In this document: piece by piece, positions 1-22,547 of the stretch
Position numbering within the stretch: the stretch's first letter is position 1
Layout of the letters: the number at the start of each line of letters is the position of its first letter
DNA from: a virus
Taxonomy: Duplodnaviria; Heunggongvirae; Uroviricota; Caudoviricetes
DNA: 22,547 bases
Direction: 5' to 3' (one strand)
Virus record (IMG/VR): IMGVR_UViG_2648501787_000004
Coordinates: 1-22,547 of that record
Translations under genes and position numbers: made by a program
Notes under the pieces: model-generated
What the model saw: the letters and a program-made list of their open reading frames with translations, nothing else
The model's database searches: none
Told to the model about the DNA's origin: nothing

Positions 1-121
<121 letters not shown>

Positions 122-139
122 TTATCCAGGTTATAAAAT

Positions 140-3100
140 TCAACTGATACTGATACCTGCTGTTGATTTCTTCATCACCACAACCAGTAAATCGCTGATA
201 CTTGCTGTGGGATACCAGCCATTTACCAGCCATGCTGACACAGAAAATTCCAGCGTCATGTGACCGTGACCGGCAGGCATATCAATAACGCCACTGTAAA
301 TCAGCGTATTATCCAGCGCAGTACGGTTATAAATTTCAGCACCGTTTTTCCGCACTATCAGACGGCATGAGGAGTAAATATCAGTATGATTTCGCTCATG
401 CTTAGCGCCGCTGAATGCCACCGCCGGAATAACAATCTGTCGGTCAAACGGCTGATCGTCATAAATCCTGACGGTAATGGTCCCTGATGGCCACCGTTCC
501 GGTGCTCGGGAGTCCCGGGGGAAAGCTTTACCCACTGTTTTAACGAGATCGCCTTCAATCTGGTTCGCGGACAGTTTTCCCAGAACCCGGCAGTTCTTGT
601 TAATCGTGACGTTGTTGAGCGTCCCGGCGTTCGCATTCACGTTACCGCTGATATCCGCATTTCTCGCCGTCAGTCGCCCGTCCGGTGTCAGGGAAAATGC
701 CGGAGGATTGCCACCACTGGTAATGGTGGGGGCCGTCAGGCGTTTCAGGAACACGTCATTCATGAATATCTGATCACCCTGCGCCACAAACATCGGCGTT
801 TCATTTCCGTTTGCCGGGTCAATAAACGCGATACGGTTAGCGGCAACCAGGAACTGGCTCAGTTTACCTTCCTCCGTGTCCTCCATGCTGAGGCCAATAC
901 CCGCGACATAATGTTTGCCGTCTTTGGTCTGCTCAATTTTGACGCCCCACATGGCATTCCATTTATCGTTGGCATCTTTCCACTCTTTCGAAAACTCCTC
1001 CAGTTTGCTGGCGTTATCCTCCGTCAACTCGACTTTTTCCAGCAGCTCTTTACCGAGATGGGATTCGGTTATCTGGCCTTTGAAAAAATCCAGGTAACCT
1101 TCGGCATCATCGCTCGCCCGACCGACAGCCTCCACAAATGCCGATTTGCCAACGGTGTTCACACTGCGGATGTAAAAATAATAATCATGGCCCGGTTTGA
1201 TATTGATACTGGCAGCTATCCAGTACAGCGCCGTGCCAAGATAGCGGGCTGTAGTTTCAACCTGCCTGATATCCGCAATCCGCTTTTCCGAGAACCAGAA
1301 CTCAAACTGTACCGTCGGATCATAAACGGCAAGATGGGGCGTGGCGGTTATCTGAAAATAGCCCGGCGTCAGCTCAATCCGCGACGGCGCTGCCGGTGCG
1401 GCAATCCGGAACGATACCGATGCAGGATCGCCCTGCTGCCCCCAGGCATTTGCCGCCCGGACTGTCAGCCTGTAGCTTCCCAGCGCCAGCTGCCTGAAGC
1501 GGTATGTGGTTTCCGTCGTCCGGGCCGTGCTGACCAGCCGCTCACTGCCGTCATCCGCTGCCACGGTCAGGCGAAGCATAAAGCTCACACCCTTCACCAC
1601 CTTCGGCGTATCCCAGCGCGCCAGCACCTGATATTCCCCGCTGTCTGCGGTGACTTCTGCGGTCAGGTGCTGCACCGCTGGCGGCGTGACACCATTCACC
1701 GTGCCACTCTGTTCGCCGTCAAAGTGCGCCCCGTTATCCACGATGGCCTCTTTTTCCGGCACATGCTGCACGGCGGTGATGGCATACGTGCCGTCGTCGT
1801 TCTCACGGATACTCACGCAGCGGAACAGTCGCTGGCGCAGCGTCGGCAGCTTCAGCCCCCATACGCTGTATTCAGCAACACCGTCAGGAACACGGCTCAC
1901 TTTTACCTTCACGCCGTCGGTGACGGACTGAACCTCCACGCTGACCGGATTGCCACTTCCGTCAACCAGGCTTATCAGCGTGGTACCGGAGGATGGCAGC
2001 GTGATTTCACGGTCGAGCGTCAGCGTCCGGGTCTGGCTGTTCACCGCCAGCACACGACCACCGATGCTGATACCGGCATAGTCATCATCACAGATTTCAA
2101 TAACATCGCCCGGCACATGGCGAAGCCCTTCTGCGCCCACGCTGAAATCCACGGTCTGCGTTTCCAGCAGTTCCGTTTTAATCAGCCACAGCCCGGCGCG
2201 GTGTGCCTGCCCCCGACTGGTACAACCAAAGGCATCCATCTTCGTGACATTACGACCGTAACGGGCAATGGCCTGCGTATCCTCAACAAGCTCTGTCGCC
2301 GTCTCCCAGCCGTTATCCGGGTCAATCCAGTTCACCTCAACGGCATTATGGCGATCCTTCAGGGCGCTGAAACTGTAGCGGAACGGCGCGCCATCATCCG
2401 GCATCACCACATTACTGCGGTTATAGGTCCACACCTTATCCGATGGCCGGTCCTGCACGAACGTCAGCGTCTGCCCGTTCCATACCGGCATACAGCGCAT
2501 CGCCGAACAGAAATCACTGAGCACATCCCACGCCTTGCGCTGTGTGGTCAGCCAGGCATTACAGGTGATGCGCGGCTCCGTGCTGCCAAAGCCGTCCGGC
2601 ACCGACTGGTCGCAGTAGTGGCCGATAACATACAGCGCCCATTTATCCACATCTGCCGCACCAAGACGTTTCCCCATGCCGTAGCGCGGGTGGGTCAGCA
2701 TATCCCACAGACACCAGGCCATGTTGTTGCTGTATGCCGGTTTAAACGTTCCGTCCCAGATACCGCTGTATTGCCGCGTCTGCGGGTTATAATTCGACGG
2801 CACCTGCAGAATACGCCCGCGCAGATGATAATTACGGCTCACCTGCTGGCTGCCGAACTGCTCCGAGTCCACCTGCACGCCGACCAGTGCCGTGTTCGGG
2901 TAGCACTGTTTCACATCGATGATTTCGGTGTATGACGACCAGAGCGTTTTGTTCTGCAGCTGGTCTGTGGTGCTGTCCGGCGTCATCCTGCGCATCCGGA
3001 TATTGAACGGGCGCGGAGGCAGGTTATCCACCACCACCGAGGCCAGATACTGCGAGGTGGTTTTGCCCTTAATGGTGATGTCTTTTTCCGTCACCCAGCC

Positions 3101-3529
3101 ACGCTGTATCTGAACCAGCAGGCGAACTTCCGACGGACTCCTGTCTCCCTTTGAGGTGGTTTCCACCAGTGCCTGTACACCGAAGGTAAAGCGCAGACGG
3201 TCGATGTTTGCCGACGTGATGGTGCGGGTGATCGGCGTGTCATATTTCACTTCCGTACCCAGCACCGTCTCGGAGCCGGAGGATTCAAACCCCTCCGGCG
3301 GAGTCTGCTCCTGCTCACCTGCCCGGAACACCACCGTGACACCGGAGATGTTGGTATTCCCCTCACTGTCCAGCACCGGCGTACTGTTCAGCAGCACGCT
3401 TTTTAAGCCATCCACCGGACCTTCAATCGGCCCTTCGCTGATGGCATCAATCACACTCAGCAACTGCGTGGACTTCAGGTTGTCCTTCGCTTCGCGCGGG
3501 GTATGCCCCTTACTGCTGCCTTTACCCAT
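140..3529 (-). CDS. J: Tail tip / host specificity protein J (central tail fibre)
   Basis: 1129-aa ORF, same size class as lambda J (~1130 aa); position after I in the lambda order; C-terminal region recognisably lambda-J-like by recall; ATG preceded by GAGGAA. Confidence 0.93.
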
Positions 3530-3551
3530 TCCTCACGCTCCATAAACGACA

Positions 3552-3571
3552 AAACCGCCCGCAGGCGGTTT
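3552..3571. promoter_or_regulatory. Conserved hairpin in the I-J intergenic region (AAACCGCC-cgca-GGCGGTTT)
   Basis: Perfect 8-bp inverted repeat with 4-nt loop; identical copy at 18395-18414. On the minus strand it is followed by a moderately T-rich tract, so it could act as an attenuator or RNA stability element; function not established. Confidence 0.3.
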
Positions 3572-3589
3572 CACATAAAACATTTTGCA

Positions 3590-4237
3590 TCAGCGACCAA
3601 TCACCACAACCTGACCACCGTCCCCTTCGTCTGCCGTGCTGATCTCCTGAGAAACCACCCGCGACCCCACACGCATTTCACCGTACAGAACAGGCAAAAC
3701 ATTGCCCTGAGCAACCATGTTATCCAGTGAGGAGAAATAGGTGTTCTGTTTGCCGTTATCTGTACTGGCTGCCGTGGGCGTCCTGGCTTTCGGTGCCAGC
3801 ATCTGCGCCACACCGCCCAGGATCATACTGGCCCCTGCCGCATACATGCCCGATACAGCCGCGGCACCCAGCCAGCCCACAGGGTTCCACCATGCCACCG
3901 CAATCAACGCCGCCCCCAGCACCACCTGAAATACACCGCCACTTTTAGCTCCCGCCAGACGCGGCACGATATGGATCACGGCACCATTTGCCAGCGGCTC
4001 ATTAAGACGGGCAGATAATTCGGTTTCACCTGCATCACGCCCGGCAATGCGCACCTGATACCAGCCGTCATTCAGCTTCTGACGAAACGCCGGGAGCTGT
4101 GTGGCCAGCGCCCGGATGGCTTCGGCCCCCGTTTTCACACGAAGGTCGATGCGGCGGCCAAATCGTTGCAAATCCCCGTAAAGGCAGATGCGTGCCATGC
4201 CCGGTGACGCCAGAGGGAGTGTGTGCGTCGCTGCCAT
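3590..4237 (-). CDS. I: Tail assembly protein I
   Basis: 215-aa ORF; N terminus MAATHTLPLASPGMARICLYGDLQRFGRRIDL... and C terminus ...NGKQNTYFSSLDNMVAQGNVLPVLYGEMRVGSRVVSQEISTADEGDGGQVVVIGR match my recollection of lambda I; overlaps the 3' end of K as in lambda. Confidence 0.9.
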   Translation of the reverse strand: MAATHTLPLASPGMARICLYGDLQRFGRRIDLRVKTGAEAIRALATQLPAFRQKLNDGWYQVRIAGRDAGETELSARLNEPLANGAVIHIVPRLAGAKSGGVFQVVLGAALIAVAWWNPVGWLGAAAVSGMYAAGASMILGGVAQMLAPKARTPTAASTDNGKQNTYFSSLDNMVAQGNVLPVLYGEMRVGSRVVSQEISTADEGDGGQVVVIGR

Positions 4238-4878
4238 TTGTCGGTATACCTCTCTCGTTTGCTCAGTTGTTCAGGAATATGGTGCAGCAGCTCGCCGTCA
4301 CCACAGTAAATGGCGGCATGATTCGGCACCGATGAACCAAAACAGCACAGCAGCACATCGCCCGGCTGCGCCGCTGACAACGGCACCTGATACAGCCTTG
4401 TGGCCTCCAGATTATCCAGATAGAGATTCTGACCGTGACGCCACCAGTCATCCCCGCGATGAAAATCCGGCATCTCAATCCCCGCCAGATGATAAGCATC
4501 CCGGAACAGCGTGTAACAGTCCGTCACCCCGTGCTCAAAGCGACGCCCGGTAAGATGCGGCACACAGCGGAATTTATGAATCTCACCCCGGCAGACCAGC
4601 CACCAAGGCAAATCGCTCTGCACCTGCAGCCGCCTGTCAGCCTCACTCAGCCAGGGCAGACCACCGGGGTGGCTGTGGACCAGCGCCACAATCTCACCCT
4701 GCATCTCTGCCCGCAGCCAGTCCTCCGGCGACATACGGAAATACGCCTCCGGTTCACCGGAGATATTCACGCAGGGAAAATATCTTTCCCCCTCCGGCGT
4801 TCTCACCACGAAGCCGCACGACTCCGCTGGCGCACATCGCCGGGCGTGCGCCAGAATCGCTGATTCTGTCTGTGTCAT
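4135..4878 (-). CDS. K: Tail assembly protein K (JAB/MPN plus NlpC/P60-type domains)
   Basis: Track ORF 4135-4953; the product probably starts at the internal Met (MTQTESAILAHARRCAPAESCGFVV..., ATG at 4878-4876) as in lambda K; the HSHPGG motif is typical of the MPN/JAB metalloprotease fold. Sits between L and I. Confidence 0.85.
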   Translation of the reverse strand: MTQTESAILAHARRCAPAESCGFVVRTPEGERYFPCVNISGEPEAYFRMSPEDWLRAEMQGEIVALVHSHPGGLPWLSEADRRLQVQSDLPWWLVCRGEIHKFRCVPHLTGRRFEHGVTDCYTLFRDAYHLAGIEMPDFHRGDDWWRHGQNLYLDNLEATRLYQVPLSAAQPGDVLLCCFGSSVPNHAAIYCGDGELLHHIPEQLSKRERYTDKWQRRTHSLWRHRAWHASAFTGICNDLAAASTFV

Positions 4879-4882
4879 GGGA

Positions 4883-5581
4883 TTACTGCGAAAGTTTGTT
4901 AATGGAAAGGAAGCCGCCAAAGTTGCCGACGTTATTGCGAAACTTACAACCACTCAGGCATTTGCTGCATTTATCCTTCGTGATATCGGACGTCGGCTGG
5001 TCATATTCATCAGCGACAGCCGGACCGTGATAACCGCACTCATCACCGCGATAGGTCCAGGTGCAGGTATTAGCCAGCATGATGCGCCCCGGAAAAACAG
5101 CACCGTCCGTTTCCGTCGGCGTGGACAGTACAAAAGAGGCACTGACCGCGCTCAGTTCGCTGCACTGCTCGATGCGCCAGCGGCTGATCACCTCCTGCTC
5201 CGGATCGGCGTCACTGTTTCCGTTGACGAAGTTCACCGCATCCAGAAAACGGGCGTAAACCTTACGCCTGACCACCGTTCCGCCGACCAGACTCTGCAGG
5301 TCTTCCGCCATCCCGGTGACCATTCCGTGCAGGTTAGAAACCGTCAGTGTCGGACGGGCAGCACTGCCCTTGCCGTTCAGTTCAAATCCCGCCCCCTGAA
5401 TGGGGTATGCCTGATACTGCCGCCCCTGCCAGGTAACCGGCTCACCTTTTTCGTTCTGCTCATTACAGAAAAAATAACGTTCACCACCGACCTCTGTCAG
5501 ATCGATTTCCCAGAGCACCACCTGGGCTGACTGAGTGAGGCGTGTCGTCTCATGATGTGTTTCCTGTGGAATATCCTGCAT
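4883..5581 (-). CDS. L: Tail tip assembly protein L
   Basis: 232 aa, near-colinear with lambda L by recall (MQDI.QET...VVLWEIDLTEVGGERYFFCNEQNEKGEPVTWQGRQYQ...CSKCLSGCKFRNNVGNFGGFLSINKLSQ). Confidence 0.9.
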   Translation of the reverse strand: MQDIPQETHHETTRLTQSAQVVLWEIDLTEVGGERYFFCNEQNEKGEPVTWQGRQYQAYPIQGAGFELNGKGSAARPTLTVSNLHGMVTGMAEDLQSLVGGTVVRRKVYARFLDAVNFVNGNSDADPEQEVISRWRIEQCSELSAVSASFVLSTPTETDGAVFPGRIMLANTCTWTYRGDECGYHGPAVADEYDQPTSDITKDKCSKCLSGCKFRNNVGNFGGFLSINKLSQ

Positions 5582-5590
5582 CAGAGCCTC

Positions 5591-5920
5591 CTATGCCACG
5601 ACCTGTTCAAAATCTGCCGTTATGGTTACCCACAACGCCCCCACGCTTGCCGACCATTTACGACAAACCACCCTGATCGGCTTCCAGTCATAAGGTGGCG
5701 TCCACTGAAATGCGCGGACGCCGCCGTGCCGTTCCAGAAAAGCTTTTAAAGATGGGTGTTCACATTTACGAACACGTATCGTCACGCTGTAAGTCGACAA
5801 CTGGTTATTCAGTCCCGCCGCACGACGCTGTTCATAACCATCGCCCAGCTTCACTGTCACCACTTTCGGCTCTGATACCACATTCATATCCGGGCGCACT
5901 TTCCAGTGAAACGTCTCCAT
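5591..5920 (-). CDS. M: Tail tip protein M
   Basis: 109 aa beginning METFHWKV...GDGY.QR...TYSV...WTPPY.W..I.V.C.KWS, matching lambda M by recall; its start codon overlaps the H stop by 1 nt. Confidence 0.9.
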   Translation of the reverse strand: METFHWKVRPDMNVVSEPKVVTVKLGDGYEQRRAAGLNNQLSTYSVTIRVRKCEHPSLKAFLERHGGVRAFQWTPPYDWKPIRVVCRKWSASVGALWVTITADFEQVVA

Positions 5921-8900
5921 TACCGATATGCTCCACTTAACCGACCACCATCACGGGCCTGCTGTTGCATAAAGTCCGCTGCCGCTTTTTTCCCAAGGTC
6001 ATAAACCACCTTCAGGGCAGCCGGACCTATCTGCCCGTTCGTGCCATCGTTATTGATCTCGATGTTGTACTGCGGGGCAAACATCGCCATACCTGAACCA
6101 CCAATATCCGCCACAACCCCCAGCTTACCGTCAGCACCACGACGCAGTGGCAGAATGGCTTCAGGTCCAGCTTCCCCCATCACACCCGCGCCTTTTGCAA
6201 AAGCAAAAAACGTCGGACGGTTAACCACCGTGCCACTGTAGCGACTCAAATCAGCAGACTGATAAACACCGCCATCCGCATTTGGTGTCACACTGGCAGC
6301 TGCTGCACTCCCCCAGCCAAACGCCGAACCAATCCCCTTCACTGCCTGCATCATGACCATCTGCGACATGATTTTTGCCAGATCAGAAAGGAGCGAGGCG
6401 GTAAAAGATCTGAAGTTCAGTTTTCCGGTGGTACAGAACGTCGCCAGTGCATTACCTGCACTGTTAAATGCCGCTGTAAACATCTGCTCAGCGGTACCTG
6501 CTGCGTTATCCGCACTCTCTGTAAAATTCTGAAACGCCCGCATGGCACCGTTTTTCCAGTCTGCCTGCATCAGTTCCTGTTCCTGCCAGTAGCGTCTGTT
6601 TTCGTTCAGTTGCCGGTTAAGGCTGTCTGTCAGCATCTGCTCAGCATTCCGGTATTCATCTGTGCCGTATGTTCCTTTCTGTTTACTGTCACGCTCCAGT
6701 TGCTCCATCTGCTGCTGATATTTTTGCTGCAGGCTGAACTGTGTCTGGTACCGCTGACGCTGCTTATCTCCCATTCCTGTTGTGGCGATATCCAGGTCAT
6801 GTTGCTGACGCAGAGCCCGTTCCTCTTCCGCCAGCTGGCTGGCAAGCTGAATGGATTTTTTCTTCAGGTCATTCAGCGCCGTCTGCTTCTGCAGCTCCTG
6901 CTGTTTTGCATCCAGCAGCGTCAGTGCCTGAATCAGCTCATCCTTATGCGCCAGCACGCTTTTTTCATCTGCTGTCAGCTTTTTACCCGCCAGGTCACTG
7001 ATACGCTGCTGCAGGGCCAGAAGCTGCTTATGCGCCTCTGTCATTTTTTCCGTGGTCAGTCCCGCGGACTGTCTGGCGGCGGCGATCTGCCCCTCCACCT
7101 GCGCCTGCTGCTGACTGTACTGCAACAGCAACCGGGTGGCTTCATCATTGCGGTTTTCAGATGTTTTTTTCTTAATGGCTTTCTCGTAACGTTCATTTTC
7201 ACGTTGTATCGCCGCATCCCTGACAGCCTGATCGGCGTACTGCATGGCATTAATACGCGCAATTTCACGCTGATGTCGTGCTGCTTCCGTTTCATTCATC
7301 CGGTTCAGTGCAGCATTTTCAGCATTACGGCGTTTCTGTTGCTCCTGATAATTCCGCTCTGCCTGCTCTTTTGCATCCTGCAAATCCTTCTGGCGTTTTT
7401 TCTCCTGAAGATCGTTAAGACGCTGCTGATCGTATTCAACCTGAGAAGATGATGCCGTCCAGGGGAGTCTTTTCGCCCGCGACACTTTCTCCTGTAAAGC
7501 GGCAATCTGTTCATCCAGCGAGTCTTCACGACCAATATTCATGGCCGCATCCCAGAAACGACTCCATAAATCAGACAGATACTTCAGCGTACTGCCCAGC
7601 GCATTGAGGTTATTATCAATATCCGCAGTACGCCGACCGGTTTCCTCTGCCAGTGCAGACATGGCTATCCGTGCCGCATCACTGGACCGCCCCTGATCCC
7701 CAAGGACGCGTATCTGCTCAAGCTGAGTGGCAGTAAGAAAATGCAGCTCATTGTCCAGAGCCTTCGCGGCATTTACAGGATCATCCTTCAGCCGCTTAAA
7801 CTGATTTATGGTATCGCTGACCGACTGGCCAACCGATCGCTCCATCTTTGCGGCAGCTCTCGCCACCATACCGATATCGTTTCCACGAAATGCACCACTC
7901 CCCACCACCTGAGCCAGCGCACCGGCTGCAGCATGTTGCGTGATACCATTCCCGGAAATAGCACGACTGAGCGTCCACAGCTGCCCGGCAGTGACTCCGG
8001 CATAATGCCCCGTCAGTGACAGCTGGCGGTTAAATTCTTCCCCCTCCTTCTGACCGTCATACCAGGCTTTACCCAGACCATAGACGGCCGCGGCAATACC
8101 GCCAATAACCCCGCCCAGCATCATGCCTTTCGGTGACATCAATGTGTCTATCCACCCGGCACGGTTAGCCAGCGTTATTCCGGATCCCCTCAGCGCACCT
8201 AAATTTCCGCGGGCCAGTTCACCTATCAGAACGCCTATCTCCTGACGGGCCGCTGCACTTTTCAGACCCAGCGAATGCGTGGCTTTTCCTGCCTGCTCCA
8301 TTTTGCGGATATACACTTCTGCAGCACTGCTTACCCCCAGCTGGGCAGCCTTAGCACGAAGCAACTCAGAAGAAGAAAGATTCTGGCGGGTTGCCTGCTC
8401 TTTAAGCTGACGGATAAACGCCACTTTCTGTCGGGTAGCCTCTTCCTCAGCCTGTGTAAGAACACGGGTTTTCGCCGTAACCTCAGAAATCAGCGCCAGA
8501 TAATCCTGCTGACCAATCCCGCCACTGTTTCTGGCCTGTCGGATCTGCTGCTGAATACGCTGTAATTCCTGCAGCCCCGCACTGGCCTGTTTCACACTGT
8601 CAATCTGACGATAAAACGCAGCAGCCGCTTTATCCTGAGCCTCCGCCAGAGCCATGGCCTGCGCCTGTTCCTCGCGCATTTTCTGGCTCAGCGCCTCCAT
8701 GCGCTGGCGGGTTTTCTCCACCTCGCGGGCCATGCGTTCATGAGCCTGTGCGTTCTTCTCCACCGTCTGCGCATGGACGGATGCGGCTGTTGCAGCCGAA
8801 GAAGCCGCCTGCGTTGTCTGCCGGGCGGCCTGAGTCTGACGCTCCATAAAACGCTGCATACGGGCAGAAGACCGTTCTGCATCGCTGGCTGCACCATTCA

Positions 8901-8985
8901 GAAGGTTTTTGATACGGGGAATTTCATTTTTAAACTCTGCCGCATCAATCCCCAAATCAATGACCAGGTTGGCTATCTGGTCCAT
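5920..8985 (-). CDS. H: Tail tape measure protein H
   Basis: Track ORF 5920-9015 (1031 aa); the probable start is the internal Met (MDQIANLVIDLGIDAAEFK, cf. lambda MAEPVGDLVVDLSLDAARF); C terminus ...INNDGTNGQIGPAALKVVYD...ARDGGRLSGAYR is lambda-H-like; long Q/E/R/A-rich coiled-coil centre typical of tape measure proteins. Confidence 0.88.
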   Translation of the reverse strand: MDQIANLVIDLGIDAAEFKNEIPRIKNLLNGAASDAERSSARMQRFMERQTQAARQTTQAASSAATAASVHAQTVEKNAQAHERMAREVEKTRQRMEALSQKMREEQAQAMALAEAQDKAAAAFYRQIDSVKQASAGLQELQRIQQQIRQARNSGGIGQQDYLALISEVTAKTRVLTQAEEEATRQKVAFIRQLKEQATRQNLSSSELLRAKAAQLGVSSAAEVYIRKMEQAGKATHSLGLKSAAARQEIGVLIGELARGNLGALRGSGITLANRAGWIDTLMSPKGMMLGGVIGGIAAAVYGLGKAWYDGQKEGEEFNRQLSLTGHYAGVTAGQLWTLSRAISGNGITQHAAAGALAQVVGSGAFRGNDIGMVARAAAKMERSVGQSVSDTINQFKRLKDDPVNAAKALDNELHFLTATQLEQIRVLGDQGRSSDAARIAMSALAEETGRRTADIDNNLNALGSTLKYLSDLWSRFWDAAMNIGREDSLDEQIAALQEKVSRAKRLPWTASSSQVEYDQQRLNDLQEKKRQKDLQDAKEQAERNYQEQQKRRNAENAALNRMNETEAARHQREIARINAMQYADQAVRDAAIQRENERYEKAIKKKTSENRNDEATRLLLQYSQQQAQVEGQIAAARQSAGLTTEKMTEAHKQLLALQQRISDLAGKKLTADEKSVLAHKDELIQALTLLDAKQQELQKQTALNDLKKKSIQLASQLAEEERALRQQHDLDIATTGMGDKQRQRYQTQFSLQQKYQQQMEQLERDSKQKGTYGTDEYRNAEQMLTDSLNRQLNENRRYWQEQELMQADWKNGAMRAFQNFTESADNAAGTAEQMFTAAFNSAGNALATFCTTGKLNFRSFTASLLSDLAKIMSQMVMMQAVKGIGSAFGWGSAAAASVTPNADGGVYQSADLSRYSGTVVNRPTFFAFAKGAGVMGEAGPEAILPLRRGADGKLGVVADIGGSGMAMFAPQYNIEINNDGTNGQIGPAALKVVYDLGKKAAADFMQQQARDGGRLSGAYR

Positions 8986-9319
8986 AACGCACACCTCCGG
9001 AAATACCTTCCCCAAGATGCATCAGTTCTTCGTCCGTTCGCTCCGGTATCCCGTTCTCTTCCGGTAAAAGGCTGAAATCAGCCACCGCAGCATCACTGCT
9101 GCCGGACACCATTCTCACGATCAATGCCTTCAGCGAGGCAAACTGCGCATCCATCCACACATCACTGAAGCTCTGCATCCGGAAATAATCGCCCCACTCC
9201 CCAAGCTCAGTGGCCGACATTTCCGACAGCATCCGCCGCCAGTCTGCCCGCCGGAACTCCCGGGCAAGCCGCATGACAAACTGCATTTCCCGCGTCAGGA
9301 CTTTTCCGGCGTCAGCACC
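8957..9319 (-). CDS. T: T segment of the tail assembly chaperone G-T fusion (reached by -1 frameshift from G)
   Basis: The -1 frame relative to G is open from 9319 (just after an in-frame TGA at 9320-9322) to 8957, overlaps the last 7 codons of G, and ends inside the start of H; classic G/T arrangement upstream of the tape measure gene. The stand-alone ATG at 9286 is probably not used. Confidence 0.7.
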   Translation of the reverse strand, partial: GADAGKVLTREMQFVMRLAREFRRADWRRMLSEMSATELGEWGDYFRMQSFSDVWMDAQFASLKALIVRMVSGSSDAAVADFSLLPEENGIPERTDEELMHLGEGISGGVRYGPDSQPGH

Positions 9320-9684
9320 TCATGCTCCAAATCCCCGGCATTCTCAATGGCTCCCATACCGCTCAGCGACAGAACCATCTCCGCCCCCGCACCCAGGGCA
9401 TCATACGACCATGTTGTAATTACGGATGCGCAAAGCGTCTCAACATCCTGAGACTGTTCCGCATTCCACAGTGAGCGGGAAACCAGCCAGGCATTGATAT
9501 CCATCCCCATCCGCAGAAAAGCAATCTGTCGTTCAGCCTCCGGCAGTTCTCCCTCTTCGGCATCAAACTTTGCCGTTCGCTGCTGAACAAACGCCAGATA
9601 TTCAATTCTCTGCAGCCCGGACAGCTCACTGAGCACCACGGACTGCTTTTCATAATTAAACGTGCCCTGTTTCAGAAACATCAT
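9295..9684 (-). CDS. G: Tail assembly chaperone G
   Basis: Track ORF 9295-9723; the probable start is MMFLKQGTFNYEKQSVVLSELSGLQRIEYLA (cf. lambda G MFLK...LSELSALQRIEHLA) at ATG 9684, with GGTGGAG 5 nt upstream; position between V and T/H. Confidence 0.85.
   Translation of the reverse strand: MMFLKQGTFNYEKQSVVLSELSGLQRIEYLAFVQQRTAKFDAEEGELPEAERQIAFLRMGMDINAWLVSRSLWNAEQSQDVETLCASVITTWSYDALGAGAEMVLSLSGMGAIENAGDLEHEVLTPEKS
9301..9307 (-). promoter_or_regulatory. Candidate -1 slippery site for the G-T frameshift (G GAA AAG in the G frame)
   Basis: Only 7 G codons overlap the open -1 frame (9298-9319). Within them, GAA AAG (zero frame) can re-pair as GGA AAA after a -1 slip; lambda uses G GGA AAG. 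The heptamer is non-canonical at one position, so the assignment is tentative. Confidence 0.4.
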
Positions 9685-9696
9685 GTTCTCCACCTG

Positions 9697-9720
9697 CAAA
9701 AAAGCCCCGGATAACCGGGG
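9697..9720 (-). terminator. Intrinsic terminator / attenuator between V and G
   Basis: Minus strand: CCCCGG-ttat-CCGGGG stem-loop (9705-9720) followed by C TTTTTT G (9698-9703), located in the gap between the V stop (9742) and the G RBS. Confidence 0.5.
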
Positions 9721-9741
9721 CAAATGATGAGTATCGTCCTG

Positions 9742-10485
9742 TTAACCTGCGGCGCTGACAGTCACCGTAGCCACTGCCACAAAATCGCCGTCAGAAGTCA
9801 TGCCCACAATGCTGACACTGCCCTGCTTCACGCCTTTCACCGTGGCCACAAGCCCGTTCAGGGTCACCGTGGCAGTCTGTGGATCTGTCGAATGCACACT
9901 GATCGCTTTGTCACTGGCTCCGTCAGGTTTTACTGTAAAGGTCAGCGTGGTGGTTGCTCCCACATTGACACTGGCGGATGCCGGTGCCACCGTCAGCCCG
10001 GTAACGCCCACAGTTTGAGTGCCCTCCTCTGCCAGATATGGACGCCCCACACCGCTGATTTTCACGGTGCGGGTCATCACGTCTTTTGAGGCAATGGTTT
10101 TACCCAGTGAACTCAGCCAGCCACGGAAAACATCAACAGTGCCGTTGGGATATTTGATACGAAACGCGCAGACTTCACCGGAGTCGAACAACTGAACCAG
10201 TTTTTTCTGCCCGCTGTCACCCGGACGCCAGGCCAGCGTCGCCGAAGTATCACCGACGGATTTCTGCCCCTGGGTTGTCGTTTTCCAGTCTGCATCTTCA
10301 TCATCGAGATAAGTGTCATCTTCTGCATCAGCGGTCATTTCGCCAGGTTGCAGATCCTTCACCATCGCAAGACGCAGCCAGTCAGTGTCCGACAGAGGAT
10401 TCGCAAACGCATCGCCGTTGCCGGTATACATCCAGAACGTCGTCCCCGCACCTTTCGTCTTTGCCAGTGGATTTGGTGTGGTCAT
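9742..10485 (-). CDS. V: Major tail tube protein V with C-terminal Ig-like (Big_2-type) domain
   Basis: Track ORF 9742-10560; the probable start is MTTPNPLAKTKGAGTTFW (ATG 10485-10483) with AAGGAGG upstream (revcomp of 10491-10497); strong lambda V similarity (KGAGTT.W.Y.G.GD..ANPLSD.DW.RLA.VKDL.PGE...DDEDADW...GQGQKS.GDTS.TLAW.PG..G...NGTVDVFRGW.SS.GK). Confidence 0.9.
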   Translation of the reverse strand: MTTPNPLAKTKGAGTTFWMYTGNGDAFANPLSDTDWLRLAMVKDLQPGEMTADAEDDTYLDDEDADWKTTTQGQKSVGDTSATLAWRPGDSGQKKLVQLFDSGEVCAFRIKYPNGTVDVFRGWLSSLGKTIASKDVMTRTVKISGVGRPYLAEEGTQTVGVTGLTVAPASASVNVGATTTLTFTVKPDGASDKAISVHSTDPQTATVTLNGLVATVKGVKQGSVSIVGMTSDGDFVAVATVTVSAAG

Positions 10486-10495
10486 TACCACCTCC

Positions 10496-10897
10496 TTAAT
10501 TCGTGTACGTGATCTGGTACGTGATTTCCGCCATCGCCCAGGTGGCCATCTCATTATCACGTTGATAGTTAAAACCGAGTGGGATCAGGGTGTCGATGAG
10601 TCCGGAAAGTGCCGGTACATCATTCAGAGCCGGGAAAATGGTGCTCTCCATCCACATATCCAGCTCTGAATCCGGTGCCTTTGCCCGGATGAAGACGGCA
10701 ATATGCAGAACAGCCTGCCAGTCATCTTCATCCGTCATTTTTCCGGTGTACTGAGCATCACTCAGCCACACCGCCACGGCAGGCAGTTCCTGCGCATCAA
10801 TAAATGCCGGAAGCCCGTCAAAAAACGTGGCGCTGTCTCCACACTGTTCCCGAAGGCGTGCCAGTACGACCTGGCGGATTTGTGTATGTCGGTTCAT
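10496..10897 (-). CDS. U: Tail terminator protein U
   Basis: Track ORF 10496-10909; start at Met5 (MNRHTQIRQVVLARL...) gives an ATGA overlap with the Z stop; motifs ATFFDG.PA..D....PAVAV.L....YTG......W.A.LHI.VF......PDSELD.WMES.I.P matching lambda U by recall. Confidence 0.88.
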   Translation of the reverse strand: MNRHTQIRQVVLARLREQCGDSATFFDGLPAFIDAQELPAVAVWLSDAQYTGKMTDEDDWQAVLHIAVFIRAKAPDSELDMWMESTIFPALNDVPALSGLIDTLIPLGFNYQRDNEMATWAMAEITYQITYTN

Positions 10898-11484
10898 CGG
10901 GTCAGCCATAATCTCAGTTGTTGTTTCAGTGCATACCCCAGCTGTTTCGGCATTTCCGCAGCAATGATGCGGTCGCGGGCATCTTCAAATGCCTGTGTCA
11001 GCGGTCCGGACAGCGGGATTTTCACTACCTCCACAGGAAGACGATTTTTCCTTGGCCTGCCCTGATAGTCATGCCCTGTTGCAAAACGCGCTTCAGGAAG
11101 ACGCCTCAGAACATGCCAGCGGCCATTCGCCAGTTGCTGAACAAATGCCCCCCGGAAAAAGTATTTTCCCACTCTCAGTCCTTCACCAGCACGCCGCCGT
11201 GTTGTGTTCAGTTTGATGGCGGGCAGATTGCCCCGGTTAACGCGGATCCTGGCCGTCATTTTTCCTGACGGACTGGCTTTAAACACCCGGACACGCTGAC
11301 GTACCAGTTTCAGGGGGATCCCTTTCACCTGGTTATCTCCCGCAACGGTATTCCCGGCAACCTGCCGGGTGGCAACCGAGACCGCTTTCTGTGCCACACG
11401 GTTTATCGCCCATGCGCTGGCCTGTGGCACCATACGGGTATCAAGGCTGTTCAGATTGCGGATGGCATTCTCAAGCCCCTTCAT
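10894..11484 (-). CDS. Z: Tail completion protein Z
   Basis: 196 aa; lambda-Z-like features by recall (KGLE.A..NL, IKVNRG.LP.IKL, NGRWHV, VVKIP...PLT.AF, LP..LGYAL..QLR); position between FII and U. Confidence 0.85.
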   Translation of the reverse strand: MKGLENAIRNLNSLDTRMVPQASAWAINRVAQKAVSVATRQVAGNTVAGDNQVKGIPLKLVRQRVRVFKASPSGKMTARIRVNRGNLPAIKLNTTRRRAGEGLRVGKYFFRGAFVQQLANGRWHVLRRLPEARFATGHDYQGRPRKNRLPVEVVKIPLSGPLTQAFEDARDRIIAAEMPKQLGYALKQQLRLWLTR

Positions 11485-11495
11485 CCCACACCTCT

Positions 11496-11771
11496 TTACT
11501 CAATAAAGATCATTGGCTTACCGTTAAAGCGTTCATGCCGTGTGACCGTCCAATGTTGTCCGTCATAAACAACGCGATCCCCGCGCCGTGGGCGGTATCC
11601 CGAAGAAAACACCACCAGAGAGACCGCAGGTCCGGACAGAGCATTCAGCTCTGCCAGTGTTTCTCCCGGGATCACAGTCATATCGACATCATTAATCGAG
11701 GCTGTCTTTCCCATCTTTCTGACAGTGATCGCATCCATACGCGCTGCCAGCCGGGAAAAGGGATCAGACAT
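11496..11771 (-). CDS. FII: Head-tail joining protein, FII-like
   Basis: 91 aa; N terminus MSDPFSRLAARMDAITVRKMGK resembles lambda FII MADFDNLFDAAIARADETIRGYMG, plus an RRGD motif; its start overlaps the preceding gene's stop by 8 nt. Confidence 0.7.
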   Translation of the reverse strand: MSDPFSRLAARMDAITVRKMGKTASINDVDMTVIPGETLAELNALSGPAVSLVVFSSGYRPRRGDRVVYDGQHWTVTRHERFNGKPMIFIE

Positions 11772-12087
11772 TGAGTTTTACCGGCACTTCTTCTGCACTG
11801 GTTCCGGCATCTGCCCAGACAACCCCGACCAGCGGATCAGAGCCGCTGTTAGTCAGCTGAACTTTTCCGGACTTCAGATAAACCTTCTTACCCGTTTTCA
11901 TGTCATCCGTTTTCAGCTTAGGCAGCATAAACACACCTTCGGTCAGGCCGTCGCCTGTTTCACCCTGTGGAATATCGGTCAGCGCCACCGCAAAAACATC
12001 ACCCACCTGCACCAGGTCTCCGCTGCTGATGGCTGCACTGGCAACAATCGCCACCGTTTTTCCTTCTTCTACAAAATTCTTTGCCAT
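11764..12087 (-). CDS. Small head protein (DUF2190-like; possible head decoration or head completion role)
   Basis: Track ORF starts at a non-ATG codon (12132); the likely start is ATG 12087 (MAKNFVEEGKTV...) with GGAGA 6 nt upstream. ~107 aa, Gly/Val-rich, sits immediately after the capsid gene as in many HK97-like head modules. Family assignment is from memory and tentative. Confidence 0.55.
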   Translation of the reverse strand: MAKNFVEEGKTVAIVASAAISSGDLVQVGDVFAVALTDIPQGETGDGLTEGVFMLPKLKTDDMKTGKKVYLKSGKVQLTNSGSDPLVGVVWADAGTSAEEVPVKLNV

Positions 12088-12100
12088 AACTGTCTCCGCA

Positions 12101-12149
12101 CAGCCCCGTTCAGGGGCTGATTTCAGGTACAAAAAAAGCCCTTACGGGC
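12101..12149 (-). promoter_or_regulatory. Two hairpins between capsid gene 1 and the next gene (weak terminator plus RBS-proximal hairpin)
   Basis: Minus strand: GGCCC-gtaa-GGGC followed by TTTTTTT (12131-12149), then CAGCCCC-tgaac-GGGGCTG (12101-12119) just upstream of the RBS of the small head gene. Confidence 0.4.
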
Positions 12150-12173
12150 CATCAGAGTTGTTGTCTGCGACGT

Positions 12174-14132
12174 TTACGCCGTACATTTCACCAGACCGCG
12201 GTGATCAACTGGCGCGACACCGGCGTCAATACGCACTTTCGTTGTCACGCCATCCACACTGAAGCCCTCCATCTGATCAATATATGGCGTATCCACACCG
12301 TTGAGATAAGCCACTTCAATCGTATCGGAGCCTTTTGACGCAGCCAGGTAGAAGGTGGTCTGGCTGTTATCATCAAGACGAGGCTCTGCAATAACGGTCG
12401 CAAAATCTTTCACCGGGTTAATAATACCGGCGTTAATGTCAGCCCCCTTGACACTTGAGGAGCGAATGACCTGGTTAGCAACAGACTCCATCGCCGTCGG
12501 TACCAGTACGAACGCAGGACGAATATTCAGATGACGCTCCCCCTCTTTCTGAACGCGCATCAACTGGCGGGCTTTATCCAGCGATGCCACGTCCATTGCA
12601 GCGCTCTCCAGTACGTTTGCATGTTTCGCTTTATCGAACAGACTTACATTATCTGTGGAGATTTTCGGGTTAGACGTCAGAATGGCATAAACCAGATCGG
12701 CAATAGTGGATTTCGCCGCACGGCCCAGCTTCATCGGGACATCGGTCAGCATATTCAGATCATCATTGATAATGGCCTGACGGGTGATACTGAACAGCTC
12801 GCCATAGGTCGCCAGTGCAATAGTGGCCTGTTTATCTCCGGTGGTGACGTATTTATATTCCGCCCCTTCACGCACCTGACGCAGAGCACTGAAGCCCCCC
12901 ATACCCACACGATGGGCAATTTTAAAATCAGACAACTGACCTTTCCGCGTCCACTGTTCATAGGTTTCAGGGGCATCTTCCCAGCCCTGCAGAATGGCTT
13001 TGTTCGCAACATCCAGCAGAATATTACCGAAGTCAGACGTACTGTGTGTGAACGCCGCACCGACCATCTGCATCGGGTTATAACTGGAAATCCCAATACC
13101 CCGTTCAGTCAGTGACATACGGGCATATTCACGCAGGGTCATCCCGTTGTAGACATTATCACGTTCGGTTTTTTCAAATCCGGCACGCGCCATCAGCGCC
13201 TGGCGAATCCCGTCCCCCACAAAATTACCGTTACCGGCATAAATATGAGCCGGGGTATTTTTATTGGATGGCGTGGACTCGCGCCCCATCTCGTTCAACA
13301 GCTTTTCGCGGGCCTGCTCCAGCGAACATTCAGGATCGGCAAGACACTGAGCCTGCAGCGTCTGATAACGCCCGCCAAACATGGCAAACAGATCATTAAT
13401 ACCGTTTACACGCGCTTTTTGCTCTGCCAGTACCTGCGCACGGATGCTGTTTTCATCCACCACGGGTGCTGCTGCCTGCACTGGCGTCCGGGAGGCTGCA
13501 GGTTCATCATCCTGTACGCGTGGAGCACTGTTGCGTGGCGGAGTAATCATGTTTCGAATGGATTCCGGCATCTTTTTAAATTCCTCTGTACGTTTTGACT
13601 GAATACATGCCATTGCCTTAACGGCTGGCGTCACCTGATCAGCAAATCCATGTGCCAGACATTCGGCACCGGACATCCAGGTCTCATCCGCCAGCATGGC
13701 AGCAATTTCATCGGTGGTTTTCCCGGTTTTCTGTGCATAAGCGGGTAACAGAACCGCCTCAACCTTATCGAGCAGGTCGGCATAGGTGCGCATGTCCTCC
13801 GCATCACCGCCCGTAAAGCCAAATGGTTTATGAATCATCATGAAGGTGTTTTCCGGCATAATGACCGGGTTTCCCACCATCGCAATGACCGACGCCATTG
13901 ACGCCGCCACACCGTCGACATAAACGGTAATGGACGCACCATGTGTTTTCAGTGCATTAAAAATGGCGATGCCTTCAAAGACATCGCCACCCGGTGAATT
14001 GATATGGAGATTAATGTGGGTGATATCGCCCAGTGCATTCAGATCACTGATAAACTGCTTCGCTGTAACACCCCAGAAACCAATCTCGTCATAAATATAA
14101 ATATCCGCGTCACTCTGGTGACCAGCCTGCAT
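12174..14132 (-). CDS. Prohead protease / scaffold / major capsid fusion protein (copy 1)
   Basis: Track ORF 12174-14393 extends into the portal gene; the likely start is MQAGHQSDADIYIYDEIG (ATG 14132-14130), 14 nt after the portal stop. N-terminal ClpP/S49-like protease region (HINLHINSPGGDVFEG...VDGVAASMASV), C-terminal region with capsid-like character; ~652 aa. Confidence 0.85.
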   Translation of the reverse strand: MQAGHQSDADIYIYDEIGFWGVTAKQFISDLNALGDITHINLHINSPGGDVFEGIAIFNALKTHGASITVYVDGVAASMASVIAMVGNPVIMPENTFMMIHKPFGFTGGDAEDMRTYADLLDKVEAVLLPAYAQKTGKTTDEIAAMLADETWMSGAECLAHGFADQVTPAVKAMACIQSKRTEEFKKMPESIRNMITPPRNSAPRVQDDEPAASRTPVQAAAPVVDENSIRAQVLAEQKARVNGINDLFAMFGGRYQTLQAQCLADPECSLEQAREKLLNEMGRESTPSNKNTPAHIYAGNGNFVGDGIRQALMARAGFEKTERDNVYNGMTLREYARMSLTERGIGISSYNPMQMVGAAFTHSTSDFGNILLDVANKAILQGWEDAPETYEQWTRKGQLSDFKIAHRVGMGGFSALRQVREGAEYKYVTTGDKQATIALATYGELFSITRQAIINDDLNMLTDVPMKLGRAAKSTIADLVYAILTSNPKISTDNVSLFDKAKHANVLESAAMDVASLDKARQLMRVQKEGERHLNIRPAFVLVPTAMESVANQVIRSSSVKGADINAGIINPVKDFATVIAEPRLDDNSQTTFYLAASKGSDTIEVAYLNGVDTPYIDQMEGFSVDGVTTKVRIDAGVAPVDHRGLVKCTA

Positions 14133-14145
14133 CCTGAACCAGGAA

Positions 14146-15654
14146 TTATTCTTCGGACTGGTCGTCGGTGTGCTGCGGCTCCTGTCGTTTCGTTGCGGCA
14201 CTGCTGCCTCCTTTATCACTGGCCGGATCGGTATCAAATACCAGATCCAGCTTGCGGTTTTCATCAATTTCGGCCTTGCGCCGACGTTTGACATCATCCG
14301 GATTACGACCACCAGCACGTACCCAGTCTGATTCTGTCGCCGCTCCACCACGAATCTGGATTTTCCAGGCCTCAGCCTCCTTAACAGGGTCAATCCACGG
14401 CATCACCGGTCCGGAATACACCGCGGTATACAGTGAAGAACGGTCAAGATCGCGGGGTAGCCTGATAACACCGGATGCCACAGCCTGTTTCAGCCAGGCA
14501 CGATACATCGGGCGGGTGACGGCACCAATAAACCAGTCCTGCAGGATCAGGTAGCCATCTGTGGATTCAACCAGCTCCTGACGCTGGGCGCTGTAAGTGC
14601 CGTTATAGTTGCGTGCCGTACTGGAAAAACTCAGACGACTGCCCGCCGCCACGGCACGCAACTGACCATTACGAAAAGTTTCAAGGTTAGGATTGGGACG
14701 ATCCGACTTCACCATTCCGATTTCTTCGCCGGGTTTCAGATCGTCGTAAATAATGCCTGGCTGAATGGTAAGCTCGCGTTCATTCTCCTTGCTGCCATTA
14801 CCATCCGGTTCATAGCTCTGCCCGTCGCCTTTCCGGATGTACATCCCCAGAGCAGCGGCGACCCTTGCTGCAGTCAGCTCAGAATCTTCATACTCTTTCA
14901 GGGCACTGAGGCGGATCAGCACACCGGACAACAAAGACGTCCCGCGCATCTGGTGCAGACGGCGAACAAATTTAAGATGCAGCATTCGCTCTGCATCCAC
15001 TTCTTTGGTTTCCATCTGCCGCCAGGATACGGGACGACTTTTATACACCAGATATTTTTCGGGACGCCCCCAGTCATCAACAAACACGCCCTGATTCAGC
15101 CTGTTGCTCTCATCACTGGTCATGGGAATAAAGTCTGGCTCGAGCGCCTCCAGCCAGAAATGAACACCGGCAGAAGGCGTCAGGTTGTTTATGCGCCCGG
15201 AAACCATCTGGGCAAACACCTCACCATCGCGCAGCCAGGTACGCAACATCAGACGTTCCAGCATCGGACGGGTAAACTGCCCGGTGACTTCCGGGCTGAC
15301 AGACCATTCACTCCATCGGGTGCGTATCTCCGCTGCCAGATCACGGGCAATGGCCCCATTGCGTAATACCGGATGTGGCTCGACAATAATCCCGTTTTTC
15401 CCCACCACCCGTTCTTCCAGCTTGTCAAATACACCAATAACCAGATCGTGGTTGTTATCAAGGTAACGGGCCTGCTCACGTAACGACACGGCCCCGTACT
15501 GGCTTAACTGGTCGGCAGTTCGGTTTTCCCGCCGGGCTTTGTGTGTCCGCGTCGTTTTTACGGCCTCATAAGCCTGGATCACCGCACGGGAACGCAGCCT
15601 TGCCGCTTTCCATCCTGGTGAAAAAACGCCAATCACATCATCAAGAATTGCCAT
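14146..15654 (-). CDS. Portal protein
   Basis: Track ORF 14146-15726; the likely start is MAILDDVIGVF at ATG 15654-15652, overlapping the W stop by 1 nt (TGATG); ~500 aa, acidic C-terminal tail; position between W and the capsid gene. Confidence 0.85.
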   Translation of the reverse strand: MAILDDVIGVFSPGWKAARLRSRAVIQAYEAVKTTRTHKARRENRTADQLSQYGAVSLREQARYLDNNHDLVIGVFDKLEERVVGKNGIIVEPHPVLRNGAIARDLAAEIRTRWSEWSVSPEVTGQFTRPMLERLMLRTWLRDGEVFAQMVSGRINNLTPSAGVHFWLEALEPDFIPMTSDESNRLNQGVFVDDWGRPEKYLVYKSRPVSWRQMETKEVDAERMLHLKFVRRLHQMRGTSLLSGVLIRLSALKEYEDSELTAARVAAALGMYIRKGDGQSYEPDGNGSKENERELTIQPGIIYDDLKPGEEIGMVKSDRPNPNLETFRNGQLRAVAAGSRLSFSSTARNYNGTYSAQRQELVESTDGYLILQDWFIGAVTRPMYRAWLKQAVASGVIRLPRDLDRSSLYTAVYSGPVMPWIDPVKEAEAWKIQIRGGAATESDWVRAGGRNPDDVKRRRKAEIDENRKLDLVFDTDPASDKGGSSAATKRQEPQHTDDQSEE

Positions 15655-15872
15655 CAGAACCTCGCCAGCCGGTACCCGGGATGCCCCCGTCGTCGTGTAA
15701 TCAGAGCCGCAAGGCGGCGCTCCCACTCCTGCCGTCCCTGCCGGATCTCAGATAAGTTTTCCATGGTCATCTGCTGACCATTAAAGGTGACGGATTTTCC
15801 GTCCAGCACCGCCATTTCAGCTTCCGTATAACGCTGAATCATGGCTTCGATATCATTCTGGTTCATAACCAT
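15654..15872 (-). CDS. W: Head-tail joining / head completion protein, gpW-like
   Basis: 72 aa (or 70 from Met3); C-terminal RRRGHPGY resembles the lambda W C terminus (RRRGPAGFYV); placed between terminase large subunit and portal as in lambda. Confidence 0.6.
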   Translation of the reverse strand: MVMNQNDIEAMIQRYTEAEMAVLDGKSVTFNGQQMTMENLSEIRQGRQEWERRLAALITRRRGHPGYRLARF

Positions 15873-16975
15873 CCTCCGGAAGTCAGCCAGGGGTTAACAT
15901 CGTCAGTTACTGTTTTCTTCCGTTTTTGTTTTTTAACAGGCGTGGATACCGGTTCCGGTGAGGGTGACGGTTTGGTACTGTCCGGGACACACTCCAGCCA
16001 GGTTTCCCGGCTCGCCCATTCCGGTGCATCCGGCCAGCGGATCTTTTCGTATCCATGCAGAATGACCAGAGCCTCGGCATACACCATCAGGTCAAAAGCT
16101 TCGTTGGCACCGCGACCCGGCTTACTCCATTTCCCGTCACTGCTCCGCTCTTCATACGTCAGTTCGTCGTAAAACCAGCTCCCCAGCCAGTCAGGGAAAT
16201 GCACATAGCCGGGACCTGGAGAGTCACGCCATAACGCGTTATTCACCCGGTCTTTCAGGGCATCCGTCTGAAGAAGCCAGAGCGGCACATCACCTGCGGC
16301 CTGCGCCCGTCGGCCCGTTCGTCCGGTGTTATCAGGGAATGTACGGGTGATCAGTTTTGCGCGCCGGATGCTGTCGCCCTTAAACAAGTAAATACGTTTA
16401 CCAAGGCCATCACGACGGCAACGACGCCAGAATTTATAGGCATTATCAGTGACCCCGTCTTCACCGCCGGAATCCACCGCCATTGCCATCAGTCGCATTT
16501 GTTGAGAAGGATCGGAGGCCAGCGGCCAGCTTTTATGAAAAACATCCGTCAGCAGGACATCCCAGTCTTCCGGATAGCTGGCCGGATCAATTCGCTGGCT
16601 CTCCCCGTCGCTGTCACCGCGCAATGACTGCGTGATGTTGTAACGATCAATAATCCAGCGTTCGCCACGGCTGCCATAGCCCGTTACCTGAACCACAAAA
16701 CGGCGATGACGTCCCGCCTGCACATCAACTGTCGCCACCAGGAAATTAACGCCATCCGGCACACTGCGGGAAGGAACTGGCTCTGCCCGCTGCTCAAGCA
16801 GTTCACTTTTTCGTTGCTCCATGCTGGCACGGGGAAGATAAGGTAATCCCCAGTCGGTATTGATAACCGTCTTGAGTGTTTCTTCACTTCCGGTTGTCTC
16901 GTATTCCTGTTCTGCAGTAAGCAGTTTGTAAACGAGTTGCGAGAGTGTCTGGTAAGCAGCTGCCGGACCCTCCAT
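15863..16975 (-). pseudogene. A: Terminase large subunit, C-terminal (nuclease) domain only; N-terminal ATPase domain absent
   Basis: 370-aa ORF resembling roughly the C-terminal half of lambda gpA (e.g. VATVDVQ..., WDSKKRRNEALDCFVYA-like region ...GANEAFDLMVYAEAL). Upstream in frame there are only 11 unrelated codons before a stop (17009-17011), and the sequence above 16980 is AT-rich non-coding DNA. Confidence 0.75.
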
Positions 16976-16979
16976 CCAG

Positions 16980-17440
16980 GAAGAAGTAAATAAAAGGTAA
17001 CTAAATGATTATAAGGTACTATTGAGTTATGCCCCCTACAACATAGTCCCAGATTTAGTACCTGCTTAAGCGATAAAAAAGCCAAAAAGGAAGCAATATT
17101 AATTATTGCCGCTATGCATGATCACAATGACAAATCAGAGGCGGAATTCCGCTCTCGGAACTCACATATGAGAAACGATATTTCTTCCACCGATACCCTT
17201 TATTTGGGTATCGCGAGTAAGCCCCAAAATCTGGGTGTTACTCTTACTACCCAAACTACGGGTAGTTTCCGTAGTTTCATAGTCGAGTTGCAGATCTGCA
17301 ACTCGCCACCAGTTGCTAAGTGCATTTTTGCACTTTCGATAATATCAACCAGTTACCGCCGTAAGTGCTCCGGCTTCCTCCACTGGTAAGTATTTTTCGC
17401 GCTCTCCCTCCGTTGTTGAGAACGGCGACGGTATGCCAGC
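16980..17440. other. AT-rich, palindrome-rich non-coding segment replacing the middle of the terminase large subunit gene
   Basis: Visibly AT-rich compared with flanking genes; contains the perfect 12-bp palindrome GCGGAATTCCGC (17141-17152), hairpin CGATACCC-n7-GGGTATCG (17191-17213), inverted repeat AAACTACGG-n7-CCGTAGTTT (~17252-17276) and a perfect 20-bp palindrome GAGTTGCAGATCTGCAACTC (17285-17304). No ORF with recognisable similarity. Confidence 0.6.
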
Positions 17441-17640
17441 AACTCAAGAACTCTGGTTCGTATGTTGCGCATATCAACGCCGTTAAGCTCAATACCGTCA
17501 CGGCGCATCACCTCAGCCACCACACGCGCGTAATTTTCAGCGGTGACTGTATCCGGCTGCGCGGCCTGTTCGTCAGCCAACTGGCTGATTCCACCAGCAC
17601 AGCGGATTAATCGCAGTATTTCAGATTCGGTCATTATCAT
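17353..17640 (-). pseudogene. Short ORF translationally coupled to the small terminase gene; probably the N-terminal remnant of the large terminase gene
   Basis: Its ATG overlaps the Nu1-like stop by 4 nt (17637-17640), the position where the large terminase gene normally starts; the last ~30 codons are Arg/Gln-rich and run into the AT-rich segment, suggesting read-through into non-native sequence. Homology to the gpA N terminus is weak. Confidence 0.35.
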
Positions 17641-18122
17641 GCCTGTTTTGCGACCTCATTCACTACGTCATTTTTTACCATCCGGCTGATAATCTGATTA
17701 CGCAAATCGTCAATAATTGACTGCACTCTGTTTACTGCCATCGGTTTAAGCCCGGCATCACGTGCCAGAATATTGGGGAGTTTTGCCAGTTCCTCGCTTA
17801 CGATTTCCCCCCATATAGCCATCTCTTTTCGCACATCATCGGCGGGTATGAGTTGCGCCGTTTCCTGTTCGAACTTGAGGCGCTCACGTTCGGACTGATA
17901 CCAGGCCTTACGGTCATGTGGCTCCATTTCTTCCAGTGATGCCGGAACGGGAAGATCAAGAAAACAGGTCAGAATGTCAGTCACCCGATAGAGTTTTAGC
18001 TTGTCATGCCCTCCGGCTGGCTGGATGTTTTTCAGCCTTGCCGCCGCAGTCTGACGACATATTCCCGCTATCGCCGCCAGTTGATTAATGTTCAGCATCA
18101 GATTTTTCAGTTCTCGATCCAT
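17637..18122 (-). CDS. Terminase small subunit, Nu1-like
   Basis: Track ORF 17637-18209; the likely start is MDRELKNLMLNINQLAAIAGICRQTAAARL (ATG 18122-18120, GGAG 7 nt upstream). N-terminal helix-turn-helix followed by a charged coiled region (ERERLKFEQETAQL), laid out like lambda Nu1; first gene after a cos-like region. Confidence 0.65.
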   Translation of the reverse strand: MDRELKNLMLNINQLAAIAGICRQTAAARLKNIQPAGGHDKLKLYRVTDILTCFLDLPVPASLEEMEPHDRKAWYQSERERLKFEQETAQLIPADDVRKEMAIWGEIVSEELAKLPNILARDAGLKPMAVNRVQSIIDDLRNQIISRMVKNDVVNEVAKQA

Positions 18123-18289
18123 ACCCGCTCCAGAATGTTTTAAACATGCATCTTGCGAACAACTTTCAGAAGAGGTCAAAAAATGCGCTATATGTTGAGC
18201 ATAAAACAAGCAAAATTAACATGCCAAAAATAAAAACACTTAAAATTCAATATCATAGAAAGATGATGATGACGAATGAAAATGCAAAA
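18123..18289. promoter_or_regulatory. cosB-like AT-rich region with repeated TGCAT-containing motifs between the cos candidate and the small terminase start
   Basis: Minus strand: ...tttttGCATtttcattcgtcat...tttttggCATGttaattttgcttgttttatgc...caagaTGCATGtttaaaac...; contains TTCGTCAT and TGTTTTTATTT, which I recall from lambda cosB. Possible terminase small subunit or IHF binding sites. Confidence 0.35.
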
Positions 18290-18370
18290 ACTAGCCTTTT
18301 TCCGCGCCGCTCCCGCCTCGCGGCAGGCCACCTCACCGGGAGGACCCACCCAAAAAAGGCGACTGTCACT
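18290..18370. promoter_or_regulatory. Candidate cos site (cosQ/cosN-like GC-rich element)
   Basis: Minus strand reads GGGTCCTCCCGGTGAGGTGGCCTGCCGCGAGGCGGGAGCGGCGCGG; the GGGTCCT..CCGGTGA stretch resembles my recollection of the lambda right-end flank (GGGTCCTTTCCGGTGATCC), and the element sits ~170-250 bp upstream of the Nu1-like start. The exact nick positions cannot be assigned. Confidence 0.4.
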
Positions 18371-18432
18371 ATTGTTTATGCTCCATGAGCGACAAAACCG
18401 CCCGCAGGCGGTTTCACATAAAACATTTTGCA

Positions 18433-19074
18433 TCAGCGACCAATCACCACAACCTGACCACCGTCACCTTCGTCTGCCGTGCTGATCTCCTGAGAAACCA
18501 CCCGCGACCCCACACGCATTTCACCGTACAGAACAGGCACAACATTGCCCTGGGCAACCATGTTATCCAGAGAGGAGAAATAGGTGTTCTGCTTACCGTT
18601 ATCCGTGGTGCTGGCTGTTGCTGTGCTGGCTTTCGGTGCCAGCATCTGTGCAACACCACCAAGTGTCATCGCCGCCCCCATTGAAAAGAGAATGTCACTG
18701 AAAGCGATACTGATTCCTGGCATCCAGATTGCCGTAGCAATCAGCGCCGCACCAAGCACCGCCTGAAACACGCCGCCACTTTTGGCACCAGCCAGACGCG
18801 GTACGATGTGGATCACGGCACCATTTTCCAGCGGTTCATTAAGACGGGCTGATAATTCGTTTTCGCCTGTATCACGCCCGGCAATACGCACCTGATACCA
18901 ACCATCGCTCAGTTTCTGACGAAACGCTGGGATCTGCATGGCCAGCGCCCGGATGGCTTCGGCCCCCGTTTTCACATGAAGATCGATGCGGCGGCCAAAT
19001 CGTTGTAAATCCCCGTAAAGGCAGATGCGTGCCATGCCCGGTGACGCCAGAGGGAGTGTGTGCGTCGCTGCCAT
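18433..19074 (-). CDS. I: Tail assembly protein I, second copy (mosaic allele)
   Basis: 213 aa; the N-terminal ~110 aa and C-terminal ~70 aa are almost identical to the I protein at 3590-4237, while the central hydrophobic segment differs (IATAIWMPGISIAFSDILFSMGAAMT versus IAVAWWNPVGWLGAAAVSGMYAAGASMI). Confidence 0.85.
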   Translation of the reverse strand: MAATHTLPLASPGMARICLYGDLQRFGRRIDLHVKTGAEAIRALAMQIPAFRQKLSDGWYQVRIAGRDTGENELSARLNEPLENGAVIHIVPRLAGAKSGGVFQAVLGAALIATAIWMPGISIAFSDILFSMGAAMTLGGVAQMLAPKASTATASTTDNGKQNTYFSSLDNMVAQGNVVPVLYGEMRVGSRVVSQEISTADEGDGGQVVVIGR

Positions 19075-19133
19075 TTGTCGGTATACCTCTCTCGTTTGCT
19101 CAGTTGTTCAGGAATATGGTGCGGCAGCTCGCC
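18972..19133 (-). pseudogene. 3'-terminal remnant of a K gene (truncated at the duplication boundary)
   Basis: The sequence upstream of I copy 2 matches the K/I overlap of copy 1 only up to ~19133, after which it diverges; no K-like N-terminal coding sequence follows. Lower boundary inferred by offset from copy 1. Confidence 0.45.
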
Positions 19134-19163
19134 GCCCCACGTGTTCAAAGTACCGCCTTGTTG

Positions 19164-21077
19164 TCATGCTCCATTCGATTTCAGCAATCCACGATAATCG
19201 AGGGCCGCGACACCTGCATCTATGCGCACCTTCCAGGCGACACCATCAACAGTAAAGCCCACCTGCTCCTCAAGATATGGCGTATCCATACCATCAAGAT
19301 AAGCGACTTCTATTGTGTCCATCCCCTTAGCTGCGGCTACATACCATTCCTTGCTATTGGCCTTATCAAGACGTGGCTCAACAATTACTTCTGCCATATC
19401 TTTCACAACGTTAATGATGCCGGGGTTCTGATTGATAGTGCCCTCATCACCAACCGGAAAGACTGATGACGATGACAGAATGGCGCGACGCGCGGCAGAT
19501 TCCAGCGCGGCAGGGACCAGAACAAAAGCAGGGGTAATATTCAGTGAGTCGCCGTTAGCATCCTCCTGGAGGCGCATCAGCTTACGGGCTTCATCAAGCC
19601 CCACCATGTCCATATCCTTCGCAATAAGATTTTTATGATCGGCATGGAATAACGCTTTACCATCCGTAAACTTGCCGTTGCTGGTTAACAGGAGATAAAC
19701 CAGATTGCCAACTGTTCTGGCGGCTGCGCGTCCCATTGCCATGGGGATTGTAGTTAACTGGGTCAGGTCATCGTTGATAATGGCCTGACGGGTAACGGAA
19801 AAAATATTCCCGTACGTGGCCAGCGCAATAGGTACACCTTTATCGCTGGTGGTGATGTATTTATATTCCGCACCTTCCGGTACTTTATCCAGCTTTGAAA
19901 AACCATTCAGACCAACGCGCTTTGCTTCATGAAAGTTTGAAAGCGAACCGGTACGCGTCCATTTCTGGAACGTTTCGCCGCTGTCCTGCCAGCCTTTCAG
20001 TACAGATTTTTCAGCCCCACCAGCCAGAATATGAGAAAAATCACTGCTGCTGTGTGTAAAAGCCGCATTAACAACCTGCGAGCGATTAATAAAACCACTC
20101 ACAGTGATACCACGATCAACCAGTGATGCCTGGGCCATTTCAAAAAGGCTCATCATCGCGTAAGGGTTGCCTCGTTCAGGGCGTTCATACCCAAGACGGG
20201 AATAAAGCCCCTGACGAATTGCATCACCTGTTATGTTTCCGTTTCCGGCATAGATATGAGGCGGGGTATTTTTATTGGATGGCGTGGACTCGCGCCCCAG
20301 CTCGTTCAACAGCTTTTCACGGGCCATTTCCGGTGTACATGATGCATCTTCCAGACACGCCATTTTGATCCCGTCGTAACGACTGCCGAACAGGCTAAAC
20401 ACTTCACTTATTCCATTGATGCGTTTCTGTTCATTACCAGCAATATTTGCCGCTCCCTGTGGCGGTGTAATCATTCCTTTAATGGTTTCCGGCATATGTA
20501 AAAAATCTCCTGTGCGCTTCGATTCAATTCGCGCCATTGCTCTGACGGATGGCAACAATTCATCAGCAAAACCGTGCTTAAGGCATTCTTTCCCGTCCAT
20601 CCAGGTTTCATCTTCCAGCATGGCGGTAATTTCCTGTGCTGATTTGCCCGTTTTTCTGGCATAAGCAGGGACTAACACGGTTTCCACCTTATCCAGCAAA
20701 TCAGCATAATCACGCATATCACCAGCATTTCCGCCAGAGATACCCCACGGCTTATGTATCATCATCATGGCGTTTTCCGGCATCACAACACGATCGCCAG
20801 CCATTGCGACCACCGAAGCCATTGAAGCCGCAACACCATCGATATAAACCGTAATGTCTGCCGGATGATTCCGTAGCAGGTTATAGATGGCGATGCCTTC
20901 AAACACATCACCACCTGGTGAATGGATCCTCAGATTGATATGTGAAACATCGCCAAGGGCTTTCAGGTCTTCCGCGAACTGCTTTGCAGTAACACCGAAG
21001 CCGCCAATCTCCTCATAGATAGATATATCCGCCGCTCCGCGAACATCCGCCGCCTTAATGGTGTACCAGCGATTCAT
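19164..21077 (-). CDS. Prohead protease / scaffold / major capsid fusion protein (copy 2, divergent)
   Basis: 637 aa, colinear with copy 1 over its whole length but clearly diverged (by eye roughly 60-70% identity); same ClpP/S49-like motifs (HINLRIHSPGGDVFEG, VDGVAASMASV). ATG 21077-21075 with a G-rich RBS; ATGA overlap with the upstream small ORF. Confidence 0.85.
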   Translation of the reverse strand: MNRWYTIKAADVRGAADISIYEEIGGFGVTAKQFAEDLKALGDVSHINLRIHSPGGDVFEGIAIYNLLRNHPADITVYIDGVAASMASVVAMAGDRVVMPENAMMMIHKPWGISGGNAGDMRDYADLLDKVETVLVPAYARKTGKSAQEITAMLEDETWMDGKECLKHGFADELLPSVRAMARIESKRTGDFLHMPETIKGMITPPQGAANIAGNEQKRINGISEVFSLFGSRYDGIKMACLEDASCTPEMAREKLLNELGRESTPSNKNTPPHIYAGNGNITGDAIRQGLYSRLGYERPERGNPYAMMSLFEMAQASLVDRGITVSGFINRSQVVNAAFTHSSSDFSHILAGGAEKSVLKGWQDSGETFQKWTRTGSLSNFHEAKRVGLNGFSKLDKVPEGAEYKYITTSDKGVPIALATYGNIFSVTRQAIINDDLTQLTTIPMAMGRAAARTVGNLVYLLLTSNGKFTDGKALFHADHKNLIAKDMDMVGLDEARKLMRLQEDANGDSLNITPAFVLVPAALESAARRAILSSSSVFPVGDEGTINQNPGIINVVKDMAEVIVEPRLDKANSKEWYVAAAKGMDTIEVAYLDGMDTPYLEEQVGFTVDGVAWKVRIDAGVAALDYRGLLKSNGA

Positions 21078-21283
21078 TGTTCCCCCACCGATGCAAAACC
21101 ATTCTGATTAAGCCAGGTGTTTACGGCATGTCTGACAATCTGCGCCACACCTGGTAATGGTTGGTCAGGATGATGATTTATATGGTCGATCCTGTACTGC
21201 TTAAGGCGCATAACGGTCTGCGCATCCAGATGAACGGAACCACCTCTGGTATCACCTGTGTTCAGGTCATTAATACAACTCAC
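21074..21283 (-). CDS. Hypothetical small protein (69 aa), translationally coupled to capsid gene copy 2
   Basis: GTG start at 21283-21281 with GAGGAAG 6-7 nt upstream; stop overlaps the capsid-2 ATG (ATGA). No recognisable family from sequence alone. Confidence 0.45.
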   Translation of the reverse strand: MSCINDLNTGDTRGGSVHLDAQTVMRLKQYRIDHINHHPDQPLPGVAQIVRHAVNTWLNQNGFASVGEQ

Positions 21284-21385
21284 AGCAACTTCCTCTGACT
21301 GACTAAACTATGCACATTATTGATCGATAAAAGTGGTAAATAAACATATTTCTATCATAAAAACAGATTAATTAGATTCAGACAC

Positions 21386-21407
21386 AAAAAAGCCGGATTT
21401 CTCCGGC
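21386..21407 (-). terminator. Rho-independent terminator downstream of the primase gene and iteron array
   Basis: Minus strand: GCCGGA-gaaa-TCCGGC stem-loop (21392-21407) followed by TTTTTT (21386-21391). Confidence 0.65.
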
Positions 21408-21537
21408 TTCTGTCACTCGTTGCTTAAAACGGTATGTTATCCCCGTACGGATCATCATTCCCCGCCTGTTGTTTTGGTGTGCTTCGCTGTCATAGGCTTT
21501 ATCTCACAGCAGTAAATTAAAATTTTTGCGTTTTAAC

Positions 21538-21766
21538 CCTTCACCTGTTCACCTTTTGATATTTTCTCTATTAATTCATAATGTTAAGGGGTGAACAGTT
21601 TCAAAAAAACTATTCACCAACTGTTCACCACTGTTCACCCTTGAAGCTCAATAAACAATCAAAAAGGTGAACAGTGAATAGTTTGGTGAACAGTTCATAA
21701 ATAACTGCTCACCCTATAATATACTGATATAAAAGATATTTATGACAGGGTGAACAGTGGTGAACA
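21538..21766. repeat. Iteron array of TGTTCACC octamers in both orientations (P4 ori/crr-type)
   Basis: Perfect TGTTCACC at 21546-21553, 21622-21629 and 21632-21639; perfect reverse-orientation GGTGAACA at 21590-21597, 21666-21673, 21685-21692, 21749-21756 and 21759-21766; one-mismatch variants at 21611-21618, 21674-21681 and 21706-21713. Embedded in AT-rich DNA directly downstream of the primase stop. Confidence 0.75.
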
Positions 21767-21780
21767 GTTATTCCATAAGT

Positions 21781-22547
21781 TTAATTTTTGCTATCGTCAT
21801 TAGTGACCGATACACATGATGGCATCCAGTCTTCTGATTCCTCCGTCAGTGTCACGTTTGAACGCAAACCGTGCTTCGTTTTCCGTTTCATATACTCCCT
21901 GCCATATTCCGCCATTGCCCCCGGCATATCTTTACCGAAGCGCGTCAGTGTTACAGGTTTACCAAACCCATGTGCCCTCATATAAGCCAGATAGGCATGA
22001 TAGAGATACCTGCGTGGGCTGAATGGCACAATTTCAGCATTACCCACTAACAGGCCATCACACATTACCGACGCCATGAGATAGCCGCAGAAGTCCACCA
22101 GCGAATCCCCCTCTCGCTTTATCGCCAGTGCTTCTTCAGATTTCTGCTGCTCATATAACAGGCGTCTGGCTTCGTCCTGGTTAGCAAACCGTGTAAGCAG
22201 ATGGCGAATCACTACCGCCAGCTCACCTTCTATTTTTTCCGCCAGCATTGGATCACGTTCGTTCTCCGGTACAACTTCCGAAAAATTGAATATCACCCGA
22301 CGACGTGAGATCCCCCCGCTGCGGTCACTGAATGACATGGCGTTATTGTTAACCGCCAGCACTACTGCCGGAATACGCGTTGAGTAGGGGGCTTTGTGTT
22401 TCGGGTCAATTGCCACCTTGTCACCGCCTGTAATAGCCTTAATCCCTGCTCCATCACCAGCGTAGCGGGTCATATCCGGCATGATAATCAGCGAAAAGCC
22501 AACCACTAACGCGCGTTCCCTTGCATCTTCCAGCGCCTTCATGCTTG
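21781..22547 (-). CDS. Phage/plasmid primase, P4 family, C-terminal region (partial; 5' end outside the window)
   Basis: Open frame from the window edge to the stop at 21781; contains ITGGDKVAI...RRRVIFNFSEVVPENERD...IEGELAVVIRHLL, which matches my recollection of the conserved C-terminal region of P4 alpha-type primases (D5_N/primase_Cterm). Direct adjacency to TGTTCACC iterons supports this. Confidence 0.7.
   Translation of the reverse strand, partial: SMKALEDARERALVVGFSLIIMPDMTRYAGDGAGIKAITGGDKVAIDPKHKAPYSTRIPAVVLAVNNNAMSFSDRSGGISRRRVIFNFSEVVPENERDPMLAEKIEGELAVVIRHLLTRFANQDEARRLLYEQQKSEEALAIKREGDSLVDFCGYLMASVMCDGLLVGNAEIVPFSPRRYLYHAYLAYMRAHGFGKPVTLTRFGKDMPGAMAEYGREYMKRKTKHGLRSNVTLTEESEDWMPSCVSVTNDDSKN

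What the first reader, a model, noticed from the sequence alone, without database searches (positions are those of the whole stretch)
9295..9322. G-T programmed -1 frameshift appears to use a variant slippery sequence
T is in the -1 frame relative to G, and the overlap in which the shift must occur is only seven codons (9298-9319). That stretch lacks the canonical lambda GGGAAAG heptamer. The best candidate is CCG GAA AAG (9301-9309), which gives G GAA AAG, a one-position variant. This suggests either lower frameshift efficiency or a different slippage mechanism.
Basis: partly seen in the sequence, partly recalled or inferred. Interest (0 to 1): 0.45.

Follow-up and report, generated by a model that had tools for sequence, protein, structure and literature searches.

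The report
Variant slip site for G-T frameshift
This prophage almost certainly makes its tail-assembly fusion protein GT by a -1 ribosomal frameshift at G_GAA_AAG, a conserved one-base variant of phage lambda's G_GGA_AAG that biochemists have used as a poorly slipping control; it is a modest variation on a well-known mechanism.

Summary
On the minus strand, G (9681-9295, Pfam Phage_TAC_2) is followed by T in the -1 frame (open 9319-8957, Pfam Phage_tail_T). The two frames overlap by 22 nt. That overlap has no X_XXY_YYZ heptamer, only CCG GAA AAG, which gives G_GAA_AAG at 9307-9301.

The site aligns exactly with lambda's G_GGA_AAG. More distant Serratia and Symbiopectobacterium relatives have ACG CCG GGA AAG at the same place. 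Every sampled E. coli and Salmonella relative (G 52-100% identical, including Gifsy-1 and the phages Ayreon and mEp460) keeps CCGGAAAAGYCCTGA, although the flanks diverge. In four lineages the overlap shrinks to 16 nt around this block.

Best explanation: tRNA-Lys slips from AAG to AAA, and tRNA-Glu re-pairs from GAA to GGA with a middle G·U pair. This heptamer was the "less slippery" control in published in vitro work.

There is no conserved downstream structure. An SD-like element (GAGGTG, 9321-9316) lies 6-17 nt upstream in 13 of 15 variant lineages and in 0 of 5 canonical-heptamer relatives, so it may compensate. That link is inferred.

Neither the fusion product nor the frameshift efficiency has been measured.

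Verdict: a new variant of a known kind, of moderate interest.

The parts
9295..9681 (-). Gene G, the tail assembly chaperone. The probable start is ATG 9681 (MFLK...). An alternative ATG lies at 9684. The stop is TGA at 9297-9295.
   Evidence: Pfam PF06894 Phage_TAC_2, E = 1.8e-39. PGAP annotates the same 128-aa gpG in RefSeq E. coli.
8957..9319 (-). The T reading frame, -1 relative to G. It is open from 9319 (just after the TGA at 9322-9320) to the stop TGA at 8959-8957. Database records annotate only 9286-8957, starting from an ATG that is not conserved.
   Evidence: The conceptual GT fusion matches Pfam PF06223 Phage_tail_T, E = 2e-14. Frames are shown. T-frame residues V-L-x-x-E-x-x-F upstream of any conserved start align with lambda's post-shift V-F-D-G-E-L-S-F.
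9301..9307 (-). The proposed slippery heptamer G_GAA_AAG. In the 0 frame GAA is the P-site codon and AAG the A-site codon. In the -1 frame these become GGA and AAA. Base 9301 is read twice, so the fusion is join(9681..9301, 9301..8957) on the minus strand and reads ...LTPEK|VLTREM...
   Evidence: The position is homologous to lambda G_GGA_AAG and to Serratia/Symbiopectobacterium G_GGA_AAG. It is invariant in all sampled clade members.
9295..9309 (-). An invariant 15-nt island, CCGGAAAAG[T/C]CCTGA. It holds the E-site codon CCG, the heptamer, one more G codon, and the G stop.
   Evidence: An anchored comparison of 14 diverged lineages shows this as the only long invariant block between variable flanks. 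It is present once in each of 267 loci. Of 87 full-length G cluster representatives, 86 end in PEK[S/P/F].
9316..9321 (-). An SD-like element, GAGGTG. [quoted passage not shown] It is a candidate 5' stimulator, and this role is inferred.
   Evidence: The duplex with the 16S 3' end is -9.2 kcal/mol. It meets the published SD criterion of Sharma et al. 2014, as do 13 of 15 variant lineages against 0 of 5 canonical-heptamer relatives, with a background of 0.198.
9320..9322 (-). TGA in the T frame. It sets the upstream limit of the region where the shift can occur.
9284..9286 (-). The first ATG in the T frame, used by annotators as the T start. It is not conserved: relatives have CAA, CGG, ATT or CTT here.
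   Evidence: annotations. (relatives).
5920..8985 (-). Gene H, the tape measure protein, whose assembly G and GT serve. Its start ATG at 8985 overlaps the end of T by 29 nt.
   Evidence: Pfam TMP_2, TMP_4 and Tape_meas_lam_C.
9742..10485 (-). Gene V, the major tail tube protein, immediately upstream. It fixes the V-G-T-H gene order.
   Evidence: Pfam Phage_TTP_12, E = 1.5e-66. Relatives annotate a 744-nt CDS.

Best explanation
G and T form the lambda-type tail assembly chaperone pair. Most ribosomes translate G and stop at 9297-9295.

**Proposed shift (inferred).** A minority of ribosomes shift -1 when peptidyl-tRNA-Glu sits on GAA (9306-9304) and Lys-tRNA-Lys sits on AAG (9303-9301).
- tRNA-Lys (mnm5s2UUU) re-pairs perfectly with AAA.
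- tRNA-Glu re-pairs with GGA, keeping two Watson-Crick pairs and a G·U pair at the middle position.
- Reading then continues with GUC into T and gives a 241-aa GT fusion (...LTPEK-VLTREM...). As in lambda, this fusion should link the tape measure protein H to the tail tube protein V.

**Origin of the site.** It is a derived G-to-A change at heptamer position 3 of the ancestral G_GGA_AAG. It is fixed and maintained in a large E. coli and Salmonella prophage clade.

**Efficiency.** The heptamer is intrinsically weak. I infer that the SD-like GAGGTG 8-11 nt upstream pairs with 16S rRNA in the elongating ribosome and raises the shift to a useful few-percent-or-less level.

**What is shown and what is inferred.**
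- Shown: the frame geometry, the homology of the site to lambda's, its strict conservation, and the association with an SD-like element.
- Inferred: that slippage occurs here, which tRNAs move, and the stimulator role.

**My probabilities.** About 0.8 that GT is made by a -1 shift on GAA_AAG. About 0.55 that P-site re-pairing to GGA contributes. About 0.45 that the SD-like element stimulates.
For: **Gene identity and order.** V-G-T-H order and Pfam matches.

**Geometry.**
- T is -1 to G. The overlap is 22 nt here and only 16 nt in L175, L179, L186 and L188. In every case it contains GGAAAAG.

**Homology of the site.**
- Lambda has GCG GGA AAG, with the fusion ..AGK|VFDGE.
- This window has CCG GAA AAG, with the fusion ..PEK|VLTRE.
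- Outgroups at 35% identity have ACG CCG GGA AAG TCT TAG.

**Conservation.**
- CCGGAAAAGYCCTGA is invariant across lineages whose G proteins are 52-100% identical, while the roughly 30 nt on either side vary.
- 86 of 87 G cluster representatives end in PEK[S/P/F].
- The synonymous third base of CCG, which is heptamer position 1, never varies, although the neighbouring codon's third base does. This favours a heptamer over a bare A_AAG.

**Viability.** Isolated phages (Ayreon, mEp460, cdtI, Tritos) carry the identical site. In lambda, GT and its ratio to G are crucial for tail assembly (PMC5009743).

**Prior annotation.** The Gifsy-1 record already labels its T homolog as made by translational frameshifting, and it has the same site.

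**Precedent.**
- A_AA.G is the best tetramer in E. coli (PMC4066793).
- X_XX = G_GA heptamers and NNA_AAG sites are used elsewhere (PMC5009743).

**SD-like element.**
- 13 of 15 variant lineages have one, against 0 of 5 canonical relatives. The background is 0.198 of positions.
- Codon-shuffle p values are 0.017-0.43 for variant families and 0.31-0.95 for canonical relatives. By my own unverified hand calculation (Fisher's method, not run as a tool call), the nine variant-family values combine to about 0.003.
Against: - **No direct evidence.** No GT product and no efficiency measurement exist for this site.
- **Weak heptamer in vitro.** In a reconstituted E. coli system AUG GAA AAG gave mainly 0-frame product at all EF-G concentrations. 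The second-position mismatch was described as unfavourable (PMC6924986).
- **Tetramers need help.** In E. coli reporters, tetramer motifs alone were barely above background and needed a strong stimulator (PMC4066793).
- **No downstream structure.** None is significant or conserved. Z-scores run from -1.2 to +1.8, and the alignment fold is -8.98 kcal/mol with a covariation term of -0.31.
- **The SD-like enrichment is only suggestive.** The linker is Glu/Gly-rich, the lineages are phylogenetically related, two lineages lack the element, and the window's own codon-shuffle p is 0.225.
- **The heptamer is not avoided elsewhere.** G_GAA_AAG also occurs in phase inside J, at 1289-1283.
- **This copy may be defective.** The prophage in this window looks rearranged.
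Confidence: 0.75

Rival explanations
1. Only tRNA-Lys slips, as in a hexanucleotide or tetramer site of the GAA_AAG / A_AAG type. The P-site tRNA-Glu contributes nothing by re-pairing. The G at heptamer position 1 is conserved for other reasons. The protein product would be identical.
For: - A_AA.G is by far the best tetramer in E. coli.
- NNA_AAG sites such as A_CGA_AAG and G_CGA_AAG work in Bacillus cdd and in IS1222.
- A related IMG/VR clade seems to use a bare A_AAA next to a stop codon.
Against: - Not only A_AAG is invariant. The whole CCG GAA is invariant too, including the synonymous third base of CCG, in about ten diverged lineages.
- Glu is fixed in an otherwise hypervariable linker.
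- Tetramers needed a strong downstream stimulator in reporters, and none is found here.
Confidence: 0.3
2. T is made as a separate protein. Ribosomes terminate at the G stop and reinitiate at ATG 9286-9284, 9 nt downstream. No frameshift is needed. This is how the database records annotate it.
For: - The ATG lies 9 nt after the G stop, a typical coupling distance.
- mEp460, Tritos and RefSeq PGAP annotate a 109-aa T from this ATG.
Against: - The ATG is absent in relatives, which have CAA, CGG, ATT or CTT, while the overlap and the heptamer are invariant.
- No good SD precedes it.
- T-frame residues upstream of it (V-L-x-x-E) are conserved with lambda's post-shift sequence, so they appear to be translated.
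- In lambda, the G to GT ratio of about 30:1 set by the frameshift is crucial for tail assembly (PMC5009743).
Confidence: 0.1
3. There is no functional recoding here. The site is a decayed version of GGGAAAG in a defective prophage, and no GT is made.
For: - The prophage in this window looks rearranged. The large terminase is reduced to its nuclease domain, and a second partial prophage copy lies next to it.
- The heptamer is known to be poorly slippery.
Against: - The identical site is present in isolated phages (Ayreon on K-12, mEp460, cdtI, phi458, Tritos).
- It is invariant over a deep clade, and 1848 of 5426 complete E. coli genomes carry the cassette.
- Decay would produce variation, not a 15-nt invariant island.
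Confidence: 0.03
4. RNA polymerase slips on the A4 run and produces -1 mRNA, instead of the ribosome slipping.
For: A short A run is present, and the protein product would be the same.
Against: - The run is only four A's. As I recall it, known bacterial and phage transcriptional slippage sites have homopolymer runs of about 7-9 or more.
- The conserved block extends well beyond the A run, to CCGG on one side and YCCTGA on the other.
Confidence: 0.02

Closest known systems
Phage lambda G/GT programmed -1 frameshift at G_GGA_AAG (Levin, Hendrix and Casjens 1993; Xu, Hendrix and Duda 2004, 2013, 2014, as summarised in PMC5009743)
   Same: - Homologous G and T proteins (PF06894, PF06223).
- The same V-G-T-H gene order.
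- T in the -1 frame.
- The slip site at the homologous codon pair, with Lys AAG as the A-site codon and a pyrimidine 3' of it.
- No evident downstream structure.
   Different: - Heptamer position 3 is A, not G, so the P-site codon is GAA (Glu) and re-pairs with a second-position G·U instead of a wobble pair.
- G stops one codon after the site, against five codons in lambda.
- An SD-like element lies upstream. It is absent in lambda, the Stx2a phage, CP-1639 and the Serratia-type relatives.
E. coli dnaX and IS911 -1 frameshift signals (A_AAA_AAG with an upstream SD-like stimulator)
   Same: - tRNA-Lys AAG-to-AAA slippage in the A site.
- An SD-like sequence within the 6-17 nt interval reported as stimulatory (PMC4066793).
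   Different: - The P-site codon is not slippery in the canonical sense.
- There is no downstream stem-loop or pseudoknot.
- The expected efficiency is far lower.
Hexanucleotide or tetramer NNA_AAG / A_AAG sites (IS1222 G_CGA_AAG, Bacillus cdd A_CGA_AAG, IS3 C_CAA_AAG-type) and G_GAN_NNN heptamers of insect flaviviruses, dianthoviruses, umbraviruses and mesoniviruses (PMC5009743)
   Same: - A non-XXX P-site part combined with a fully slippery A-site codon.
- G_GA as the first three bases is a recognised intermediate class.
- PRFect's 'twofour' pattern, and its suggestion that GAA re-pairs to GGA through G:U, cover the same idea for tail chaperone genes.
   Different: - Those cases rely on strong 3' structures or are eukaryotic.
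- In the literature I could search, G_GAA_AAG is not described as a natural tail chaperone slip site. It appears only as a poorly slipping in vitro control.

Membership tests
Lambda-type G/GT tail assembly chaperone frameshift cassette | Two small ORFs lie between the major tail tube gene and the tape measure gene. | tested here: met
   The order is V (9742-10485), G, T, H (5920-8985), with Pfam matches for all four.
Lambda-type G/GT tail assembly chaperone frameshift cassette | The proteins are homologous to gpG and gpT. | tested here: met
   PF06894, E = 1.8e-39. PF06223, E = 2e-14 on the fusion. G is 36% identical to lambda G in the alignment.
Lambda-type G/GT tail assembly chaperone frameshift cassette | The downstream ORF is in the -1 frame, overlaps the end of the upstream ORF, and has no conserved start of its own. 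| tested here: met
   The overlap is 22 nt here and 16-43 nt in relatives. The first ATG, at 9286, is not conserved.
Lambda-type G/GT tail assembly chaperone frameshift cassette | A slippery sequence lies in the overlap at a conserved position. | tested here: met
   G_GAA_AAG sits at the position of lambda's G_GGA_AAG and is invariant in the clade.
Lambda-type G/GT tail assembly chaperone frameshift cassette | A GT fusion protein is produced at a low percentage and is required for tail assembly. | not testable with these tools
   This needs a western blot, mass spectrometry, a reporter assay or genetics. The only indirect support is that isolated phages carry the identical site.
Canonical X_XXY_YYZ tandem slippery heptamer | Positions 1-3 are identical and positions 4-6 are identical, in the 0-frame phase X_XXY_YYZ. 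| tested here: not met
   Positions 1-3 are G, G, A. Positions 4-6 are AAA, in phase. No other X_XXY_YYZ exists in 9319-9298.
Z_ZZN tetramer / NNA_AAG hexanucleotide -1 sites (Sharma 2014) | A_AAG is in phase, allowing cognate A-site re-pairing. | tested here: met
   GAA AAG in the 0 frame.
Z_ZZN tetramer / NNA_AAG hexanucleotide -1 sites (Sharma 2014) | A strong 3' stimulator (hairpin or pseudoknot) lies 5-9 nt downstream. | tested here: not met
   No significant fold and no conserved or covarying structure. No Rfam match.
SD-stimulated bacterial -1 frameshift signal (dnaX / IS911 type) | [quoted passage not shown] | tested here: met
   GAGG at 11 nt and AGGTG at 9 nt in the window. The element is present in 13 of 15 variant lineages. 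Whether it stimulates was not tested.
SD-stimulated bacterial -1 frameshift signal (dnaX / IS911 type) | Mutating the SD lowers frameshifting. | not testable with these tools
   This requires a reporter assay.

The most novel reading that the evidence does not exclude
The clade has evolved a two-part signal, and both parts are held by selection.
- One part is a deliberately weakened heptamer, G_GAA_AAG, whose P-site tRNA-Glu must accept a second-position G·U pair.
- The other part is an upstream SD-like element that restores slippage to the level needed for the G to GT ratio.

No sampled member has reverted to the one-mutation-away canonical GGGAAAG. If this reading is right, there is a natural and very common E. 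coli system (about a third of complete genomes) in which a heptamer regarded as essentially non-slippery in vitro supports an essential frameshift. That would let the contribution of rRNA-mRNA pairing to non-cognate P-site re-pairing be measured directly.
Probability: 0.3. Interest if true: 0.55.

Novelty: new variant of a known kind. Interest (0 to 1): 0.4.

Why it matters
**Annotation.** Gene callers, including PGAP, annotate T in this clade as a separate gene starting at arbitrary codons. They never annotate the GT fusion, although the cassette is in 1848 of 5426 complete E. coli genomes and in Gifsy-type Salmonella prophages. Fixing the slip site gives the correct join for thousands of records.

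**Mechanism.**
- The site is a natural counterpart of the "less slippery" control used in kinetic studies of reading-frame maintenance.
- It shows that a second-position G·U in the P site is tolerated by selection for a low-level essential frameshift.
- The link between the variant heptamer and an upstream SD-like element is a cheap, testable hypothesis about how weak slip sites are tuned.

It does not change the general picture of tail chaperone frameshifting.

Tried and rejected
**Downstream stimulatory structure.**
- I folded the 141-nt region (z = -0.99).
- I folded 45- and 70-nt segments 3' of the site in 15 lineages (z from -1.2 to +1.8).
- I ran an alignment fold of 10 lineages (-8.98 kcal/mol, covariation -0.31, first long helix 29 nt downstream).
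- Nothing was convincing. A weak CGCGGG...CCCGCG hairpin in the E. coli-type lineages is absent from the Salmonella-type ones.

**Rfam.** A scan of 8800-9900 at E <= 1 gave no match.

**Other slip candidates in the overlap.** GTG, CTG, ACG, CCG and TCC cannot re-pair in the -1 frame.

**Independent T start.** The ATG at 9286 is not conserved.

**Transcriptional slippage.** The run has only four A's.

**Searches that added little.**
- The genome contigs and first viral-contig scans returned mostly near-identical copies. I obtained diversity through the look-up of encoding contigs and through divergent queries.
- The scan with the Serratia-type G found nothing.
- The lambda-type scan gave no diversity.

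**Literature.**
- Searches for GGAAAAG or "GAA AAG" together with frameshift or tail terms found no description of this natural site. Two hits were only Shine-Dalgarno tables.
- Xu et al. 2004 (Mol Cell) is not held, so I could not check whether its table lists this heptamer.

Full report
**What is in the window.**

All genes in the region run on the minus strand in the lambda tail order V, G, T, H, M, L, K, I, J.
- G is 9681-9295, with an alternative ATG at 9684. It matches Pfam Phage_TAC_2 with E = 1.8e-39.
- The G frame ends ...GAG GTG CTG ACG CCG GAA AAG TCC TGA.
- The next reading frame is -1 relative to G. It is closed by TGA at 9322-9320 and open from 9319 to a TGA at 8959-8957.
- Joined to G at the proposed site, it gives a protein that also matches Pfam Phage_tail_T with E = 2e-14.
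- The two frames overlap over 9319-9298, which is 22 nt.
- The overlap contains no GGGAAAG and no other X_XXY_YYZ heptamer. It does contain, in the correct phase, G_GAA_AAG at 9307-9301.

**Where the sequence comes from.**

- The G-T segment is 97.6-99.4% identical to Escherichia phages Ayreon, phi458, mEp460, cdtI, Tritos and others.
- It is present at 95% identity or more in 1848 of 5426 complete E. coli genomes.
- None of the phage records inspected joins G and T. RefSeq PGAP also annotates "phage tail assembly chaperone G" and "phage tail assembly protein T" as separate genes.
- The Gifsy-1 record, whose G is 55% identical, calls its T homolog [quoted passage not shown]. It has exactly ACG CCG GAA AAG TCC TGA.
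- So the frameshift is already presumed for this clade, but the slip site is not named.

**Homology of the site.**

- In lambda the G frame reads GCG GGA AAG TGT, and the fusion reads ...SAGK|VFDGELSFALKLAREM.
- Here the G frame reads CCG GAA AAG TCC, and the fusion would read ...TPEK|VLTREMQFVMRLAREF.
- The two sites align codon for codon and differ at one base.
- Relatives from Serratia and Symbiopectobacterium, only 35% identical, have ACG CCG GGA AAG TCT TAG, the canonical heptamer in the same context.
- Other members of the family use G_GGA_AAG (an Stx2a phage) or A_AAA_AAG (CP-1639).
- One IMG/VR clade ends G with GCA AAA TAG, apparently a bare A_AAA next to a stop codon.
- G_GAA_AAG is therefore a derived single-base variant of the family's usual site.

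**Conservation.**

- I collected 271 loci that gave 64 distinct junction sequences.
- Every member of the E. coli and Salmonella clade keeps CCGGAAAAG[T/C]CCTGA. Their G proteins are 52-100% identical to this one.
- The roughly 30 nt upstream cannot be aligned between lineages, and the downstream T sequence varies at many positions.
- The 15-mer occurs once in each of 267 loci.
- Of 87 full-length G cluster representatives, 86 end in PEK followed by S, P or F, at the end of an otherwise hypervariable linker.
- In four lineages the -1 frame opens only 16 nt before the G stop, so the shift must occur within TTCGCCGGAAAAGTCC.
- The third base of CCG is synonymous in G and lies upstream of any T coding. 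It is always G, whereas the preceding codon varies (ACG, ACA, TCG, TCA, TTG). This fits selection on the full heptamer and not only on A_AAG.
- No sampled member has reverted to GGGAAAG, which is one mutation away.

**Is T translated only through the shift?**

- The ATG that annotators use (9286) is replaced by CAA, CGG, ATT or CTT in relatives.
- The T-frame residues before it (V-L-x-x-E-x-x-F) match lambda's post-shift residues (V-F-D-G-E-L-S-F).
- The short overlap has no start codon.
- These residues can therefore be reached only from the G frame. This argues against a separately initiated T as the main product.

**Mechanism.**

- AAG to AAA is cognate for the single E. coli tRNA-Lys.
- A_AA.G is the most shift-prone tetramer in E. 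coli. In reporters, however, tetramers were barely above background without a strong stimulator and reached 5.6% with the IS3 pseudoknot (PMC4066793).
- The P-site tRNA-Glu would have to re-pair from GAA to GGA, which means a G·U pair at the middle position.
- Exactly this sequence, AUG GAA AAG, was the "unfavorable" and "less slippery" control for G GGA AAG in a reconstituted E. coli system. It gave mainly 0-frame product (PMC6924986).
- On the other hand, heptamers whose first three bases are G_GA are a recognised intermediate class in several eukaryotic virus groups. NNA_AAG sites are used by IS1222, and one occurs incidentally in Bacillus cdd (PMC5009743).
- The PRFect authors list a "twofour" pattern among the slippery-site motifs they found in annotated phage frameshifts. 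Separately, they propose G:U-assisted GAA-to-GGA re-pairing for the GGGGGAA ('fivetwo') motif (PMC10885494).
- I therefore expect tandem slippage with an imperfect P-site re-pairing and a low intrinsic efficiency.

**Stimulators.**

- *Downstream.* I found no significant or conserved structure and no Rfam match.
- *Upstream.* The window has GAGGTG at 9321-9316. Its duplex with the 16S 3' end is -9.2 kcal/mol.
  - 13 of 15 variant-heptamer lineages have such an element.
  - 0 of 5 canonical-heptamer relatives have one (lambda, the Stx2a phage, CP-1639, Serratia, Symbiopectobacterium).
  - The background rate is 0.198 of positions in the window's phage genes.
- *Composition control.* A codon-shuffle control keeps the composition of each linker.
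  - It gives p = 0.017-0.43 for nine variant families. By my own unverified hand calculation (Fisher's method, not run as a tool call), these combine to about 0.003. The lineages are not independent.
  - It gives p = 0.31-0.95 for the canonical relatives.
- This is suggestive evidence for a compensating 5' stimulator of the dnaX or IS911 kind. It is not proof. The window's own p is 0.225, and two lineages lack the element.

**Comparison with what is known, and novelty.**

- The cassette meets every sequence-level criterion of the lambda G/GT frameshift family.
- It fails the canonical X_XXY_YYZ definition.
- It meets the A_AAG and SD-like criteria.
- It lacks the 3' structure that tetramer sites usually need.
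- I could not find this heptamer described as a natural tail chaperone slip site. I also could not read Xu et al. 2004.
- I rate it a new variant of a known kind. It is useful for annotation, and it is a natural test case for P-site mismatch tolerance and SD stimulation. It is not a new mechanism.

**Limits.**

- No product or efficiency data exist.
- The roles assigned to the tRNAs and to the SD-like element are inferences.
- The prophage copy in this window appears rearranged. The functional argument therefore rests on identical sites in isolated phages.

Noticed in passing
window 9704-9721 (minus strand), plus the T run down to about 9698: An intrinsic-terminator-like hairpin, GCCCCGGTTATCCGGGGC followed by TTTTTT, sits between the stop of V and the start of G. 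The Ayreon and mEp460 records annotate it as a terminator. It could lower G/T/H expression relative to the major tail protein.
   Followed up: partly
window 18371-19074, 19164-21077 and 21781-22542: A second, partial prophage copy lies upstream of the small terminase gene. It has a second tail assembly I gene, 88-90% identical to 3528-4185. This abuts a second ClpP-protease/capsid fusion gene (637 aa, 70-78% identical in blocks to 12174-14393). A D5-like primase/helicase ORF follows. The arrangement suggests tandem or recombined lambdoid prophages carrying a large deletion.
   Followed up: partly
window 15863-17640: The large terminase appears reduced to its nuclease domain (370-aa ORF, 15863-16975, Pfam GpA_nuclease). 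Small unassigned ORFs lie upstream. Matches to related phages over 15600-22547 come in three pieces that cover only 26-29% of the query. The prophage in this window may be defective.
   Followed up: partly
window 1283-1289 (minus strand, inside J): A second G_GAA_AAG lies in the same codon phase inside the tip attachment gene J. The heptamer is therefore not avoided in ordinary coding sequence, which fits low intrinsic slipperiness.
   Followed up: partly
loci L189-L192 (IMG/VR), end of the G homolog: A distant G clade (39-41% identical) ends ...CCA CTG GCA AAA TAG, with T in the -1 frame. The only slippery element is A_AAA immediately before the stop codon. This may be a tetramer-plus-stop frameshift site.
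   Followed up: no
proteins P0032 and P0046: Two database proteins are in-frame G-T fusions created by internal deletions (...LSLSG|FVMRLAREF and ...SYDA|GKVLTREM). They are probably decayed prophages and say nothing about the slip site.
   Followed up: no
window 12174-14393: The head protease (ClpP-like) and the major capsid protein are encoded as one 739-aa ORF, with Pfam CLP_protease and Phage_capsid_4 in a single protein. Portal (14146-15726) and this ORF overlap by about 250 nt in the ORF list, so the true start is probably internal.
   Followed up: no

Follow-up and report, generated by a model that had tools for sequence, protein, structure and literature searches.

The window, that is, the whole stretch of 22,547 nucleotides analysed here (IMG/VR record IMGVR_UViG_2648501787_000004), very probably contains the attR junction of a ~10.4-kb PICI-type satellite that is inserted in the large terminase gene (terL) of an mEp460-like lambdoid prophage. 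Everything to the right of position 16979, up to the end of the window, is the inserted satellite. A preliminary description of this DNA had held that terL is interrupted and that its ATPase half is missing from the window, both of which we confirm, but had put this down to a deletion and concluded that the prophage is defective, neither of which is upheld: the homology to terL ends at a 12-bp attachment core, and in related loci both parts of the gene are kept with an island between them. Since the prophage's own terS and the N-terminal part of terL (terL-N) are placed on the far side of the island, past the end of the window, it is more likely that the prophage serves as helper of the embedded satellite than that it is a defective prophage kept for its tails. 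The satellite primase is cut by the window end, and attL, the integrase gene (int) and terL-N are known from related loci, the best of which is 96.3% identical to the window, and not from the source genome.

The terL remnant and its missing half

The helper genes next to the break and the adjoining end of the island are arranged as follows:

14146..15872, minus strand: helper genes directly 3' of terL, a gpW-like head-tail adaptor and a lambda-family portal (phrog_118; Pfam Phage_portal_2)
15654-15872, minus strand: the gpW-like head-tail adaptor itself (phrog_118)
15863..16979, minus strand: 3' part of the helper terL, codons ~329-701, with the complete gpA nuclease domain (Pfam, blastn, tblastn)
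16968..16979, minus strand: attR copy of the attachment core CTGGATGGAGGG, 12 bp, TerL codons 329-333 (mEp460 terL nt 987-998)
16980..17352, minus strand: right-hand satellite end, which stems from the attP arm, AT-rich (no terL homology; nearly invariant among five islands)
17068-17077, minus strand: candidate arm-type site TTTATCGCTT (TTATCG repeat in the reconstructed attP)

The TerL encoded in the window is the nuclease half only of a lambda-gpA-type protein, as had been proposed. The 370-aa ORF at 15863-16975 on the minus strand has GpA_nuclease (PF20454) as its sole Pfam match (E 3.4e-83, profile positions 6-294 of 294) and shares 99% identity with the C-terminal part of TerL from phages mEp460, Ayreon and PhiR47_1 (tblastn). 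At the nucleotide level, window positions 16979-15863 correspond to mEp460 terL nt 987-2103 (98.8%, blastn), and homology to the intact gene stops exactly at position 16979, at the 12-bp core; the break is not a deletion end point. The ATG at 16975, taken earlier as the start of a gene, is the internal Met331 codon of TerL. The neighbouring helper genes follow the order seen in mEp460, with an unambiguous portal match (Phage_portal_2, E 3.5e-82). No ATPase-coding sequence was detected anywhere in the window when residues 1-330 of mEp460 TerL were searched against all six frames (tblastn, best E = 0.9), nor was a Walker A motif found in the 370-aa, 95-aa or 190-aa ORFs, so that the absence of the ATPase stands.

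In all five closely related E. coli loci compared (L001, L003, L005, L006 and L146), the ATPase half (terL nt 1-998) is present ~10.2-10.8 kb further on, after a tyrosine integrase gene and another copy of the core. The genes of these loci run in one orientation, in the order terS, terL-N, int, HTH, BRO-N, Icd-like, DUF4222, primase, (SSB), capsid fusion, (TerS), a 93-95-aa gene and terL-C, and the two terL fragments are annotated as pseudogenes, terL-N as 'missing C-terminus' and terL-C as 'missing N-terminus'. The terL-N fragment encodes a complete GpA_ATPase domain (E 1.5e-72) with the Walker A sequence GPARTGKT. Both parts, terL nt 1-998 and nt 987-2103, share ~99% identity with mEp460 in the closest genomes, and the 12-bp core is duplicated without loss of a single terL base at the junctions. 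The core of mEp460 (terL nt 987-998) recurs at both island ends in L001 and L003, whereas the core variants of L005 and L006 keep its invariant part, TGGATG, which comprises the Trp330-Met331 codons. At attL the sequence reads ...TTC TGG ATG TAG, with a stop codon directly after Met331. Removal of the island in silico, reported for the three loci where this was straightforward, yields an intact TerL ORF in each of them (L001, 700 aa; L003, 700 aa; L006, 707 aa). The islands measure 10,197-10,828 bp and hold no terL-like sequence, that is, no replacement for the disrupted gene.

These junctions bear on two other explanations of the split gene. An internal deletion that removed the ATPase half and left a defective prophage, kept for its tail or particle functions, would account for the window being devoid of ATPase-coding sequence. 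We consider it very unlikely, because every related locus examined has the duplicated core and an island with an integrase at the break, both terL halves persist complete in the relatives, and the DNA at the break is satellite rather than the terS-proximal part of terL. The other explanation, a terminase family that naturally consists of two polypeptides, one ATPase and one nuclease, would fit the attL stop codon after Met331 and a C-terminal fragment that begins with the same Met codon. This has next to no chance of being correct, given that mEp460, Ayreon, cdtI, PhiR47_1 and other isolated phages encode a single TerL of ~700 aa, that the gene is uninterrupted in ~1,400 E. coli genomes, where the match to the window stops at the same base, and that direct reading of the sequence revealed nothing resembling a Shine-Dalgarno sequence before the ATG at 16975.

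Recurrence of the island and its predicted excision

The island is carried by ~90 of 5,426 complete E. coli genomes (~1.7%), essentially always in terL. The attR junction occurs in 80 of these 5,426 genomes and the integrase end of the island in 90, adjoining the terL-N fragment in 58 of 60 among the matches listed. Both junctions are also present in 11 IMG/VR contigs, ~10.3-10.4 kb apart in the two that have both in one locus. The island occurs in helpers with terL genes ~15-19% different in nucleotide sequence, and this implies that it integrated repeatedly and independently. Carriers include O157:H7, O121, O145, O111, O103 and O45 strains; stx genes are absent from the sole O157:H7 helper examined.

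The satellite very probably integrated by site-specific recombination, catalysed by its tyrosine recombinase, in the same orientation as the late operon and at the Trp330-Met331 codons, which form the boundary between the ATPase and nuclease domains. In the source genome, the ATPase half of terL would then not be deleted but would be expected ~5 kb beyond where the window ends on the right, with the prophage's own terS in front of it; the replication, Bro and integrase/AlpA modules of the satellite would come before terL-N is reached. The attL junction is predicted to read ...TGGATGTAGGGTACATTTC, followed by terL nt 1-990.

By analogy with the HE-PICI model discussed below, we infer that the integrated satellite leaves its helper without TerL; at attL, a TAG stop even follows Met331 directly. 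Upon prophage induction, late transcription, which is Q-antiterminated in the lambda paradigm, would proceed from terS and terL-N straight into the satellite int and alpA; a terminator-like site between attL and int was not found. The satellite would then excise and restore terL exactly, with predicted junctions CATTCTGGATGGAGGGG at attB and CTTCTTCCTGGATGTAGGGTACATT at attP, and packaging would be possible only after this restoration. At that stage, the satellite would be expected to compete by means of its own TerS, cos-like site and protease-capsid fusion, and to rely on the helper for TerL, portal, connectors and tail. There is a precedent in that excision of a different HE-PICI has been observed experimentally (PMC10111431).

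A query with the synthetic attP sequence returned 190 half-matches in the 90 carrier genomes, about two ends per genome, and the excised attP junction was found neither in viral contigs nor in metagenome contigs or complete E. coli genomes. The island was likewise absent from sequenced phage particles and phage records. The failure to find attP in any collection searched would also be expected if the satellite did insert, but the composite has since become a fixed, non-excising relic, so that terL stays split for good and the prophage amounts to a defective one. Signs of decay agree with such a state: the helper capsid gene of the O121 relative RM8352 carries an internal stop, so that some composites are decaying, L006 and L146 each have a frameshifted island gene, and many HE-PICI helpers look truncated and their virions were not recovered (Tommasini et al., PMC10111431). 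[quoted passage not shown] Annotation gives an intact integrase ORF in five of five relatives examined, and a truncated integrase domain protein appears in only 3 of 60 among the matches listed. The divergent helpers also imply repeated integrations. We therefore regard a permanent split as unlikely and favour a satellite that may still leave terL.

Genes of the satellite

Within the window the satellite comprises an attP arm, a 95-aa gene, its own TerS, a cos-like block, captured tail genes, a protease-capsid fusion and the primase:

17353..17640, minus strand: gene for a 95-aa protein, phrog_1561 (E 3.3e-51), the last gene of the island
17637..18122, minus strand: satellite small terminase subunit TerS, DUF1441 family, 161 aa from the ATG at 18122 (Pfam DUF1441, E 2.9e-36)
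18285..18347, minus strand: cos-like GC-rich block 5' of the satellite terS (aligned with helper and mEp460 regions)
18380..19134, minus strand: captured helper-type tail segment with the 3' end of K, tail assembly gene I and a terminator hairpin (homology to the helper copy)
18394-18413, minus strand: the terminator hairpin of the captured tail segment
18433-19074, minus strand: tail assembly gene I of the satellite, 213 aa (Pfam Lambda_tail_I)
19164..21077, minus strand: satellite fusion of ClpP-like prohead protease and major capsid protein, 637 aa (Pfam CLP_protease and Phage_capsid_4)
21781..22547, minus strand: C-terminal part of the satellite primase/helicase, D5 family, cut by the window end (Pfam Pox_D5 and DUF5906)

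The Nu1-like gene and the short ORF coupled to it had been read as packaging genes of the prophage; both belong to the inserted satellite. Their coupling is nevertheless as described, since the start of the 95-aa ORF overlaps the stop of the upstream DUF1441/TerS-like gene (ATGA) and the two are translationally coupled. The 95-aa protein has no match in Pfam or NCBIfam and no sequence match with E < 0.5 in the PDB, and its AlphaFold2 model is of low confidence (pLDDT 60, pTM 0.31). It has 862 homologue clusters in Enterobacteriaceae and one weak partial match only among 50,697 phage records. As it shows no similarity to TerL or TerS, it is not a fragment of either.

Several satellite genes have counterparts in the helper. 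The satellite TerS (phrog_141 'terminase small subunit', E 1.5e-57) shares 67.5% amino acid identity with the helper TerS of strain A20, the cos-like block is nearly identical to that upstream of the helper terS, and terS together with its upstream region is 74% identical between satellite and helper over 662 bp (blastn). The captured tail segment, present in A20 and absent from B1-56, is 87% identical in nucleotides to the helper's own copy at window positions 3537-4297, with 85% identity between the two I proteins, and the capsid fusion is 57% identical in amino acids to the helper fusion protein (12174-14393). Recombination between two tandem or overlapping prophages could likewise have given rise to a chimera in which the capsid, terS and tail I genes are present twice, and indeed the window contains two protease-capsid fusions and two tail I genes, while relatives contain two DUF1441 genes. 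This origin is extremely improbable, as the insert is only 10.2-10.8 kb long, is without lysis, portal or tail genes except for the captured K'-I piece, has the layout of a PICI (int/AlpA, Bro, primase, late zone) and has at its ends a short direct repeat that falls within a single gene. In keeping with a PICI-type satellite, the A20 island has Pfam matches to Arm-DNA-bind_3/Phage_integrase, Bro-N, DUF4222 and D5_N/Pox_D5 primase, whereas the HTH_17 match of its AlpA-like gene is weak (E 0.004) and below Pfam's cut-off.

The non-coding gap between the 370-aa and 95-aa ORFs measures 377 bp (16976-17352) rather than the ~450 bp estimated before, and has a GC content of 40.6% versus 53.2% for the whole window. 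Hairpins and palindromes are densely packed at 17140-17352 (RNA fold z-score -7.5), among them a perfect 20-bp palindrome at 17285-17304. Rfam families were detected neither in this AT-rich stretch nor in the whole window or locus L003, and none appeared in window positions 16900-18500 even at E up to 1. The TTATCG repeat recurs in the reconstructed attP at -100 and +109/+119.

Comparison with known satellites and switches

The arrangement found here is that of the helper-embedded PICIs (HE-PICIs), already a known kind, which were first described in 2023 with Eco567.11capE of E. coli NRG857c as the founder (Tommasini, Mageeney & Williams, NAR Genom Bioinform 5:lqad036; PMC10111431). As in HE-PICIs, a late gene is disrupted and attP carries no replacement sequence; attR lies within terL in the window, and the five related loci have both junctions and co-oriented main genes. 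The organisation of HE-PICIs in four zones, int/AlpA, Bro, replication (primase, SSB) and late, and their size of ~10-16 kb (PMC10111431) are also matched by this island, with the 3' end of the primase and the late zone visible in the window itself and the other zones in relatives. The island further shares with HE-PICIs the carriage of homologues of helper late genes, with signs of late-gene capture, and the full-length primase homologue of A20 is 87% identical to the primase of 11capE.

What is new is the insertion site in a GpA-family TerL and the type of integrase, neither of which is listed in the available parts of the 2023 study. Sites in gene A (terL) were known, namely A:Terminase_1:132 and A:Terminase_1:246 in the accessible material (PMC10111431), but these lie in Terminase_1-family TerL, whereas the present site falls between PF05876 and PF20454 of a GpA-family TerL. 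It is not among the 14 catalogued HE-PICI sites, the gene-A sites in the accessible part of the catalogue being of the Terminase_1 type only, and the term 'GpA' is absent from the text and from the searched parts of the supplement (six files, one incomplete). The sole CTGGATG in the attL file, as far as that file was available, is a portal site. A search of further literature for a GpA-family terL integration site returned none. The integrase of the island shares only 25% identity (89 bits, BLASTP) with that of 11capE and 34-40% with P4-type integrases of Vibrio, Colwellia and Pasteurellaceae, and no relative in another species exceeds 40% among species representatives; judged by BLASTP identity, it thus appears to fall outside the strict HE-PICI integrase clade. 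The doubled HE-PICI attP motif, TGTATTGC / tgTGTATTGCantgTGTATTGCa, is located ~81 bp upstream and ~132 bp downstream of the core (PMC10111431). It was not found in the window at up to 3 mismatches, nor was any half-site at up to 1 mismatch in the reconstructed attP, whereas the 11capE attP, used as a positive control, shows half-sites at -100/-88 and +134/+146. In its place, this island has the TTATCG repeat at comparable distances, and as a further difference from HE-PICIs some of its variants carry their own TerS.

A different TerL family and an integrase apparently unrelated to the published clade argue that helper embedding evolved more than once. On balance, we lean towards the joint reading that a second integrase lineage, outside the published HE-PICI clade, independently evolved to target a prophage late gene, at TGGATG of the GpA-family TerL, and was coupled to the same PICI replication backbone as in 11capE. 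The targeted Trp-Met codon pair cannot change synonymously and sits at the ATPase/nuclease domain boundary. Were this reading correct, helper embedding would be a convergent, selectable strategy of satellites rather than a quirk of one integrase clade, and in ~1.7% of complete E. coli genomes the packaging motor of mEp460-like and Stx-phage-like prophages would be under a reversible off-switch. Through its insertion the satellite has control of the packaging motor itself and could thereby set the time at which DNA of either kind, its own or the helper's, is packaged. Several major Shiga-toxin-producing E. coli serotypes harbour the island, and in these prophage mobility matters for the spread of toxin genes. 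For annotation, prophage callers, PGAP and human readers see a 'terminase gpA endonuclease subunit' pseudogene and call the prophage defective, whereas on our interpretation the split of the gene is reversible, and departure of the satellite may leave a fully competent prophage.

EcCIEDL933 is the name of one of the capsid-forming PICIs (cf-PICIs). With cf-PICIs (bioRxiv 10.1101/2022.09.08.507074) the island shares a satellite-encoded capsid protein, prohead protease and TerS, a terminal 93-97-aa phrog_1561 gene, which in cf-PICIs is also last and overlaps the TerL stop codon, as well as the first hairpin and palindrome on the 3' side of this gene. The cf-PICI set, as compared in loci L008-L010, comprises capsid, protease, portal, head-tail adaptor/connector, HNH, TerS and TerL. 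In contrast, the head and packaging genes of the island are the protease-capsid fusion, with or without TerS, and the 95-aa gene only; without TerL, portal, HNH and head-tail connector genes it is not a cf-PICI and cannot build or fill capsids alone. It also differs from cf-PICIs in being embedded in a helper rather than in a chromosomal site.

Classical cos-PICIs of Gram-negative bacteria, among them EcCICFT073, which is without terS (PMC10111431), resemble the island in their Int-AlpA-primase backbone, a cos-like site matching the helper and a lambdoid helper. They differ in that they sit in chromosomal genes and act on the helper only in trans. EcCICFT073 reportedly uses the protein Rpp; for this comparison, the 95-aa protein of the island gave no sequence match in the PDB.

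Regulatory switches built from integrative elements include the skin element in sigK and phi10403S in comK. The concept of regulated gene integrity has been discussed (PMC10111431). The likeness is that an integrative element interrupts a gene, which becomes whole again when the element excises precisely at a defined moment; for the present island this moment would follow prophage induction. The difference is that the split gene belongs to the helper phage, and that the presumed beneficiary is the satellite rather than the cell.

The truncated terminase gene and its break point

All relevant genes of the window are located on the minus strand, where the region of interest comprises:

17637-18122 (-), DUF1441 gene, counted from its ATG (phrog_141, "terminase small subunit")
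17353-17640 (-), 95-aa ORF, the start of which overlaps the stop of the DUF1441 gene
16976-17352 (-), 377-bp spacer without a credible ORF, upstream of the 370-aa ORF
15863-16975 (-), 370-aa ORF

The sole Pfam match of the 370-aa ORF is to the gpA endonuclease domain (PF20454, E 3.4e-83, profile positions 6-294 of 294), and the protein is 97-99.7% identical to the C-terminal portion of TerL (~700 aa) from isolated lambdoid phages, including mEp460, Ayreon, cdtI and PhiR47_1. This agrees with the preliminary description, which recognized only the nuclease half of TerL and considered the ATPase region to be absent from the window. Indeed, TerL residues 1-330 have no counterpart in any window frame (tblastn, best E 0.9), and the Walker A motif, which that description singled out as worth looking for, is found in none of the three ORFs (370-aa, 95-aa and DUF1441). 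The AT-rich non-coding spacer reported there is likewise present (40.6% GC, compared with 53.2% for the window), but is shorter than the ~450 bp stated, and the ATG at which the 370-aa ORF was taken to begin is instead Met331 of TerL.

Window positions 16979-15863 are collinear with mEp460 terL from nucleotide 987 to the stop (98.8% identity), and the sequence further upstream is unrelated. The closest relative of the whole window, E. coli A20 (96.3% identity across 95% of the window), and E. coli B1-56 each retain both terL nucleotides 1-998 (the ATPase side, terL-N) and 987-2103 (the nuclease side, terL-C), separated by an island of 10,413 bp and 10,828 bp, respectively. The 12 bases at terL positions 987-998 (CTGGATGGAGGG) are present at both island ends, with one mismatch, and the sites read as follows:

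attB, empty site: CATT-CTGGATG-GAGGGGCCGG
attL, left junction: CATT-CTGGATG-TAGGGTACATTT
attR, right junction: CTTC-CTGGATG-GAGGG(G/T)CCGG

Judged from these alignments, the pattern is as expected of tyrosine-integrase recombination within a core of ~7 bp. TGGATG encodes Trp330-Met331 of TerL (core at 16968-16979 of the window and 16618-16629 of the A20 locus) and, since Trp and Met each have one codon, the target would be immune to synonymous drift; it is retained in two more helper variants that differ in the flanking bases. At attL, a base supplied by the island creates a TAG directly after Met331, giving the ATPase fragment a clean end at the domain boundary; in A20, this fragment comprises a complete GpA_ATPase domain (PF05876, E 1.5e-72) with the Walker A sequence GPARTGKT. 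In silico removal of the island yields uninterrupted TerL ORFs of 700 aa in B1-56 and A20 and 707 aa in strain 61_150228. In O121 RM8352, a simple TGG/ATG join leaves one surplus T, which fits a crossover lying a little further left than the join point used.

Gene content of the island

The window ends within the island primase, and the left half of the island as well as terL-N are inferred from relatives. The gene order was taken from five annotated relatives, namely B1-56, A20, O121 RM8352, 61_150228 and O157:H7 3-5-1.

Table. Gene order of the helper-island composite
1, helper terS (DUF1441)
2, helper terL-N
3, island tyrosine integrase (Arm-DNA-bind_3 and Phage_integrase domains)
4, small AlpA-like HTH protein
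5, BRO-N protein
6, YlcI/YnfO-family protein
7, Icd-like protein
8, DUF4222 protein
9, D5-type primase
10, hypothetical protein and SSB, both missing from A20
11, ClpP-protease/major-capsid fusion
12, DUF1441 TerS, in some island variants only
13, 93-95-aa protein
14, terL-C, followed by helper gpW-like adaptor, portal, helper capsid fusion and tail genes

Nearly all genes share the orientation of the helper late operon. The exceptions are one or two small genes on the opposite strand, of which a YlcI/YnfO-family gene recurs in all five loci. The island TerS and protease-capsid fusion share 67.5% and 57% identity, respectively, with their helper counterparts. Genes for a portal, TerL, connectors, a tail tube or lysis are absent from the island. 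This anatomy is that of a Gram-negative PICI-type satellite. The O121, O157:H7 and 61_150228 islands lack terS (DUF1441) and contain the capsid fusion and a 93-aa terminal gene (17289-19178 in the O121 locus, 17060-18949 in the 61_150228 locus); thus, an island-encoded TerS is optional among these islands.

The 95-aa protein (phrog_1561) is highly conserved with a basic C-terminal helix; its AlphaFold2 model is of low confidence (pLDDT 60). It looks satellite-specific: it is widespread in Enterobacteriaceae, its homologues forming 862 clusters from E. coli, Shigella, Salmonella and E. albertii, but a search of 50,697 phage records gave a single match, weak and partial. The gene is also terminal in capsid-forming PICIs (cf-PICIs), where it overlaps the TerL stop (10001-10294 in loci L008-L010). 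Directly after the ORF, 213 nt (17140-17352, minus strand) form approximately eight successive hairpins or palindromes, with a minimum free energy of -83.6 kcal/mol compared with -51.6 +/- 4.3 for shuffles (z = -7.5). The region has no Rfam match, the first hairpin exhibits compensatory changes among islands, and a 20-bp perfect palindrome (17285-17304) corresponds to a palindrome located after the homologous cf-PICI gene. The hairpins are candidates for protein-binding sites in an attP arm, atypical terminators or a non-coding RNA.

Upstream of the island terS, a 63-bp GC-rich block (18285-18347; GGGTCCTCCCGGTG...GGCTAGTTTTTG) is nearly the same as blocks upstream of the helper terS and mEp460 terS, and is probably a shared cos element. 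A captured 755-bp piece (18380-19134), encompassing the 3' end of K, the tail assembly gene I and a terminator hairpin, is 87% identical to the helper's own 3537-4297. It is present in the window and A20 islands and missing from the otherwise similar B1-56 island, which looks like a recent case of the late-gene capture described for PICIs.

Recurrence and a proposed cycle

The attR junction is found in 80 of 5,426 complete E. coli genomes, and ~1,400 match the terL side alone, the match stopping at the same base. The integrase end occurs at 98 places in 90 genomes, and for 58 of the 60 matches listed the neighbouring annotated feature is a "phage terminase large subunit" in truncated form. In IMG/VR, attR is present on 23 contigs, attL on 34 and both on 11, with a spacing of ~10.3-10.4 kb in the two contigs where both junctions lie within one examined locus. 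Carriers include O157:H7, O121:H19, O145:H28, O111, O103:H2 and O45:H2 strains, and the terL of different helpers diverges by up to ~19% at the nucleotide level, which implies that the island integrated repeatedly and does not stem from one inherited insertion. We note that the helper in O157:H7 3-5-1 has the Q/tRNA-Ile-Arg-Arg/DUF6645/lysis layout typical of Stx phages, with no stx genes in the region examined.

In O121 RM8352, the helper protease-capsid fusion gene (11575-13602 of the locus) is annotated with an internal stop, suggesting that at least some helper-satellite composites are decaying. It is possible that the window's copy is a fixed, non-excising relic: besides such decay, the excised form (attP junction) was detected in none of the viral contigs, metagenome contigs or complete E. 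coli genomes searched, a synthetic attP query returning 190 half-length matches in the 90 genomes and no full-length match in complete E. coli genomes. The island was found in no phage record.

For an active satellite, the layout suggests the following cycle. The attL-int interval contains no terminator-like site, and a strong terminator lies downstream of the alpA-like gene, such that helper late transcription should continue through terS and terL-N as far as int and alpA. Under the lambda paradigm, such transcription is Q-antiterminated and terminator-resistant. Integrase and AlpA would then excise the island and restore terL, TerL being made only after excision. The island would replicate using its own primase and compete in packaging through its own TerS, cos-like site and capsid protein, borrowing the TerL, portal, adaptor and tail of the helper. 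Its capsid fusion may direct small heads, or island multimers may fill helper-sized heads; by our arithmetic, four islands of 10.4 kb would come near the 44.5 kb of the mEp460 genome.

Comparison with helper-embedded PICIs

Helper-embedded PICIs (HE-PICIs) were described as 491 islands at 14 sites within nine lambdoid late genes (Tommasini, Mageeney & Williams 2023; PMC10111431), and excision of the founding member, 11capE, was shown after the composite had excised and replicated (PMC10111431). The layout of 11capE is the same as that of the island here, and the primases are 87% identical. In the accessible parts of that work, the gene-A sites lie in Terminase_1-family TerL (A:Terminase_1:132 and :246), whereas the present island resides in a GpA-family TerL; "GpA" is absent from the text and searchable supplement, as is a junction like the present attL from the attL data available there (PMC10111431). 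Our literature search found no later paper on the present site. The integrase shares only 25% identity with that of 11capE, below its 34-40% with P4-type integrases of Thalassotalea, Colwellia, Vibrio and Pasteurellaceae; the 2023 survey used integrase similarity as its seed, and this would account for the absence of the present island from it. The clade-specific doubled attP motif of HE-PICIs (TGTATTGC), recovered in 11capE as a positive control, is missing here, and in its place a TTATCG repeat is located at -100 and +109/+119 of the reconstructed island attP. The island thus adds a new site and a different integration module to the helper-embedded satellites.

Follow-up and report, generated by a model that had tools for sequence, protein, structure and literature searches.

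A palindrome-rich insert in a prophage terminase gene is very probably the end of a phage satellite embedded in its helper

The DNA analysed here, 22,547 nucleotides of a Caudoviricetes record that we call the window, carries a gene for the large terminase subunit (terL) that breaks off at an AT-rich segment with several palindromes (16980-17440). An earlier note on this DNA regarded the segment as structured foreign sequence that replaces the middle of the terminase gene. The questions are where such a segment comes from and what its palindromes do. The positions of the features are collected in Table 1.

Table 1. Positions of the features found in and around the segment.
Feature	Position	Strand	Basis or remark
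terL 3' half, gpA-type, endonuclease domain	15863-16979 (about)	minus	Pfam GpA_nuclease E = 3e-83, profile 6-294 of 294; in-frame join with the 5' half
CATCCAG, crossover identity block of attR	16973-16979		identical 7 bp about 10.4 kb off, where the satellite joins terL on the int side (not in the window)
Putative att arm, AT-rich, integrase-specific	16980-17111	minus	site assignments inferred from sequence
Inverted pair AGGTACTA/TAGTACCT	17014-17021 and 17056-17063		within att arm
Motif AAGCGATAA	17068-17076		within att arm; recurs in int-proximal arm
Weak terminator-like hairpin GCAATATTAATTATTGC	17093-17109		U-rich run after it on the minus strand
Satellite tail module, non-coding	17112-17352	minus	84-94% identical in satellites that use other att sites
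ORF of 91 aa	17114-17389	plus	
Hairpin h0	17138-17156		within tail module
12-nt palindrome GCGGAATTCCGC	17141-17152		
Hairpin h1, CGATACCC/GGGTATCG	17191-17213		within tail module
Conserved block of about 84 nt, CCCCAAAATCTGGG...GAGTTGCAGATCTGCAACTCG	17222-17305	minus	holds hairpins at 17246-17277 and the 22-nt palindrome
Hairpin AAACTACGG/CCGTAGTTT	17253-17277		
22-nt palindrome CGAGTTGCAGATCTGCAACTCG	17284-17305		
Hairpin h5, AAGTGCA-TTTT-TGCACTT	17318-17335	minus	stem sequence varies among satellites, pairing kept
TATCAACCAGTTA, candidate IHF site	17343-17355	plus	sole window match to IHF consensus WATCAANNNNTTR; overlaps stop codon of 95-aa gene
95-aa protein gene, last of satellite late operon	17353-17640	minus	phrog_1561 full-length match, E = 3e-51
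TerS-like DUF1441 gene of satellite	17637-18209	minus	Pfam DUF1441 E = 3e-36; phrog_141 'terminase small subunit'
Helper-like segment upstream of satellite terS	18267-18347	minus	92.6-93.8% identity over 81 nt to A20 helper and mEp460 terS-upstream regions
Captured lambda tail-I gene	18433-19074	minus	Pfam
ClpP/major-capsid fusion of satellite	19164-21077	minus	Pfam
Primase (D5-type), C-terminal part	21781-22542	minus	Pfam

The segment is AT-rich as claimed, that is, its G+C content is 0.39-0.45 over 16980-17360 as against about 0.55-0.58 in the flanks. The elements with dyad symmetry named in the earlier note, the two hairpins among them, were all found where it had located them. Its palindrome is perfect as described, but the length is 22 nt rather than 20 bp, and among 300 shuffles of the window that kept its composition, 2 contained a perfect palindrome of at least 22 nt. 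The 12-nt palindrome is also present but is not surprising by itself, and we rejected it as a separate signal because palindromes of at least 12 nt occur at chance frequency (five observed against 5.2 expected).

The prediction of RNA structure on both strands, proposed earlier as a check, showed strong folding of the 241 nt at 17112-17352. The folding energy was -82.5 kcal/mol on the plus strand and -89.1 kcal/mol on the minus strand, against means of -50.3 and -58.6 for dinucleotide shuffles, a gap of about 30 kcal/mol on each strand (z = -7.15 and -7.02, respectively), and 0 of 200 shuffles folded equally well. A scan with the covariance models of Rfam 15 at E <= 10 gave just three chance-level matches (E = 2.6-5.7), far under the gathering scores, and a search of the segment against 50,697 phage records in a distant mode gave no match. 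The statement that there is no convincing ORF is correct for the plus strand, where the 91-aa ORF is unconserved because a stop codon interrupts related copies (alignment judged by eye), but it fails at 17353-17440, which is the 3' end of a real minus-strand gene.

From comparison with related genomes, we think that 16980-17360 is very probably the int-distal (attR) end of a PICI-type phage satellite of about 10 kb that lies in the gpA-type terL of a helper prophage. The insertion was deduced from genomes that are 94-100% identical over the junction; the integrase and the terL 5' half fall outside the window. Over the segment itself, E. coli B1-56 is 100% identical. The closest complete genome is that of E. 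coli A20, which is 96% identical over 95% of the window. In A20, the terL 5' half is found about 10.4 kb further on, past the satellite integrase. On its coding strand, the A20 element carries integrase, HTH, BRO-N, Icd-like, DUF4222, primase, ClpP/MCP fusion, tail-I, DUF1441 and the 95-aa gene in this order, and beyond it there are a 'terminase large subunit, missing C-terminus', the helper DUF1441 terS, KilA-N and lysis genes. The equivalent of the terL 3' half has the RefSeq name 'terminase gpA endonuclease subunit, missing N-terminus'. That is, the terminase middle has not been replaced: nothing is deleted, and terL is split with both halves present around the satellite. The opinion that the segment does not look like a deletion scar agrees with this result, as the stretch appears to be a satellite end and the terL frame is intact after joining of the flanks.

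The junction in the window (16979|16980) reads ...GGACCCTCCATCCAG|GAAGAAGTAAAT..., and the int-side junction of A20 reads ...AATGTACCCTACATCCAG|AATGACGCAATA.... A duplication at the insert boundaries, which the earlier note had suggested looking for, was found as the 7-bp core CATCCAG common to both junctions. When the outer flanks were joined in silico, an uninterrupted terL frame was obtained (...GDPRRSRIASFWMEGPAAAYQTL... / ...RIASFWMEGPAAA...), and phages mEp460, Ayreon, phi458 and others have this joined sequence of 403 nt as a contiguous part of terL, at 99.5-99.8% identity. Intact terL genes are without the segment, and it is not a native part of them. The restored terL (attB) is predicted to read ...CCCTCCATCCAGAATGACGC.... 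In the TerL of mEp460, the ATPase domain occupies residues 41-304 and the nuclease domain residues 326-644, and the crossover falls at about codon 329. Judged from these sequences, the insertion point is the junction of the ATPase and nuclease domains, and satellite and terL point the same way.

The satellite integrase possesses Arm-DNA-bind_3 (arm-binding), Phage_int_M (central) and Phage_integrase (catalytic) domains, and the satellite would have been inserted into the helper terL by this P4-type tyrosine integrase. The int-side junction GTACCCTACATCCAG|AA was found in two diverged helper terL lineages, the product of the second being about 71% identical. Because the identical junction adjoins this second, diverged lineage, we think that the site recognised by the integrase is a conserved one that codes for FWM. 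Among 5,426 complete E. coli genomes, 81 (about 1.5%) have the full junction, O157:H7, O121 and O145 strains among them. According to the published model of helper-embedded PICIs, a helper with a split terL would make no TerL as long as the satellite stays in place.

Since the edge of the window cuts the satellite, what can be seen of the split locus is the 3' half of terL together with 5.6 kb of the satellite at its int-distal end. To the left of the terL 3' half there are genes for a small head protein, a portal, a ClpP/capsid fusion and tail proteins, all on the minus strand, and the satellite genes in the window share the strand of the terL 3' half. In two related loci (L001 and L002) the satellite genes are likewise on the terL strand, save for a small ORF of the YlcI/YnfO family and, in L001, one more small hypothetical ORF. 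The remainder of the satellite in the window (18433-22547) is also backed by the annotation of equivalent loci in relatives. The product of the TerS-like gene of the satellite is about 70% identical to that of the helper's own terS (tblastn), and the ClpP/capsid fusion of the satellite is only 56% identical to that of the helper in the window. For the cos site of the satellite, the best candidate is the stretch of helper-like DNA that precedes the satellite terS.

The last gene of the putative late operon encodes the 95-aa protein. Since the match to phrog_1561 covers its full length, this ORF belongs to a complete, separate protein family, and the possibility that it is the N-terminus of a terminase was ruled out. 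Its homologues form 862 protein clusters, none of which is named; one homologue is the last gene of EcCICFT073, and of two scans of species-representative genomes with the protein, the first gave nothing and the second one Shigella locus. The C-terminus of the protein is strongly basic. It has no match in Pfam or NCBIfam, just a marginal match to BrxA in PADLOC (E = 0.007), and nothing under E = 0.5 in a sequence search of the PDB. Its AlphaFold model is of low confidence (pLDDT 67), with no Foldseek match under E = 2.6. It has been reported that c1503 (rppA) of EcCICFT073 inhibits lambda and that other genes expressed alone did not, the clones of the latter being unnamed in the paper (PMC6739421). 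The EcCICFT073 homologue of the 95-aa protein is presumably among these non-inhibiting genes (PMC6739421).

The non-coding end of the satellite has two parts. The first is the AT-rich stretch next to terL. In megablast searches, 16976-17111 was restricted to the 81 genomes with the terL junction, and because it occurs only together with this junction, we regard it as specific to this integrase. Besides the inverted pair listed in Table 1, it carries the motif TTATCGCTT, of which the int-proximal arm has a second copy; in the attP that we reconstructed, the two are at -98 and +111 relative to the core. Its position and sequence suggest that this arm would bind the integrase and possibly IHF. 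The stretch 16980-17111 may also contain the end of the satellite transcription unit. The AT-rich terminator-like hairpin with its U-rich tail (17074-17109, minus strand) was no better than shuffles (z = -0.79), and a consensus scan of 16800-17700 for an intrinsic terminator with a G+C-rich stem and a U run gave none.

The second part is the tail module. Partial megablast matches to it adjoin phrog_1561-like genes in cf-PICIs at hpt and tqsA. Followed on the minus (coding) strand, the order is the stop codon of the 95-aa gene, a unit of IHF consensus and hairpin, and a block of about 84 nt that opens with the 22-nt palindrome. After the block come further hairpins, the weak terminator-like element, the AT-rich att arm, CATCCAG and the terL 3' half. 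TATCAACCAGTTA, where IHF may bind, forms with h5 one 'CTAACnnGTTGAT + hairpin' unit, of which the hairpin is variable. The same unit is repeated two to six times in the tails of other satellites, EcCICFT073 and the capE-type L033 among them. The variants of h5 are compensatory: it is helix 9 in our alignment, and both sides changed in 5 of 7 pairs. At the base of h1, a compensatory exchange of C-G to U-A was seen between copies.

These tails resemble in their layout the BIME/REP elements of E. coli, in which palindromic units and an IHF site lie in transcribed 3' intergenic regions. The likeness consists in arrays of short hairpins together with the IHF consensus. In contrast to BIME/REP elements, the units found here are satellite-specific, and no resemblance to the REP consensus was noticed by eye.

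The block itself is nearly invariant in 42 unique copies, whereas the flanks on either side are mosaic in the alignment. In a sample of loci selected via the 95-aa protein and not via the block, the nucleotide diversity (pi) was 0.0285 for the block, 0.12 for the adjacent gene and 0.196 for the third codon positions of the gene. That is, the block varies 4-7 times less than the adjacent gene, and a bait-selected sample gives the same picture. The only variant of the palindrome that we saw is a change of the central G to A, with both arms intact. The strand of the block is that of the gene in all 36 copies compared. Among 54 tails of at least 350 nt each, picked by the 95-aa protein, 34 contain the full block, 1 contains a part of it and 19 (35%) contain none. 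EcCICFT073 and 11capE, the founder of the helper-embedded PICIs, do not have it either; it is present in a Salmonella PICI that carries a lambda-type Nu1 small-terminase gene. Because the block is optional in this way (19 of the 54 tails and EcCICFT073 are without it), it is not essential to the satellite life cycle.

Several functions could be excluded from these data. The contexts of the block comprise four packaging types and at least four att sites, and because it coexists with all of them, the block is neither cos nor part of att. The distance from the block to the att core ranges from about 245 to more than 500 nt among satellites, and this variation also means that it is not part of att. 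In lambda, an AT-rich attP arm with repeated motifs lies by a short core, and a structured RNA (sib) lies across att from int. The AT-rich arm, the repeated motifs and the short crossover core are found here too. However, in the excised circle the hairpin block precedes int, whereas sib lies downstream. Since its distance from the core varies among satellites, the block is neither a component of the arm nor an analogue of sib. A protein-coding function was rejected for both strands: starts and lengths differ among copies, and there is no third-position bias in any frame when the alignment columns are judged by eye.

We tentatively favour, with clearly less than even confidence, the reading that the block is a structured element of the 3' untranslated region with a role at the RNA level, as its position and sequence suggest. 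That is, the hairpins would act as RNA at the structured 3' end of the satellite late operon, for example as a stabiliser, a processing site or a termination barrier. The block always lies downstream of the last gene, on the coding strand. RNAalifold gave -32.9 kcal/mol and 41 pairs for the operon sense, and -25.1 kcal/mol and 24 pairs for the opposite sense. The three commonest C/T polymorphisms of the block remain G-U pairs in the operon sense. Because of these three results, the evidence leans slightly to an RNA-level role in the operon sense. On the other hand, with so little variation in the block, the covariation term of RNAalifold amounts to a tiny -0.65 kcal/mol, and in Salmonella the hairpin h2 has lost pairs without compensation. 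Moreover, one frequent polymorphism favours the opposite strand (in the plus sense, UA in 29 and UG in 10), and the invariant arms of the palindrome would suit a protein-binding or recombination site equally well.

This last point leads to a second reading, in which a dimeric protein or a site-specific recombinase binds the block as DNA, especially at its 22-bp palindrome. The block would then be an operator, or a joint at which satellites swap tail and late modules; we give this reading a real but minor chance of being right. The palindrome consists of inverted arms of 8-9 bp around a central AGATCT, like simple tyrosine-recombinase or operator sites, and its arms are unchanged in every copy, with the central G to A as sole variant. 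The fully symmetric spacer, however, would give a recombination site no direction, and conservation extends about 60 nt past the palindrome, which is beyond the needs of a simple operator. The boundaries of the mosaic flanks coincide with the edges of the block, and two copies of the block lie about 434 nt apart in some tails; with its variable spacing of about 245 to over 500 nt to the att core, the block nevertheless lies outside att. A capE-type helper-embedded PICI retains only the palindrome and about 15 nt, beside arm-type repeats, and the identical 24 nt are also part of a KilA-N gene on a viral contig of 50 kb that is otherwise unrelated. The neighbouring 95-aa protein with its strongly basic C-terminus might be the binder, but its model is of low confidence (pLDDT 67) and has no fold match.

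We consider it unlikely that the block is the gene of a small non-coding RNA carried as cargo at the accessory end, such as a trans-acting sRNA or an RNA-based toxin/antitoxin or defence module. Its strong structure, its conservation 4-7 times above that of the adjoining coding gene, and the absence of third-position substitution bias in any frame (variable columns by eye), because of which we regard the block as not protein-coding, are all consistent with such a gene. It is also optional and located where PICIs carry accessory genes (HEPN and DUF262 in the founder 11capE). But no promoter-like or terminator-like signal brackets the block on either strand, no credible Rfam family was matched at E <= 10, and the strand evidence is mixed. 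The sole consistent neighbour is the 95-aa gene, and this gene exists without the block too.

A packaging site of the satellite (cos or pac) is a very improbable reading of the palindrome-rich block. The packaging genes are close to the block, which stands where the late operon ends, and lambda cosN sites are partly two-fold symmetric. In addition, published work (PMC10111431, discussion) puts PICI cos sites in roughly this region of the island. However, the block accompanies quite different packaging genes, namely DUF1441 with a helper gpA (the window), P27-TerS/TerL/HNH of cf-PICIs, the Nu1 type (Salmonella) and those of a capE-type helper-embedded PICI, and 35% of the related tails are without it. 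EcCICFT073, in which cos1 and cos2 have been mapped, has a lambda-type cosN elsewhere and no block. The block has no similarity to any of the 50,697 phage records; compared with the terS-upstream (cos-proximal) DNA of the helper it gave no match, and the helper match falls instead at 18267-18347, which fits better. A search of the window for the lambda cosN GGGCGGCGACCT gave chance-level matches only, none of them in 16980-17440.

We give almost no credence to a deletion scar filled in with DNA from elsewhere, to the remains of an intron or homing endonuclease, or to a miniature transposable element. In their favour, the segment is foreign in composition and breaks the terL frame at that very place. 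But terL is split and not deleted, the empty site is intact in phages, the full satellite is present in complete genomes, and the Rfam scan at E <= 10 gave no credible match to an intron or any other known RNA family. Nothing in these data suggests a target of a homing endonuclease. The suggestion of a miniature mobile element was half right, as the segment appears to be the end of a mobile element with CATCCAG at both junctions, but one of about 10 kb that carries an integrase. A MITE was rejected: the left ends of the copies differ (about 17112, 17187 or 17222), the copies always lie in satellite tails on the gene strand, and genomes have them at a median of one place, in step with the number of satellites.

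The reading of 16980-17360 as a satellite end can be compared with known systems. Helper-embedded PICIs (HE-PICIs) were described in 2023 by Tommasini, Mageeney & Williams in NAR Genom Bioinform (PMC10111431), with 14 sites, large-terminase genes among them (A:Terminase_1:132, 245 and 246). The present element resembles them in the four-zone layout (Int/HTH, Bro, primase/SSB, captured late genes), as judged by annotation, in the interruption of a late gene of a lambdoid prophage with no replacement sequence that restores the target, and in the co-orientation of key satellite genes with the interrupted gene. The match of its HTH protein to HTH_17 (AlpA/HTH_17 zone) is weak (E = 0.004, 17.8 bits, below the 27-bit cutoff). 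The element differs from HE-PICIs in its target, a gpA-type terL (GpA_ATPase/GpA_nuclease), a family absent from the published attL and attR files. It also differs in its integrase, which is 25% identical to the founder integrase (Eco567.11capE), and this low identity suggests a separate lineage. The doubled arm motif of HE-PICIs, tgTGTATTGCa (tgTGTATTGCantgTGTATTGCa, at about -81 and +132 in attP), is absent from both arms here; in the capE-type L033, which served as control, four copies were found. Because the published survey covered only close relatives of one integrase (PMC10111431), we class the element as a further helper-embedded PICI by structural definition, possibly of independent origin.

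EcCICFT073 and the cf-PICIs at hpt and tqsA (Fillol-Salom 2018, 2019; Alqurainy 2022 preprint) share with it the primase module, phrog_1561 as the last gene and a non-coding tail with hairpin units, and the 84-nt block is near-identical in many E. coli PICIs and cf-PICIs. In contrast, they lie in chromosomal genes (phoQ, hpt, tqsA) and not in a late gene of a helper, and EcCICFT073 is without the block. The tail block, the hairpin/IHF units and phrog_1561 are unmentioned in those published accounts of these PICIs, cf-PICIs and HE-PICIs that were consulted, and the sequence of the palindrome is not printed in any paper found by our literature search.

Taken together, the helper-embedded satellite is a known phenomenon, and the terL(gpA) site is new compared with the published att-site files. 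It is a possibility, clearly short of probable, that the block is a previously undescribed cis-acting or RNA element common to otherwise unrelated E. coli and Salmonella satellites (PICIs, cf-PICIs and helper-embedded PICIs), which could be the partner site of the phrog_1561 95-aa protein or a regulatory or anti-helper RNA of the satellite, and that the satellites embedded in terL(gpA) represent a second, independently evolved integrase lineage targeting a helper late gene.

The finding changes the annotation of such loci. What appears to be a degraded terminase gene with junk DNA would be a prophage packaging enzyme that an embedded satellite holds hostage. Many E. coli and Salmonella satellites carry at their end a sharply conserved non-coding block that is linked to a 95-aa protein. 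The targets of helper-embedded satellites now include a terminase gene of the gpA type, reached by an integrase that shares only 25% identity with the founder, which suggests that the strategy of embedding in the helper arose more than once.

The conserved non-coding block of about 84 nt in the satellite tail was found in variant forms. In L032, L045, L060 and L071, which are among the loci compared, a deletion of 9 nt occurs at the equivalent of window 17262-17270, and the tandem GTAGTTTC(C) repeat is left one copy shorter. This deletion destroys the 9-bp hairpin AAACTACGG/CCGTAGTTT and leaves the alternative hairpin ACTACCC/GGGTAGT intact. The two hairpins are mutually exclusive, and only ACTACCC/GGGTAGT is kept universally.

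The block is also duplicated. Two copies lying about 434 nt apart are present in the tails of several hpt capsid-forming PICIs, namely L036 (at 9562 and 9996), L008, L014, L024 and L053. Inspection of the sequences showed that one of the two copies carries a central G-to-A variant in L008, L014, L024 and L053; in L036 the palindrome is exact in both copies. The paired blocks could be the leftover of tandem satellites, or could have arisen by duplication via the block.

The tail of EcCICFT073, the satellite of strain CFT073 (L077), is built differently. Its last gene is a homologue of phrog_1561, the family of the 95-aa last-gene protein of the satellite in the window. The palindrome block is absent from the 550-nt tail of EcCICFT073 (L077 14156-14700), which instead holds three tandem units made up of CTAACnnGTTGAT and a variable hairpin. 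The conserved portion of these units matches the IHF consensus on the opposite strand. EcCICFT073 also has two copies of a lambda-type cosN (L077 13055-13075 and 13795-13815), in inverted orientation, on either side of rpp.

Many IMG/VR provirus contigs (L088-L167) end exactly 3 nt past the phrog_1561 stop codon; provirus boundary calling leaves these satellites without their att site and non-coding tail.

Separately, the 24-nt sequence CGAGTTGCAGATCTGCAACTCGCC also lies within a KilA-N antirepressor-like gene (5335-6108) on a 50-kb viral contig that is AT-rich and unrelated (L018; IMG/VR 637000226_000002); the gene encodes ...TELQICNSP... there. It is unlikely that this exact 24-mer match arose by chance.

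Coordinates of the late-gene features and the candidate cos segment
Feature	Location	Strand	Evidence
Lambda tail-assembly protein I gene	window 18433-19074	-	Pfam Lambda_tail_I, E = 3e-23
Tail-protein fragment adjoining tail-I gene	L002 30854-31015		annotation in L002
ClpP-protease/major-capsid fusion gene, satellite copy	window 19164-21077	-	
ClpP-protease/major-capsid fusion gene, helper copy	window 12174-14393	-	
G+C-rich 81-nt segment 5' of satellite DUF1441 gene	window 18267-18347	-	93% identity to helper region

The identity of the 81-nt segment is to the DNA upstream of terS in both the helper prophage and phage mEp460, whereas the surrounding genes are only about 74% identical. The segment is likely a cos site common to satellite and helper.

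In E. coli A20 (L002 5833-45000), the helper prophage around the satellite apparently has no early, immunity and replication region, and the lysis genes and a methyltransferase gene are followed almost directly by ompC. We therefore think that at least some helper-satellite composites may be defective.

The tail-I gene and the tail-protein fragment are placed between the satellite's capsid gene and its terS-like gene, and this piece of about 700 bp is missing from strain B1-56 (L001). It looks like helper late genes that were recently captured by the satellite. The satellite and helper ClpP/capsid fusion products of the same locus share only 56% identity, and the satellite may build or remodel a capsid of its own.

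Follow-up and report, generated by a model that had tools for sequence, protein, structure and literature searches.

A lambda-type cos site upstream of a TerS-like gene

The window, by which we mean the whole stretch of 22,547 nucleotides analysed, has the minus strand as the coding strand for all genes at this locus. Read along that strand, a fragment of lambdoid tail genes is followed by a short GC-rich element, an AT-rich spacer and a gene for a TerS-like protein. The features are as follows, by window position.

15863-16979, minus strand: 3' part of the helper prophage terL (GpA nuclease domain; Pfam GpA_nuclease, E=3e-84)
16967-16979, minus strand: attR core CTGGATGGAGGGT, a 13-bp identity block duplicated at the two satellite ends
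16980-17352, minus strand: satellite right end (attP arm), AT-rich, GC 0.42, specific to this integrase type
17353-17640, minus strand: 95-aa ORF (phrog_1561; PHROG E=3e-51), overlapping the TerS stop
17637-18122, minus strand: TerS-like gene (DUF1441, 161 aa; Pfam E=1.7e-36; PHROG 141 'terminase small subunit', E=1.5e-57)
18123-18301, minus strand: cosB-like AT-rich spacer, 'type C', 32% GC, between cosN and the TerS start
18302-18323, minus strand: cosN-like 22-mer, CCGCG/AGGCGGGAGCGG/CGCGG (lambda cosN match 15/22 for the usual form)
18341-18347, minus strand: cosQ-like heptamer GGGTCCT, identical to the lambda cosQ heptamer
18362-19152, minus strand: K'-I insertion, about 790 bp, with boundaries set by comparison with the related loci L054 and L025
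19164-21077, minus strand: ClpP-protease/major-capsid fusion, 637 aa (Pfam CLP_protease and Phage_capsid_4)
21542-21773, no strand assigned: iteron array GGTGAACAGT, about ten copies in two orientations, downstream of the primase gene
21781-22542, minus strand: C-terminal part of a D5-type primase (Pfam Pox_D5, PHROG DNA primase), the window ending inside the gene

Among the related loci that we aligned, every one of the 41 satellite copies has the cosQ heptamer, as do 41 of the 50 phage copies. The predicted top-strand nick lies 29 nt from cosQ, as against 30 nt in lambda. The usual form of cosN, CCACG/GGGCGGGAGCGG/CGCGG, is carried by 36 of the 41 satellites and by helper A20; it agrees with lambda at 15 of the 22 positions of the 22-mer and at 7 of the 12 of the cohesive end, and cosN is nearly invariant over 90 phage and satellite loci. 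With the nicks placed by register with lambda, the 12-nt 5' cohesive end is predicted at 18318-18307. The record of mEp460_4F5 ends no more than 5 nt from the predicted nick, a circumstantial agreement; the Ayreon record was opened at an arbitrary point, and we found no published or deposited physical ends for phages of the mEp460/Ayreon type.

GC content is 68% at 18290-18360 and 32% at 18123-18300, and the cosB-like spacer runs to the TerS start codon at 18122. Over 225 nt, 18347-18123 is 95.6% identical to the region upstream of TerS at the cos site of an intact phage, L056 (E=1e-104), and 77-79% identical to its counterparts in helper-type, mEp460 and type-B phages (E<=4e-46). Direct BLAST against lambda returned the cosQ segment only (16 nt, E=0.49), and sequence likeness to lambda itself is confined to the cosQ and cosN motifs. 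The original prediction of a GC-rich, lambda-like cos element followed by an AT-rich region with TGCAT repeats is thus borne out: TGCAT occurs three times with both strands counted (shuffle P=0.011), and GCAT[TG]TT four times on the coding strand only, starting at 18285, 18224, 18186 and 18149 (P<0.0002), two of the four being unconserved in sister copies. Relative to the type A cosB of helpers, with which it is 79% identical, the type C spacer differs mainly in two clusters, about 53-66 and 95-145 bp from the cohesive end.

Unlike lambda, the spacer has no recognisable R3-I1-R2-R1 arrangement or IHF site; a search for direct repeats at least 8 nt long, and for an IHF consensus site with up to one mismatch, found neither. 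In the proposed comparison with known cos sites the similarity to the cos regions of L056 and mEp460 is clear; the dyad symmetry of the 22-mer (14 of 22 positions, P=0.06) is statistically unremarkable. Dyad symmetry was discarded as evidence for cosN, being insignificant even for lambda itself. An Rfam scan of the whole window gave no matches, and promoter and terminator hits in 17900-19300 were no more frequent than in shuffled sequence. Judged by its sequence, 18347-18123 on the minus strand is a real lambda-type cos site, made up of cosQ, cosN and a cosB-like spacer and probably belonging to a phage satellite, and it could plausibly be cut by a terminase of matching specificity.

A tail-gene insertion beside the cos site

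As had been noticed, a K'/I tail fragment and the I-J hairpin lie directly upstream of the cos site. The resident prophage has a counterpart of 19134-18380, 87% identical, in the 3' end of its own K, its I gene and its I/J spacer (4297-3537). The inserted segment consists of a C-terminal fragment of K (19133-18972), a full-length gpI (19074-18433; Pfam Lambda_tail_I) and the hairpin of the I/J spacer (about 18415-18393; folding energy -19.2 kcal/mol). Only 10 of the 41 satellite copies, forming a subfamily, contain K'-I. It is absent from 27 of 35 sister satellites in IMG/VR, in which the capsid gene is followed by a terminator and then cosQ; in sisters of this kind, 256-259 bp separate the capsid stop from the TerS start. 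The comparison places K'-I as an insertion in the terminator hairpin between the satellite's capsid gene and its cos site, about 14 bp (18361-18348) upstream of cosQ. A recombinational join, as originally proposed, is therefore retained with its direction reversed: cos and terS were not brought to a tail fragment, but K'-I entered the native capsid-cos spacer of a satellite. We also considered whether the satellite gpI might be connected with Tai, the tail-assembly-inhibition systems of PICIs, and rejected this, since the Tai genes are unrelated, adjoin pri and target J (PMC11364771); that paper mentions neither gpI nor gpK.

A probable satellite within terL

Positions 16980-22547 make up the 3' half (about 5.6 kb) of the satellite. 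Its 5' half and the helper's own cos lie outside the window and were reconstructed from genomes that are 97-99% identical. The backbone runs from an integrase through an Icd-like gene, a D5-type primase with iterons, the ClpP/capsid fusion, cos and TerS to the 95-aa ORF. Full satellites (L001-L005) have an inward-facing integrase, a small HTH gene, an Icd-like gene, DUF4222, a D5-type primase and SSB; the small HTH gene gave no Pfam AlpA match. Genes for TerL, portal and tail shaft are missing. The traits that define PICIs were found here, namely an att-bounded span of 10-20 kb, an inward integrase, a small HTH gene, a primase with an origin, and cos near the 3' end.

The insertion point is at about codon 331 of the prophage's gpA-type terL, with the satellite in the same orientation as the late genes. 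When the intact terL of mEp460_4F5 is mapped onto L003 and L001, it matches the sequence on either side of the satellite, and the two matches overlap by 13 nt. The 3' part of terL in the window is 98.9% identical to that gene and is separated from its 5' part by the satellite; RefSeq calls the homologous stretch a pseudogene lacking the N-terminus. Matches to satellites at other integration sites end at about 17112-17139, within the right arm, which also contains an IHF-like site at 16998-17010.

The 95-aa ORF has 862 homologues and is a generic 3'-terminal gene of PICIs; a homologue 82% identical to it stands at the end of capsid-forming PICI-type loci, where it follows TerL. We rejected the idea that it mimics the TerL N-terminus or acts like Rpp or Ppi, since it resembles neither TerL, lambda gpA, TerS nor any PDB chain. 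The helper encodes a fusion protein of its own (12174-14393), to which the capsid fusion is 57% identical. The iteron array is a probable satellite replication origin, and its position agrees with the placement of origins in PICIs (PMC10111431). The A20 homologue of the primase is 87% identical to the primase of the satellite 11capE. We think it likely that the cos site at 18347-18123 belongs to a helper-embedded PICI-type satellite of about 10.4-10.8 kb, lying within the gpA-type terL of an mEp460-like lambdoid prophage.

Distribution and mobility

At least 23 complete E. coli genomes share the junction of K'I, cos and TerS. The late module (capsid fusion, K'I, cos, TerS and 95-aa ORF) is found with different integrases at three sites, terL, nfeF/tRNA-Ile and rcnR/thiM, and one record is a free circular form of the satellite of 10,790 bp, an indirect sign of induction, excision and transfer by a helper. 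The attR junction is present in at least 80 of 5,426 complete E. coli genomes, and terL lies downstream in 9 of the 35 IMG/VR copies. A scan of GTDB genomes returned only five loci, all of phage type. The prophages of the two closest genomes keep a cos of their own where it normally lies, after the lysis genes and beyond the window.

These observations bear on two other accounts of the locus. The first is that a one-off illegitimate or recombinational join in the prophage left a stray cos/terS beside K/I, a scar rather than a defined element. K'-I is indeed phage-derived, as its 87% identity to the resident K-I-I/J segment attests, and most sister elements lack this insertion. However, the same junction occurs in many genomes, in varied chromosomal contexts and in a circular molecule, the unit is part of an integrase-bearing element that divides terL cleanly and is bounded by a duplicated 13-bp core, and the prophage of the closest genomes retains its own cos after the lysis genes; we regard this account as extremely improbable. 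The related claim that the cos site is a rearranged prophage cos did not survive, cos-TerS being the native 3' module of a mobile satellite integrated site-specifically in terL. The second account takes 16980-22547 as the remnant of a second, degraded lambdoid prophage, nested or in tandem, with cos as its old cos. Its capsid, tail (I) and TerS genes are phage-derived, and RefSeq annotation offers generic phage products only. Yet the element keeps a constant size of 10.4-10.8 kb, has a PICI/P4-type backbone with a primase 87% identical to that of 11capE, exists as a circle and lacks TerL, portal and tail-shaft genes. A second prophage is therefore very unlikely.

An embedded satellite would account both for the odd gene order, with a tail gene beside cos, and for the apparent terL pseudogene, as the marks of an intact parasite in a prophage that is probably still functional. 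The arrangement is found in about 1.5% of complete E. coli genomes, STEC lineages included, and at this frequency it bears on calls of prophage viability.

The TerS-like protein

The gene that follows cos had been described as Nu1-like, which fits its position and function but not its sequence: Pfam gives DUF1441 only, and BLAST against Nu1 found nothing better than E=2.8. Homologues with DUF1441 are annotated as the small terminase in mEp460, Ayreon, Gifsy-2 and Fels-1. In phages these homologues lie directly upstream of a gpA-type TerL gene, whereas no TerL follows TerS in the satellite. An AlphaFold model (pLDDT 78) predicts a winged helix-turn-helix (beta-helix-helix-wing-helix) followed by long helices; the top Foldseek hits were MerR-type domains and the lambda TerS chain 6hn7_B, the latter with a probability of 0.85 but E=0.24.

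The satellite protein is 67% identical to the helper TerS over amino acids 1-150, with an unrelated tail, and is a mosaic. Its N-terminal winged-helix DNA-binding module is of type C, amino acids 1-96 being identical to those of phage L056, whose adjoining cosB is 95.6% identical. This module is joined to a satellite-specific C-terminal half (amino acids about 97-161), which is conserved across four types of DNA-binding module. The recognition-helix type of TerS tracks the cosB type in 90 of 90 loci, a match that could reflect simple linkage of neighbouring DNA. Some sister satellites (P0126 and others) have the DNA-binding type of typical helpers, so a change of specificity cannot be the sole role of the satellite TerS.

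Such a mosaic, with a DNA-binding module that fits its cosB type, suggests that the satellite directs packaging by the helper TerL. Tentatively, we propose that the protein may be a hijacking device derived from TerS, with a C-terminal module found only in satellites and conserved across at least four DNA-binding/cosB types, whose front modules are freely exchanged with phages. If this is correct, the helper's gpA-type TerL would be retargeted or monopolised in this PICI lineage in a way unlike that of Rpp or of the TerS and Ppi of SaPIs. A satellite inside terL would also gate the helper terminase in cis, controlling both the production of the terminase and its choice of DNA.

How this protein would engage TerL is less certain. 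The acidic C-terminal tail, invariant among phage TerS proteins, is missing from it; by analogy with lambda Nu1 this tail would bind TerL, and its loss leaves recruitment of TerL in doubt. The VNRVQSIIDDL helix is conserved in the satellite TerS, however, and could still make that contact. A different reading, which we hold to be rather unlikely, is that the cos site is functional and the DUF1441 protein acts mainly as an Rpp- or Ppi-like interference or adaptor factor, not as an independent small terminase. It would co-assemble with the helper TerS through the central RKAWYQSERERLKFEQETAQLIPA segment, which is identical between phage and satellite versions, so that recognition of the helper cosB is blocked and the helper's tail recruits TerL. 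Besides this invariant segment, the absent acidic tail would fit such an adaptor, as would the position of the gene, which is that of rpp in known E. coli PICIs, where Rpp reaches TerL through the helper TerS (PMC6739421, PMC9026076). Against it, the protein has no sequence similarity to the Rpp chains in PDB and is a full-length TerS homologue that keeps the VNRVQSIIDDL helix.

The matched TerS-module and cosB types (A, B, C, C' and D), each with a phage or a satellite C-terminal half, form a ready-made natural panel for analysing how cos is recognised and how TerS and TerL interact in a biochemically unstudied terminase family.

A cosN variant private to this copy

The copy in the window departs from the usual cosN at two positions, with a private G-to-A change at base 1 of the cohesive end (18318) and an A-to-G change at 18321. 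The G-to-A variant was seen in 1 of 41 satellite copies and 0 of 49 phage copies, and scans of IMG/VR and JGI metagenomes did not find it; the equivalent of the A-to-G change is also present in sister copies L005 and L021. A substitution at the first base of the cohesive end may impair nicking. It is conceivable, then, that this cos is a satellite cos by descent but that this copy is crippled or non-functional, the two changes, three bases apart, stopping proper nicking and leaving the satellite stranded in terL with the helper inactivated too. The rarity of the variant and the near invariance of cosN elsewhere among the 90 loci speak for such a loss. On the other hand, the neighbouring ORFs (TerS, 95-aa ORF, gpI and capsid fusion) are all intact, the ends from the two strands would still be complementary, the A-to-G change is tolerated in the two sister copies, and the two-fold symmetry is kept and even slightly raised by the G-to-A change (14 versus 12 of 22). 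The variant is also a possible sequencing error. We judge a crippled copy improbable.

A proposed satellite cycle

For a functional satellite, we propose the following sequence of events. Upon prophage induction, the satellite's tyrosine integrase would excise it at the 13-bp core, restoring the helper terL, and the excised circle would replicate by means of its own primase and iteron origin. The cosQ and cosN elements are common to all phages of this terminase family, and the helper TerL would be expected to nick the satellite cosN to give the 12-nt 5' cohesive end. Binding of the satellite TerS-like protein to the satellite's type C cosB, where a helper of the resident type has type A, would steer packaging to satellite DNA. 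Packaging would start at cosB-TerS and run rightward round the circle, ending with the capsid gene, K'I and cosQ. The helper and/or the satellite ClpP-capsid fusion would provide the capsids, and the helper the tails. By simple arithmetic, four copies of a 10.4-kb satellite come to about 41.7 kb, close to the 42.9-44.5 kb of a helper-type genome.

Comparison with known systems

Helper-embedded PICIs and PICI cos sites have already been published, but this terL site, its integrase and its TerS mosaic appear to be undescribed. In SaPIs, the pac-type staphylococcal PICIs, the satellite-encoded TerS homologue TerS-SP and the helper TerL package satellite DNA; packaging is of the pac/headful kind, and a separate protein, Ppi, blocks the phage TerS. 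Unlike SaPIs, the element described here is cos-type and Gram-negative, and the DNA-binding module of its TerS is one that it has in common with phages.

A close parallel for the cos site is the cos1-rppA module of the E. coli PICI EcCICFT073 and its relatives (Fillol-Salom et al. 2019, PMC6739421; Murialdo & Feiss 2022, PMC9026076). Both are Gram-negative PICIs with cos towards the 3' end; in both, cosQ and cosN are as in the helper while cosB differs, a gene for a small winged-helix protein directly follows cos where phages have terS, and the helper TerL is presumed to be redirected to satellite DNA. In contrast to EcCICFT073, the gene after cos encodes a true homologue of the helper-family TerS, not Rpp: phmmer against PDB sequences found no Rpp homologue at E<=1, and the relevant Foldseek hit was the lambda TerS chain of 6hn7. 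The helper family is of the mEp460/DUF1441-gpA type rather than lambda or phi80, and real phages such as L056 also have the satellite's cosB type. Set beside the cos regions of lambda and mEp460-type phages, the order cosQ-cosN-cosB-terS and the GGGTCCT heptamer are the same, and identity to the cos of phages with a DUF1441 TerS and gpA-type TerL is 77-96%; the surroundings differ, with a capsid gene and tail K'/I fragment upstream instead of lysis genes and no TerL after TerS.

The prototype of the helper-embedded PICIs (HE-PICIs) is Eco567.11capE, for which there is experimental proof of excision (Tommasini, Mageeney & Williams 2023, PMC10111431). Like the HE-PICIs, the present element lies within a late gene of a lambdoid prophage, in the same orientation, and the gene is interrupted until excision. 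With 11capE it has in common the backbone of YlcI, Icd-like gene, DUF4222, primase (87% identical) and SSB, and a 'late zone' where phage genes, a capsid gene among them, have been captured. It differs from 11capE, which has no terS, in having one, and in its integrase, which is only 25% identical and probably falls outside the published HE-PICI integrase clade. We rejected membership of that clade on this identity and on the absence of the doubled TGTATTGC motif, found in the clade at -81 and +132 of attP, which had no match within one mismatch in our reconstructed attP. Integrases of sister satellites (at the thiM site and on a plasmid) are 42-43% identical to that of 11capE. An identity of only 25% to the integrase of the clade's founder suggests convergence on the late genes. 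Neither the site at terL codon 331 or thereabouts, nor the core CTGGATGGAGGGT, nor 'GpA' was found among the 14 HE-PICI sites or in the supplementary files, within the parts of PMC10111431 that were available; the A-gene sites given there are Terminase_1:132 and Terminase_1:246. The element would thus extend helper-embedded satellites to a gpA-type terminase target.

With the capsid-forming cf-PICIs (Alqurainy et al. 2023), the likeness lies in satellite-encoded capsid and packaging genes and in the phrog_1561 gene of about 95 aa at the 3' end (82% identical). A complete HK97-type set is present in cf-PICIs (capsid, S78 protease, portal, connectors, HNH, TerS and TerL), whereas this element has the ClpP-capsid fusion and TerS only, and at least TerL and the portal must therefore be borrowed.

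The predicted cos is the cos of a satellite inserted in terL

A cos-like site at 18123-18370, joined to a tail gene fragment, had been read as the product of an illegitimate or recombinational join. We found that the site is the cos of a helper-embedded PICI, lying in a bounded element rather than in a rearranged prophage. Matches in complete E. coli genomes place the junction of gpI, cos and the TerS gene within this element, and strains C6 and A20, which are 97-99% identical to the window, show its gene order.

Gene order in and around the element in strains C6 and A20
5' flank: lysis genes, the helper's own cos, helper TerS, terL codons 1 to ~331
Element, first part: integrase, small HTH gene, BRO-N, YlcI, Icd-like, DUF4222, D5-type primase
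Element, after primase: SSB in C6; a small hypothetical ORF alone in A20
Element, last part: ClpP/capsid fusion, K' fragment, gpI, cos, DUF1441 TerS, 93-95-aa ORF
3' flank: rest of terL, then portal and remaining late genes

Phage mEp460_4F5 has an intact terL that aligns with both satellite flanks at 99% identity, with a 13-nt overlap (CTGGATGGAGGGT), showing site-specific insertion with duplication of the core; excision would rebuild terL. The boundary in the window is as follows.

15863-16979, minus strand: terL 3' part
16979-16967: attR core

Everything from 16980 onwards is satellite, and the window ends inside the primase gene. The satellite splits the prophage's gpA-type terL at codon ~331, where the ATPase domain meets the nuclease domain, and RefSeq lists both terL pieces as pseudogenes. 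The terL attR junction is present in at least 80 of the 5,426 complete E. coli genomes, among them O121, O157 and O145 strains. An IHF-like site (AATCATTTAGTTA) lies at 16998-17010, ~20 bp from the attR core, and TTATCGCTT motifs, candidate arm-type sites for the satellite integrase, occur in both attP arms as reconstructed from L003, a locus with a full element.

The same late module, with different integrases, occupies two other chromosomal sites, one flanked by nfeF and a tRNA-Ile gene, the other by rcnR and thiM. A complete copy of the satellite family also exists as a 10,790-bp circle (L002, NZ_CP148328.1; plasmid pZ1323HEC0475-3 in RefSeq), which is probably an excised or replicating form and whose integrase is 66% identical to the thiM-site type. 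At 21542-21773, immediately downstream of the primase gene, the iteron GGTGAACAGT recurs ~10 times, in both orientations, marking a probable replication origin. Together, the bounded element, its insertion in terL, the other sites, the circle and the iterons indicate that this is a phage satellite of PICI type, 10.4-10.8 kb long, and the cos is therefore the satellite's packaging site.

It is established that a specificity gene comes after the cos of PICIs (Fillol-Salom 2019, PMC6739421; Murialdo & Feiss 2022, PMC9026076), and so is the embedding of satellites in helper late genes, with a survey describing 491 helper-embedded PICIs at 14 sites (Tommasini, Mageeney & Williams 2023, PMC10111431). 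The window's terL site was not found among those 14. Neither a GpA-family site nor the satellite core sequence appears in the text and supplementary files available for that survey, and our literature search found no description of a gpA-type terL integration site or of DUF1441 in satellites. The helper-embedded prototype 11capE has a backbone in common with the window satellite (primase 87% identical), but its integrase is just 25% identical to the terL-targeting one and the doubled TGTATTGC motif of its clade is absent from the satellite attP. Moreover, 11capE and EcCICFT073 are without a terS gene, whereas the window satellite family has one. The independently evolved terL integration site and the satellite-specific C-terminal module of TerS merit follow-up.

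Core elements of cos are common to satellites and phages

The minus strand is the coding strand for all window genes, and the packaging region reads as follows.

18347-18341, minus strand: cosQ-like GGGTCCT, identical to the lambda cosQ heptamer
18323-18302, minus strand: cosN-like 22-mer, CCGCG-AGGCGGGAGCGG-CGCGG, read directly in the window
Between the 22-mer and the TerS ATG, minus strand: AT-rich, cosB-like spacer of 179 nt, 32% GC
17637-18122, minus strand: DUF1441 TerS gene, 161 aa, ATG at 18122

Alignment with known cos regions bears out the packaging site. The region upstream of TerS in L056, an intact phage locus with the normal order of lysozyme, Rz, cos, TerS and a 700-aa gpA-type TerL, is 95.6% identical to the flagged 225 nt (E=1e-104), and mEp460-type and other phages of the same terminase family are 77-79% identical (E<=4e-46). 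Likeness to lambda is at motif level only, as BLAST recovered the cosQ segment alone (E=0.49); lambda cosN matches the usual form of the 22-mer at 15/22 positions, and its cohesive end at 7/12. Across 41 satellites (the window, L001-L005 and 35 IMG/VR loci), cosQ is invariant and cosN is CCACG-GGGCGGGAGCGG-CGCGG in 36; most phages have this same cosN but with T at cohesive-end position 12. The TerL-contacted elements are therefore common to the whole family. The TGCAT repeats in the original prediction are weakly borne out: one strand carries GCAT[TG]TT four times (P<0.0002), but two of these are not conserved between sister elements.

The window cosN has a G-to-A change at base 1 of the predicted cohesive end (18318) and an A-to-G change three bases upstream (18321). 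The former is private to this copy (41 satellite and 49 phage copies compared), and the G-to-A variant was found in neither IMG/VR nor JGI metagenomes. It may weaken nicking, be neutral or reflect sequencing error. The deposited linear record of mEp460_4F5 (LR595868.1) has its ends inside cosN, 5 nt upstream of the predicted nick, and its cosN is 3 nt shorter than every other copy, probably an end-assembly artefact.

A tail-gene cassette entered the satellite

The 3' end of K, the I gene and the I/J spacer of the resident prophage (4297-3537) align with 19134-18380 at 87% identity, the match ending just ahead of the J ribosome-binding site; the predicted I-J hairpin is real and lies within it. 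In 27 of the 41 satellites, only 256-259 bp separate the capsid-fusion stop from the TerS start, comprising a terminator hairpin and then cosQ directly. Ten carry the K'-I piece, and in one of these (L037) the gpI allele differs (78% identity). Set against L054 and L025, the window shows a ~790-bp insertion (19152-18362) inside the terminator hairpin, ~14 bp (18361-18348) upstream of cosQ. Thus the recombinational join that had been proposed did occur, but it brought a tail-gene cassette into the satellite and did not move the cos unit into the prophage tail region. The window has two full-length gpI genes, in the satellite (18433-19074) and the helper (3590-4237), with 85% amino-acid identity; the intact satellite ORF and the two alleles at the same site hint at selection.

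cosB type follows the TerS recognition helix

Over 90 loci, cosB falls into discrete types that follow the TerS recognition helix without exception, although such a match could also come from linkage between neighbouring sequences.

cosB types, carriers, TerS recognition helices and cosB segments
Type A: mEp460 and resident-type helpers; helix LSGVHRQTAAARLQNL; segment ...CATCACCAC...
Type B: most IMG/VR phages; helix LSGLHRQTVVARLKNI; segment ...CACCATCATCTT
Type C: window satellite and phage L056; helix IAGICRQTAAARLKNI; segment ...CATCATCATCTT

The positions at which the satellite departs from type A helpers are concentrated at bp ~53-66, counted from the cohesive end, coinciding with the region of lambda R3 (bp 50-65; PMC9026076), and again at ~95-145.

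TerS is a two-module protein, as seen from the window gene and from proteins P0126, P0128, P0131, P0133, P0135 and P0130. The satellite protein and that of phage L056 are identical over residues 1-96, and from residue ~97 the former has its own version (...ADDVRKEMAIWGEIVSEELAKLPNILARDAGLKPMAVNRVQSIIDDLRNQIISRMVKNDVVNEVAKQA) in place of the C-terminal half that is invariant among phages and ends in an acidic tail (...LRVTEAGADDEEELQQEE). The satellite half is found with DNA-binding modules A, C' and D as well, and the phage half with modules A, B, C and C', with the breakpoint within an invariant central segment. The next gene is TerL where this half is of the phage kind and the 95-aa ORF where it is satellite-specific. 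The description 'Nu1-like' holds for position and function only: the family is named small terminase in PHROG 141 and in the annotated genomes of mEp460, Ayreon, Gifsy-2 and Fels-1, but DUF1441 TerS has no detectable sequence similarity to Nu1. In an AlphaFold model (pLDDT 78) long helices come after a winged helix-turn-helix, and Foldseek places it closest to MerR-type domains and the DNA-binding domain of lambda TerS (6hn7_B, probability 0.85, E=0.24).

On our best reading, induction would lead the satellite to excise and replicate, its TerS-like protein would mark the satellite cosB, and helper TerL would nick the satellite cosN and package the DNA. The satellite TerS may recruit helper TerL itself or, by analogy with Rpp, which works through mixed oligomers with helper TerS (PMC6739421, PMC9026076), may act through such oligomers, a route favoured by its missing acidic tail. 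By arithmetic from coordinates and record lengths, four satellite copies make ~41.7 kb against a helper genome of 42.9-44.5 kb, which fits multimer packaging as reported for EcCICFT073.

Other satellite genes

The ClpP-protease/major-capsid fusions of satellite (19164-21077) and helper (12174-14393) are only 57% identical, and satellite-built, mixed or small capsids are possible. The 95-aa ORF (17353-17640; phrog_1561, >860 homologues) looks like a generic PICI 3' gene: a homologue is the last gene, overlapping TerL, in capsid-forming PICI-type loci L011-L015 (7001-7294), whose packaging module is entirely different. Both ClpP domains (helper, 13830-13841; satellite, 20754-20765) match ATGATGATCCAT with one mismatch. 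As this sequence is the core of C:CLP_protease:110, a published site of helper-embedded PICIs, both genes are potential targets for another satellite family.

Follow-up and report, generated by a model that had tools for sequence, protein, structure and literature searches.

A direct repeat contains two copies of tail-tip gene I

The window, by which we mean the whole stretch of 22,547 nucleotides analysed here, carries late genes of an mEp460-like lambdoid prophage and part of a second mobile element. All helper late genes and all satellite core genes lie on its minus strand. Two co-oriented copies of one segment, 14.84 kb apart, are placed as follows.

3537 to 4300, minus strand: repeat copy A, in the helper prophage (self-comparison, alignment), comprising the last ~60 nt of K coding sequence before the I start codon, then gene I and the I-J hairpin, up to the J ribosome-binding site
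140 to 3529, minus strand: helper tail-tip gene J, directly downstream of copy A
3552 to 3571, minus strand: GC-rich I-J intergenic hairpin, helper copy (fold)
3590 to 4237, minus strand: helper gene I, 215 aa, homolog of lambda tail-tip gpI (Pfam Lambda_tail_I, E = 1.3e-24)
18380 to 19137, minus strand: repeat copy B, in the satellite (self-comparison, alignment), comprising a K' remnant, I' and a hairpin

Self-comparison and pairwise alignment show the copies to be co-linear and uninterrupted, at an offset of 14,843/14,837 bp and with one 6-bp indel that keeps the frame, well past chance expectation. The first-pass annotation, made from the letters alone, had reported such a repeat at 3536-4286 and 18372-19133, within ~10 bp of the ends measured here. 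It had also called the copies near-identical. This holds for the flanks, which are 93-100% identical in 30-bp windows (3537-3746 and 4107-4290), but overstates the whole: the repeat is a mosaic with ~88% identity overall and merely 27-67% in its centre (3747-3900). The encoded I and I' proteins are 85% identical. One end falls at GCTCCAT (3537-3543 and 18380-18386), the complement of the J Shine-Dalgarno region ATGGAGC, and the other ~60 bp upstream of the I start codon within the 3' end of K; the alignment thus agrees with the earlier placement of the boundaries at the J ribosome-binding region and inside K. A hairpin adjoins the I stop codon in both copies. The consensus terminator scan did not call the I-J hairpin, yet folding supports it, and the equivalent K-I-hairpin match in phage Ayreon has a terminator among its annotated features; we regard it as a putative terminator.

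The helper terminase gene is interrupted by a satellite

Copy A is the I gene of the mEp460-like prophage, the helper, and its K/I allele is 99.9% identical to alleles of other E. coli prophages. The large-subunit terminase gene of this prophage, gpA, is split.

15863 to 16975, minus strand: C-terminal (nuclease) half of helper gpA, standing alone (Pfam GpA_nuclease)
16968 to 16979, minus strand: attR core at the junction of the satellite and the gpA nuclease half, CTGGATGGAGGG on the gene strand

Both the ATPase half, 10.5 kb from the nuclease half, and the helper's own TerS are past the window end. The int/attL side was therefore read off-window, from collinear genomes and from contig L006, which is 100% identical to window positions 8433-22547 and runs further. 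Its order is helper TerS, GpA_ATPase, attL, int and onward to attR and GpA_nuclease. Three E. coli genomes, A20, B1-56 and KSC64, match the window collinearly at ~95.5%, and in each genome the satellite sits between N-terminal and C-terminal gpA pseudogene halves. The junction peptide of the joined halves aligns without gaps and at 100% identity to intact TerL proteins, those of mEp460, Ayreon, phi458 and other viable phages.

The satellite separates the ATPase domain of gpA from the nuclease domain, having entered at the core CTGGATG (codons F-W-M|E-G). The att cores, set from the attL/attR pairs of A20 and L006, are CTGGATGTAGGG and CTGGATGGAGGG; gpA joined across the core, the restored form and predicted attB, reads TTCTGGATGGAGGG. 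A stop codon follows straight after the core in the N-terminal half, and the C-terminal half has no N-terminus. The attR junction is found in 77 of 5,426 complete E. coli genomes; O121, O157 and O145 STEC strains are among them.

Organisation of the satellite

Copy B belongs to a 10,520-bp (10.5-kb) PICI-type satellite, which its own tyrosine integrase placed, co-oriented, in gpA. Its genes run int, HTH, Bro-N, Icd-like, DUF4222, primase, ori, a ClpP-capsid fusion, K'-I'-hairpin, a cos-like block, a TerS homolog and orf93. The part within the window includes the following features.

21781 to 22547, minus strand: satellite primase/helicase (D5_N-DUF5906-Pox_D5), cut by the window end
19164 to 21077, minus strand: satellite ClpP-protease/major-capsid fusion (capsid-2), 57% aa identity to the helper's
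18368 to 19155, minus strand: 788-bp K'-I'-hairpin cassette, an insertion/deletion polymorphism of the satellite late zone
18972 to 19133, minus strand: K', a 3'-terminal remnant of tail gene K, 54 codons, lacking the N-terminus (alignment)
18433 to 19074, minus strand: I', satellite tail-tip protein I gene, 213 aa, ORF intact (Pfam Lambda_tail_I, E = 3.3e-23)
18395 to 18414, minus strand: hairpin downstream of I', satellite copy (fold)
18123 to 18347, minus strand: satellite cos-like block (putative cos) and TerS leader (alignment)
17637 to 18122, minus strand: satellite small terminase homolog, DUF1441, 161 aa, 67% aa identity to helper TerS
17353 to 17640, minus strand: conserved satellite ORF, 93-95 aa, phrog_1561

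In L006, Int (1747-2985) is followed by a 67-aa HTH protein, Bro-N and primase, then by capsid, I' and TerS. The HTH protein matches phrog_66 (excisionase/regulator, E = 1.4e-6); its Pfam HTH_17 score is under the cut-off. Scans of the window for tRNAs returned none, and Rfam scans of the window and L006 returned no family; the part seen thus holds neither a tRNA-type att site nor a C4/isrK immunity RNA. The attP of circular record L002 is unrelated to the window attR because L002 has another integrase/att module.

Homology to the region upstream of helper TerS begins exactly at GGGTCCTCCCGG, and the cos-like block is a putative cos. It keeps that qualifier because the ends of the phage Ayreon record are uninformative for cosN: the record begins 25 bp before terS, which is not a physical end. 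The DUF1441 protein matches the PHROG family of terminase small subunits (E = 1.5e-57). Rpp proteins have ~144-153 aa (RppA/B/C; PMC6739421). RppC structures have been solved (PMC6739421). An Rpp identity for the 161-aa protein finds no support in the PDB chain set, which gave no match at E ≤ 0.1 and may or may not include the RppC structures.

By its insertion inside gpA, orientation and zone order, the satellite is assigned to the helper-embedded PICIs (HE-PICIs). By analogy with published members, it would excise upon induction and so restore gpA, would be packaged by helper TerL via its own cos and TerS homolog, and would use helper tails. A sibling satellite assembled as a 10,790-bp circular record gives an indirect hint of excision.

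The K'-I'-hairpin is a discrete cassette

The 788-bp cassette is flanked by the 9-mer ATGGAGCAT; the flanking ATGCTCCAT has just two copies in the window, at 18378-18386 and 19166-19174. This 9-bp direct repeat extends to 15/19 bp and matches the phage J ribosome-binding site. E. coli B1-56 carries the same composite with 5 bp replacing the cassette, a clean indel. The cassette is found in 23 of the 5,426 complete genomes and is missing from 175 with the same satellite late zone, so that 88% of the ~198 genomes having the zone lack it. The first-pass annotation had proposed looking in related genomes for an unduplicated form; such a form exists and is the commoner one.

The cassette-bearing late zone also occurs in the circular 10,790-bp record of the sibling satellite (a 10.8-kb episome), and the cassette in PICIs at clpS/cspD and beside tRNA-Ile. 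Nine cassette copies were compared base by base. The junctions are 100% identical across the satellites compared, so that the cassette is a discrete unit whose ends do not vary from one satellite bearing it to another. K' equivalents are annotated as an incomplete phage tail protein in the matching records, and the remnant was co-captured because the start of I overlaps the end of K. The motif ATGGAGC(AT) is found both at the J ribosome-binding site of the phage and in the final codons of the satellite's capsid gene, which suggests that the cassette may have entered the late zone once, by illegitimate recombination at this microhomology. It keeps its own ribosome-binding site, and the former capsid terminator is displaced to its downstream side. 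As to a donor of the 213-aa I' allele, no phage or prophage exceeded ~92% identity over the cassette.

Short patches are exchanged between phage and satellite copies

Within copy B, 13 consecutive informative sites at 18415-18514 (minus strand) carry the resident helper allele, not the satellite consensus. Satellite-type markers flank this gene-conversion patch at 18389 and 18540, giving a patch of about 100-150 bp. The interior of I' comes in two alleles, of 213 aa and a lambda-like 223 aa, and a third exchange patch was seen between PK5074 and E16002. The conserved 5' and 3' parts of I supply the homology arms for exchange, by which short patches have passed between phage I alleles and satellite I'. 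The resident helper cannot be proven to be the donor, as an earlier-host prophage with the same allele would give an equal pattern.

It had been pointed out earlier that a crossover between co-oriented copies would delete the intervening 14.8 kb, and this reasoning holds. A full crossover would remove satellite cos, TerS and attR together with the helper head and tail genes through K. The predicted deletion junction (chimeric J 5' end, I' and capsid-2 3' end) was found in 0 of 5,426 complete E. coli genomes at ≥80% coverage, and the reciprocal cointegrate junction (satellite TerS/cos, I and helper K) in 0 of 5,426. The description of the locus as structurally unstable thus does not extend to fixed rearrangements; the activity seen consists of short conversion patches only. 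Fixed crossovers are probably missing because a full crossover would disable both elements.

Origin of the repeat and role of I'

We propose that the repeat exists because helper and satellite, two mobile elements, each carry a copy of a lambda-type tail-tip gene I. For this structural identity and setting, we estimate a probability of about 0.85.

I' is recognizable as a tail-tip gene by its Pfam Lambda_tail_I score (82.3 bits against a cut-off of 23.8) and by a full-length match to lambda gpI in 8iyk/8xcg (E = 3e-104, residues 1-213 versus 1-223). In lambda, gpI is threaded as a trimer through gpJ and serves as plug and membrane-insertion protein (PMC11101478). The central H1/H2 segment of I', which includes AVLGAALIATAIWMPGISIAFSDILFSMGAAMTLGGVAQMLAPK, shares at most 80% aa identity with any of 50,697 phage records. 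I' sits between the capsid gene and cos/TerS; the K remnant precedes it and no J follows. With the old capsid terminator displaced downstream of the cassette, I' would be co-transcribed with the satellite capsid gene, and we consider the odds roughly even that it is so expressed and a working tail-tip subunit.

The same structure may instead house a functionless passenger, a piece of helper DNA captured not long ago, with I' surviving solely through its youth and through repair by conversion with phage alleles. We judge this somewhat improbable, though it deserves serious weight. The small share of late-zone genomes with the cassette (23 of ~198) fits such a view, and PICIs can be transferred without their capsid genes (Fillol-Salom 2018, cited in PMC10111431). 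The satellite is also unable to steer I'-containing tails to its own capsids. The 213-aa allele group has few polymorphic sites (4 synonymous, 1 non-synonymous), too few to test strongly for selection. Selection on I' is therefore weakly supported, and a nearly neutral cassette is conceivable. Against this stand an ORF intact in all nine satellite copies examined, over three integration sites and two interior alleles, and a dN/dS of ~0.2 between diverged I' alleles. The cassette, moreover, has its own ribosome-binding site and is placed for co-transcription with the capsid gene, and Klebsiella HE-PICIs, which are unrelated, list Lambda_tail_I as their only tail gene.

A more ambitious version, which we consider doubtful, holds that I' is kept as the satellite's own gpI allele and is refreshed by gene conversion against the current helper, so that tails are altered to favour the satellite or the helper suffers dominant interference. 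If this were true, I' would be assembled into the tails taken from the helper, where it would change DNA ejection or host entry to the satellite's advantage. It would be the first satellite to remodel the helper tail tip, as opposed to capsid or packaging specificity, and the lone Lambda_tail_I gene of the Klebsiella HE-PICIs would be convergent. A functional I' would make tail-tip tampering a step of helper exploitation so far undescribed.

The cassette might also have been gained by imprecise integrase excision from a site near K, I or J, or by a deletion fusing satellite and prophage. HE-PICI integration sites are known in L and J (according to the bioRxiv version of PMC10111431), and an integrase role in gene capture was suggested in PMC10111431. 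However, the cassette is internal to the late zone, with the capsid gene on one side and cos on the other, not near att; its ends have no att-like core; and the flanking 9-bp direct repeat that matches the phage J ribosome-binding site is a signature of microhomology joining. This route is accordingly quite improbable.

The first-pass annotation took the repeat to bracket the packaging-head-tail module of one phage, or to be the scar of recombination between related prophages. A duplication of this kind, bracketing a cos-to-K module prone to one-step deletion of 14.8 kb, is very hard to sustain. The co-oriented copies do share 200-bp stretches at 97-100% identity, enough for a RecA-mediated crossover, and the region does contain two capsid genes and two TerS-type genes. 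Yet the copy B segment has the full organisation of a satellite (int, Bro-N, primase, late zone) and is bounded by defined att cores inside gpA, which is restored exactly when its halves are joined. The cos-like block, the DUF1441 small terminase beside I' and the 95-aa ORF belong not to the phage but to the satellite, which splits gpA. The cassette recurs, its junctions unchanged, in the circular 10.8-kb record and in satellites remote from any prophage, and the deletion junction is absent from the 5,426 genomes. An assembly artefact, in which unrelated contigs were joined or collapsed through the shared I, was considered since L007, the 22.6-kb contig that gave the window, is a draft, and it has a negligible probability, as the order across the repeat and both flanks recurs in four independent complete genomes and a 96.6-kb contig.

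With the repeat read as two gene I copies on two elements, the locus becomes a composite, a satellite nested in a helper terminase gene, and not a duplicated, unstable morphogenesis region. It adds a new HE-PICI site in lambda-type gpA, occupied in 77 of 5,426 complete E. coli genomes. It also offers a clean example of helper gene capture by a satellite late zone, probably via 9-bp microhomology, and direct sequence evidence of short-patch exchange between a satellite gene and its helper homolog with no fixed crossover products.

Comparison with known systems

HE-PICIs disrupt their target gene and supply no replacement sequence; they have four zones (integration, Bro, replication and late), and the late zone holds helper-captured genes, usually including a capsid (Tommasini, Mageeney & Williams 2023, PMC10111431). 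The window satellite resembles them in several respects. It is flanked by the ATPase and nuclease halves of gpA, which when joined give an intact phage TerL, and it is co-oriented with the late gene it interrupts. Its four zones follow the same order, Int/AlpA-HTH, Bro, replication (primase) and late. The target is likewise inactive until excision and the attP provides no replacement, the gpA halves being ended by a stop codon or devoid of an N-terminus. The target itself differs: it is a lambda-type TerL of the gpA family, whereas the published gene-A sites are in the Terminase_1 family (A_Terminase_1_132, _245/246). All 116 listed terminase labels in the attL/attR supplements are Terminase_1_132 or _24x, and neither GpA nor tggatggaggg had a match among the listed HE-PICI att alignments. 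The 14 published HE-PICI sites do not include the gpA site, and neither the I cassette nor the conversion patches shared with helper alleles are described in PMC10111431.

PICIs of the EcCICFT073 type carry int, an alpA-like gene, primase, ori and late genes, have a helper-like cos and parasitise lambdoid cos phages (Fillol-Salom 2018, 2019; PMC6739421). The window satellite shares this gene order and a putative helper-like cos, and its siblings occupy chromosomal sites at clpS/cspD and tRNA-Ile. EcCICFT073 diverts packaging by Rpp, which binds phage TerS (PMC6739421); the window satellite, in contrast, encodes a homolog of the helper DUF1441-type TerS itself (67% identity). With the cf-PICIs (bioRxiv 10.1101/2022.09.08.507074) it has in common its own HK97-fold capsid protein, a small terminase and a predicted dependence on helper tails. 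Unlike them, it has no portal, head-tail connectors or large terminase, its head and packaging set consisting of the ClpP-capsid fusion and the TerS homolog, and it encodes a tail gene, whereas cf-PICIs are defined as stealing tails.

Like lambda gpI (8iyk, 8xcg; PMC11101478), I' has a Lambda_tail_I domain at its N-terminus, a hydrophobic H1/H2 segment, a plug and C-terminal strands of the kind that thread through gpJ. It differs in being satellite-encoded, in lying outside the tail-tip operon where I stands between K and J and whose gpI assembles with gpJ and gpL, and in an H1/H2 segment that is a distinct allele, 10 residues shorter than that of lambda.

The direct repeat is shared by a helper prophage and a satellite

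Self-comparison of the window revealed two families of 300-nt direct repeats, offset by 14,843 and 14,837 bp, which merged in pairwise alignment into a single co-linear repeat (3537-~4300 and 18380-~19137), confirming that the repeat reported in the first-pass annotation exists. One end is GCTCCAT (3537-3543 and 18380-18386), the complement of the Shine-Dalgarno region of J (ATG at 3527-3529), and the other falls in the 3′-terminal part of K, ~60 bp before the start codon of I. The earlier description of the copies as near-identical holds for the flanks (3537-3746 and 4107-4290; 93-100% identity in 30-bp windows) but not for the whole. Copy A in the helper prophage and copy B in the satellite are ~88% identical overall, and the centre (3747-3900), with a 6-bp in-frame indel, just 27-67% in 30-bp windows. 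The proteins encoded, I of the helper (215 aa) and I′ of the satellite (213 aa), are 85% identical, with divergence confined to residues ~100-150. In strain A20, an additional 339-bp hypothetical ORF separates I from J in the helper (L001 6203-6541), and the 3′ end of the helper I diverges, with 75% identity to the A20 satellite copy, so the helper side of the repeat is itself variable.

The relevant genes of both elements are all on the minus strand. Copy A is located in a lambdoid tail operon of the order H, M, L, K, I, J. The setting of copy B, on the minus strand from the high end of the window, is as follows:

primase, cut by the window end
inverted iteron-like repeats, after the primase
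capsid-2, a ClpP-protease/capsid fusion gene
K remnant, I′ and hairpin
cos-like block
DUF1441 protein, then a 95-aa ORF
15863-16975, minus strand, gpA large terminase, nuclease half only, after the 95-aa ORF

Beyond the gpA nuclease half lie the portal gene, a second ClpP-capsid fusion and tail genes. A 36-nt inverted repeat of TGTTCACC-type iterons occupies 21606-21782, just downstream of the primase gene, the position at which PICI replication origins have been reported. Strains B1-56, KSC64 and others carry an SSB gene and a small ORF between primase and capsid-2 (L003 19915-20868), which the window satellite lacks (corresponding place ~21398-21472), a further module polymorphism of the satellite family.

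The satellite is integrated into helper gpA

The block from primase to the 95-aa ORF (megablast, query window 17000-22547) was found in 122 of 5,426 complete E. coli genomes, and one match was a circular 10,790-bp record that also has an integrase. A20 is collinear with the entire window at ~95.5% identity, and its block is bordered by a 'terminase, missing C-terminus' on one side and a 'gpA endonuclease, missing N-terminus' on the other. A 96.6-kb contig (L006), 100% identical to window 8433-22547, runs on past the window end in the following order:

helper TerS (DUF1441), GpA_ATPase (331 aa), attL (L006 1576-1587)
integrase, 67-aa HTH protein, Bro-N, Icd-like protein, DUF4222, primase
capsid-2, I′, TerS homolog, orf93, attR (window 16968-16979), GpA_nuclease

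The satellite, 10,520 bp long, has the att cores CTGGATGTAGGG and CTGGATGGAGGG. Its site lies between the ATPase and nuclease domains of the lambda-type large terminase, with core CTGGATG and codons FWM/EG. Joined at the core, the gpA halves read ...RIASFWM/EGPAAAYQ..., and the 65-aa junction peptide aligns without gaps and at 100% identity to the large terminases of mEp460, Ayreon, phi458 and other viable phages. Because the joined halves restore an intact phage terminase, the satellite has been inserted precisely and site-specifically into a helper gene that is normal in other respects. The attR junction is present in 77 of the 5,426 complete genomes, including O121:H19, O157:H7 and O145 STEC strains.

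The circular 'plasmid' record, NZ_CP148328.1 (10,790 bp), contains an entire sibling satellite, whose integrase is different and whose late zone, I′ included, is the same. This points to an excised form or a replicating episome in the culture concerned. Three short 'phage' records matching I′ or the gpA junction, CP025902.1 (13.5 kb), ON470618.1 (14.9 kb) and ON470578.1 (16.2 kb), could be incomplete phages, or else satellites that were submitted under the name of a phage.

The DUF1441 protein beside I′ matches the PHROG 'terminase small subunit' (E=1.5e-57) and shares 67% aa identity with helper TerS; compared with solved structures, it gave no sequence match and no Rpp homolog was detected. 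It is the satellite's own small-terminase homolog. The regions upstream of its gene and of helper TerS have a strongly conserved block in common, beginning exactly at GGGTCCTCCCGG, which we take as a putative satellite cos. The span from cos through K had been read as the packaging-head-tail module of a single phage. This reading is abandoned here: the locus is a satellite inside helper gpA, in which the cos-like block and TerS homolog are the satellite's and the tail genes the helper's.

The ClpP-capsid fusion genes form a second, older direct-repeat set (helper 12174-14393, satellite 19164-21077), with 64-78% DNA and 57% aa identity. The three late genes in common have diverged to different degrees (57%, 67% and 85% aa identity), which points to captures at different times. 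Among satellites at other loci (L009-L011, beside tRNA-Ile and at clpS), the tRNA-Ile ones share the ClpP-capsid late zone of the window satellite. They are similar to the tRNA-Ile2 PICIs that PMC10111431 describes as targets of other helper-embedded PICIs (HE-PICIs) at C:CLP_protease:110. If this likeness holds, capsid-2 in the window could hold an attB for a further nested satellite.

I′ lies in a cassette probably captured through microhomology

Strain B1-56 shares both the helper and its gpA-embedded satellite with the window (95.7% identity across positions 1038-18367), with 5 bp in place of 18368-19155, the 788-bp K′-I′-hairpin cassette. In gene orientation, the empty site reads ...AGTGGAGCATGACAACAAGGGCGGCGATAGCCGCCTTTTTTT ACGGGTCCTCCCGG..., and the filled site ...AATGGAGCATGACAACAAGGCGG/TACTTTGAAC...(K′) at the upstream and ...GGTTTTGTCGCTCATGGAGCATAAACAATAG...GCCTTTTTTGGGTGGGTCCTCCCGG... 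at the downstream junction. The 22.5-kb window contains two copies of the 9-mer ATGGAGCAT (plus strand ATGCTCCAT), one at each cassette end and none elsewhere. The J ribosome-binding sequence of the helper I-J junction makes up the first 7 bases of this 9-mer, which would make the 'gctccat' boundary of the first-pass annotation the joining microhomology. We infer capture by microhomology joining, in which a phage K′-I-hairpin fragment would have been joined to the satellite capsid gene end at ATGGAGCAT.

Of the 5,426 complete genomes, 23 have the contiguous late zone including the cassette and 175 the cassette-free junction. The gpA-embedded position and the cassette coincide in only 4 (A20, C6, KSC64 and OW968288), the sole genomes to show the same direct-repeat arrangement as the window. 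Satellites at clpS/cspD and beside tRNA-Ile likewise carry the cassette, as does the circular 10.8-kb record; none of them adjoins a prophage, and the end segments of the cassette are 100% identical across satellites at all these locations. This argues for a single capture older than the present location and against the proposed scar of recombination between two related prophages.

The copies exchange short patches

Searches with chimeric queries (match counted at ≥80% query coverage) found the predicted deletion J-I-K′-capsid-2 in 0/5,426 genomes, and likewise the reciprocal cointegrate K-I-satellite cos/TerS in 0/5,426, leaving the suggestion of a structurally unstable locus unsupported. The deletion would take out cos, TerS and attR of the satellite and, from the helper, the nuclease half of gpA, the portal and capsid genes and the tail genes through K; as it would disable both elements, the absence of crossover products is unsurprising.

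Compared with four other satellites, the window cassette has 14 private substitutions, all within 18415-18514, of which 13 match the window's own helper I. When I′ was scored at every site that distinguishes the satellite consensus from the resident helper, it showed an unbroken run of 13 helper-type sites, bordered by satellite-type markers at 18389 and 18540, and was satellite-type at all other sites. The patch spans the last ~27 codons of I′ and the hairpin and turned two residues (I to V) to the helper state. Nothing sets the helper I allele apart from those circulating in prophages; other genomes have copies at 99.9% identity. Short-patch exchange between satellite I′ and helper alleles is thus evident at the sequence level.

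Across satellites, I′ has a mosaic interior and fixed junctions. The PK5074, E16002 and PEC122 satellites carry a lambda-like 223-aa I′ with ~95% DNA identity to lambda-type phages, whereas the window/A20 allele is only 87-89% identical to them; PK5074 and E16002 differ in a further patch at the equivalent of 18593-18632. Given this pattern, the conserved 5′ and 3′ parts of I behave as homology arms flanking a variable centre.

I′ may be a tail component

Lambda gpI is more than an assembly chaperone, being present in three copies in the tail tip, with its N-terminal domain unresolved in the structures (PMC11101478; PDB 8iyk, 8xcg). Its hydrophobic helices H1/H2 (~residues 101-158) are proposed to insert into the outer membrane, and a plug (159-175) that seals the tube is followed by strands threading through gpJ (PMC11101478). 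The divergent repeat centre corresponds to H1/H2; the N-terminal domain, the plug and the strands that contact gpJ fall in the near-identical ends. The I′ ORF is intact in 9/9 satellite copies examined, and its ribosome-binding site is kept in a region identical to that of the helper. The former capsid-gene terminator is now downstream of the cassette and degenerate, and I′ would be co-transcribed with the satellite capsid gene. The dN/dS between diverged I′ alleles is ~0.2, and polymorphism in the 213-aa allele group (4 synonymous and 1 non-synonymous site) is suggestive but weak evidence of selection. Expression of I′ and its incorporation into helper tails are the outcome we favour, with odds near even; the alternative is a young passenger, consistent with 88% of related satellites being without the cassette.

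The supplementary gene profiles of PMC10111431 include 16-kb Klebsiella HE-PICIs at A_Terminase_1_132 in which Lambda_tail_I is the last late gene and the sole tail gene, after a full head and terminase set. This may represent independent acquisition of gene I by satellites.

Comparison with known PICIs

Capsid-forming PICI identity was rejected, as the window satellite differs in having no portal, connectors or TerL. HE-PICIs, as described in PMC10111431, are organised into Int/AlpA, Bro, replication and late zones, the last carrying helper-captured genes. The arrangement is a member of this published class, with the published late-gene capture. The sites differ: published HE-PICI gene-A sites lie in Terminase_1-family genes, that of the window satellite in gpA. 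In the published attL and attR alignment files, all 116 'terminase' labels are A_Terminase_1_132 or _24x, and neither 'GpA' nor the att core of the window has a match, so, as far as these files extend, the gpA site is outside the 14 published HE-PICI sites. Three features appear to be new: gpA as an integration site, an I cassette with defined limits and a microhomology junction, and the patch conversion shown between satellite and helper alleles.

Follow-up and report, generated by a model that had tools for sequence, protein, structure and literature searches.

A lambdoid prophage and the satellite nested in its terminase gene carry tail tip I alleles that differ in a central hydrophobic block

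The stretch of DNA analyzed here (the window, 22,547 nt in length) contains two open reading frames of the I family, copy 1 (215 amino acids) and copy 2 (213 amino acids), both on the minus strand. Both matched Pfam family PF06805 at residues 14 to 97 (86.8 and 82.3 bits, for a cut-off of 23.8), and a full-length alignment of both was obtained to the lambda gpI chains in the PDB (8iyk_I, E=3e-104). In each of them, the sequence PRLAGAKSGG at residues 92 to 101 provides the glycines closing the Ub-like domain and is followed, according to the 8iyk_I alignment and to hydropathy, by a hydrophobic H1-H2 segment and then by the conserved plug and beta-strand C-domain. Copy 1 lies within a normal lambdoid tail operon (H-M-L-K-I-J), and the gene at the homologous position in strain C6 is annotated as "tail assembly protein." This placement between J and a K gene with JAB and NlpC/P60 domains is true of copy 1 but not of copy 2, which has a ClpP-protease/major-capsid fusion gene and a DNA primase gene on one side and a DUF1441 gene on the other (Pfam). 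All features are listed in Table 1.

Table 1. Positions of the I genes, their variable segments, and the surrounding features in the window
Feature	Position	Strand	Context	Evidence
J, tip attachment protein of helper	140..3529	-		Pfam J domains
I copy 1	3590..4237	-	Helper tail operon, between K and J	ORF; Pfam Lambda_tail_I, E=1e-24
Copy 1 block, type W (AVAWWNPVGWLGAAAVSGMYAAGASMI)	3827..3899	-	H1 end, turn, and H2 start of gpI	Maximum chi-square; block typing
K of helper (JAB + NlpC/P60)	4135..4878	-	103-nt overlap with I	Pfam Prok-JAB and NLPC_P60; extent from homologous annotation
Helper terminase gene A, C-terminal (nuclease) half	15863..16984	-	Severed by satellite	Pfam GpA_nuclease; PGAP pseudogene "missing N-terminus"
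att core (CTGGATGGAGGG)	16968..16979	-	Satellite/terminase junction	Comparison of attL, attR, and intact attB
Helper-embedded PICI, right part	16985..22547	-	Hypothetical, DUF1441, I cassette, ClpP/capsid, primase	Pfam
DUF1441	17637..18122	-		Pfam
I cassette, ~785 nt (K remnant + I + I-J spacer)	18385..19165	-	Between capsid gene and DUF1441	Alignment of satellites with and without I
GC-rich hairpin AAACCGCCTGCGGGCGGTTT	18395..18414	-	Right after I stop; identical copy at 3552..3571	Exact matches; alignment
Gene-conversion tract, helper-type, ~100 nt	18415..18514	-	3' end of copy 2	Comparison with L001, L002, and L003
I copy 2	18433..19074	-	Satellite late zone	ORF; Pfam Lambda_tail_I, E=3e-23
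Second variable patch, KASTATAST vs KARTPTAAS (residues ~150 to 158)	18606..18635	-	Copy 1 counterpart at 3763..3792	Sliding identity
Copy 2 block, type P2 (ATAIWMPGISIAFSDILFSMGAAMT)	18670..18736	-		Alignment
K 3' remnant, last ~54 codons, no N-terminus	18969..19130	-	Overlaps I start	tblastn to K residues 147 to 199
ClpP/capsid fusion	19164..21077	-		Pfam
Primase	21781..22542	-	Cut by window end	Pfam

The original prediction described the two I genes as alleles. They are not alleles of two prophages: copy 2 lies in a PICI of the helper-embedded kind (HE-PICI) nested inside the very prophage that carries copy 1. Given the position of the att core at the junction with the terminase gene, the satellite spans positions ~16985 to the end of the window. 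In the complete Escherichia coli genomes A20, C6, and KSC64, the whole element (~10.4 kb in A20 and ~11.3 kb in C6 and KSC64; a related circular record has 10,790 bp) is located between the N- and C-terminal halves of the prophage terminase large-subunit gene. Comparison with intact terminase genes placed the insertion point at codon ~331, and attL, attR, and attB share the common core CTGGATG(G/T)AGGG. All genes of the element are on one strand, in the order integrase, HTH, BRO-N, Icd-like, DUF4222, primase, ClpP/capsid fusion, K remnant, I, DUF1441, and hypothetical; some satellite copies also carry SSB in the replication zone.

HE-PICIs are organized in an integrase/AlpA-like HTH zone, a Bro zone, a replication zone with the primase, and a late zone that is dynamic and captures helper late genes (PMC10111431). 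The element found here is similar to the HE-PICIs of Tommasini, Mageeney & Williams (2023, PMC10111431) in its size of ~10.4 to 11.3 kb, in its int, HTH, Bro-N, primase, and late zones, and in the presence of captured phage late genes in the last of these. Indeed, the four-zone layout is complete in A20, C6, and KSC64, the window holding the primase and late zones only, and the element falls within the 10- to 20-kb range of satellite sizes and is devoid of tail shaft and lysis genes. However, its target is a GpA-family terminase, entered at codon ~331, whereas the part of the PMC10111431 supplement considered here lists only A:Terminase_1:132 and :246. Neither the GpA-family site nor the core CTGGATG(G/T)AGGG was found in that part of the supplement or in the corresponding att alignments, and this terminase site may represent an unlisted HE-PICI integration site. 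An I cassette is likewise not discussed in the sections of PMC10111431 that were covered.

The satellite and its helper differ in their copies of the head genes too, since their ClpP/capsid fusions (that of the helper is encoded at 12174-14393, minus strand) share ~57% identity at the protein level; at the DNA level, identity reaches ~70 to 74% over patches. The DUF1441 protein of the satellite shares ~71% identity with the phage one, whose gene lies immediately upstream of terminase A, in the position of the small subunit, and this suggests that the satellite protein may act as a small-terminase-like packaging specificity factor. The circular record mentioned above, L001 (NZ_CP148328.1; 10,790 bp, deposited as a plasmid), has the same late zone as window positions 17112 to 22547, with capsid fusion, K remnant, I, and DUF1441, and its integrase is only 24% identical. 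L001 has the appearance of a satellite in excised or replicating form and is evidence that modules are shuffled from one satellite to another. In the helper prophage of A20 (L329), an additional hypothetical ORF of 339 nt is present between I and J (3303-3641), and a porin gene annotated as ompC (33668-34750) lies between the lysis-side genes and the Q antiterminator.

Within the satellite, copy 2 forms part of a cassette that also includes the end of K and the I-J spacer. At the homologous position, the K remnant is annotated by PGAP as a pseudogene ("phage tail protein, missing N-terminus"). The ends of the cassette carry an imperfect repeat, GGAGCAT(G/A)ACAA, and because this bounding repeat resembles the phage sequence at the start of J, it suggests that the cassette may have been captured through microhomology. 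In each copy, the I stop codon is followed by the GC-rich hairpin AAACCGCCTGCGGGCGGTTT, which was taken up together with I. It was not flagged by a promoter/terminator scan of positions 16900 to 19400, in which hits were fewer than in shuffles, and Rfam gave no match in the window at gathering thresholds.

A satellite-type DUF1441 was present at ≥96% identity in 36 loci. The cassette was present in 6 of these related loci, and in at least 24 of the 36 the capsid fusion gene is followed directly by DUF1441, with no I cassette. Among 5426 complete E. coli genomes, ~21 harbor the cassette with both satellite flanks, and 101 harbor most of the satellite segment. A scan of genome contigs with the satellite DUF1441 returned five loci, and the satellite was not among them. 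We found no discussion in the literature of I genes in satellites, only gene-profile entries in a supplement; in the part of the PMC10111431 supplement considered here, Lambda_tail_I appears at the late-zone end of capsid-forming-like HE-PICIs of Klebsiella. One viral record in which the capsid gene lies beside I (L032; IMG/VR, 37.6 kb) was considered as a cassette donor and rejected, its junction being different and the result of an unrelated 8.8-kb deletion. It is a prophage with 99% identity to the head region of the window and a defective relative, in which ~8.8 kb is missing between a point within the capsid fusion gene and one within K (junction at 9824-9826), and with it all tail shaft genes. 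Similarly, an apparent terminase-I fusion protein (P0006) was dismissed as a gene-calling artefact at a contig end, in a normal I-J-lom context.

The proteins encoded by copy 1 and copy 2 are 86% identical, with a 2-aa indel and with differences clustered at residues ~113 to 139. At the nucleotide level, homology between the two starts ~60 nt 5' of the ATG, in the 3' end of K (position 4296 for copy 1 and 19133 for copy 2), and ends ~45 nt beyond the stop codon, past the GC-rich hairpin and just before the start of J (~3545 and ~18388); outside these limits, the alignment showed that it is lost on both sides. Over the 752 homologous columns, 101 mismatches were counted. The central block accounted for 46 of them in 80 columns (43% identity), while the remaining 672 columns contained 55 (91.8% identity; Fisher p=4e-24). 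A two-breakpoint maximum chi-square analysis set the limits of the block at 3827 and 3899 in copy 1, with a score that was reached by 0 of 200 permutations; the equivalent in copy 2 is ~18670-18736, for a block size of 73 to 80 nt.

This is in good agreement with the original prediction that the two genes would be alike at their ends and swapped in a central hydrophobic block, since divergence is concentrated there rather than evenly spread. Based on the mapped breakpoints, the predicted limits of the block (3814-3898 in copy 1 and 18650-18735 in copy 2) were right to within ~20 nt. The description of the rest of the gene as otherwise near-identical DNA stands in part: the block is sharp, but its flanks are 91.8% identical, the Ub-like N-domain is ~90% identical between the two copies, and a sliding-identity plot revealed a second small divergent patch. 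Furthermore, the gene ends are 97 to 99% identical between all I allele types, so that near-identity at the ends is not peculiar to the window pair.

In lambda, a trimer of gpI in the tail tip plugs the tube, as seen by cryo-EM and mass spectrometry. The protein is ordered from residue 101 on in the closed tip; its plug (residues 159 to 175) and beta-strands dock in gpJ and hold the C-terminal coiled coil of gpH, and H1 and H2 are predicted transmembrane helices that are gone from the tip after LamB binding and for which insertion into the outer membrane has been proposed (PMC11101478, PMC10721106, PMC12617516). In TAPI proteins, one or several conserved glycines end the Ub-like domain, and cleavage at this site by the JAB domain of K has been predicted (Iyer, Burroughs & Aravind 2006, PMC1779556). 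The window copies resemble lambda gpI (PF06805; PDB 8IYK, 8IYL, 8K35, 8XCG, and 9E7M) in matching it end to end, in their Ub-like N-domain ending in AGAKSGG, in their two hydrophobic helices, and in a near-identical plug and beta-strand C-domain; additionally, copy 1 occupies the canonical K-I-J slot with the K/I overlap of 103 nt. Unlike lambda gpI, they have a hairpin that is 8 to 10 residues shorter and does not align with that of lambda at the DNA level, and copy 2 is housed in a satellite without K and J as neighbors. As for the TAPI/TAPK pair of Ub-like and JAB proteins, the K beside copy 1 has JAB and NlpC/P60 domains, whereas the satellite I has no K of its own and would rely on the helper K for a JAB cleavage that is itself a prediction.

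Alignment to lambda gpI showed that the block corresponds to residues ~113 to 147 of the lambda protein, that is, the end of H1, the turn, and the first half of H2. This hairpin lies between the GG-ending Ub-like N-domain and the conserved LGGVAQMLAPK, plug, and beta-strand C-domain. We typed the segment from the Ub-domain GG to the conserved GGVAQML in 246 I genes from 240 viral contigs and reference loci, a biased and partly clonal sample made up of the best 80 matches that each of three queries gave in a single collection of viral contigs, together with additional copies from those loci. At least five discrete types were found in it, namely, LAM (47 residues, in an I protein of 223 aa), W (39 residues), and P1, P2, and P3 (37 residues each), with very low variation within types; copy 1 is of type W and copy 2 of type P2. 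Hydropathy is preserved in all block types (mean Kyte-Doolittle of 1.2 to 1.36, with 0 to 1 charged residues), and the C-terminal 55 residues are 98 to 100% identical among I types. Further block types and one P1/LAM hybrid kind were present among 120 database proteins. In P0025 and P0070, a P1-type first half of the hairpin is joined to a lambda-type second half (AVMAVAIWMPGVAIGTGGMTGILFSLGASMVL), indicating that recombination occurs inside the block as well.

Both blocks of the window are common. The W block was detected in 2120 of the 5426 E. coli genomes and also in phages mEp460, cdtI, Tritos, and Ayreon. The P2 block was detected in 336 of these genomes and, at megablast sensitivity, in 0 of 50,697 GenBank phage records. 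P2 is not specific to satellites, as ordinary M-L-K-I-J operons in 40-kb contigs (L004-L026) carry it, and so do classical lambda-like prophages. The second patch, which is located just before the plug, reassorts independently of the main block: the versions KASTA, KARTP, KPKTP, and KPQTP were all found with one block type, and KPRTP was also seen.

Between types, dS in the block exceeds 1.7 and is saturated (dN, 0.2 to 0.9), whereas dS ranges from 0.04 to 0.4 in the K-overlap, the Ub-domain, and the C-domain (dN ≤0.03), the exception being LAM, which differs also across the second half of the Ub-domain. A saturated block between flanks of low dS indicates that the blocks are old alleles moved by homologous recombination, and the same block types indeed occur in different backgrounds. 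The K/I overlap (4135-4237), in which 103 nt are read in different frames, shows ~99% DNA identity across all I allele types, and this dual-coding stretch is probably the upstream recombination anchor.

Conversion is also visible within the satellites themselves. The tract at the 3' end of copy 2 departs at 14 sites from L001, L002, and L003, which are other satellite copies, and agrees with the helper copy 1 at 13 of these 14; two residues are changed, in both cases from I to V. From position 18515 to 19170, copy 2 is identical to L001, L002, and L003, and satellite I copies overall differ at only 0 to 2 sites outside the conversion tract. In the sister satellite L258, satellite-type flanks and a satellite-type 3' end enclose a lambda-type interior that is 30 nt longer. 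The initial proposal of a local replacement by gene conversion or module exchange is therefore supported by the dS contrast, by the sharing of blocks between different backgrounds, and by the conversions visible in copy 2 and in L258.

Lambdoid phage genomes are known for their mosaic (modular) evolution by homologous and illegitimate recombination, as described in the literature of Hendrix, Hatfull, and Casjens. The I genes share with this mosaicism the sharp identity breakpoints, the old divergent segments in a homogenized background, and a reassortment that is independent of neighbors. They differ from it in that the module is intragenic and comprises ~25 to 35 codons rather than a whole gene or domain. 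Overall, we consider it quite probable that the window contains nested elements, in which copy 1 belongs to a lambdoid prophage as its I gene, copy 2 was captured by an HE-PICI residing in terminase A, and the hairpin is an exchanged standing polymorphism.

Alternatively, the satellite I could be an adaptive gene, whose product, a gpI with a different hairpin built into helper tails, alters entry, evades exclusion, or poisons the helper tips. The ORF is intact and has its own ribosome-binding region in every examined cassette-bearing copy, and the cassette was found with two unrelated integrases. In addition, Lambda_tail_I is present in the gene profiles of unrelated Klebsiella HE-PICIs, in the part of the PMC10111431 supplement considered here. 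In 4 of 4 composites, the block type of the satellite is unlike that of the helper (W, W, W, and P3 versus P2), with the restriction that n=4 and that the elements are related. However, the cassette is limited to 6 of the 36 related satellites and includes a defunct piece of K, which would fit a capture in decay; its overwriting by phage I sequence is under way, the P2 block is a common phage allele, and the satellite copies are too alike to reveal purifying selection, as they show 0 to 2 differing sites outside the conversion tract. We therefore regard an adaptive role as unlikely. It also seems improbable that the hairpin types are functional specificity alleles under frequency-dependent selection, imposed by the envelope or by prophage entry-exclusion at the tip opening, with satellites carrying an alternative I. 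The discrete, conserved, and ancient classes and the difference in type between satellites and their helpers (4 of 4 cases) are compatible with such alleles and are no proof of them. If this were true, the particles of composite lysogens would have mixed or alternative hairpins, and the satellite would enter a wider range of cells.

The original prediction further suggested that the block might track a J or K variant. More generally, the hairpin could be co-adapted to an interacting partner (K, J, the C-terminal helix of gpH, gpL, or the receptor type) and be swapped together with it; indeed, lambda gpI contacts gpJ and the C-terminal coiled coil of gpH. We measured linkage as AMI on clustered windows, which is a crude measure. 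In an association scan over 6.1 kb, block type predicted the sequence only from ~4090 to ~3760, inside I, and I showed 97 to 99% identity between types over its first ~150 nt and its last ~200 nt. K, the ends of I, and the first 1.7 kb of J were 90 to 99% identical irrespective of block type (AMI of ~0 to 0.1). When the partners were taken separately, the AMI with block type was 0.01 to 0.04 for K and 0.02 to 0.05 for J residues 1 to 300, J residues 300 to 700, the fibre region, and the receptor-binding domain. The clusters of the J receptor-binding domain were independent of block type (AMI of 0.02, n=146). For L, the AMI was 0.01 at a clustering threshold of 85% and 0.26 at 95%. The survey thus contradicts tracking of a J or K variant, and co-adaptation is largely refuted for these two proteins; moreover, the segment of I that contacts gpJ, the C-domain, is invariant.

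Higher values were obtained upstream, with an AMI of 0.26 to 0.32 for the H C-terminus and of 0.25 to 0.29 for M (about 0.25 to 0.38 for M and H taken together), and W and P1, but never LAM, occurred together with H C-termini that end in RLSGAYR. Nevertheless, the cross-table of H C-termini and I types is many-to-many, as one H C-terminus was found with all four I types and each type with several H C-termini, and the distant genes Z, U, and V associate with block type as strongly or more (AMI of 0.34 to 0.40). For these two reasons, we read the association with H and M as lineage background, and we regard co-adaptation as very unlikely. The diffuse association with the upstream tail genes is nonetheless real (AMI of ~0.3), and weak effects may exist in this biased and partly clonal sample. 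Finally, diversification of the hairpin in place by positive selection, without any exchange, is extremely improbable, for although the block dN is high and its dN/dS is above that of the flanks, its dS is saturated as well, the types are discrete and internally almost invariant, identical blocks occur in different backgrounds, and recombinants were observed.

Under the preferred reading, that of nested elements exchanging a standing polymorphism, the late zone of the satellite would have captured a phage I along with ~54 codons from the end of K and the I-J spacer. At least five anciently diverged hairpin types would circulate in the lambdoid phages of E. coli, and homologous recombination in the conserved flanks, that is, the first ~100 nt of I that are dual coding with K and the C-domain, would move them between backgrounds. 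Hydrophobicity might be all that the hairpin has to retain in order to serve in the tail tip as an element of the lumen or of membrane insertion. If hydrophobic-helix character is indeed all that is required, this would explain why very different hairpins are tolerated, persist, and are freely exchanged. Late transcription in a composite lysogen would cover both I alleles together, and the products of both could be processed by the helper K and built into helper tails. Both gpI proteins would be usable by the helper, as their GG site and C-domains are nearly identical and the satellite I is co-oriented with the helper late operon.

Taken together, these data describe ordinary lambdoid intragenic mosaicism combined with the capture of a late gene by a known kind of satellite, and the I-gene findings do not overturn current views. 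The reading of the window itself is corrected, from two prophages to a single prophage whose terminase gene houses a satellite; the second I allele is a late gene that was captured. The I genes provide a clean small-scale case of intragenic cassette exchange in a tail tip protein whose helices are thought to enter the outer membrane. At least five very different hairpins are evidently tolerated without matched changes in K, J, and H, which is useful for the engineering of lambda-like tails and for the interpretation of gpI structures. In addition, the satellite and its helper form a pair in which gene conversion continues, by way of a gene that they have in common.

Follow-up and report, generated by a model that had tools for sequence, protein, structure and literature searches.

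The window analysed here, that is, the whole 22,547-nucleotide stretch of the viral record IMGVR_UViG_2648501787_000004, carries two long genes in each of which a ClpP-type protease, a scaffold and a major capsid protein are fused (Table 1). Copy 1 belongs to the helper, a lambdoid prophage of E. coli similar to mEp460. Copy 2 is preceded by a 69-aa ORF and followed by a remnant of the tail gene K and a full-length I gene, an arrangement already given in the preliminary description. There, copy 2 had been called an orphan; this holds for the portal, W and TerL genes, none of which was found in the element, but not for packaging partners in general, as a TerS-type gene of the DUF1441 family and a cos-like block lie in the same module.

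Table 1. Features of the locus, in window coordinates
Feature	Position	Strand	Basis or remark
Copy 1, helper prophage's own ClpP-protease/scaffold/major-capsid fusion	12174..14201	-	Pfam; identity to relatives
Helper large terminase, C-terminal fragment (GpA nuclease domain)	15863..16975	-	Pfam GpA_nuclease, 3e-83
attR crossover core CTGGATG	16973..16979	-	Codons W-M of ..RIASFWM/EGPAAAYQ.. in terL
Satellite right arm (attP arm)	16980..17352	-	16980 to ~17111 specific to integrase type
95-aa conserved satellite protein	17353..17640	-	Start overlaps stop of TerS-like gene
Satellite small-terminase homologue (DUF1441)	17637..18122	-	Pfam, PHROG; mechanical ORF reaches 18209
cos-like block (putative cosN/cosQ)	18264..18347	-	Nearly invariant between satellites and helper phages
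Lambda-I-type tail assembly gene, full-length	18433..19074	-	Pfam Lambda_tail_I, 3e-23
K (tail tip) gene, 3'-end remnant	18972..19134	-	Part of captured K'-I piece
Copy 2, satellite ClpP-protease/scaffold/major-capsid fusion	19164..21077	-	637 aa, ATG start; Pfam, NCBIfam; intact in islands
69-aa ORF coupled to copy 2	21074..21283	-	GTG start preceded by GAGGA Shine-Dalgarno; ATGA overlap
Terminator-like hairpin, replication/late module boundary	21388..21411	-	Pattern scan; 10-bp stem, then T-run
Satellite replication origin, iterons	21540..21780	.	Directly 3' of primase gene
Primase/helicase gene, 3' part (D5_N, DUF5906, Pox_D5)	21781..22547	-	Cut by window end

The two capsid fusion genes

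Copy 2 matches the Pfam families CLP_protease (2e-35) and Phage_capsid_4 (3e-54) and, over its full length, the NCBIfam model NF045540, 'ClpP-like prohead protease/major capsid protein fusion' (900.6 bits; cutoff 475); these scores settle its fold family. Copy 1 has the same architecture (4e-36 and 7e-55 for the two Pfam families) and is 100% identical to annotated helper genes in strains A20 and B1-56. Its start, initially placed at the ATG at 14132, is likely to be position 14201, corresponding to the PGAP start of the identical protein in relatives, which adds 24 codons. The two proteins are intact, colinear and alignable end to end, with 58% identity by BLASTP and 61% by MAFFT (protease 69%, linker/scaffold 56%, capsid 58%), and 29 residues of the Pro/Ala-rich linker of copy 1 are missing from copy 2. 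Nucleotide identity is 64-71%, and therefore no recent duplication is involved, in agreement with the preliminary description. The ClpP catalytic Ser (GVAASMAS) and His (MIHKP) align in both copies, and the region of the third residue reads EDETWM in copy 2 and ADETWM in copy 1, with DETWM common to both.

Copy 2 was free of inactivating lesions in all eight islands examined (8/8), and its dN/dS of 0.06-0.09 across islands, including those at different sites, indicates strong purifying selection. A full-length match is present in 195 of 5,426 complete E. coli genomes, with at least 94% nucleotide identity in the matches sampled. Among sequenced phage records, the best full-length homologue is 57% identical, and no gene of the copy-2 type exceeds about that identity over full length. 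Copy 2 is very probably a functional gene.

A satellite island within the helper large-terminase gene

Positions from about 16976 to 22547 of the window constitute the right-hand part of an island whose integrase, attL and N-terminal terL fragment lie outside the window and were deduced from genomes that are 97-99% identical over the overlapping 7 kb (98.8% for A20). In A20 and B1-56, terL is split, its GpA_ATPase part lying upstream of int and its GpA_nuclease part downstream; the N-terminal fragment of A20 lies beyond the island integrase, and the counterpart of the C-terminal fragment is annotated in both strains as 'terminase gpA endonuclease subunit, missing N-terminus'. Both attL and attR carry CTGGATG(t/g)AGGGT. 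The rejoined terL flanks are in frame and, in the best-matching genomes, match intact terL at 99.9% as a single piece; the rejoined empty site is found at 99% or higher in 941 records, and phages Ayreon, mEp460 and phi458 carry it at 99-99.9%. In O157 and O121 prophages, whose terL alleles are diverged, the insertion lies at the same codon. Islands mapped at both ends measure 10,413-10,828 bp (~10.4 kb in A20). On these alignments, the island is precisely inserted, co-oriented, between the ATPase and nuclease domains of a GpA-type TerL, so that the prophage would be unable to make TerL until the island excises. The truncated gpA adjoins the satellite because the satellite sits in the prophage's large-terminase gene.

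From about position 17112, the right arm consists of sequence common to islands at chromosomal sites, with the megablast breakpoint at query positions 1613-1640, equivalent to 17112-17139 of the window. The motif TTATCGCTT was read by eye in both arms (window 17068-17076; locus L002, 28048-28056), and no repeated 8-mer common to the reconstructed attP arms passed a simple count. The segment 17112-22547 is conserved as a unit of its own in many E. coli, and the same backbone occupies three chromosomal sites (thiM/rcnR, smrA/abgR and clpS/cspD), behind other integrases. The terL-embedded lineage was found in 84 of 5,426 complete E. coli genomes and also within an Stx1a prophage of E. coli O157. 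Among the O157 prophages of Sakai, terminases have been described as intact except in Sp4, where nu1 is disrupted, and no satellite inserted in terL is mentioned (Asadulghani 2009, PMC2669165); satellites are likewise not mentioned in PMC8112680. The components of the island and its insertion in terL bear out the earlier suggestion of a satellite-like element, and copy 2 is almost certainly a gene of a PICI embedded in terL.

Replication and late modules

In order, the island carries integrase, HTH, Bro-N, Icd-like, DUF4222, primase and iteron origin, and then, as its late module, the 69-aa ORF, the capsid fusion, the K'-I fragment, the cos-like block, the TerS homologue and the 95-aa ORF. In A20, a 412-aa tyrosine integrase (Arm-DNA-bind_3 and Phage_integrase) directly follows attL and is transcribed inward. 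A 67-aa protein annotated as 'helix-turn-helix transcriptional regulator' gave sub-threshold matches to HTH_17 (E=0.004; 17.8 bits, cutoff 27) and Xis_Gifsy_1 (E=0.024). The primase fragment in the window matches Pox_D5 (8e-13), and the full 605-aa primase of A20 contains D5_N, DUF5906 and Pox_D5. In a repeat search (families D1-D4 and I1-I23), the iteron GGTGAACAGT was present at the origin at least 10 times, counting both orientations; origins of Gram-negative PICIs have been described at the matching position, 3' of the primase gene (PMC6092414). The terminator-like hairpin is conserved among islands and duplicated in one (L004). No sigma-70 promoter was found for the late module, and Rfam and tRNA scans of the window returned no hits. 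Neither portal, head-tail adaptor/connector, TerL nor HNH genes were found between attL and attR in A20 and B1-56 or in the chromosomal islands.

The ATGA overlap between the 69-aa ORF and copy 2, reported in the preliminary description, is kept here and in all seven islands examined. The 69-aa protein matches phrog_4934 (5e-33) and belongs to a ~70-aa family in Escherichia, Citrobacter, Enterobacter and Yokenella, with no match in phage records; it may form a strand and two helices resembling RHH, the AlphaFold2 (AF2) model built with the family alignment being of low confidence (mean pLDDT 58). The combination of this ORF, a copy-2-like gene and a P4-type primase was found repeatedly. In Enterobacter islands the 70-aa ORF always adjoins a 638-aa fusion gene, and there the pair occurs with an AAA_25 replicase in place of the P4-type primase.

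The 95-aa protein matches phrog_1561 (3e-51) and is represented by 862 protein clusters in Enterobacteriaceae and one weak match among 50,697 phage records. Its ORF is kept even where the island has no TerS homologue, and the AF2 model with family alignment predicts three helices at low confidence (mean pLDDT 62); for both small proteins the pLDDT was below what a fold search requires. The idea that this ORF is a remnant of the terL N-terminus left by imprecise excision was rejected, as no similarity was found. Neither the 95-aa protein nor the TerS homologue had a significant sequence match to any PDB chain; Rpp structures were presumably among the chains compared. Searches of the small ORFs against Pfam and NCBIfam at relaxed thresholds gave nothing usable. 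A 94-aa gene is present on a Salmonella contig.

The TerS homologue matches Pfam DUF1441 (3e-36) and phrog_141, 'terminase small subunit' (4e-58), and is 68% identical to the helper's DUF1441 protein, whose gene lies directly upstream of terL; it is absent from some islands of the same terL-targeting lineage. The cos-like block was aligned among four islands and two helpers and also lies upstream of TerS in the cultured phage mEp460. A 26-mer from it has a single occurrence in the window, at one mismatch, where 0 would be expected. The ~140 bp between the block and the TerS start, a putative cosB, are satellite-specific. Lambda cosN (GGGCGGCGACCT) is absent from all loci, near matches in the window being at chance level only, and the ends of the mEp460 record do not mark cosN, since that record begins at the TerS start codon.

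The K'-I piece aligns by blastn with the helper (window 19134-18380 to helper 4297-3537; 87% identity), and the satellite I is 85% identical to the helper's I in amino acids and 87% in nucleotides. The K remnant is labelled by PGAP in relatives as 'phage tail protein, missing N-terminus'. The I gene is missing from the islands in B1-56 and in loci L004, L005, L007 and L008; it is evidently a variable passenger captured from a prophage.

Possible roles of copy 2

The best explanation overall, to which a probability of about 0.8 is assigned, is that copy 2 is a capsid-morphogenesis gene of a PICI inside the terL of an mEp460-like lambdoid prophage. Both 'capsid morphogenesis' and TerS belong to the set of five core components of PICIs (PMC10085698). 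In EcCICFT073, however, the one Gram-negative PICI in which this was tested, deletion of the lambda-E-type capsid gene or of the decoration gene did not relieve phage interference, and the capsids that package the island are of phage size (PMC6092414, PMC6739421); PICI capsid genes have also been reported as dispensable for transfer (PMC10111431). Therefore, finding a capsid homologue in a PICI is not in itself a sign of remodelling. That copy 2 serves capsid assembly or remodelling for the satellite is an evenly balanced proposition, and that it makes small capsids is a more tentative one.

Copy 2 could instead be a captured late gene that is kept selfishly, as a spare or as a passenger of the 'Late zone', with no role in satellite spread. 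Late-gene capture and a 'backup copy' role have been proposed, and a PICI capsid knockout was tolerated (PMC10111431). In two carriers of the terL-embedded island, the helper fusion gene is broken and the island copy intact (a frameshift in O157 FDAARGOS_293, an internal stop in O121:H19 16-9255), and the K'-I piece shows that passengers do occur. Nevertheless, copy 2 is 57-61% identical to every helper and phage copy and was therefore not recently captured; it travels with the satellite-specific coupled 69-aa ORF and the 95-aa ORF; and it is under strong purifying selection in islands at different sites. Moreover, the gene interrupted here is terL rather than a capsid gene, so a backup of the interrupted gene does not apply. 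This explanation is considered improbable.

Somewhat less probable still is that copy 2 acts mainly against the helper, poisoning prohead assembly or maturation and providing no usable shells. Helper interference is a conserved PICI trait (PMC6739421), and a capsid subunit with 58% identity and a shorter linker could be built in alongside the helper protein and disrupt its assembly. Yet a poison needs only a fragment, and here protease, scaffold and capsid are all intact, with the catalytic Ser and His; furthermore, the island needs the helper's portal, TerL and tails, and a total prohead block would stop its own transfer.

The other origin considered in the preliminary description, the remains of a further lambdoid prophage, once inserted beside the first and since mostly deleted, would account for copy 2, the K remnant, I and DUF1441 as lambdoid late-gene homologues out of their normal order, and the K'-I piece truly is a captured prophage fragment, but it is barely credible for a bounded 10.4-10.8 kb island with its own integrase, primase, origin and att sites that recurs at several sites (three of them chromosomal), whose flanks rejoin to an intact terL, and whose copy 2 is intact in every island examined, evolves at the low dN/dS given above and has no counterpart of its type in any phage record.

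Relation to known satellites

Capsid genes in PICIs and helper-embedded PICIs (HE-PICIs) are already known (Fillol-Salom 2018; Tommasini 2023; de Sousa 2023; PMC6092414, PMC10111431, PMC10085698): 21 of 29 reference Gram-negative PICIs carry capsid genes, and helper embedding is described in the same work (PMC10111431). What looks new is the lineage, as its integrase and terL site do not appear in the available part of the published HE-PICI catalogue (PMC10111431). The satellite inside terL, its TerS homologue and cos-like site, and the published PICI capsid genes had been missed in the preliminary description.

The island resembles the HE-PICI prototype, Eco567.11capE of E. coli NRG857c (Tommasini, Mageeney & Williams 2023, PMC10111431), in having four zones (Integration, Bro, Replication and Late) with the capsid gene in the Late zone, in lying inside a helper late gene, here a split terL with an in-frame rejoined attB, and in shared families that include Icd-like, DUF4222, primase and YlcI. 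It differs in its integrase, which is 25% identical to the 11capE integrase over 89% of its length and, by this similarity, appears to fall outside the HE-PICI integrase clade; for ordinary chromosomal PICIs that share the backbone, identity of the integrase to that of 11capE is 42-45%. A doubled TGTATTGC motif, said to be unique to HE-PICIs (PMC10111431) and recovered in 11capE as a positive control, is absent here. The doubled arm motif tgTGTATTGCantgTGTATTGCa, which HE-PICIs carry at fixed distances from the attP core, was found twice in 11capE, but neither in the window nor in the islands of A20 and B1-56, with up to three mismatches allowed. The site also differs: CTGGATG in a GpA-family TerL lies outside the 14 (or 15) late-gene sites given in the available part of the publication, whose gene-A sites are Terminase_1:132 and :245/246 with att identities aatatcacga and ttaccaa (PMC10111431), and neither 'GpA' nor 'ttctggatg' was found in the available part of its supplements. 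In addition, the capsid gene of the island is a ClpP/scaffold/MCP fusion and not of lambda-E type.

With classical PICIs such as EcCICFT073 (PMC6092414, PMC6739421, PMC10085698), the island shares int, a primase with an iteron origin, a capsid homologue, a putative packaging-redirection gene, a length of ~10 kb and predicted cos-type packaging by a lambdoid helper; the 67-aa protein is a candidate for the AlpA-like regulator. As in other Gram-negative PICIs, it contains no tail, lysis, portal or TerL genes apart from the captured I. The reference PICI EcCI224 occupies the rcnR/thiM site, as does an ST131 island of the present backbone. In contrast, EcCICFT073 sits at a chromosomal site and encodes homologues of lambda E and D together with Rpp, a TerS-binding protein, whereas the present island sits in the helper terL and encodes a ClpP/scaffold/MCP polyprotein and a genuine TerS homologue.

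PICIs with CLP_protease fusions are also on record (PMC10111431). They include tRNA-Ile2 PICIs invaded by C:CLP_protease:110 HE-PICIs, and the published att flanks of Eco38.10.C_CLP_protease_110 translate to ..ASVVAMAGDRVVMPENAMMMI / MMIHKPWGISGGNAGDMRDYADLLDKVETVL.., which is copy-2 sequence; Enterobacter HE-PICIs carry the same pair of 70-aa ORF and 638-aa fusion. In these records the gene figures as a target site or as a Late-zone gene with no function assigned, and the islands use other integrases and sites than the terL island.

Like the cf-PICI EcCIEDL933 (10.1101/2022.09.08.507074), the island has its own capsid protein, maturation protease and small terminase. The cf-PICIs, however, are ~15 kb long and carry portal, head-tail connectors, HNH and TerL, all missing here; therefore, any shells of the island's own making would depend on a portal and a TerL taken from the helper. 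A further parallel is Ccm of SaPIbov5, a cos-packaged satellite, which is likewise encoded by the satellite and homologous to the HK97-fold capsid protein of its helper; it represents the one known case in which such a homologue was shown to resize helper capsids, by occupying pentamers (Hawkins et al. 2021, PMC8569155). The precondition for this type of action, a satellite-encoded homologue of the helper capsid protein, is present here at 58% identity. Ccm differs in its Gram-positive host, in its capsid family and in having no protease/scaffold fusion. With P4-like satellites the island shares only the P4-alpha-like primase domains, and its helper is lambdoid, whereas that of P4 is of P2 type; sid, psu, delta and epsilon are not annotated in any of the sister islands.

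Proposed mechanism and implications

Upon induction of the helper, late transcription would read into the island, which would then excise and replicate. The TerS homologue may bind the cosB-like region of the island and recruit the helper TerL to the shared putative cosN, a step that would not be universal, given the islands of this lineage that have no TerS homologue. The polyprotein would supply protease, scaffold and shell in one chain, lacking the portal alone, and could assemble on helper portals, either alone or mixed with the helper capsid protein. The resulting shells would favour island DNA and might be either small, holding one 10.4-kb genome, or full-sized, holding four genomes (~42 kb, compared with 44.5 kb for the helper).

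Two bolder, linked proposals seem rather unlikely. One is that the lineage is a 'half capsid-forming' satellite: satellite-specific procapsids would be built on the helper portal, with the TerS homologue and cos diverting the helper TerL, and the lineage would stand between classical PICIs and cf-PICIs. The other is that late-gene embedding evolved a second time, through an integrase only about 25% identical to those of the published HE-PICI clade and directed at the conserved motif SFWMEGPAAA, where the ATPase and nuclease domains of GpA-type TerL meet.

The apparent anomaly of two capsid genes beside a truncated terminase thus corresponds to a satellite within a terminase gene, not to a prophage that is rearranged or in decay. 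With their terL seemingly 'broken', such prophages are labelled defective by annotation pipelines, yet excision should restore the gene. The helper's DNA packaging would be tied to excision of the satellite, and the carrier with an Stx1a prophage implies that the mobility of a toxin phage could be affected. The findings also suggest that helper embedding extends beyond the single integrase clade covered by surveys to date. With its compact late module and natural variants, the lineage offers a tractable system for determining what the capsid genes of Gram-negative PICIs do, and cultured phages with an intact target site are available in mEp460, Ayreon and phi458. The natural variants include islands without TerS and islands with a different capsid type.

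Two protease/capsid fusion genes in one late region

The long ORFs of the window are all encoded on the minus strand and make up a lambdoid late region, in which two genes encode ClpP-protease/scaffold/capsid fusions: the helper prophage's own gene (copy 1) and a second gene (copy 2), the latter joined to a 69-aa ORF by the ATGA overlap already noted in the preliminary description. Copy 2 matches Pfam CLP_protease (2e-35) and Phage_capsid_4 (3e-54), as well as NCBIfam NF045540 (ClpP-like prohead protease/major capsid protein fusion protein; 900 bits, cutoff 475), and the same Pfam domains are found in copy 1. The two proteins align end to end with 58% identity (BLASTP), corresponding per domain (MAFFT) to 69% in the protease, 56% in the linker/scaffold, and 58% in the capsid part, while DNA identity is 64-71%; the genes are thus colinear and diverged, as first described. 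Both copies retain the catalytic residues of ClpP, namely the nucleophile Ser (GVAASMAS) and the His (MIHKP), and DETWM in the region of the third catalytic residue is common to both (EDETWM in copy 2, ADETWM in copy 1).

The span originally assigned to copy 1 (12174-14132) stands for the gene but not for its start. Candidate starts are a TTG (mechanical ORF, 12174-14393, 739 aa), an ATG at 14132 (652 aa, as first proposed), and a GTG at 14201 (PGAP, 675 aa plus stop). The PGAP start, taken from an identical protein, is 24 codons further upstream than 14132 and overlaps the 3' end of the portal gene. It is favored because the extension aligns with the N-terminus of copy 2, with a motif common to both (SWFRMQA / RWYTIKA), suggesting that copy 1 probably begins at 14201.

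A satellite island inserted in the large-terminase gene

When window positions 15500-22547 were compared by megablast to 5,426 complete E. coli genomes, ~17112-22547 emerged as a separately conserved unit; the junction with the 370-aa ORF was also common to only 13 genomes. In two E. coli strains, A20 and B1-56, the island interrupts a prophage large-terminase gene (terL) and measures 10,413 and 10,828 bp, respectively; identity of A20 to the window is 98.8% across 7 kb, and 100% for copy 2. A 331-aa GpA_ATPase fragment is located upstream of the island integrase and a GpA_nuclease fragment, which is the window's 370-aa ORF, downstream. The sequence CTGGATG(t/g)AGGGT is common to attL and attR. 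With the flanks rejoined at this att core, terL is in frame (..RIASFWMEGPAAAYQ..), and the predicted excision product has the restored in-frame attB junction ..TTCTGGATGGAGGGT... The rejoined gene matches uninterrupted terL as a single piece, with 99.9% identity in the genomes that match best and 941 records reaching at least 99%; identity to the cultured phages Ayreon, mEp460, and phi458 is 99-99.9%. Because the flanks rejoin into an intact terL, the truncated terminase beside copy 2 is a scar left by precise site-specific integration rather than by a deletion.

The insertion point falls between the GpA_ATPase and GpA_nuclease domains, and the insertion codon is identical in diverged terL alleles (TTGGATG or CTGGATG within SFWM/EGPAAA). 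The N-terminal terL fragment runs into an immediate TAG stop and the C-terminal fragment has an in-frame ATG start, so that two terL half-proteins could be made in the lysogen.

Coordinates of the late-region and island features (window positions unless a sister locus, L002, L007, or L008, is named)
Feature	Coordinates	Strand	Remarks
J	140-3529	-	Start of late region; tape-measure gene, tail and head-completion genes next, then fusion gene
Copy 1	12174-14201	-	Helper prophage's fusion gene; probable start
Portal	14146-15726	-	Past copy 1; W-like ORF comes after
370-aa ORF	15863-16975	-	GpA_nuclease fragment of terL; after W-like ORF
attR	16973-16979		
attL	L002 28162-28168		
95-aa ORF	17353-17640	-	Overlaps DUF1441 gene stop; att arm comes after
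DUF1441 gene	17637-18122	-	TerS homologue; PHROGs 'terminase small subunit' 4e-58
cos-like block	18264-18347	-	~84 bp; nearly invariant among islands, helper prophages, and phage mEp460
K'-I piece	18380-19134	-	755 bp; complete I preceded by the final ~54 codons of K
Copy 2	19164-21077	-	637 aa
69-aa ORF	21074-21283	-	ATGA overlap with copy 2; GAGGA ribosome-binding site
Terminator-like hairpin	21388-21411	-	Between origin and 69-aa ORF
Likely origin	21540-21780	Both iteron orientations	Dense array of at least 10 GGTGAACAGT iterons directly 3' of primase gene
Primase, 3' part	21781-22547	-	D5/P4-alpha-type Pfam domains
Island ends, O157 carrier	L007 ~14020 and 24367		
Island ends, O121:H19 carrier	L008 ~14335 and 24532		

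The iteron array likely represents the satellite origin. Sister islands differ in having an SSB gene and a small ORF as an insert that separates the primase from the late module. The K remnant and I reported to follow copy 2 are indeed there, as a K'-I piece that is 87% identical in nucleotides to the resident prophage's own K-I region and ends exactly at the I/J boundary. This piece, carried by the window, A20, and ST131 strain 751 islands and absent from five others, is a recently captured late-gene segment, in line with the capture process that PMC10111431 proposes.

The ~140 bp following the cos-like block differ consistently between islands and helpers, suggesting that the invariant block is a putative cosN/cosQ and the variable stretch a putative cosB. 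The window has a single copy of the block. The sister island between smrA and abgR (L004) has two (L004 11449-11474 and 8913-8938), the extra one within a ~240-bp insert upstream of the 69-aa ORF, with duplicated terminator hairpins on either side. The island DUF1441 protein is 68% identical to the prophage's own, which is encoded directly upstream of terL. Copy 2 had been described as lacking a packaging partner; this is true of portal and TerL genes, but the island does provide a TerS homologue and a cos-like block.

Conservation and origin of copy 2

No inactivating lesion was found in copy 2, which is intact in 8/8 islands examined, and its dN/dS among islands at four different sites is 0.06-0.09 (dS 0.11-0.25). 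Full-length matches occur in 195 of 5,426 complete E. coli genomes, with at least 94% nucleotide identity among the matches listed. A tblastn search of 50,697 phage records gave no full-length homologue above 57% identity; the best phage matches were ordinary capsid fusion genes, those of VT1-Sakai, Stx2 phages, mEp213, mEp043, and mEp460. The 69-aa protein has no match in phage records and the 95-aa protein one weak match; both are conserved families in Enterobacteriaceae. In Enterobacter, islands located within a helper's CLP_protease gene likewise have the 70-aa ORF immediately ahead of a 638-aa fusion gene. Selection, intactness, distance from phage genes, and partner ORFs therefore indicate that copy 2 belongs to an old, selected, satellite-specific capsid polyprotein lineage; it is neither a recent capture nor a relic.

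STEC islands of the terL-targeting lineage encode a third fusion type, 63% identical to copy 2 and 53% to the helper protein. Relative to copy 1, copy 2 is missing 29 residues of the Pro/Ala-rich linker, and 29-34 such residues between protease and scaffold are missing in both satellite fusion types (copy 2; L007 21564-23453). This shortening may be a shared satellite trait bearing on scaffold length and shell size.

Sister islands

In ST131 strain 751, an island of roughly 11 kb (from gene coordinates) is located between thiM and rcnR, and the window unit corresponds to its right part. It encodes an integrase, HTH, DUF6387, YlcI, Icd-like, hypothetical, and DUF4222 proteins, and primase, after which come the fusion gene, K remnant, I, DUF1441, and a 93-aa hypothetical protein. 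The same backbone occurs with other integrases between smrA/abgR and between clpS/cspD. The integrase type of the terL island (query: integrase plus attL) was found in 84 of 5,426 complete E. coli genomes, including O121:H19, O111, O145, and O157 strains, with a terL fragment directly upstream of the integrase in 40/40 matches listed. In O157 strain FDAARGOS_293 (L007 5527-6753 and 13021-25491), the host prophage encodes stx1a, and the island has a third-type fusion gene, a small upstream ORF, and a 94-aa ORF, with no TerS homologue. A limited literature search found no description of this lineage, which is not proof of novelty.

The helper's own fusion gene is a pseudogene in this O157 strain (frameshift, L007 27192-29170) and in O121:H19 strain 16-9255 (internal stop, L008 27309-29336), and in both the embedded island retains an intact fusion copy. 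The pattern may have arisen by chance as the prophages decay, or it may hint at complementation.

Possible roles of the satellite polyprotein

As read from the DNA, the helper terL is split and excision of the island would restore it, and the island has a replicon, a helper-shared cos-like block, a TerS homologue that has diverged, and a capsid polyprotein that is complete and under selection. In related systems, it is established that embedded islands are reached by late transcription and by helper replication, with excision coming after replication (PMC10111431), that PICIs divert the helper's terminase to the island cos (PMC6739421), and that helper capsids can be resized by a capsid homologue from a satellite (PMC8569155). 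We propose that the TerS homologue would bind the cosB-like region of the island and bring helper TerL to the shared putative cosN. The polyprotein would bring its own protease and scaffold, leaving the portal as the sole missing part, and might assemble on helper portals, alone or with helper subunits, into island-favoring shells. By our own estimate, an mEp460-type head of 44.5 kb would be full with four island genomes (41.7-43.3 kb) and a single one would need a far smaller shell, so that genome arithmetic is compatible with either shell size and does not decide between them. The example of EcCICFT073 calls for caution, since a PICI capsid homologue may have no detectable role in transfer: that element has capsid and decoration homologues, deletions of which gave no relief of interference, and is packaged in phage-sized heads (PMC6092414).

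Alternatively, copy 2 could be a passenger or backup gene, as the two STEC genomes with a helper pseudogene and an intact island copy might suggest; its age, selection, and dedicated partners speak against a mere passenger, making this unlikely. Still less probable is a pure interference factor, which would leave the preservation of all three domains without explanation. A relic of a deleted second prophage, the other origin initially considered, is excluded by the precise terL insertion, with a bounded island whose flanks rejoin terL, by recurrence at several sites, and by the purifying dN/dS of an intact gene. The satellite alternative of the preliminary description proved correct. The testable question is the role of the copy-2 polyprotein and its two small partners (69 and 95 aa).

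Comparison with known satellites

Gram-negative PICIs were defined by int, alpA, and pri-rep with ori, sometimes with capsid homologues and terS (Fillol-Salom et al. 2018, PMC6092414), and five core components have been listed: integrase, regulator, primase-replicase, 'capsid morphogenesis', and small terminase (de Sousa et al. 2023, PMC10085698). Helper-embedded PICIs (HE-PICIs) are integrated in prophage late genes in the same orientation, with 14 sites distributed over nine genes; their Late zone is dynamic and holds late genes that were captured. Of the reference PICIs, 21/29 have capsid genes (Tommasini, Mageeney and Williams 2023, PMC10111431). Under these definitions, the element is a PICI, helper-embedded by configuration, with the caveat that its 67-aa HTH protein gave only sub-threshold AlpA/Xis-type matches. 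It is not a capsid-forming PICI (10.1101/2022.09.08.507074), as it lacks portal, connector, HNH, and TerL genes.

The island integrase is only 25% identical to that of the prototype HE-PICI, Eco567.11capE, whereas integrases of chromosomal PICIs with the island's backbone are 42-45% identical to it. The island does not contain the doubled TGTATTGC motif that was described as restricted to HE-PICIs, although the same search finds both copies in Eco567.11capE. In addition, the published gene-A sites are in Terminase_1-family proteins with other cores, and the island's site is not on the published list. The phenomenon is of a published kind, and the integrase, site, and arm sequences apparently represent an uncatalogued helper-embedded lineage.

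The published att sequences of the C:CLP_protease:110 group (PMC10111431 supplement) translate to copy-2 protein sequence; thus, copy-2-type genes in PICIs were already on record, without an assigned function. The att identity of these HE-PICIs, ATGATGATCCAT, occurs with one mismatch in both fusion genes of the window (20754-20765 and 13830-13841), in the MMIH codons around the catalytic His. The satellite capsid gene is therefore itself a potential landing site for another satellite, and 24 PICI-in-PICI composites, in which one satellite has landed in another, have been reported.

Follow-up and report, generated by a model that had tools for sequence, protein, structure and literature searches.

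A probable helper-embedded PICI with a P4-type iteron array in gpA-type terL of a lambdoid prophage

Helper-embedded PICIs were described by Tommasini, Mageeney & Williams 2023 (NAR Genom Bioinform 5:lqad036), and excision and replication after mitomycin C have been shown experimentally for 11capE (Eco567.11.E_Phage_cap_E_80) of E. coli NRG857c (PMC10111431). Virions were not recovered for the model element of that study, so transfer of embedded PICIs is still unproven, and many of their helpers look truncated (Tommasini et al.). For Gram-negative PICIs, the ori has been mapped 3´ of pri-rep, where sets of iterons flank AT-rich DNA (Fillol-Salom 2018, PMC6092414).

Here we examined a 22,547-nucleotide stretch of viral DNA (the window). 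Its last segment, 21386-22547, is very probably the terminal part of the replication module in a Gram-negative, helper-embedded PICI located in terL of a lambdoid prophage. The satellite is ~10.4 kb long; positions 16980-22547 are its part in the window, and the rest lies past the window end. A near-identical locus (98.6%) in E. coli A20 (L001) was the source of information on the integrase, the regulator and attL, all outside the window. The features in the window are as follows.

140..15872, - strand: rest of the helper late operon (W-like, portal, ClpP/capsid fusion, cement, head-tail, tail, tape measure, M, L, K, I, J)
15863..16975, - strand: C-terminal (nuclease) half of helper terL, GpA_nuclease profile positions 6-294 of 294
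16973..16979, - strand: attR crossover core CTGGATG (7 bp) at the satellite/terL junction; the same 7-mer is in attL (L001)
16980..17352, - strand: right arm of the attachment site, with arm-type motif TTATCGCTT at 17068-17076
17353..17640, - strand: 95-aa ORF (phrog_1561, E=3e-51), a conserved right-end gene in all related PICIs
17637..18122, - strand: TerS homologue (DUF1441, Nu1-like), 68% identical to helper TerS
18264..18347, - strand: GC-rich block, likely cosN/cos core, almost invariant relative to the region upstream of helper terS
18433..19133, - strand: captured helper tail segment, with a C-terminal gpK remnant and a complete gpI-like tail assembly gene
19164..21077, - strand: ClpP-like prohead protease/major capsid fusion, 637 aa, 57% identical to the helper fusion gene at 12174-14201
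21074..21283, - strand: 69-aa ORF (phrog_4934, E=4.6e-33), its stop overlapping the capsid gene start (ATGA)
21411-21388, - strand: Rho-independent terminator, closing the replication operon; originally the ssb terminator
21424..21486, - strand: ssb 3´-end remnant, encoding ...KQQAGNDDPYGDNIPF and a stop codon; positions 1-91 of the query match annotated ssb genes
about 21536..21767 (231 bp), unstranded: candidate replication origin with 12 (C)TGTTCACC iterons, of which 8 are exact and 4 degenerate, both orientations occurring
21781..22547, - strand: 3´ part of the initiator gene (residues 352-605), SF3 helicase end and C-terminal winged-helix origin-binding domain; the gene runs past the window

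Iteron array and initiator

Eight exact octamers, TGTTCACC or GGTGAACA, are found at 21546, 21590, 21622, 21632, 21666, 21685, 21749 and 21759. There are also four degenerate copies, two with one mismatch (21611 and 21706) and two with two mismatches (21536 and 21673, identified by reading the sequence), and the first iteron is 15 bp past the initiator stop codon (21781-21783, - strand). The whole 22.5-kb window holds one further exact octamer, at 2038; chance predicts 0.87 per window, and nine copies were reached in 0 of 100 shuffles. Three AT-rich spacers separate the iterons (~33% GC), and iterons flanking AT-rich spacers are a typical origin architecture. The P4 record annotates the same octamer as 'ori type 1 repeat' features in both ori and crr, with 11 exact copies (six in ori and five in crr, directly 3´ of alpha). 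A full-text literature search for TGTTCACC returned unrelated primer matches only. The first-pass annotation had described a packed octamer array after the initiator stop and named the octamer as the type I iteron of P4 ori and crr; both statements are borne out, the former by the 8 exact and 4 degenerate copies between 21536 and 21766.

The array is most likely the replication origin of the satellite and would fire as such; that its iterons are bound by the C-terminal domain of the initiator we infer from homology. P4 also has an iteron block immediately 3´ of its initiator gene, and that block is crr, distinct from ori; moreover, the array lies within a transcription unit, upstream of the terminator. 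It could be a crr-like accessory or regulatory site, serving initiator titration, autoregulation, handcuffing or copy control, with the true origin elsewhere, but we consider this very improbable. In P4, ori and crr are 4.5 kb apart and both are needed, whereas the element here has a single iteron cluster: complete elements carry one each (L001, L002, L007), and no second TGTTCACC cluster was found in the complete copies L001, L002 and 11capE. Isolated octamers outside the array are limited to a single one within the primase gene (L001, L002) and one at 9741 in a HEPN gene (11capE). The origin-like layout of iterons and spacers, and the proven ori function of the region 3´ of pri-rep in E. coli PICIs (PMC6092414), also argue for the origin.

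The ORF at 22545..21781 corresponds to residues 352-605 of a 605-aa 'DNA primase family protein', for which the full-length copy in E. coli A20 shows D5_N, DUF5906 and Pox_D5 domains. The initiator is 50% identical to P4 alpha over alpha residues 320-771 (E=3e-163), and its residues 497-593, encoded inside the window, match the P4 origin-binding domain (PDB 1KA8, E=1.8e-24), such that P4 and the satellite share the iteron octamer, a homologous SF3 helicase and a C-terminal origin-binding domain. In contrast to alpha, for which a Zn-ribbon/Toprim primase domain is characteristic, alpha-type Zn-ribbon and Toprim primase domains were not found in the initiator. Their place is taken by an unrelated 135-aa N-terminal domain (phrog_2850), which is predicted, from the 98%-identical database protein P0001, to be only Toprim-like in fold. 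The earlier description of the gene as a P4-family primase is therefore correct for the helicase and origin-binding parts, which are alpha-type, and not for the primase domain. This PICI replicon, common in E. coli, is a natural domain swap in which the iteron and the origin-binding domain are those of P4 but the N-terminal domain is another, and the swapped initiator is convenient for studying alpha-type initiators.

Insertion into the helper terminase gene

The satellite divides the helper terL. The N-terminal half of the gene, with a complete GpA_ATPase domain, lies past the satellite in E. coli A20 and ends in TAG directly after the core. The insertion point falls in the linker that joins this domain to the complete GpA_nuclease domain of a gpA-type terL, and all genes are on the - strand. 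Joined, the flanks give an open terL frame with 99.8% identity and 100% coverage to intact terL. Of 5426 complete E. coli genomes, 1332 have this empty site uninterrupted (best matches 99.8% identity), while 80 have the occupied junction, among them cases in O157:H7 and O121 STEC prophages. The reconstructed attP has TTATCGCTT at -97 and doubled at +112/+122, and both att arms keep these motifs; the predicted PICI attP reads ...TTCCTGGATGTAGGGT... and the restored terL attB ...ATTCTGGATGGAGGGT....

Precise junctions at a 7-bp core, 80 occupied genomes and a common empty site together indicate site-specific integration, not fusion. These observations, with the open joined terL, rule out a prophage/satellite recombinant hybrid, which the first-pass annotation had raised as a possibility. 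It had also suggested that the left part of the window belongs to a satellite rather than to an ordinary lambdoid prophage. We find that positions 1-16975 are an ordinary lambdoid late operon, with Phage_tail_L, Phage_min_tail, J, a lambda-family portal and its own capsid fusion, intact in the window except for terL, and that the satellite is a discrete 10.4-kb insert. Integration inside terL of a lambdoid prophage makes the satellite a helper-embedded PICI.

The E. coli A20 element, flanked by the terL halves, encodes int, HTH, Bro-N, YlcI, Icd-like, DUF4222, primase, capsid fusion, gpI and DUF1441, and the order in near-identical relatives is int, HTH, Bro, Icd-like, DUF4222, helicase, ori, ClpP/capsid fusion, gpK', gpI, cos, TerS and the 95-aa ORF. 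The terminal tyrosine integrase in A20 is clear and P4-type. The 67-aa HTH protein gives a weak HTH_17 match (E=0.004) and matches phrog_66, 'excisionase and transcriptional regulator' (9e-7). This replication and late module also occurs in combination with different integrases at sites in the chromosome, and one circular record of it measures 10.79 kb. Among 5426 E. coli genomes, 668 have the replication module with 90-100% identity, and several att sites are used. The features of Gram-negative PICIs that are present include a pri-rep gene followed at once by an iteron origin, gene order in one direction, a size of ~10 kb, a capsid homologue, and TerS with a cos-like block. Sequence anatomy, homologies, junctions and their recurrence are all direct observations.

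Given an octamer identical to that of P4, an array 3´ of an alpha-like gene as in crr, the shared helicase and origin-binding part, and an integrase nearer to P4 int than to the 11capE integrase, the element might be a P4-like satellite that needs a P2-type helper, or illegitimate recombination might have produced a P4/lambdoid hybrid. A tblastn search of the complete element (L001) with all 13 P4 proteins as queries matched only int (33% identity, 207 bits) and alpha residues 320-771, and sid, delta, psu, epsilon, orf88, gop, beta and cII were not found. With no P4 markers past int and the C-terminal part of alpha, a P4-like satellite is rejected, and we regard this whole explanation as hardly credible. 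The initiator without the Zn-ribbon/Toprim domain, the lambdoid cos block, TerS, capsid and gpI, which are related to the surrounding prophage, and the recurrent exact junctions stand against it as well. A P4-type satellite also does not fit the one iteron cluster. Rfam at gathering thresholds gave no matches to P4 CI/C4/isrK-type RNAs in the window or in L001.

Late genes, signs of decay and a proposed cycle

The terminator, the small ORF and the 637-aa fusion gene do adjoin the replicon as first described, and the view that the satellite has its own capsid gene, cos-like site and small terminase gene is upheld by the fusion gene, the GC-rich block and the DUF1441 gene. The cos block, TerS and the capsid gene are related to those of the helper; the two terS regions match at 78% of nucleotides, and satellite gpI is 85% identical to helper gpI (3590-4237) in protein and ~86% in DNA. 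Lambda cosN (GGGCGGCGACCT) has no meaningful match in the window. The 95-aa ORF was considered as an N-terminal remnant or replacement of TerL and was rejected, having no similarity to TerL. The 69-aa ORF is left uncalled by RefSeq in relatives. The gpK fragment is a pseudogene. A Sigma-70 promoter scan of 16900-22547 gave fewer matches than in shuffles.

A hyp-ssb cassette between ori and the capsid gene is kept in three relatives (L006, L007, L008), and the ssb remnant here is, as the alignment reads, what was left by loss of this cassette. The lost cassette, the gpK pseudogene, and the truncated look of many helpers and lack of virions reported by Tommasini et al. could together point to a dead relic, that is, a decayed PICI that has permanently inactivated a cryptic prophage and whose origin has no present function. 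We think this unlikely: each satellite ORF in the window is open, the iterons match other copies of the element base for base, and both att arms retain arm-type motifs. In addition, the helper late operon in the window lacks nothing apart from an intact terL, and the replication module recurs, highly conserved, at several att sites and in a free 10.8-kb circle.

For a functional, embedded PICI, we propose the following model. The P4-type tyrosine integrase would insert the PICI at the CTGGATG core, co-oriented with the late operon, and while the PICI is integrated the helper lacks an intact TerL. The C-terminal domain of the initiator would bind the array of 12 (C)TGTTCACC iterons that directly follows the initiator gene on its 3´ side, and the initiator could then melt the AT-rich spacers and load itself as the replicative helicase, allowing autonomous satellite replication after excision. 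The satellite's own capsid/protease gene may also contribute. The order of events upon induction, like packaging, is something we infer. In this model, the prophage would be unable to package DNA until the satellite leaves the packaging-motor gene.

Comparison with published PICIs

The closest described element is 11capE, which has the same gene order of int, HTH, (Bro), YlcI, Icd-like, hypothetical, DUF4222, primase, ori and late zone. The primases are 87% identical; they differ in their N-terminal parts only, and past that, starting at residue 145, they are virtually the same. The iteron region has ~98% DNA identity and the same eight exact TGTTCACC octamers, and the replication module as a whole also has ~98% DNA identity. 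The two elements differ in their late zones, with E-type capsid, decoration and HTH (Rpp-like) genes in 11capE and the ClpP/capsid fusion, gpI and TerS here, and in their integrases, which are 25% identical (89 bits; the inclusion cutoff for the integrase clade of Tommasini et al. was 400 bits). The doubled TGTATTGC motif at -81/+132 in the attP of the published helper-embedded PICIs was not found in the reconstructed attP. The insertion sites differ as well: the published terL sites are A:Terminase_1:132 and :245/246 (Tommasini et al.), whereas the satellite here occupies the interdomain linker of a gpA-type terL. The string 'gpa' is absent from all supplementary files of that study. The 7-bp core strings had no match in its attL/attR files, where line wrapping could hide one, making the absent 'GpA' site label the stronger evidence. 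We found no earlier report in the literature of a PICI in a gpA-type terL.

Only the gpA terL insertion site and its integrase look unreported; the arrangement was described in 2023. Our finding mainly confirms known biology, since the principle was published then and the replication module is essentially that of the founder element. However, the great distance of the integrase from the published clade suggests more than one origin for the targeting of late genes. We lean slightly towards the view that the helper-embedded lifestyle evolved independently in a second tyrosine-integrase lineage, which is unrelated to the published HE-PICI clade (25% identity) and nearer to P4 int, at a site outside the 14 (+1) published ones. 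If so, embedding in helper late genes would be a convergent strategy, not a quirk of one integrase clade, and the PICI would control its helper by keeping the gene for the packaging motor in two pieces until excision. Surveys based on integrase similarity and SatelliteFinder-type tools would under-count such elements, and this site alone is occupied in the 80 genomes noted above.

Two other groups of satellites are similar in part. Like cf-PICIs (Alqurainy et al. 2023), the satellite here has its own major capsid protein/protease and small terminase, but it is much shorter and has no genes for a portal, a head-tail adaptor/connector or terL; assignment to the cf-PICIs was rejected because these genes are missing from the complete copies. 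Gram-negative PICIs such as EcCICFT073 (Fillol-Salom 2018 ISME J; 2019 Mol Cell) occupy chromosomal sites 'never used by prophages' (PMC6092414), in contrast to the prophage terL used here, and EcCICFT073 redirects packaging by Rpp, not by a full TerS homologue. The satellite nonetheless resembles these elements in its ~10-kb length, its gene order in one direction, an int gene at one end, next to which the HTH gene may be alpA-like, a pri-rep gene with an iteron ori directly after it, a capsid homologue, probable cos packaging by lambdoid helpers, and modular integrases.

The iteron array and its initiator

The satellite that occupies the window from 16980 onward is a PICI embedded in the terL gene of its lambdoid helper prophage, an element of known kind whose replication module has a nearly identical published counterpart. 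The window's long genes all lie on the minus strand. A run of TGTTCACC/GGTGAACA octamers starts 15 bases downstream of the TAA of the initiator ORF (the 'primase' gene of the PICI).

Features of the iteron array and its neighborhood
22545..21781, minus: initiator ORF, 3´ part; TAA stop at 21781-21783
21546, 21590, 21622, 21632, 21666, 21685, 21749, 21759: exact octamers (n = 8)
21611 (TATTCACC), 21706 (TGCTCACC): one-mismatch octamers (n = 2)
21536, 21673: two-mismatch octamers (n = 2), read from the sequence
21424-21486, minus: ssb 3´ remnant between iterons and terminator, encoding ...KQQAGNDDPYGDNIPF (…NDDPYGDNIPF), then stop
21411-21388, minus: intrinsic terminator downstream of the array
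21283-21074, minus: 69-aa ORF after the terminator (phrog_4934, E=5e-33)
21077-19164, minus: ClpP-protease/capsid fusion gene (637 aa) after the 69-aa ORF

Elsewhere in the 22.5-kb window there is a single exact octamer (at 2038); 0.87 are expected per window by chance, and 9 were reached in none of 100 shuffles. Most iteron copies share an extended core, CTGTTCACC or ACTGTTCACC. Copies of both orientations surround three AT-rich spacers, in a region of ~33% GC compared with ~50% in the flanking genes. The first-pass annotation had described the array and its surroundings accurately. The stop of the 69-aa ORF overlaps the capsid gene start, and RefSeq leaves this ORF unannotated in relatives, calling short opposite-strand ORFs there instead.

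The product of 21424-21486 is the C-terminal tip of SSB, and the region aligns with the ssb 3´ end and terminator of relatives. A hyp-ssb cassette lies between the ori/iterons and the capsid gene in C6, in O157:H7 F3113 and in 11capE, the founder helper-embedded PICI (HE-PICI). The cassette has therefore been lost from the window copy, and the window's 'primase terminator' is, on this alignment, an ssb terminator in origin.

The first-pass annotation took the octamer for the P4 type I iteron, and rightly so, since each of the 11 exact TGTTCACC octamers in P4 (NC_001609) falls inside ori or crr, both of which carry annotated 'ori type 1 repeat' features; crr (4291-4590) is directly 3´ of alpha (stop at 4636). 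The full-length initiator, taken from the 98.6%-identical E. coli A20 locus, has 605 aa and D5_N, DUF5906 and Pox_D5 domains. Its residues 145-595 are 50% identical to alpha residues 320-771, and residues 497-593 match 1KA8, the solved P4 origin-binding domain (E=1.8e-24). The window encodes residues 352-605, comprising the helicase domain end and the complete origin-binding domain. Whereas the alpha N-terminus has Zn_Ribbon_Prim and Toprim_3, the first 145 initiator residues have no Pfam match even at E<=10 and no similarity to alpha. They correspond to phrog_2850, of unknown function, and this type of N-terminal domain is also fused to RepA/AAA_25-type and DUF927-type helicases among database proteins. 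Against TIGR01613 (primase, P4 family, C-terminal) the initiator scores 95 bits, below the 108.7-bit cutoff. Complete copies of the element have a single iteron cluster, in contrast to the ori and crr of P4. The earlier label 'P4-type' fits solely the iterons and the initiator's helicase/origin-binding half. In the mechanism we propose, the initiator would bind the iterons via its alpha-type C-terminal domain, open the AT-rich spacers and serve as helicase, and priming would fall either to its N-terminal domain, which is Toprim-like, or to host DnaG.

Satellite identity and late genes

Megablast found the whole 17000-22547 segment in 122 of 5426 complete E. coli genomes. The gene order in A20 and C6 is integrase, HTH, Bro-N, YlcI/YnfO (opposite strand), Icd-like, hypothetical, DUF4222, primase, iterons, capsid fusion, gpK fragment, gpI-like, DUF1441 and 95-aa ORF. 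Other integrases accompany this replication and late module beside tRNA-Ile/mug and between thiM and rcnR.

The first-pass proposal of a satellite is right. The element resembles Gram-negative PICIs, whose origin was shown to lie 3´ of pri-rep (Fillol-Salom et al., 2018; PMC6092414). It is unidirectional and ~10 kb long, one end carries int and a small putative HTH regulator, an iteron origin comes after pri-rep, and a capsid homolog, putative cos and terS are present. These features also agree with SatelliteFinder's five-component definition of a PICI (PMC10085698). A P4-like satellite was rejected because, among 13 P4 proteins compared with the element, only int (33% identity) and alpha-C have homologs; a cf-PICI was likewise rejected, since portal, connector and terL are absent.

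A 10,790-bp circular record, NZ_CP148328.1 ('plasmid pZ1323HEC0475-3'), contains nothing but a PICI of the same type with another integrase, and is probably a satellite, excised or replicating, that assembly rendered as a plasmid. In the phage collection, the only non-P4 match to the primase and iteron segment was LR881103.1 (Escherichia phage vB_KppS-Ant, 'induced prophage', 16,548 bp; 77% identity across 89% of the query). This record probably represents a PICI that had been packaged and was deposited as a phage.

Features of the satellite late zone and the helper
18433-19133: satellite gpK C-terminal fragment and intact gpI tail-assembly gene, ~86% DNA identity to the helper K-I junction (3537-4304)
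18264-18347: GC-rich 84-bp block upstream of satellite terS, near-invariant between satellite and helper
17353-17640, minus: 95-aa ORF (phrog_1561)
15863-16975, minus: helper terL C-terminal half (GpA_nuclease profile positions 6-294 of 294)
140-15872, minus: ordinary lambdoid late operon of the helper, rest of the window

The helper operon has a portal of the lambda family, a ClpP/capsid fusion of its own, a cement protein, tail genes, a tape measure, Phage_min_tail, Phage_tail_L, K, I and J. The window has two ClpP-protease/major-capsid fusion genes, at 12174-14201 (helper) and 19164-21077 (satellite), with products 57% identical; the genes share short 90-bp stretches of 93% DNA identity (13225-13314 and 20236-20325). 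Satellite TerS (DUF1441, phrog_141) and gpI are 68% and 85% identical to their helper counterparts. The K´-I segment of this tail-less satellite looks like captured late genes, judging from its similarity to the helper. The block at 18264-18347 is taken as a putative cos core. In the circular record, GGGTCCTCCCGG, the start of the cos-like block, directly follows the ssb-type terminator, which suggests a second cos copy. EcCICFT073 uses Rpp (PMC9026076), whereas the present PICI has a full TerS variant. The 95-aa ORF, without Pfam or NCBIfam match or similarity to TerL, is the final gene in every related PICI examined, including an O157:H7 copy without terS, and it may perform a conserved function for the satellite close to attP.

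Integration into terL

The element is bordered by the two halves of a gpA-type terL in the window as well as in A20, C6 and an O157:H7 strain; the N-terminal half, read in A20, is a complete GpA_ATPase domain. The junctions read ...CATTCTGGATG|TAGGGTACA (attL) and ...CTTCCTGGATG|GAGGGTCCG (attR), with a common core, CTGGATG, at 16973-16979. Joining the outer flanks gives an unbroken reading frame, ...RIASFWMEGPAAAYQ..., and this 504-bp join is intact in 1332 of the 5426 genomes (best matches 99.8% identity). The occupied junction (16830-17130) is present in 80 (85-100% identity), including O157:H7, O121:H19 and O145:H28 strains. This is therefore site-specific integration of a recurrent kind, in the orientation of the late operon. 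The satellite-prophage hybrid raised in the first-pass annotation was rejected in favor of such integration, given the common core, the terL restored on joining and the recurrence in 80 of 5426 genomes.

After integration, a TAG stop lies directly past the core in the terL ATPase half (22384-22389 of the A20 locus), and the core ATG (16973-16975) now opens the nuclease-half ORF (MEGPAAAYQ...) as its first codon, with no Shine-Dalgarno sequence evident upstream.

While the PICI sits in terL, the packaging motor gene of the helper would stay split. Upon induction, as has been proposed for 11capE, helper replication and Q-dependent late transcription would probably extend in cis to the satellite. 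The integrase and HTH protein would then excise the satellite, restoring terL, and the excised satellite would replicate from its own origin and be packaged through its own cos and TerS together with helper TerL.

Comparison with published helper-embedded PICIs

This configuration was described by Tommasini, Mageeney and Williams (2023; PMC10111431), who reported 491 HE-PICIs. These occupy 14 sites within nine lambdoid late genes, run in the direction of the target gene, lack a replacement sequence and are organized into Integration, Bro, Replication and Late zones; capture of helper late genes was also reported. The 11capE primase is 87% identical overall to the initiator, and from residue 145 onward the two proteins are virtually identical. 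Right after its gene come 8 exact TGTTCACC octamers, in an iteron region ~98% identical to that of the window in alignment. By sequence, the replication module of the window is therefore already represented in this published element.

Integration differs. The published terL sites fall within genes of the Terminase_1 type (A:Terminase_1:132 and :245/246), rather than a gpA-type gene, and the supplementary files of that study contain no label with 'GpA' and none of the present core's strings; the missing label is the stronger evidence, as line wrapping in the files could mask a string match. The integrase is 25% identical to that of 11capE (89 bits, against their 400-bit inclusion threshold) and closer to P4 int (207 bits). 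The doubled TGTATTGC of their attP arms is absent from the attP reconstructed here, which has TTATCGCTT at -97 and, in doubled form, at +112/+122. No report of a PICI at the gpA-terL site turned up in literature searches; this site and the divergent integrase appear to be unreported, and together they suggest that helper embedding arose by convergent evolution.
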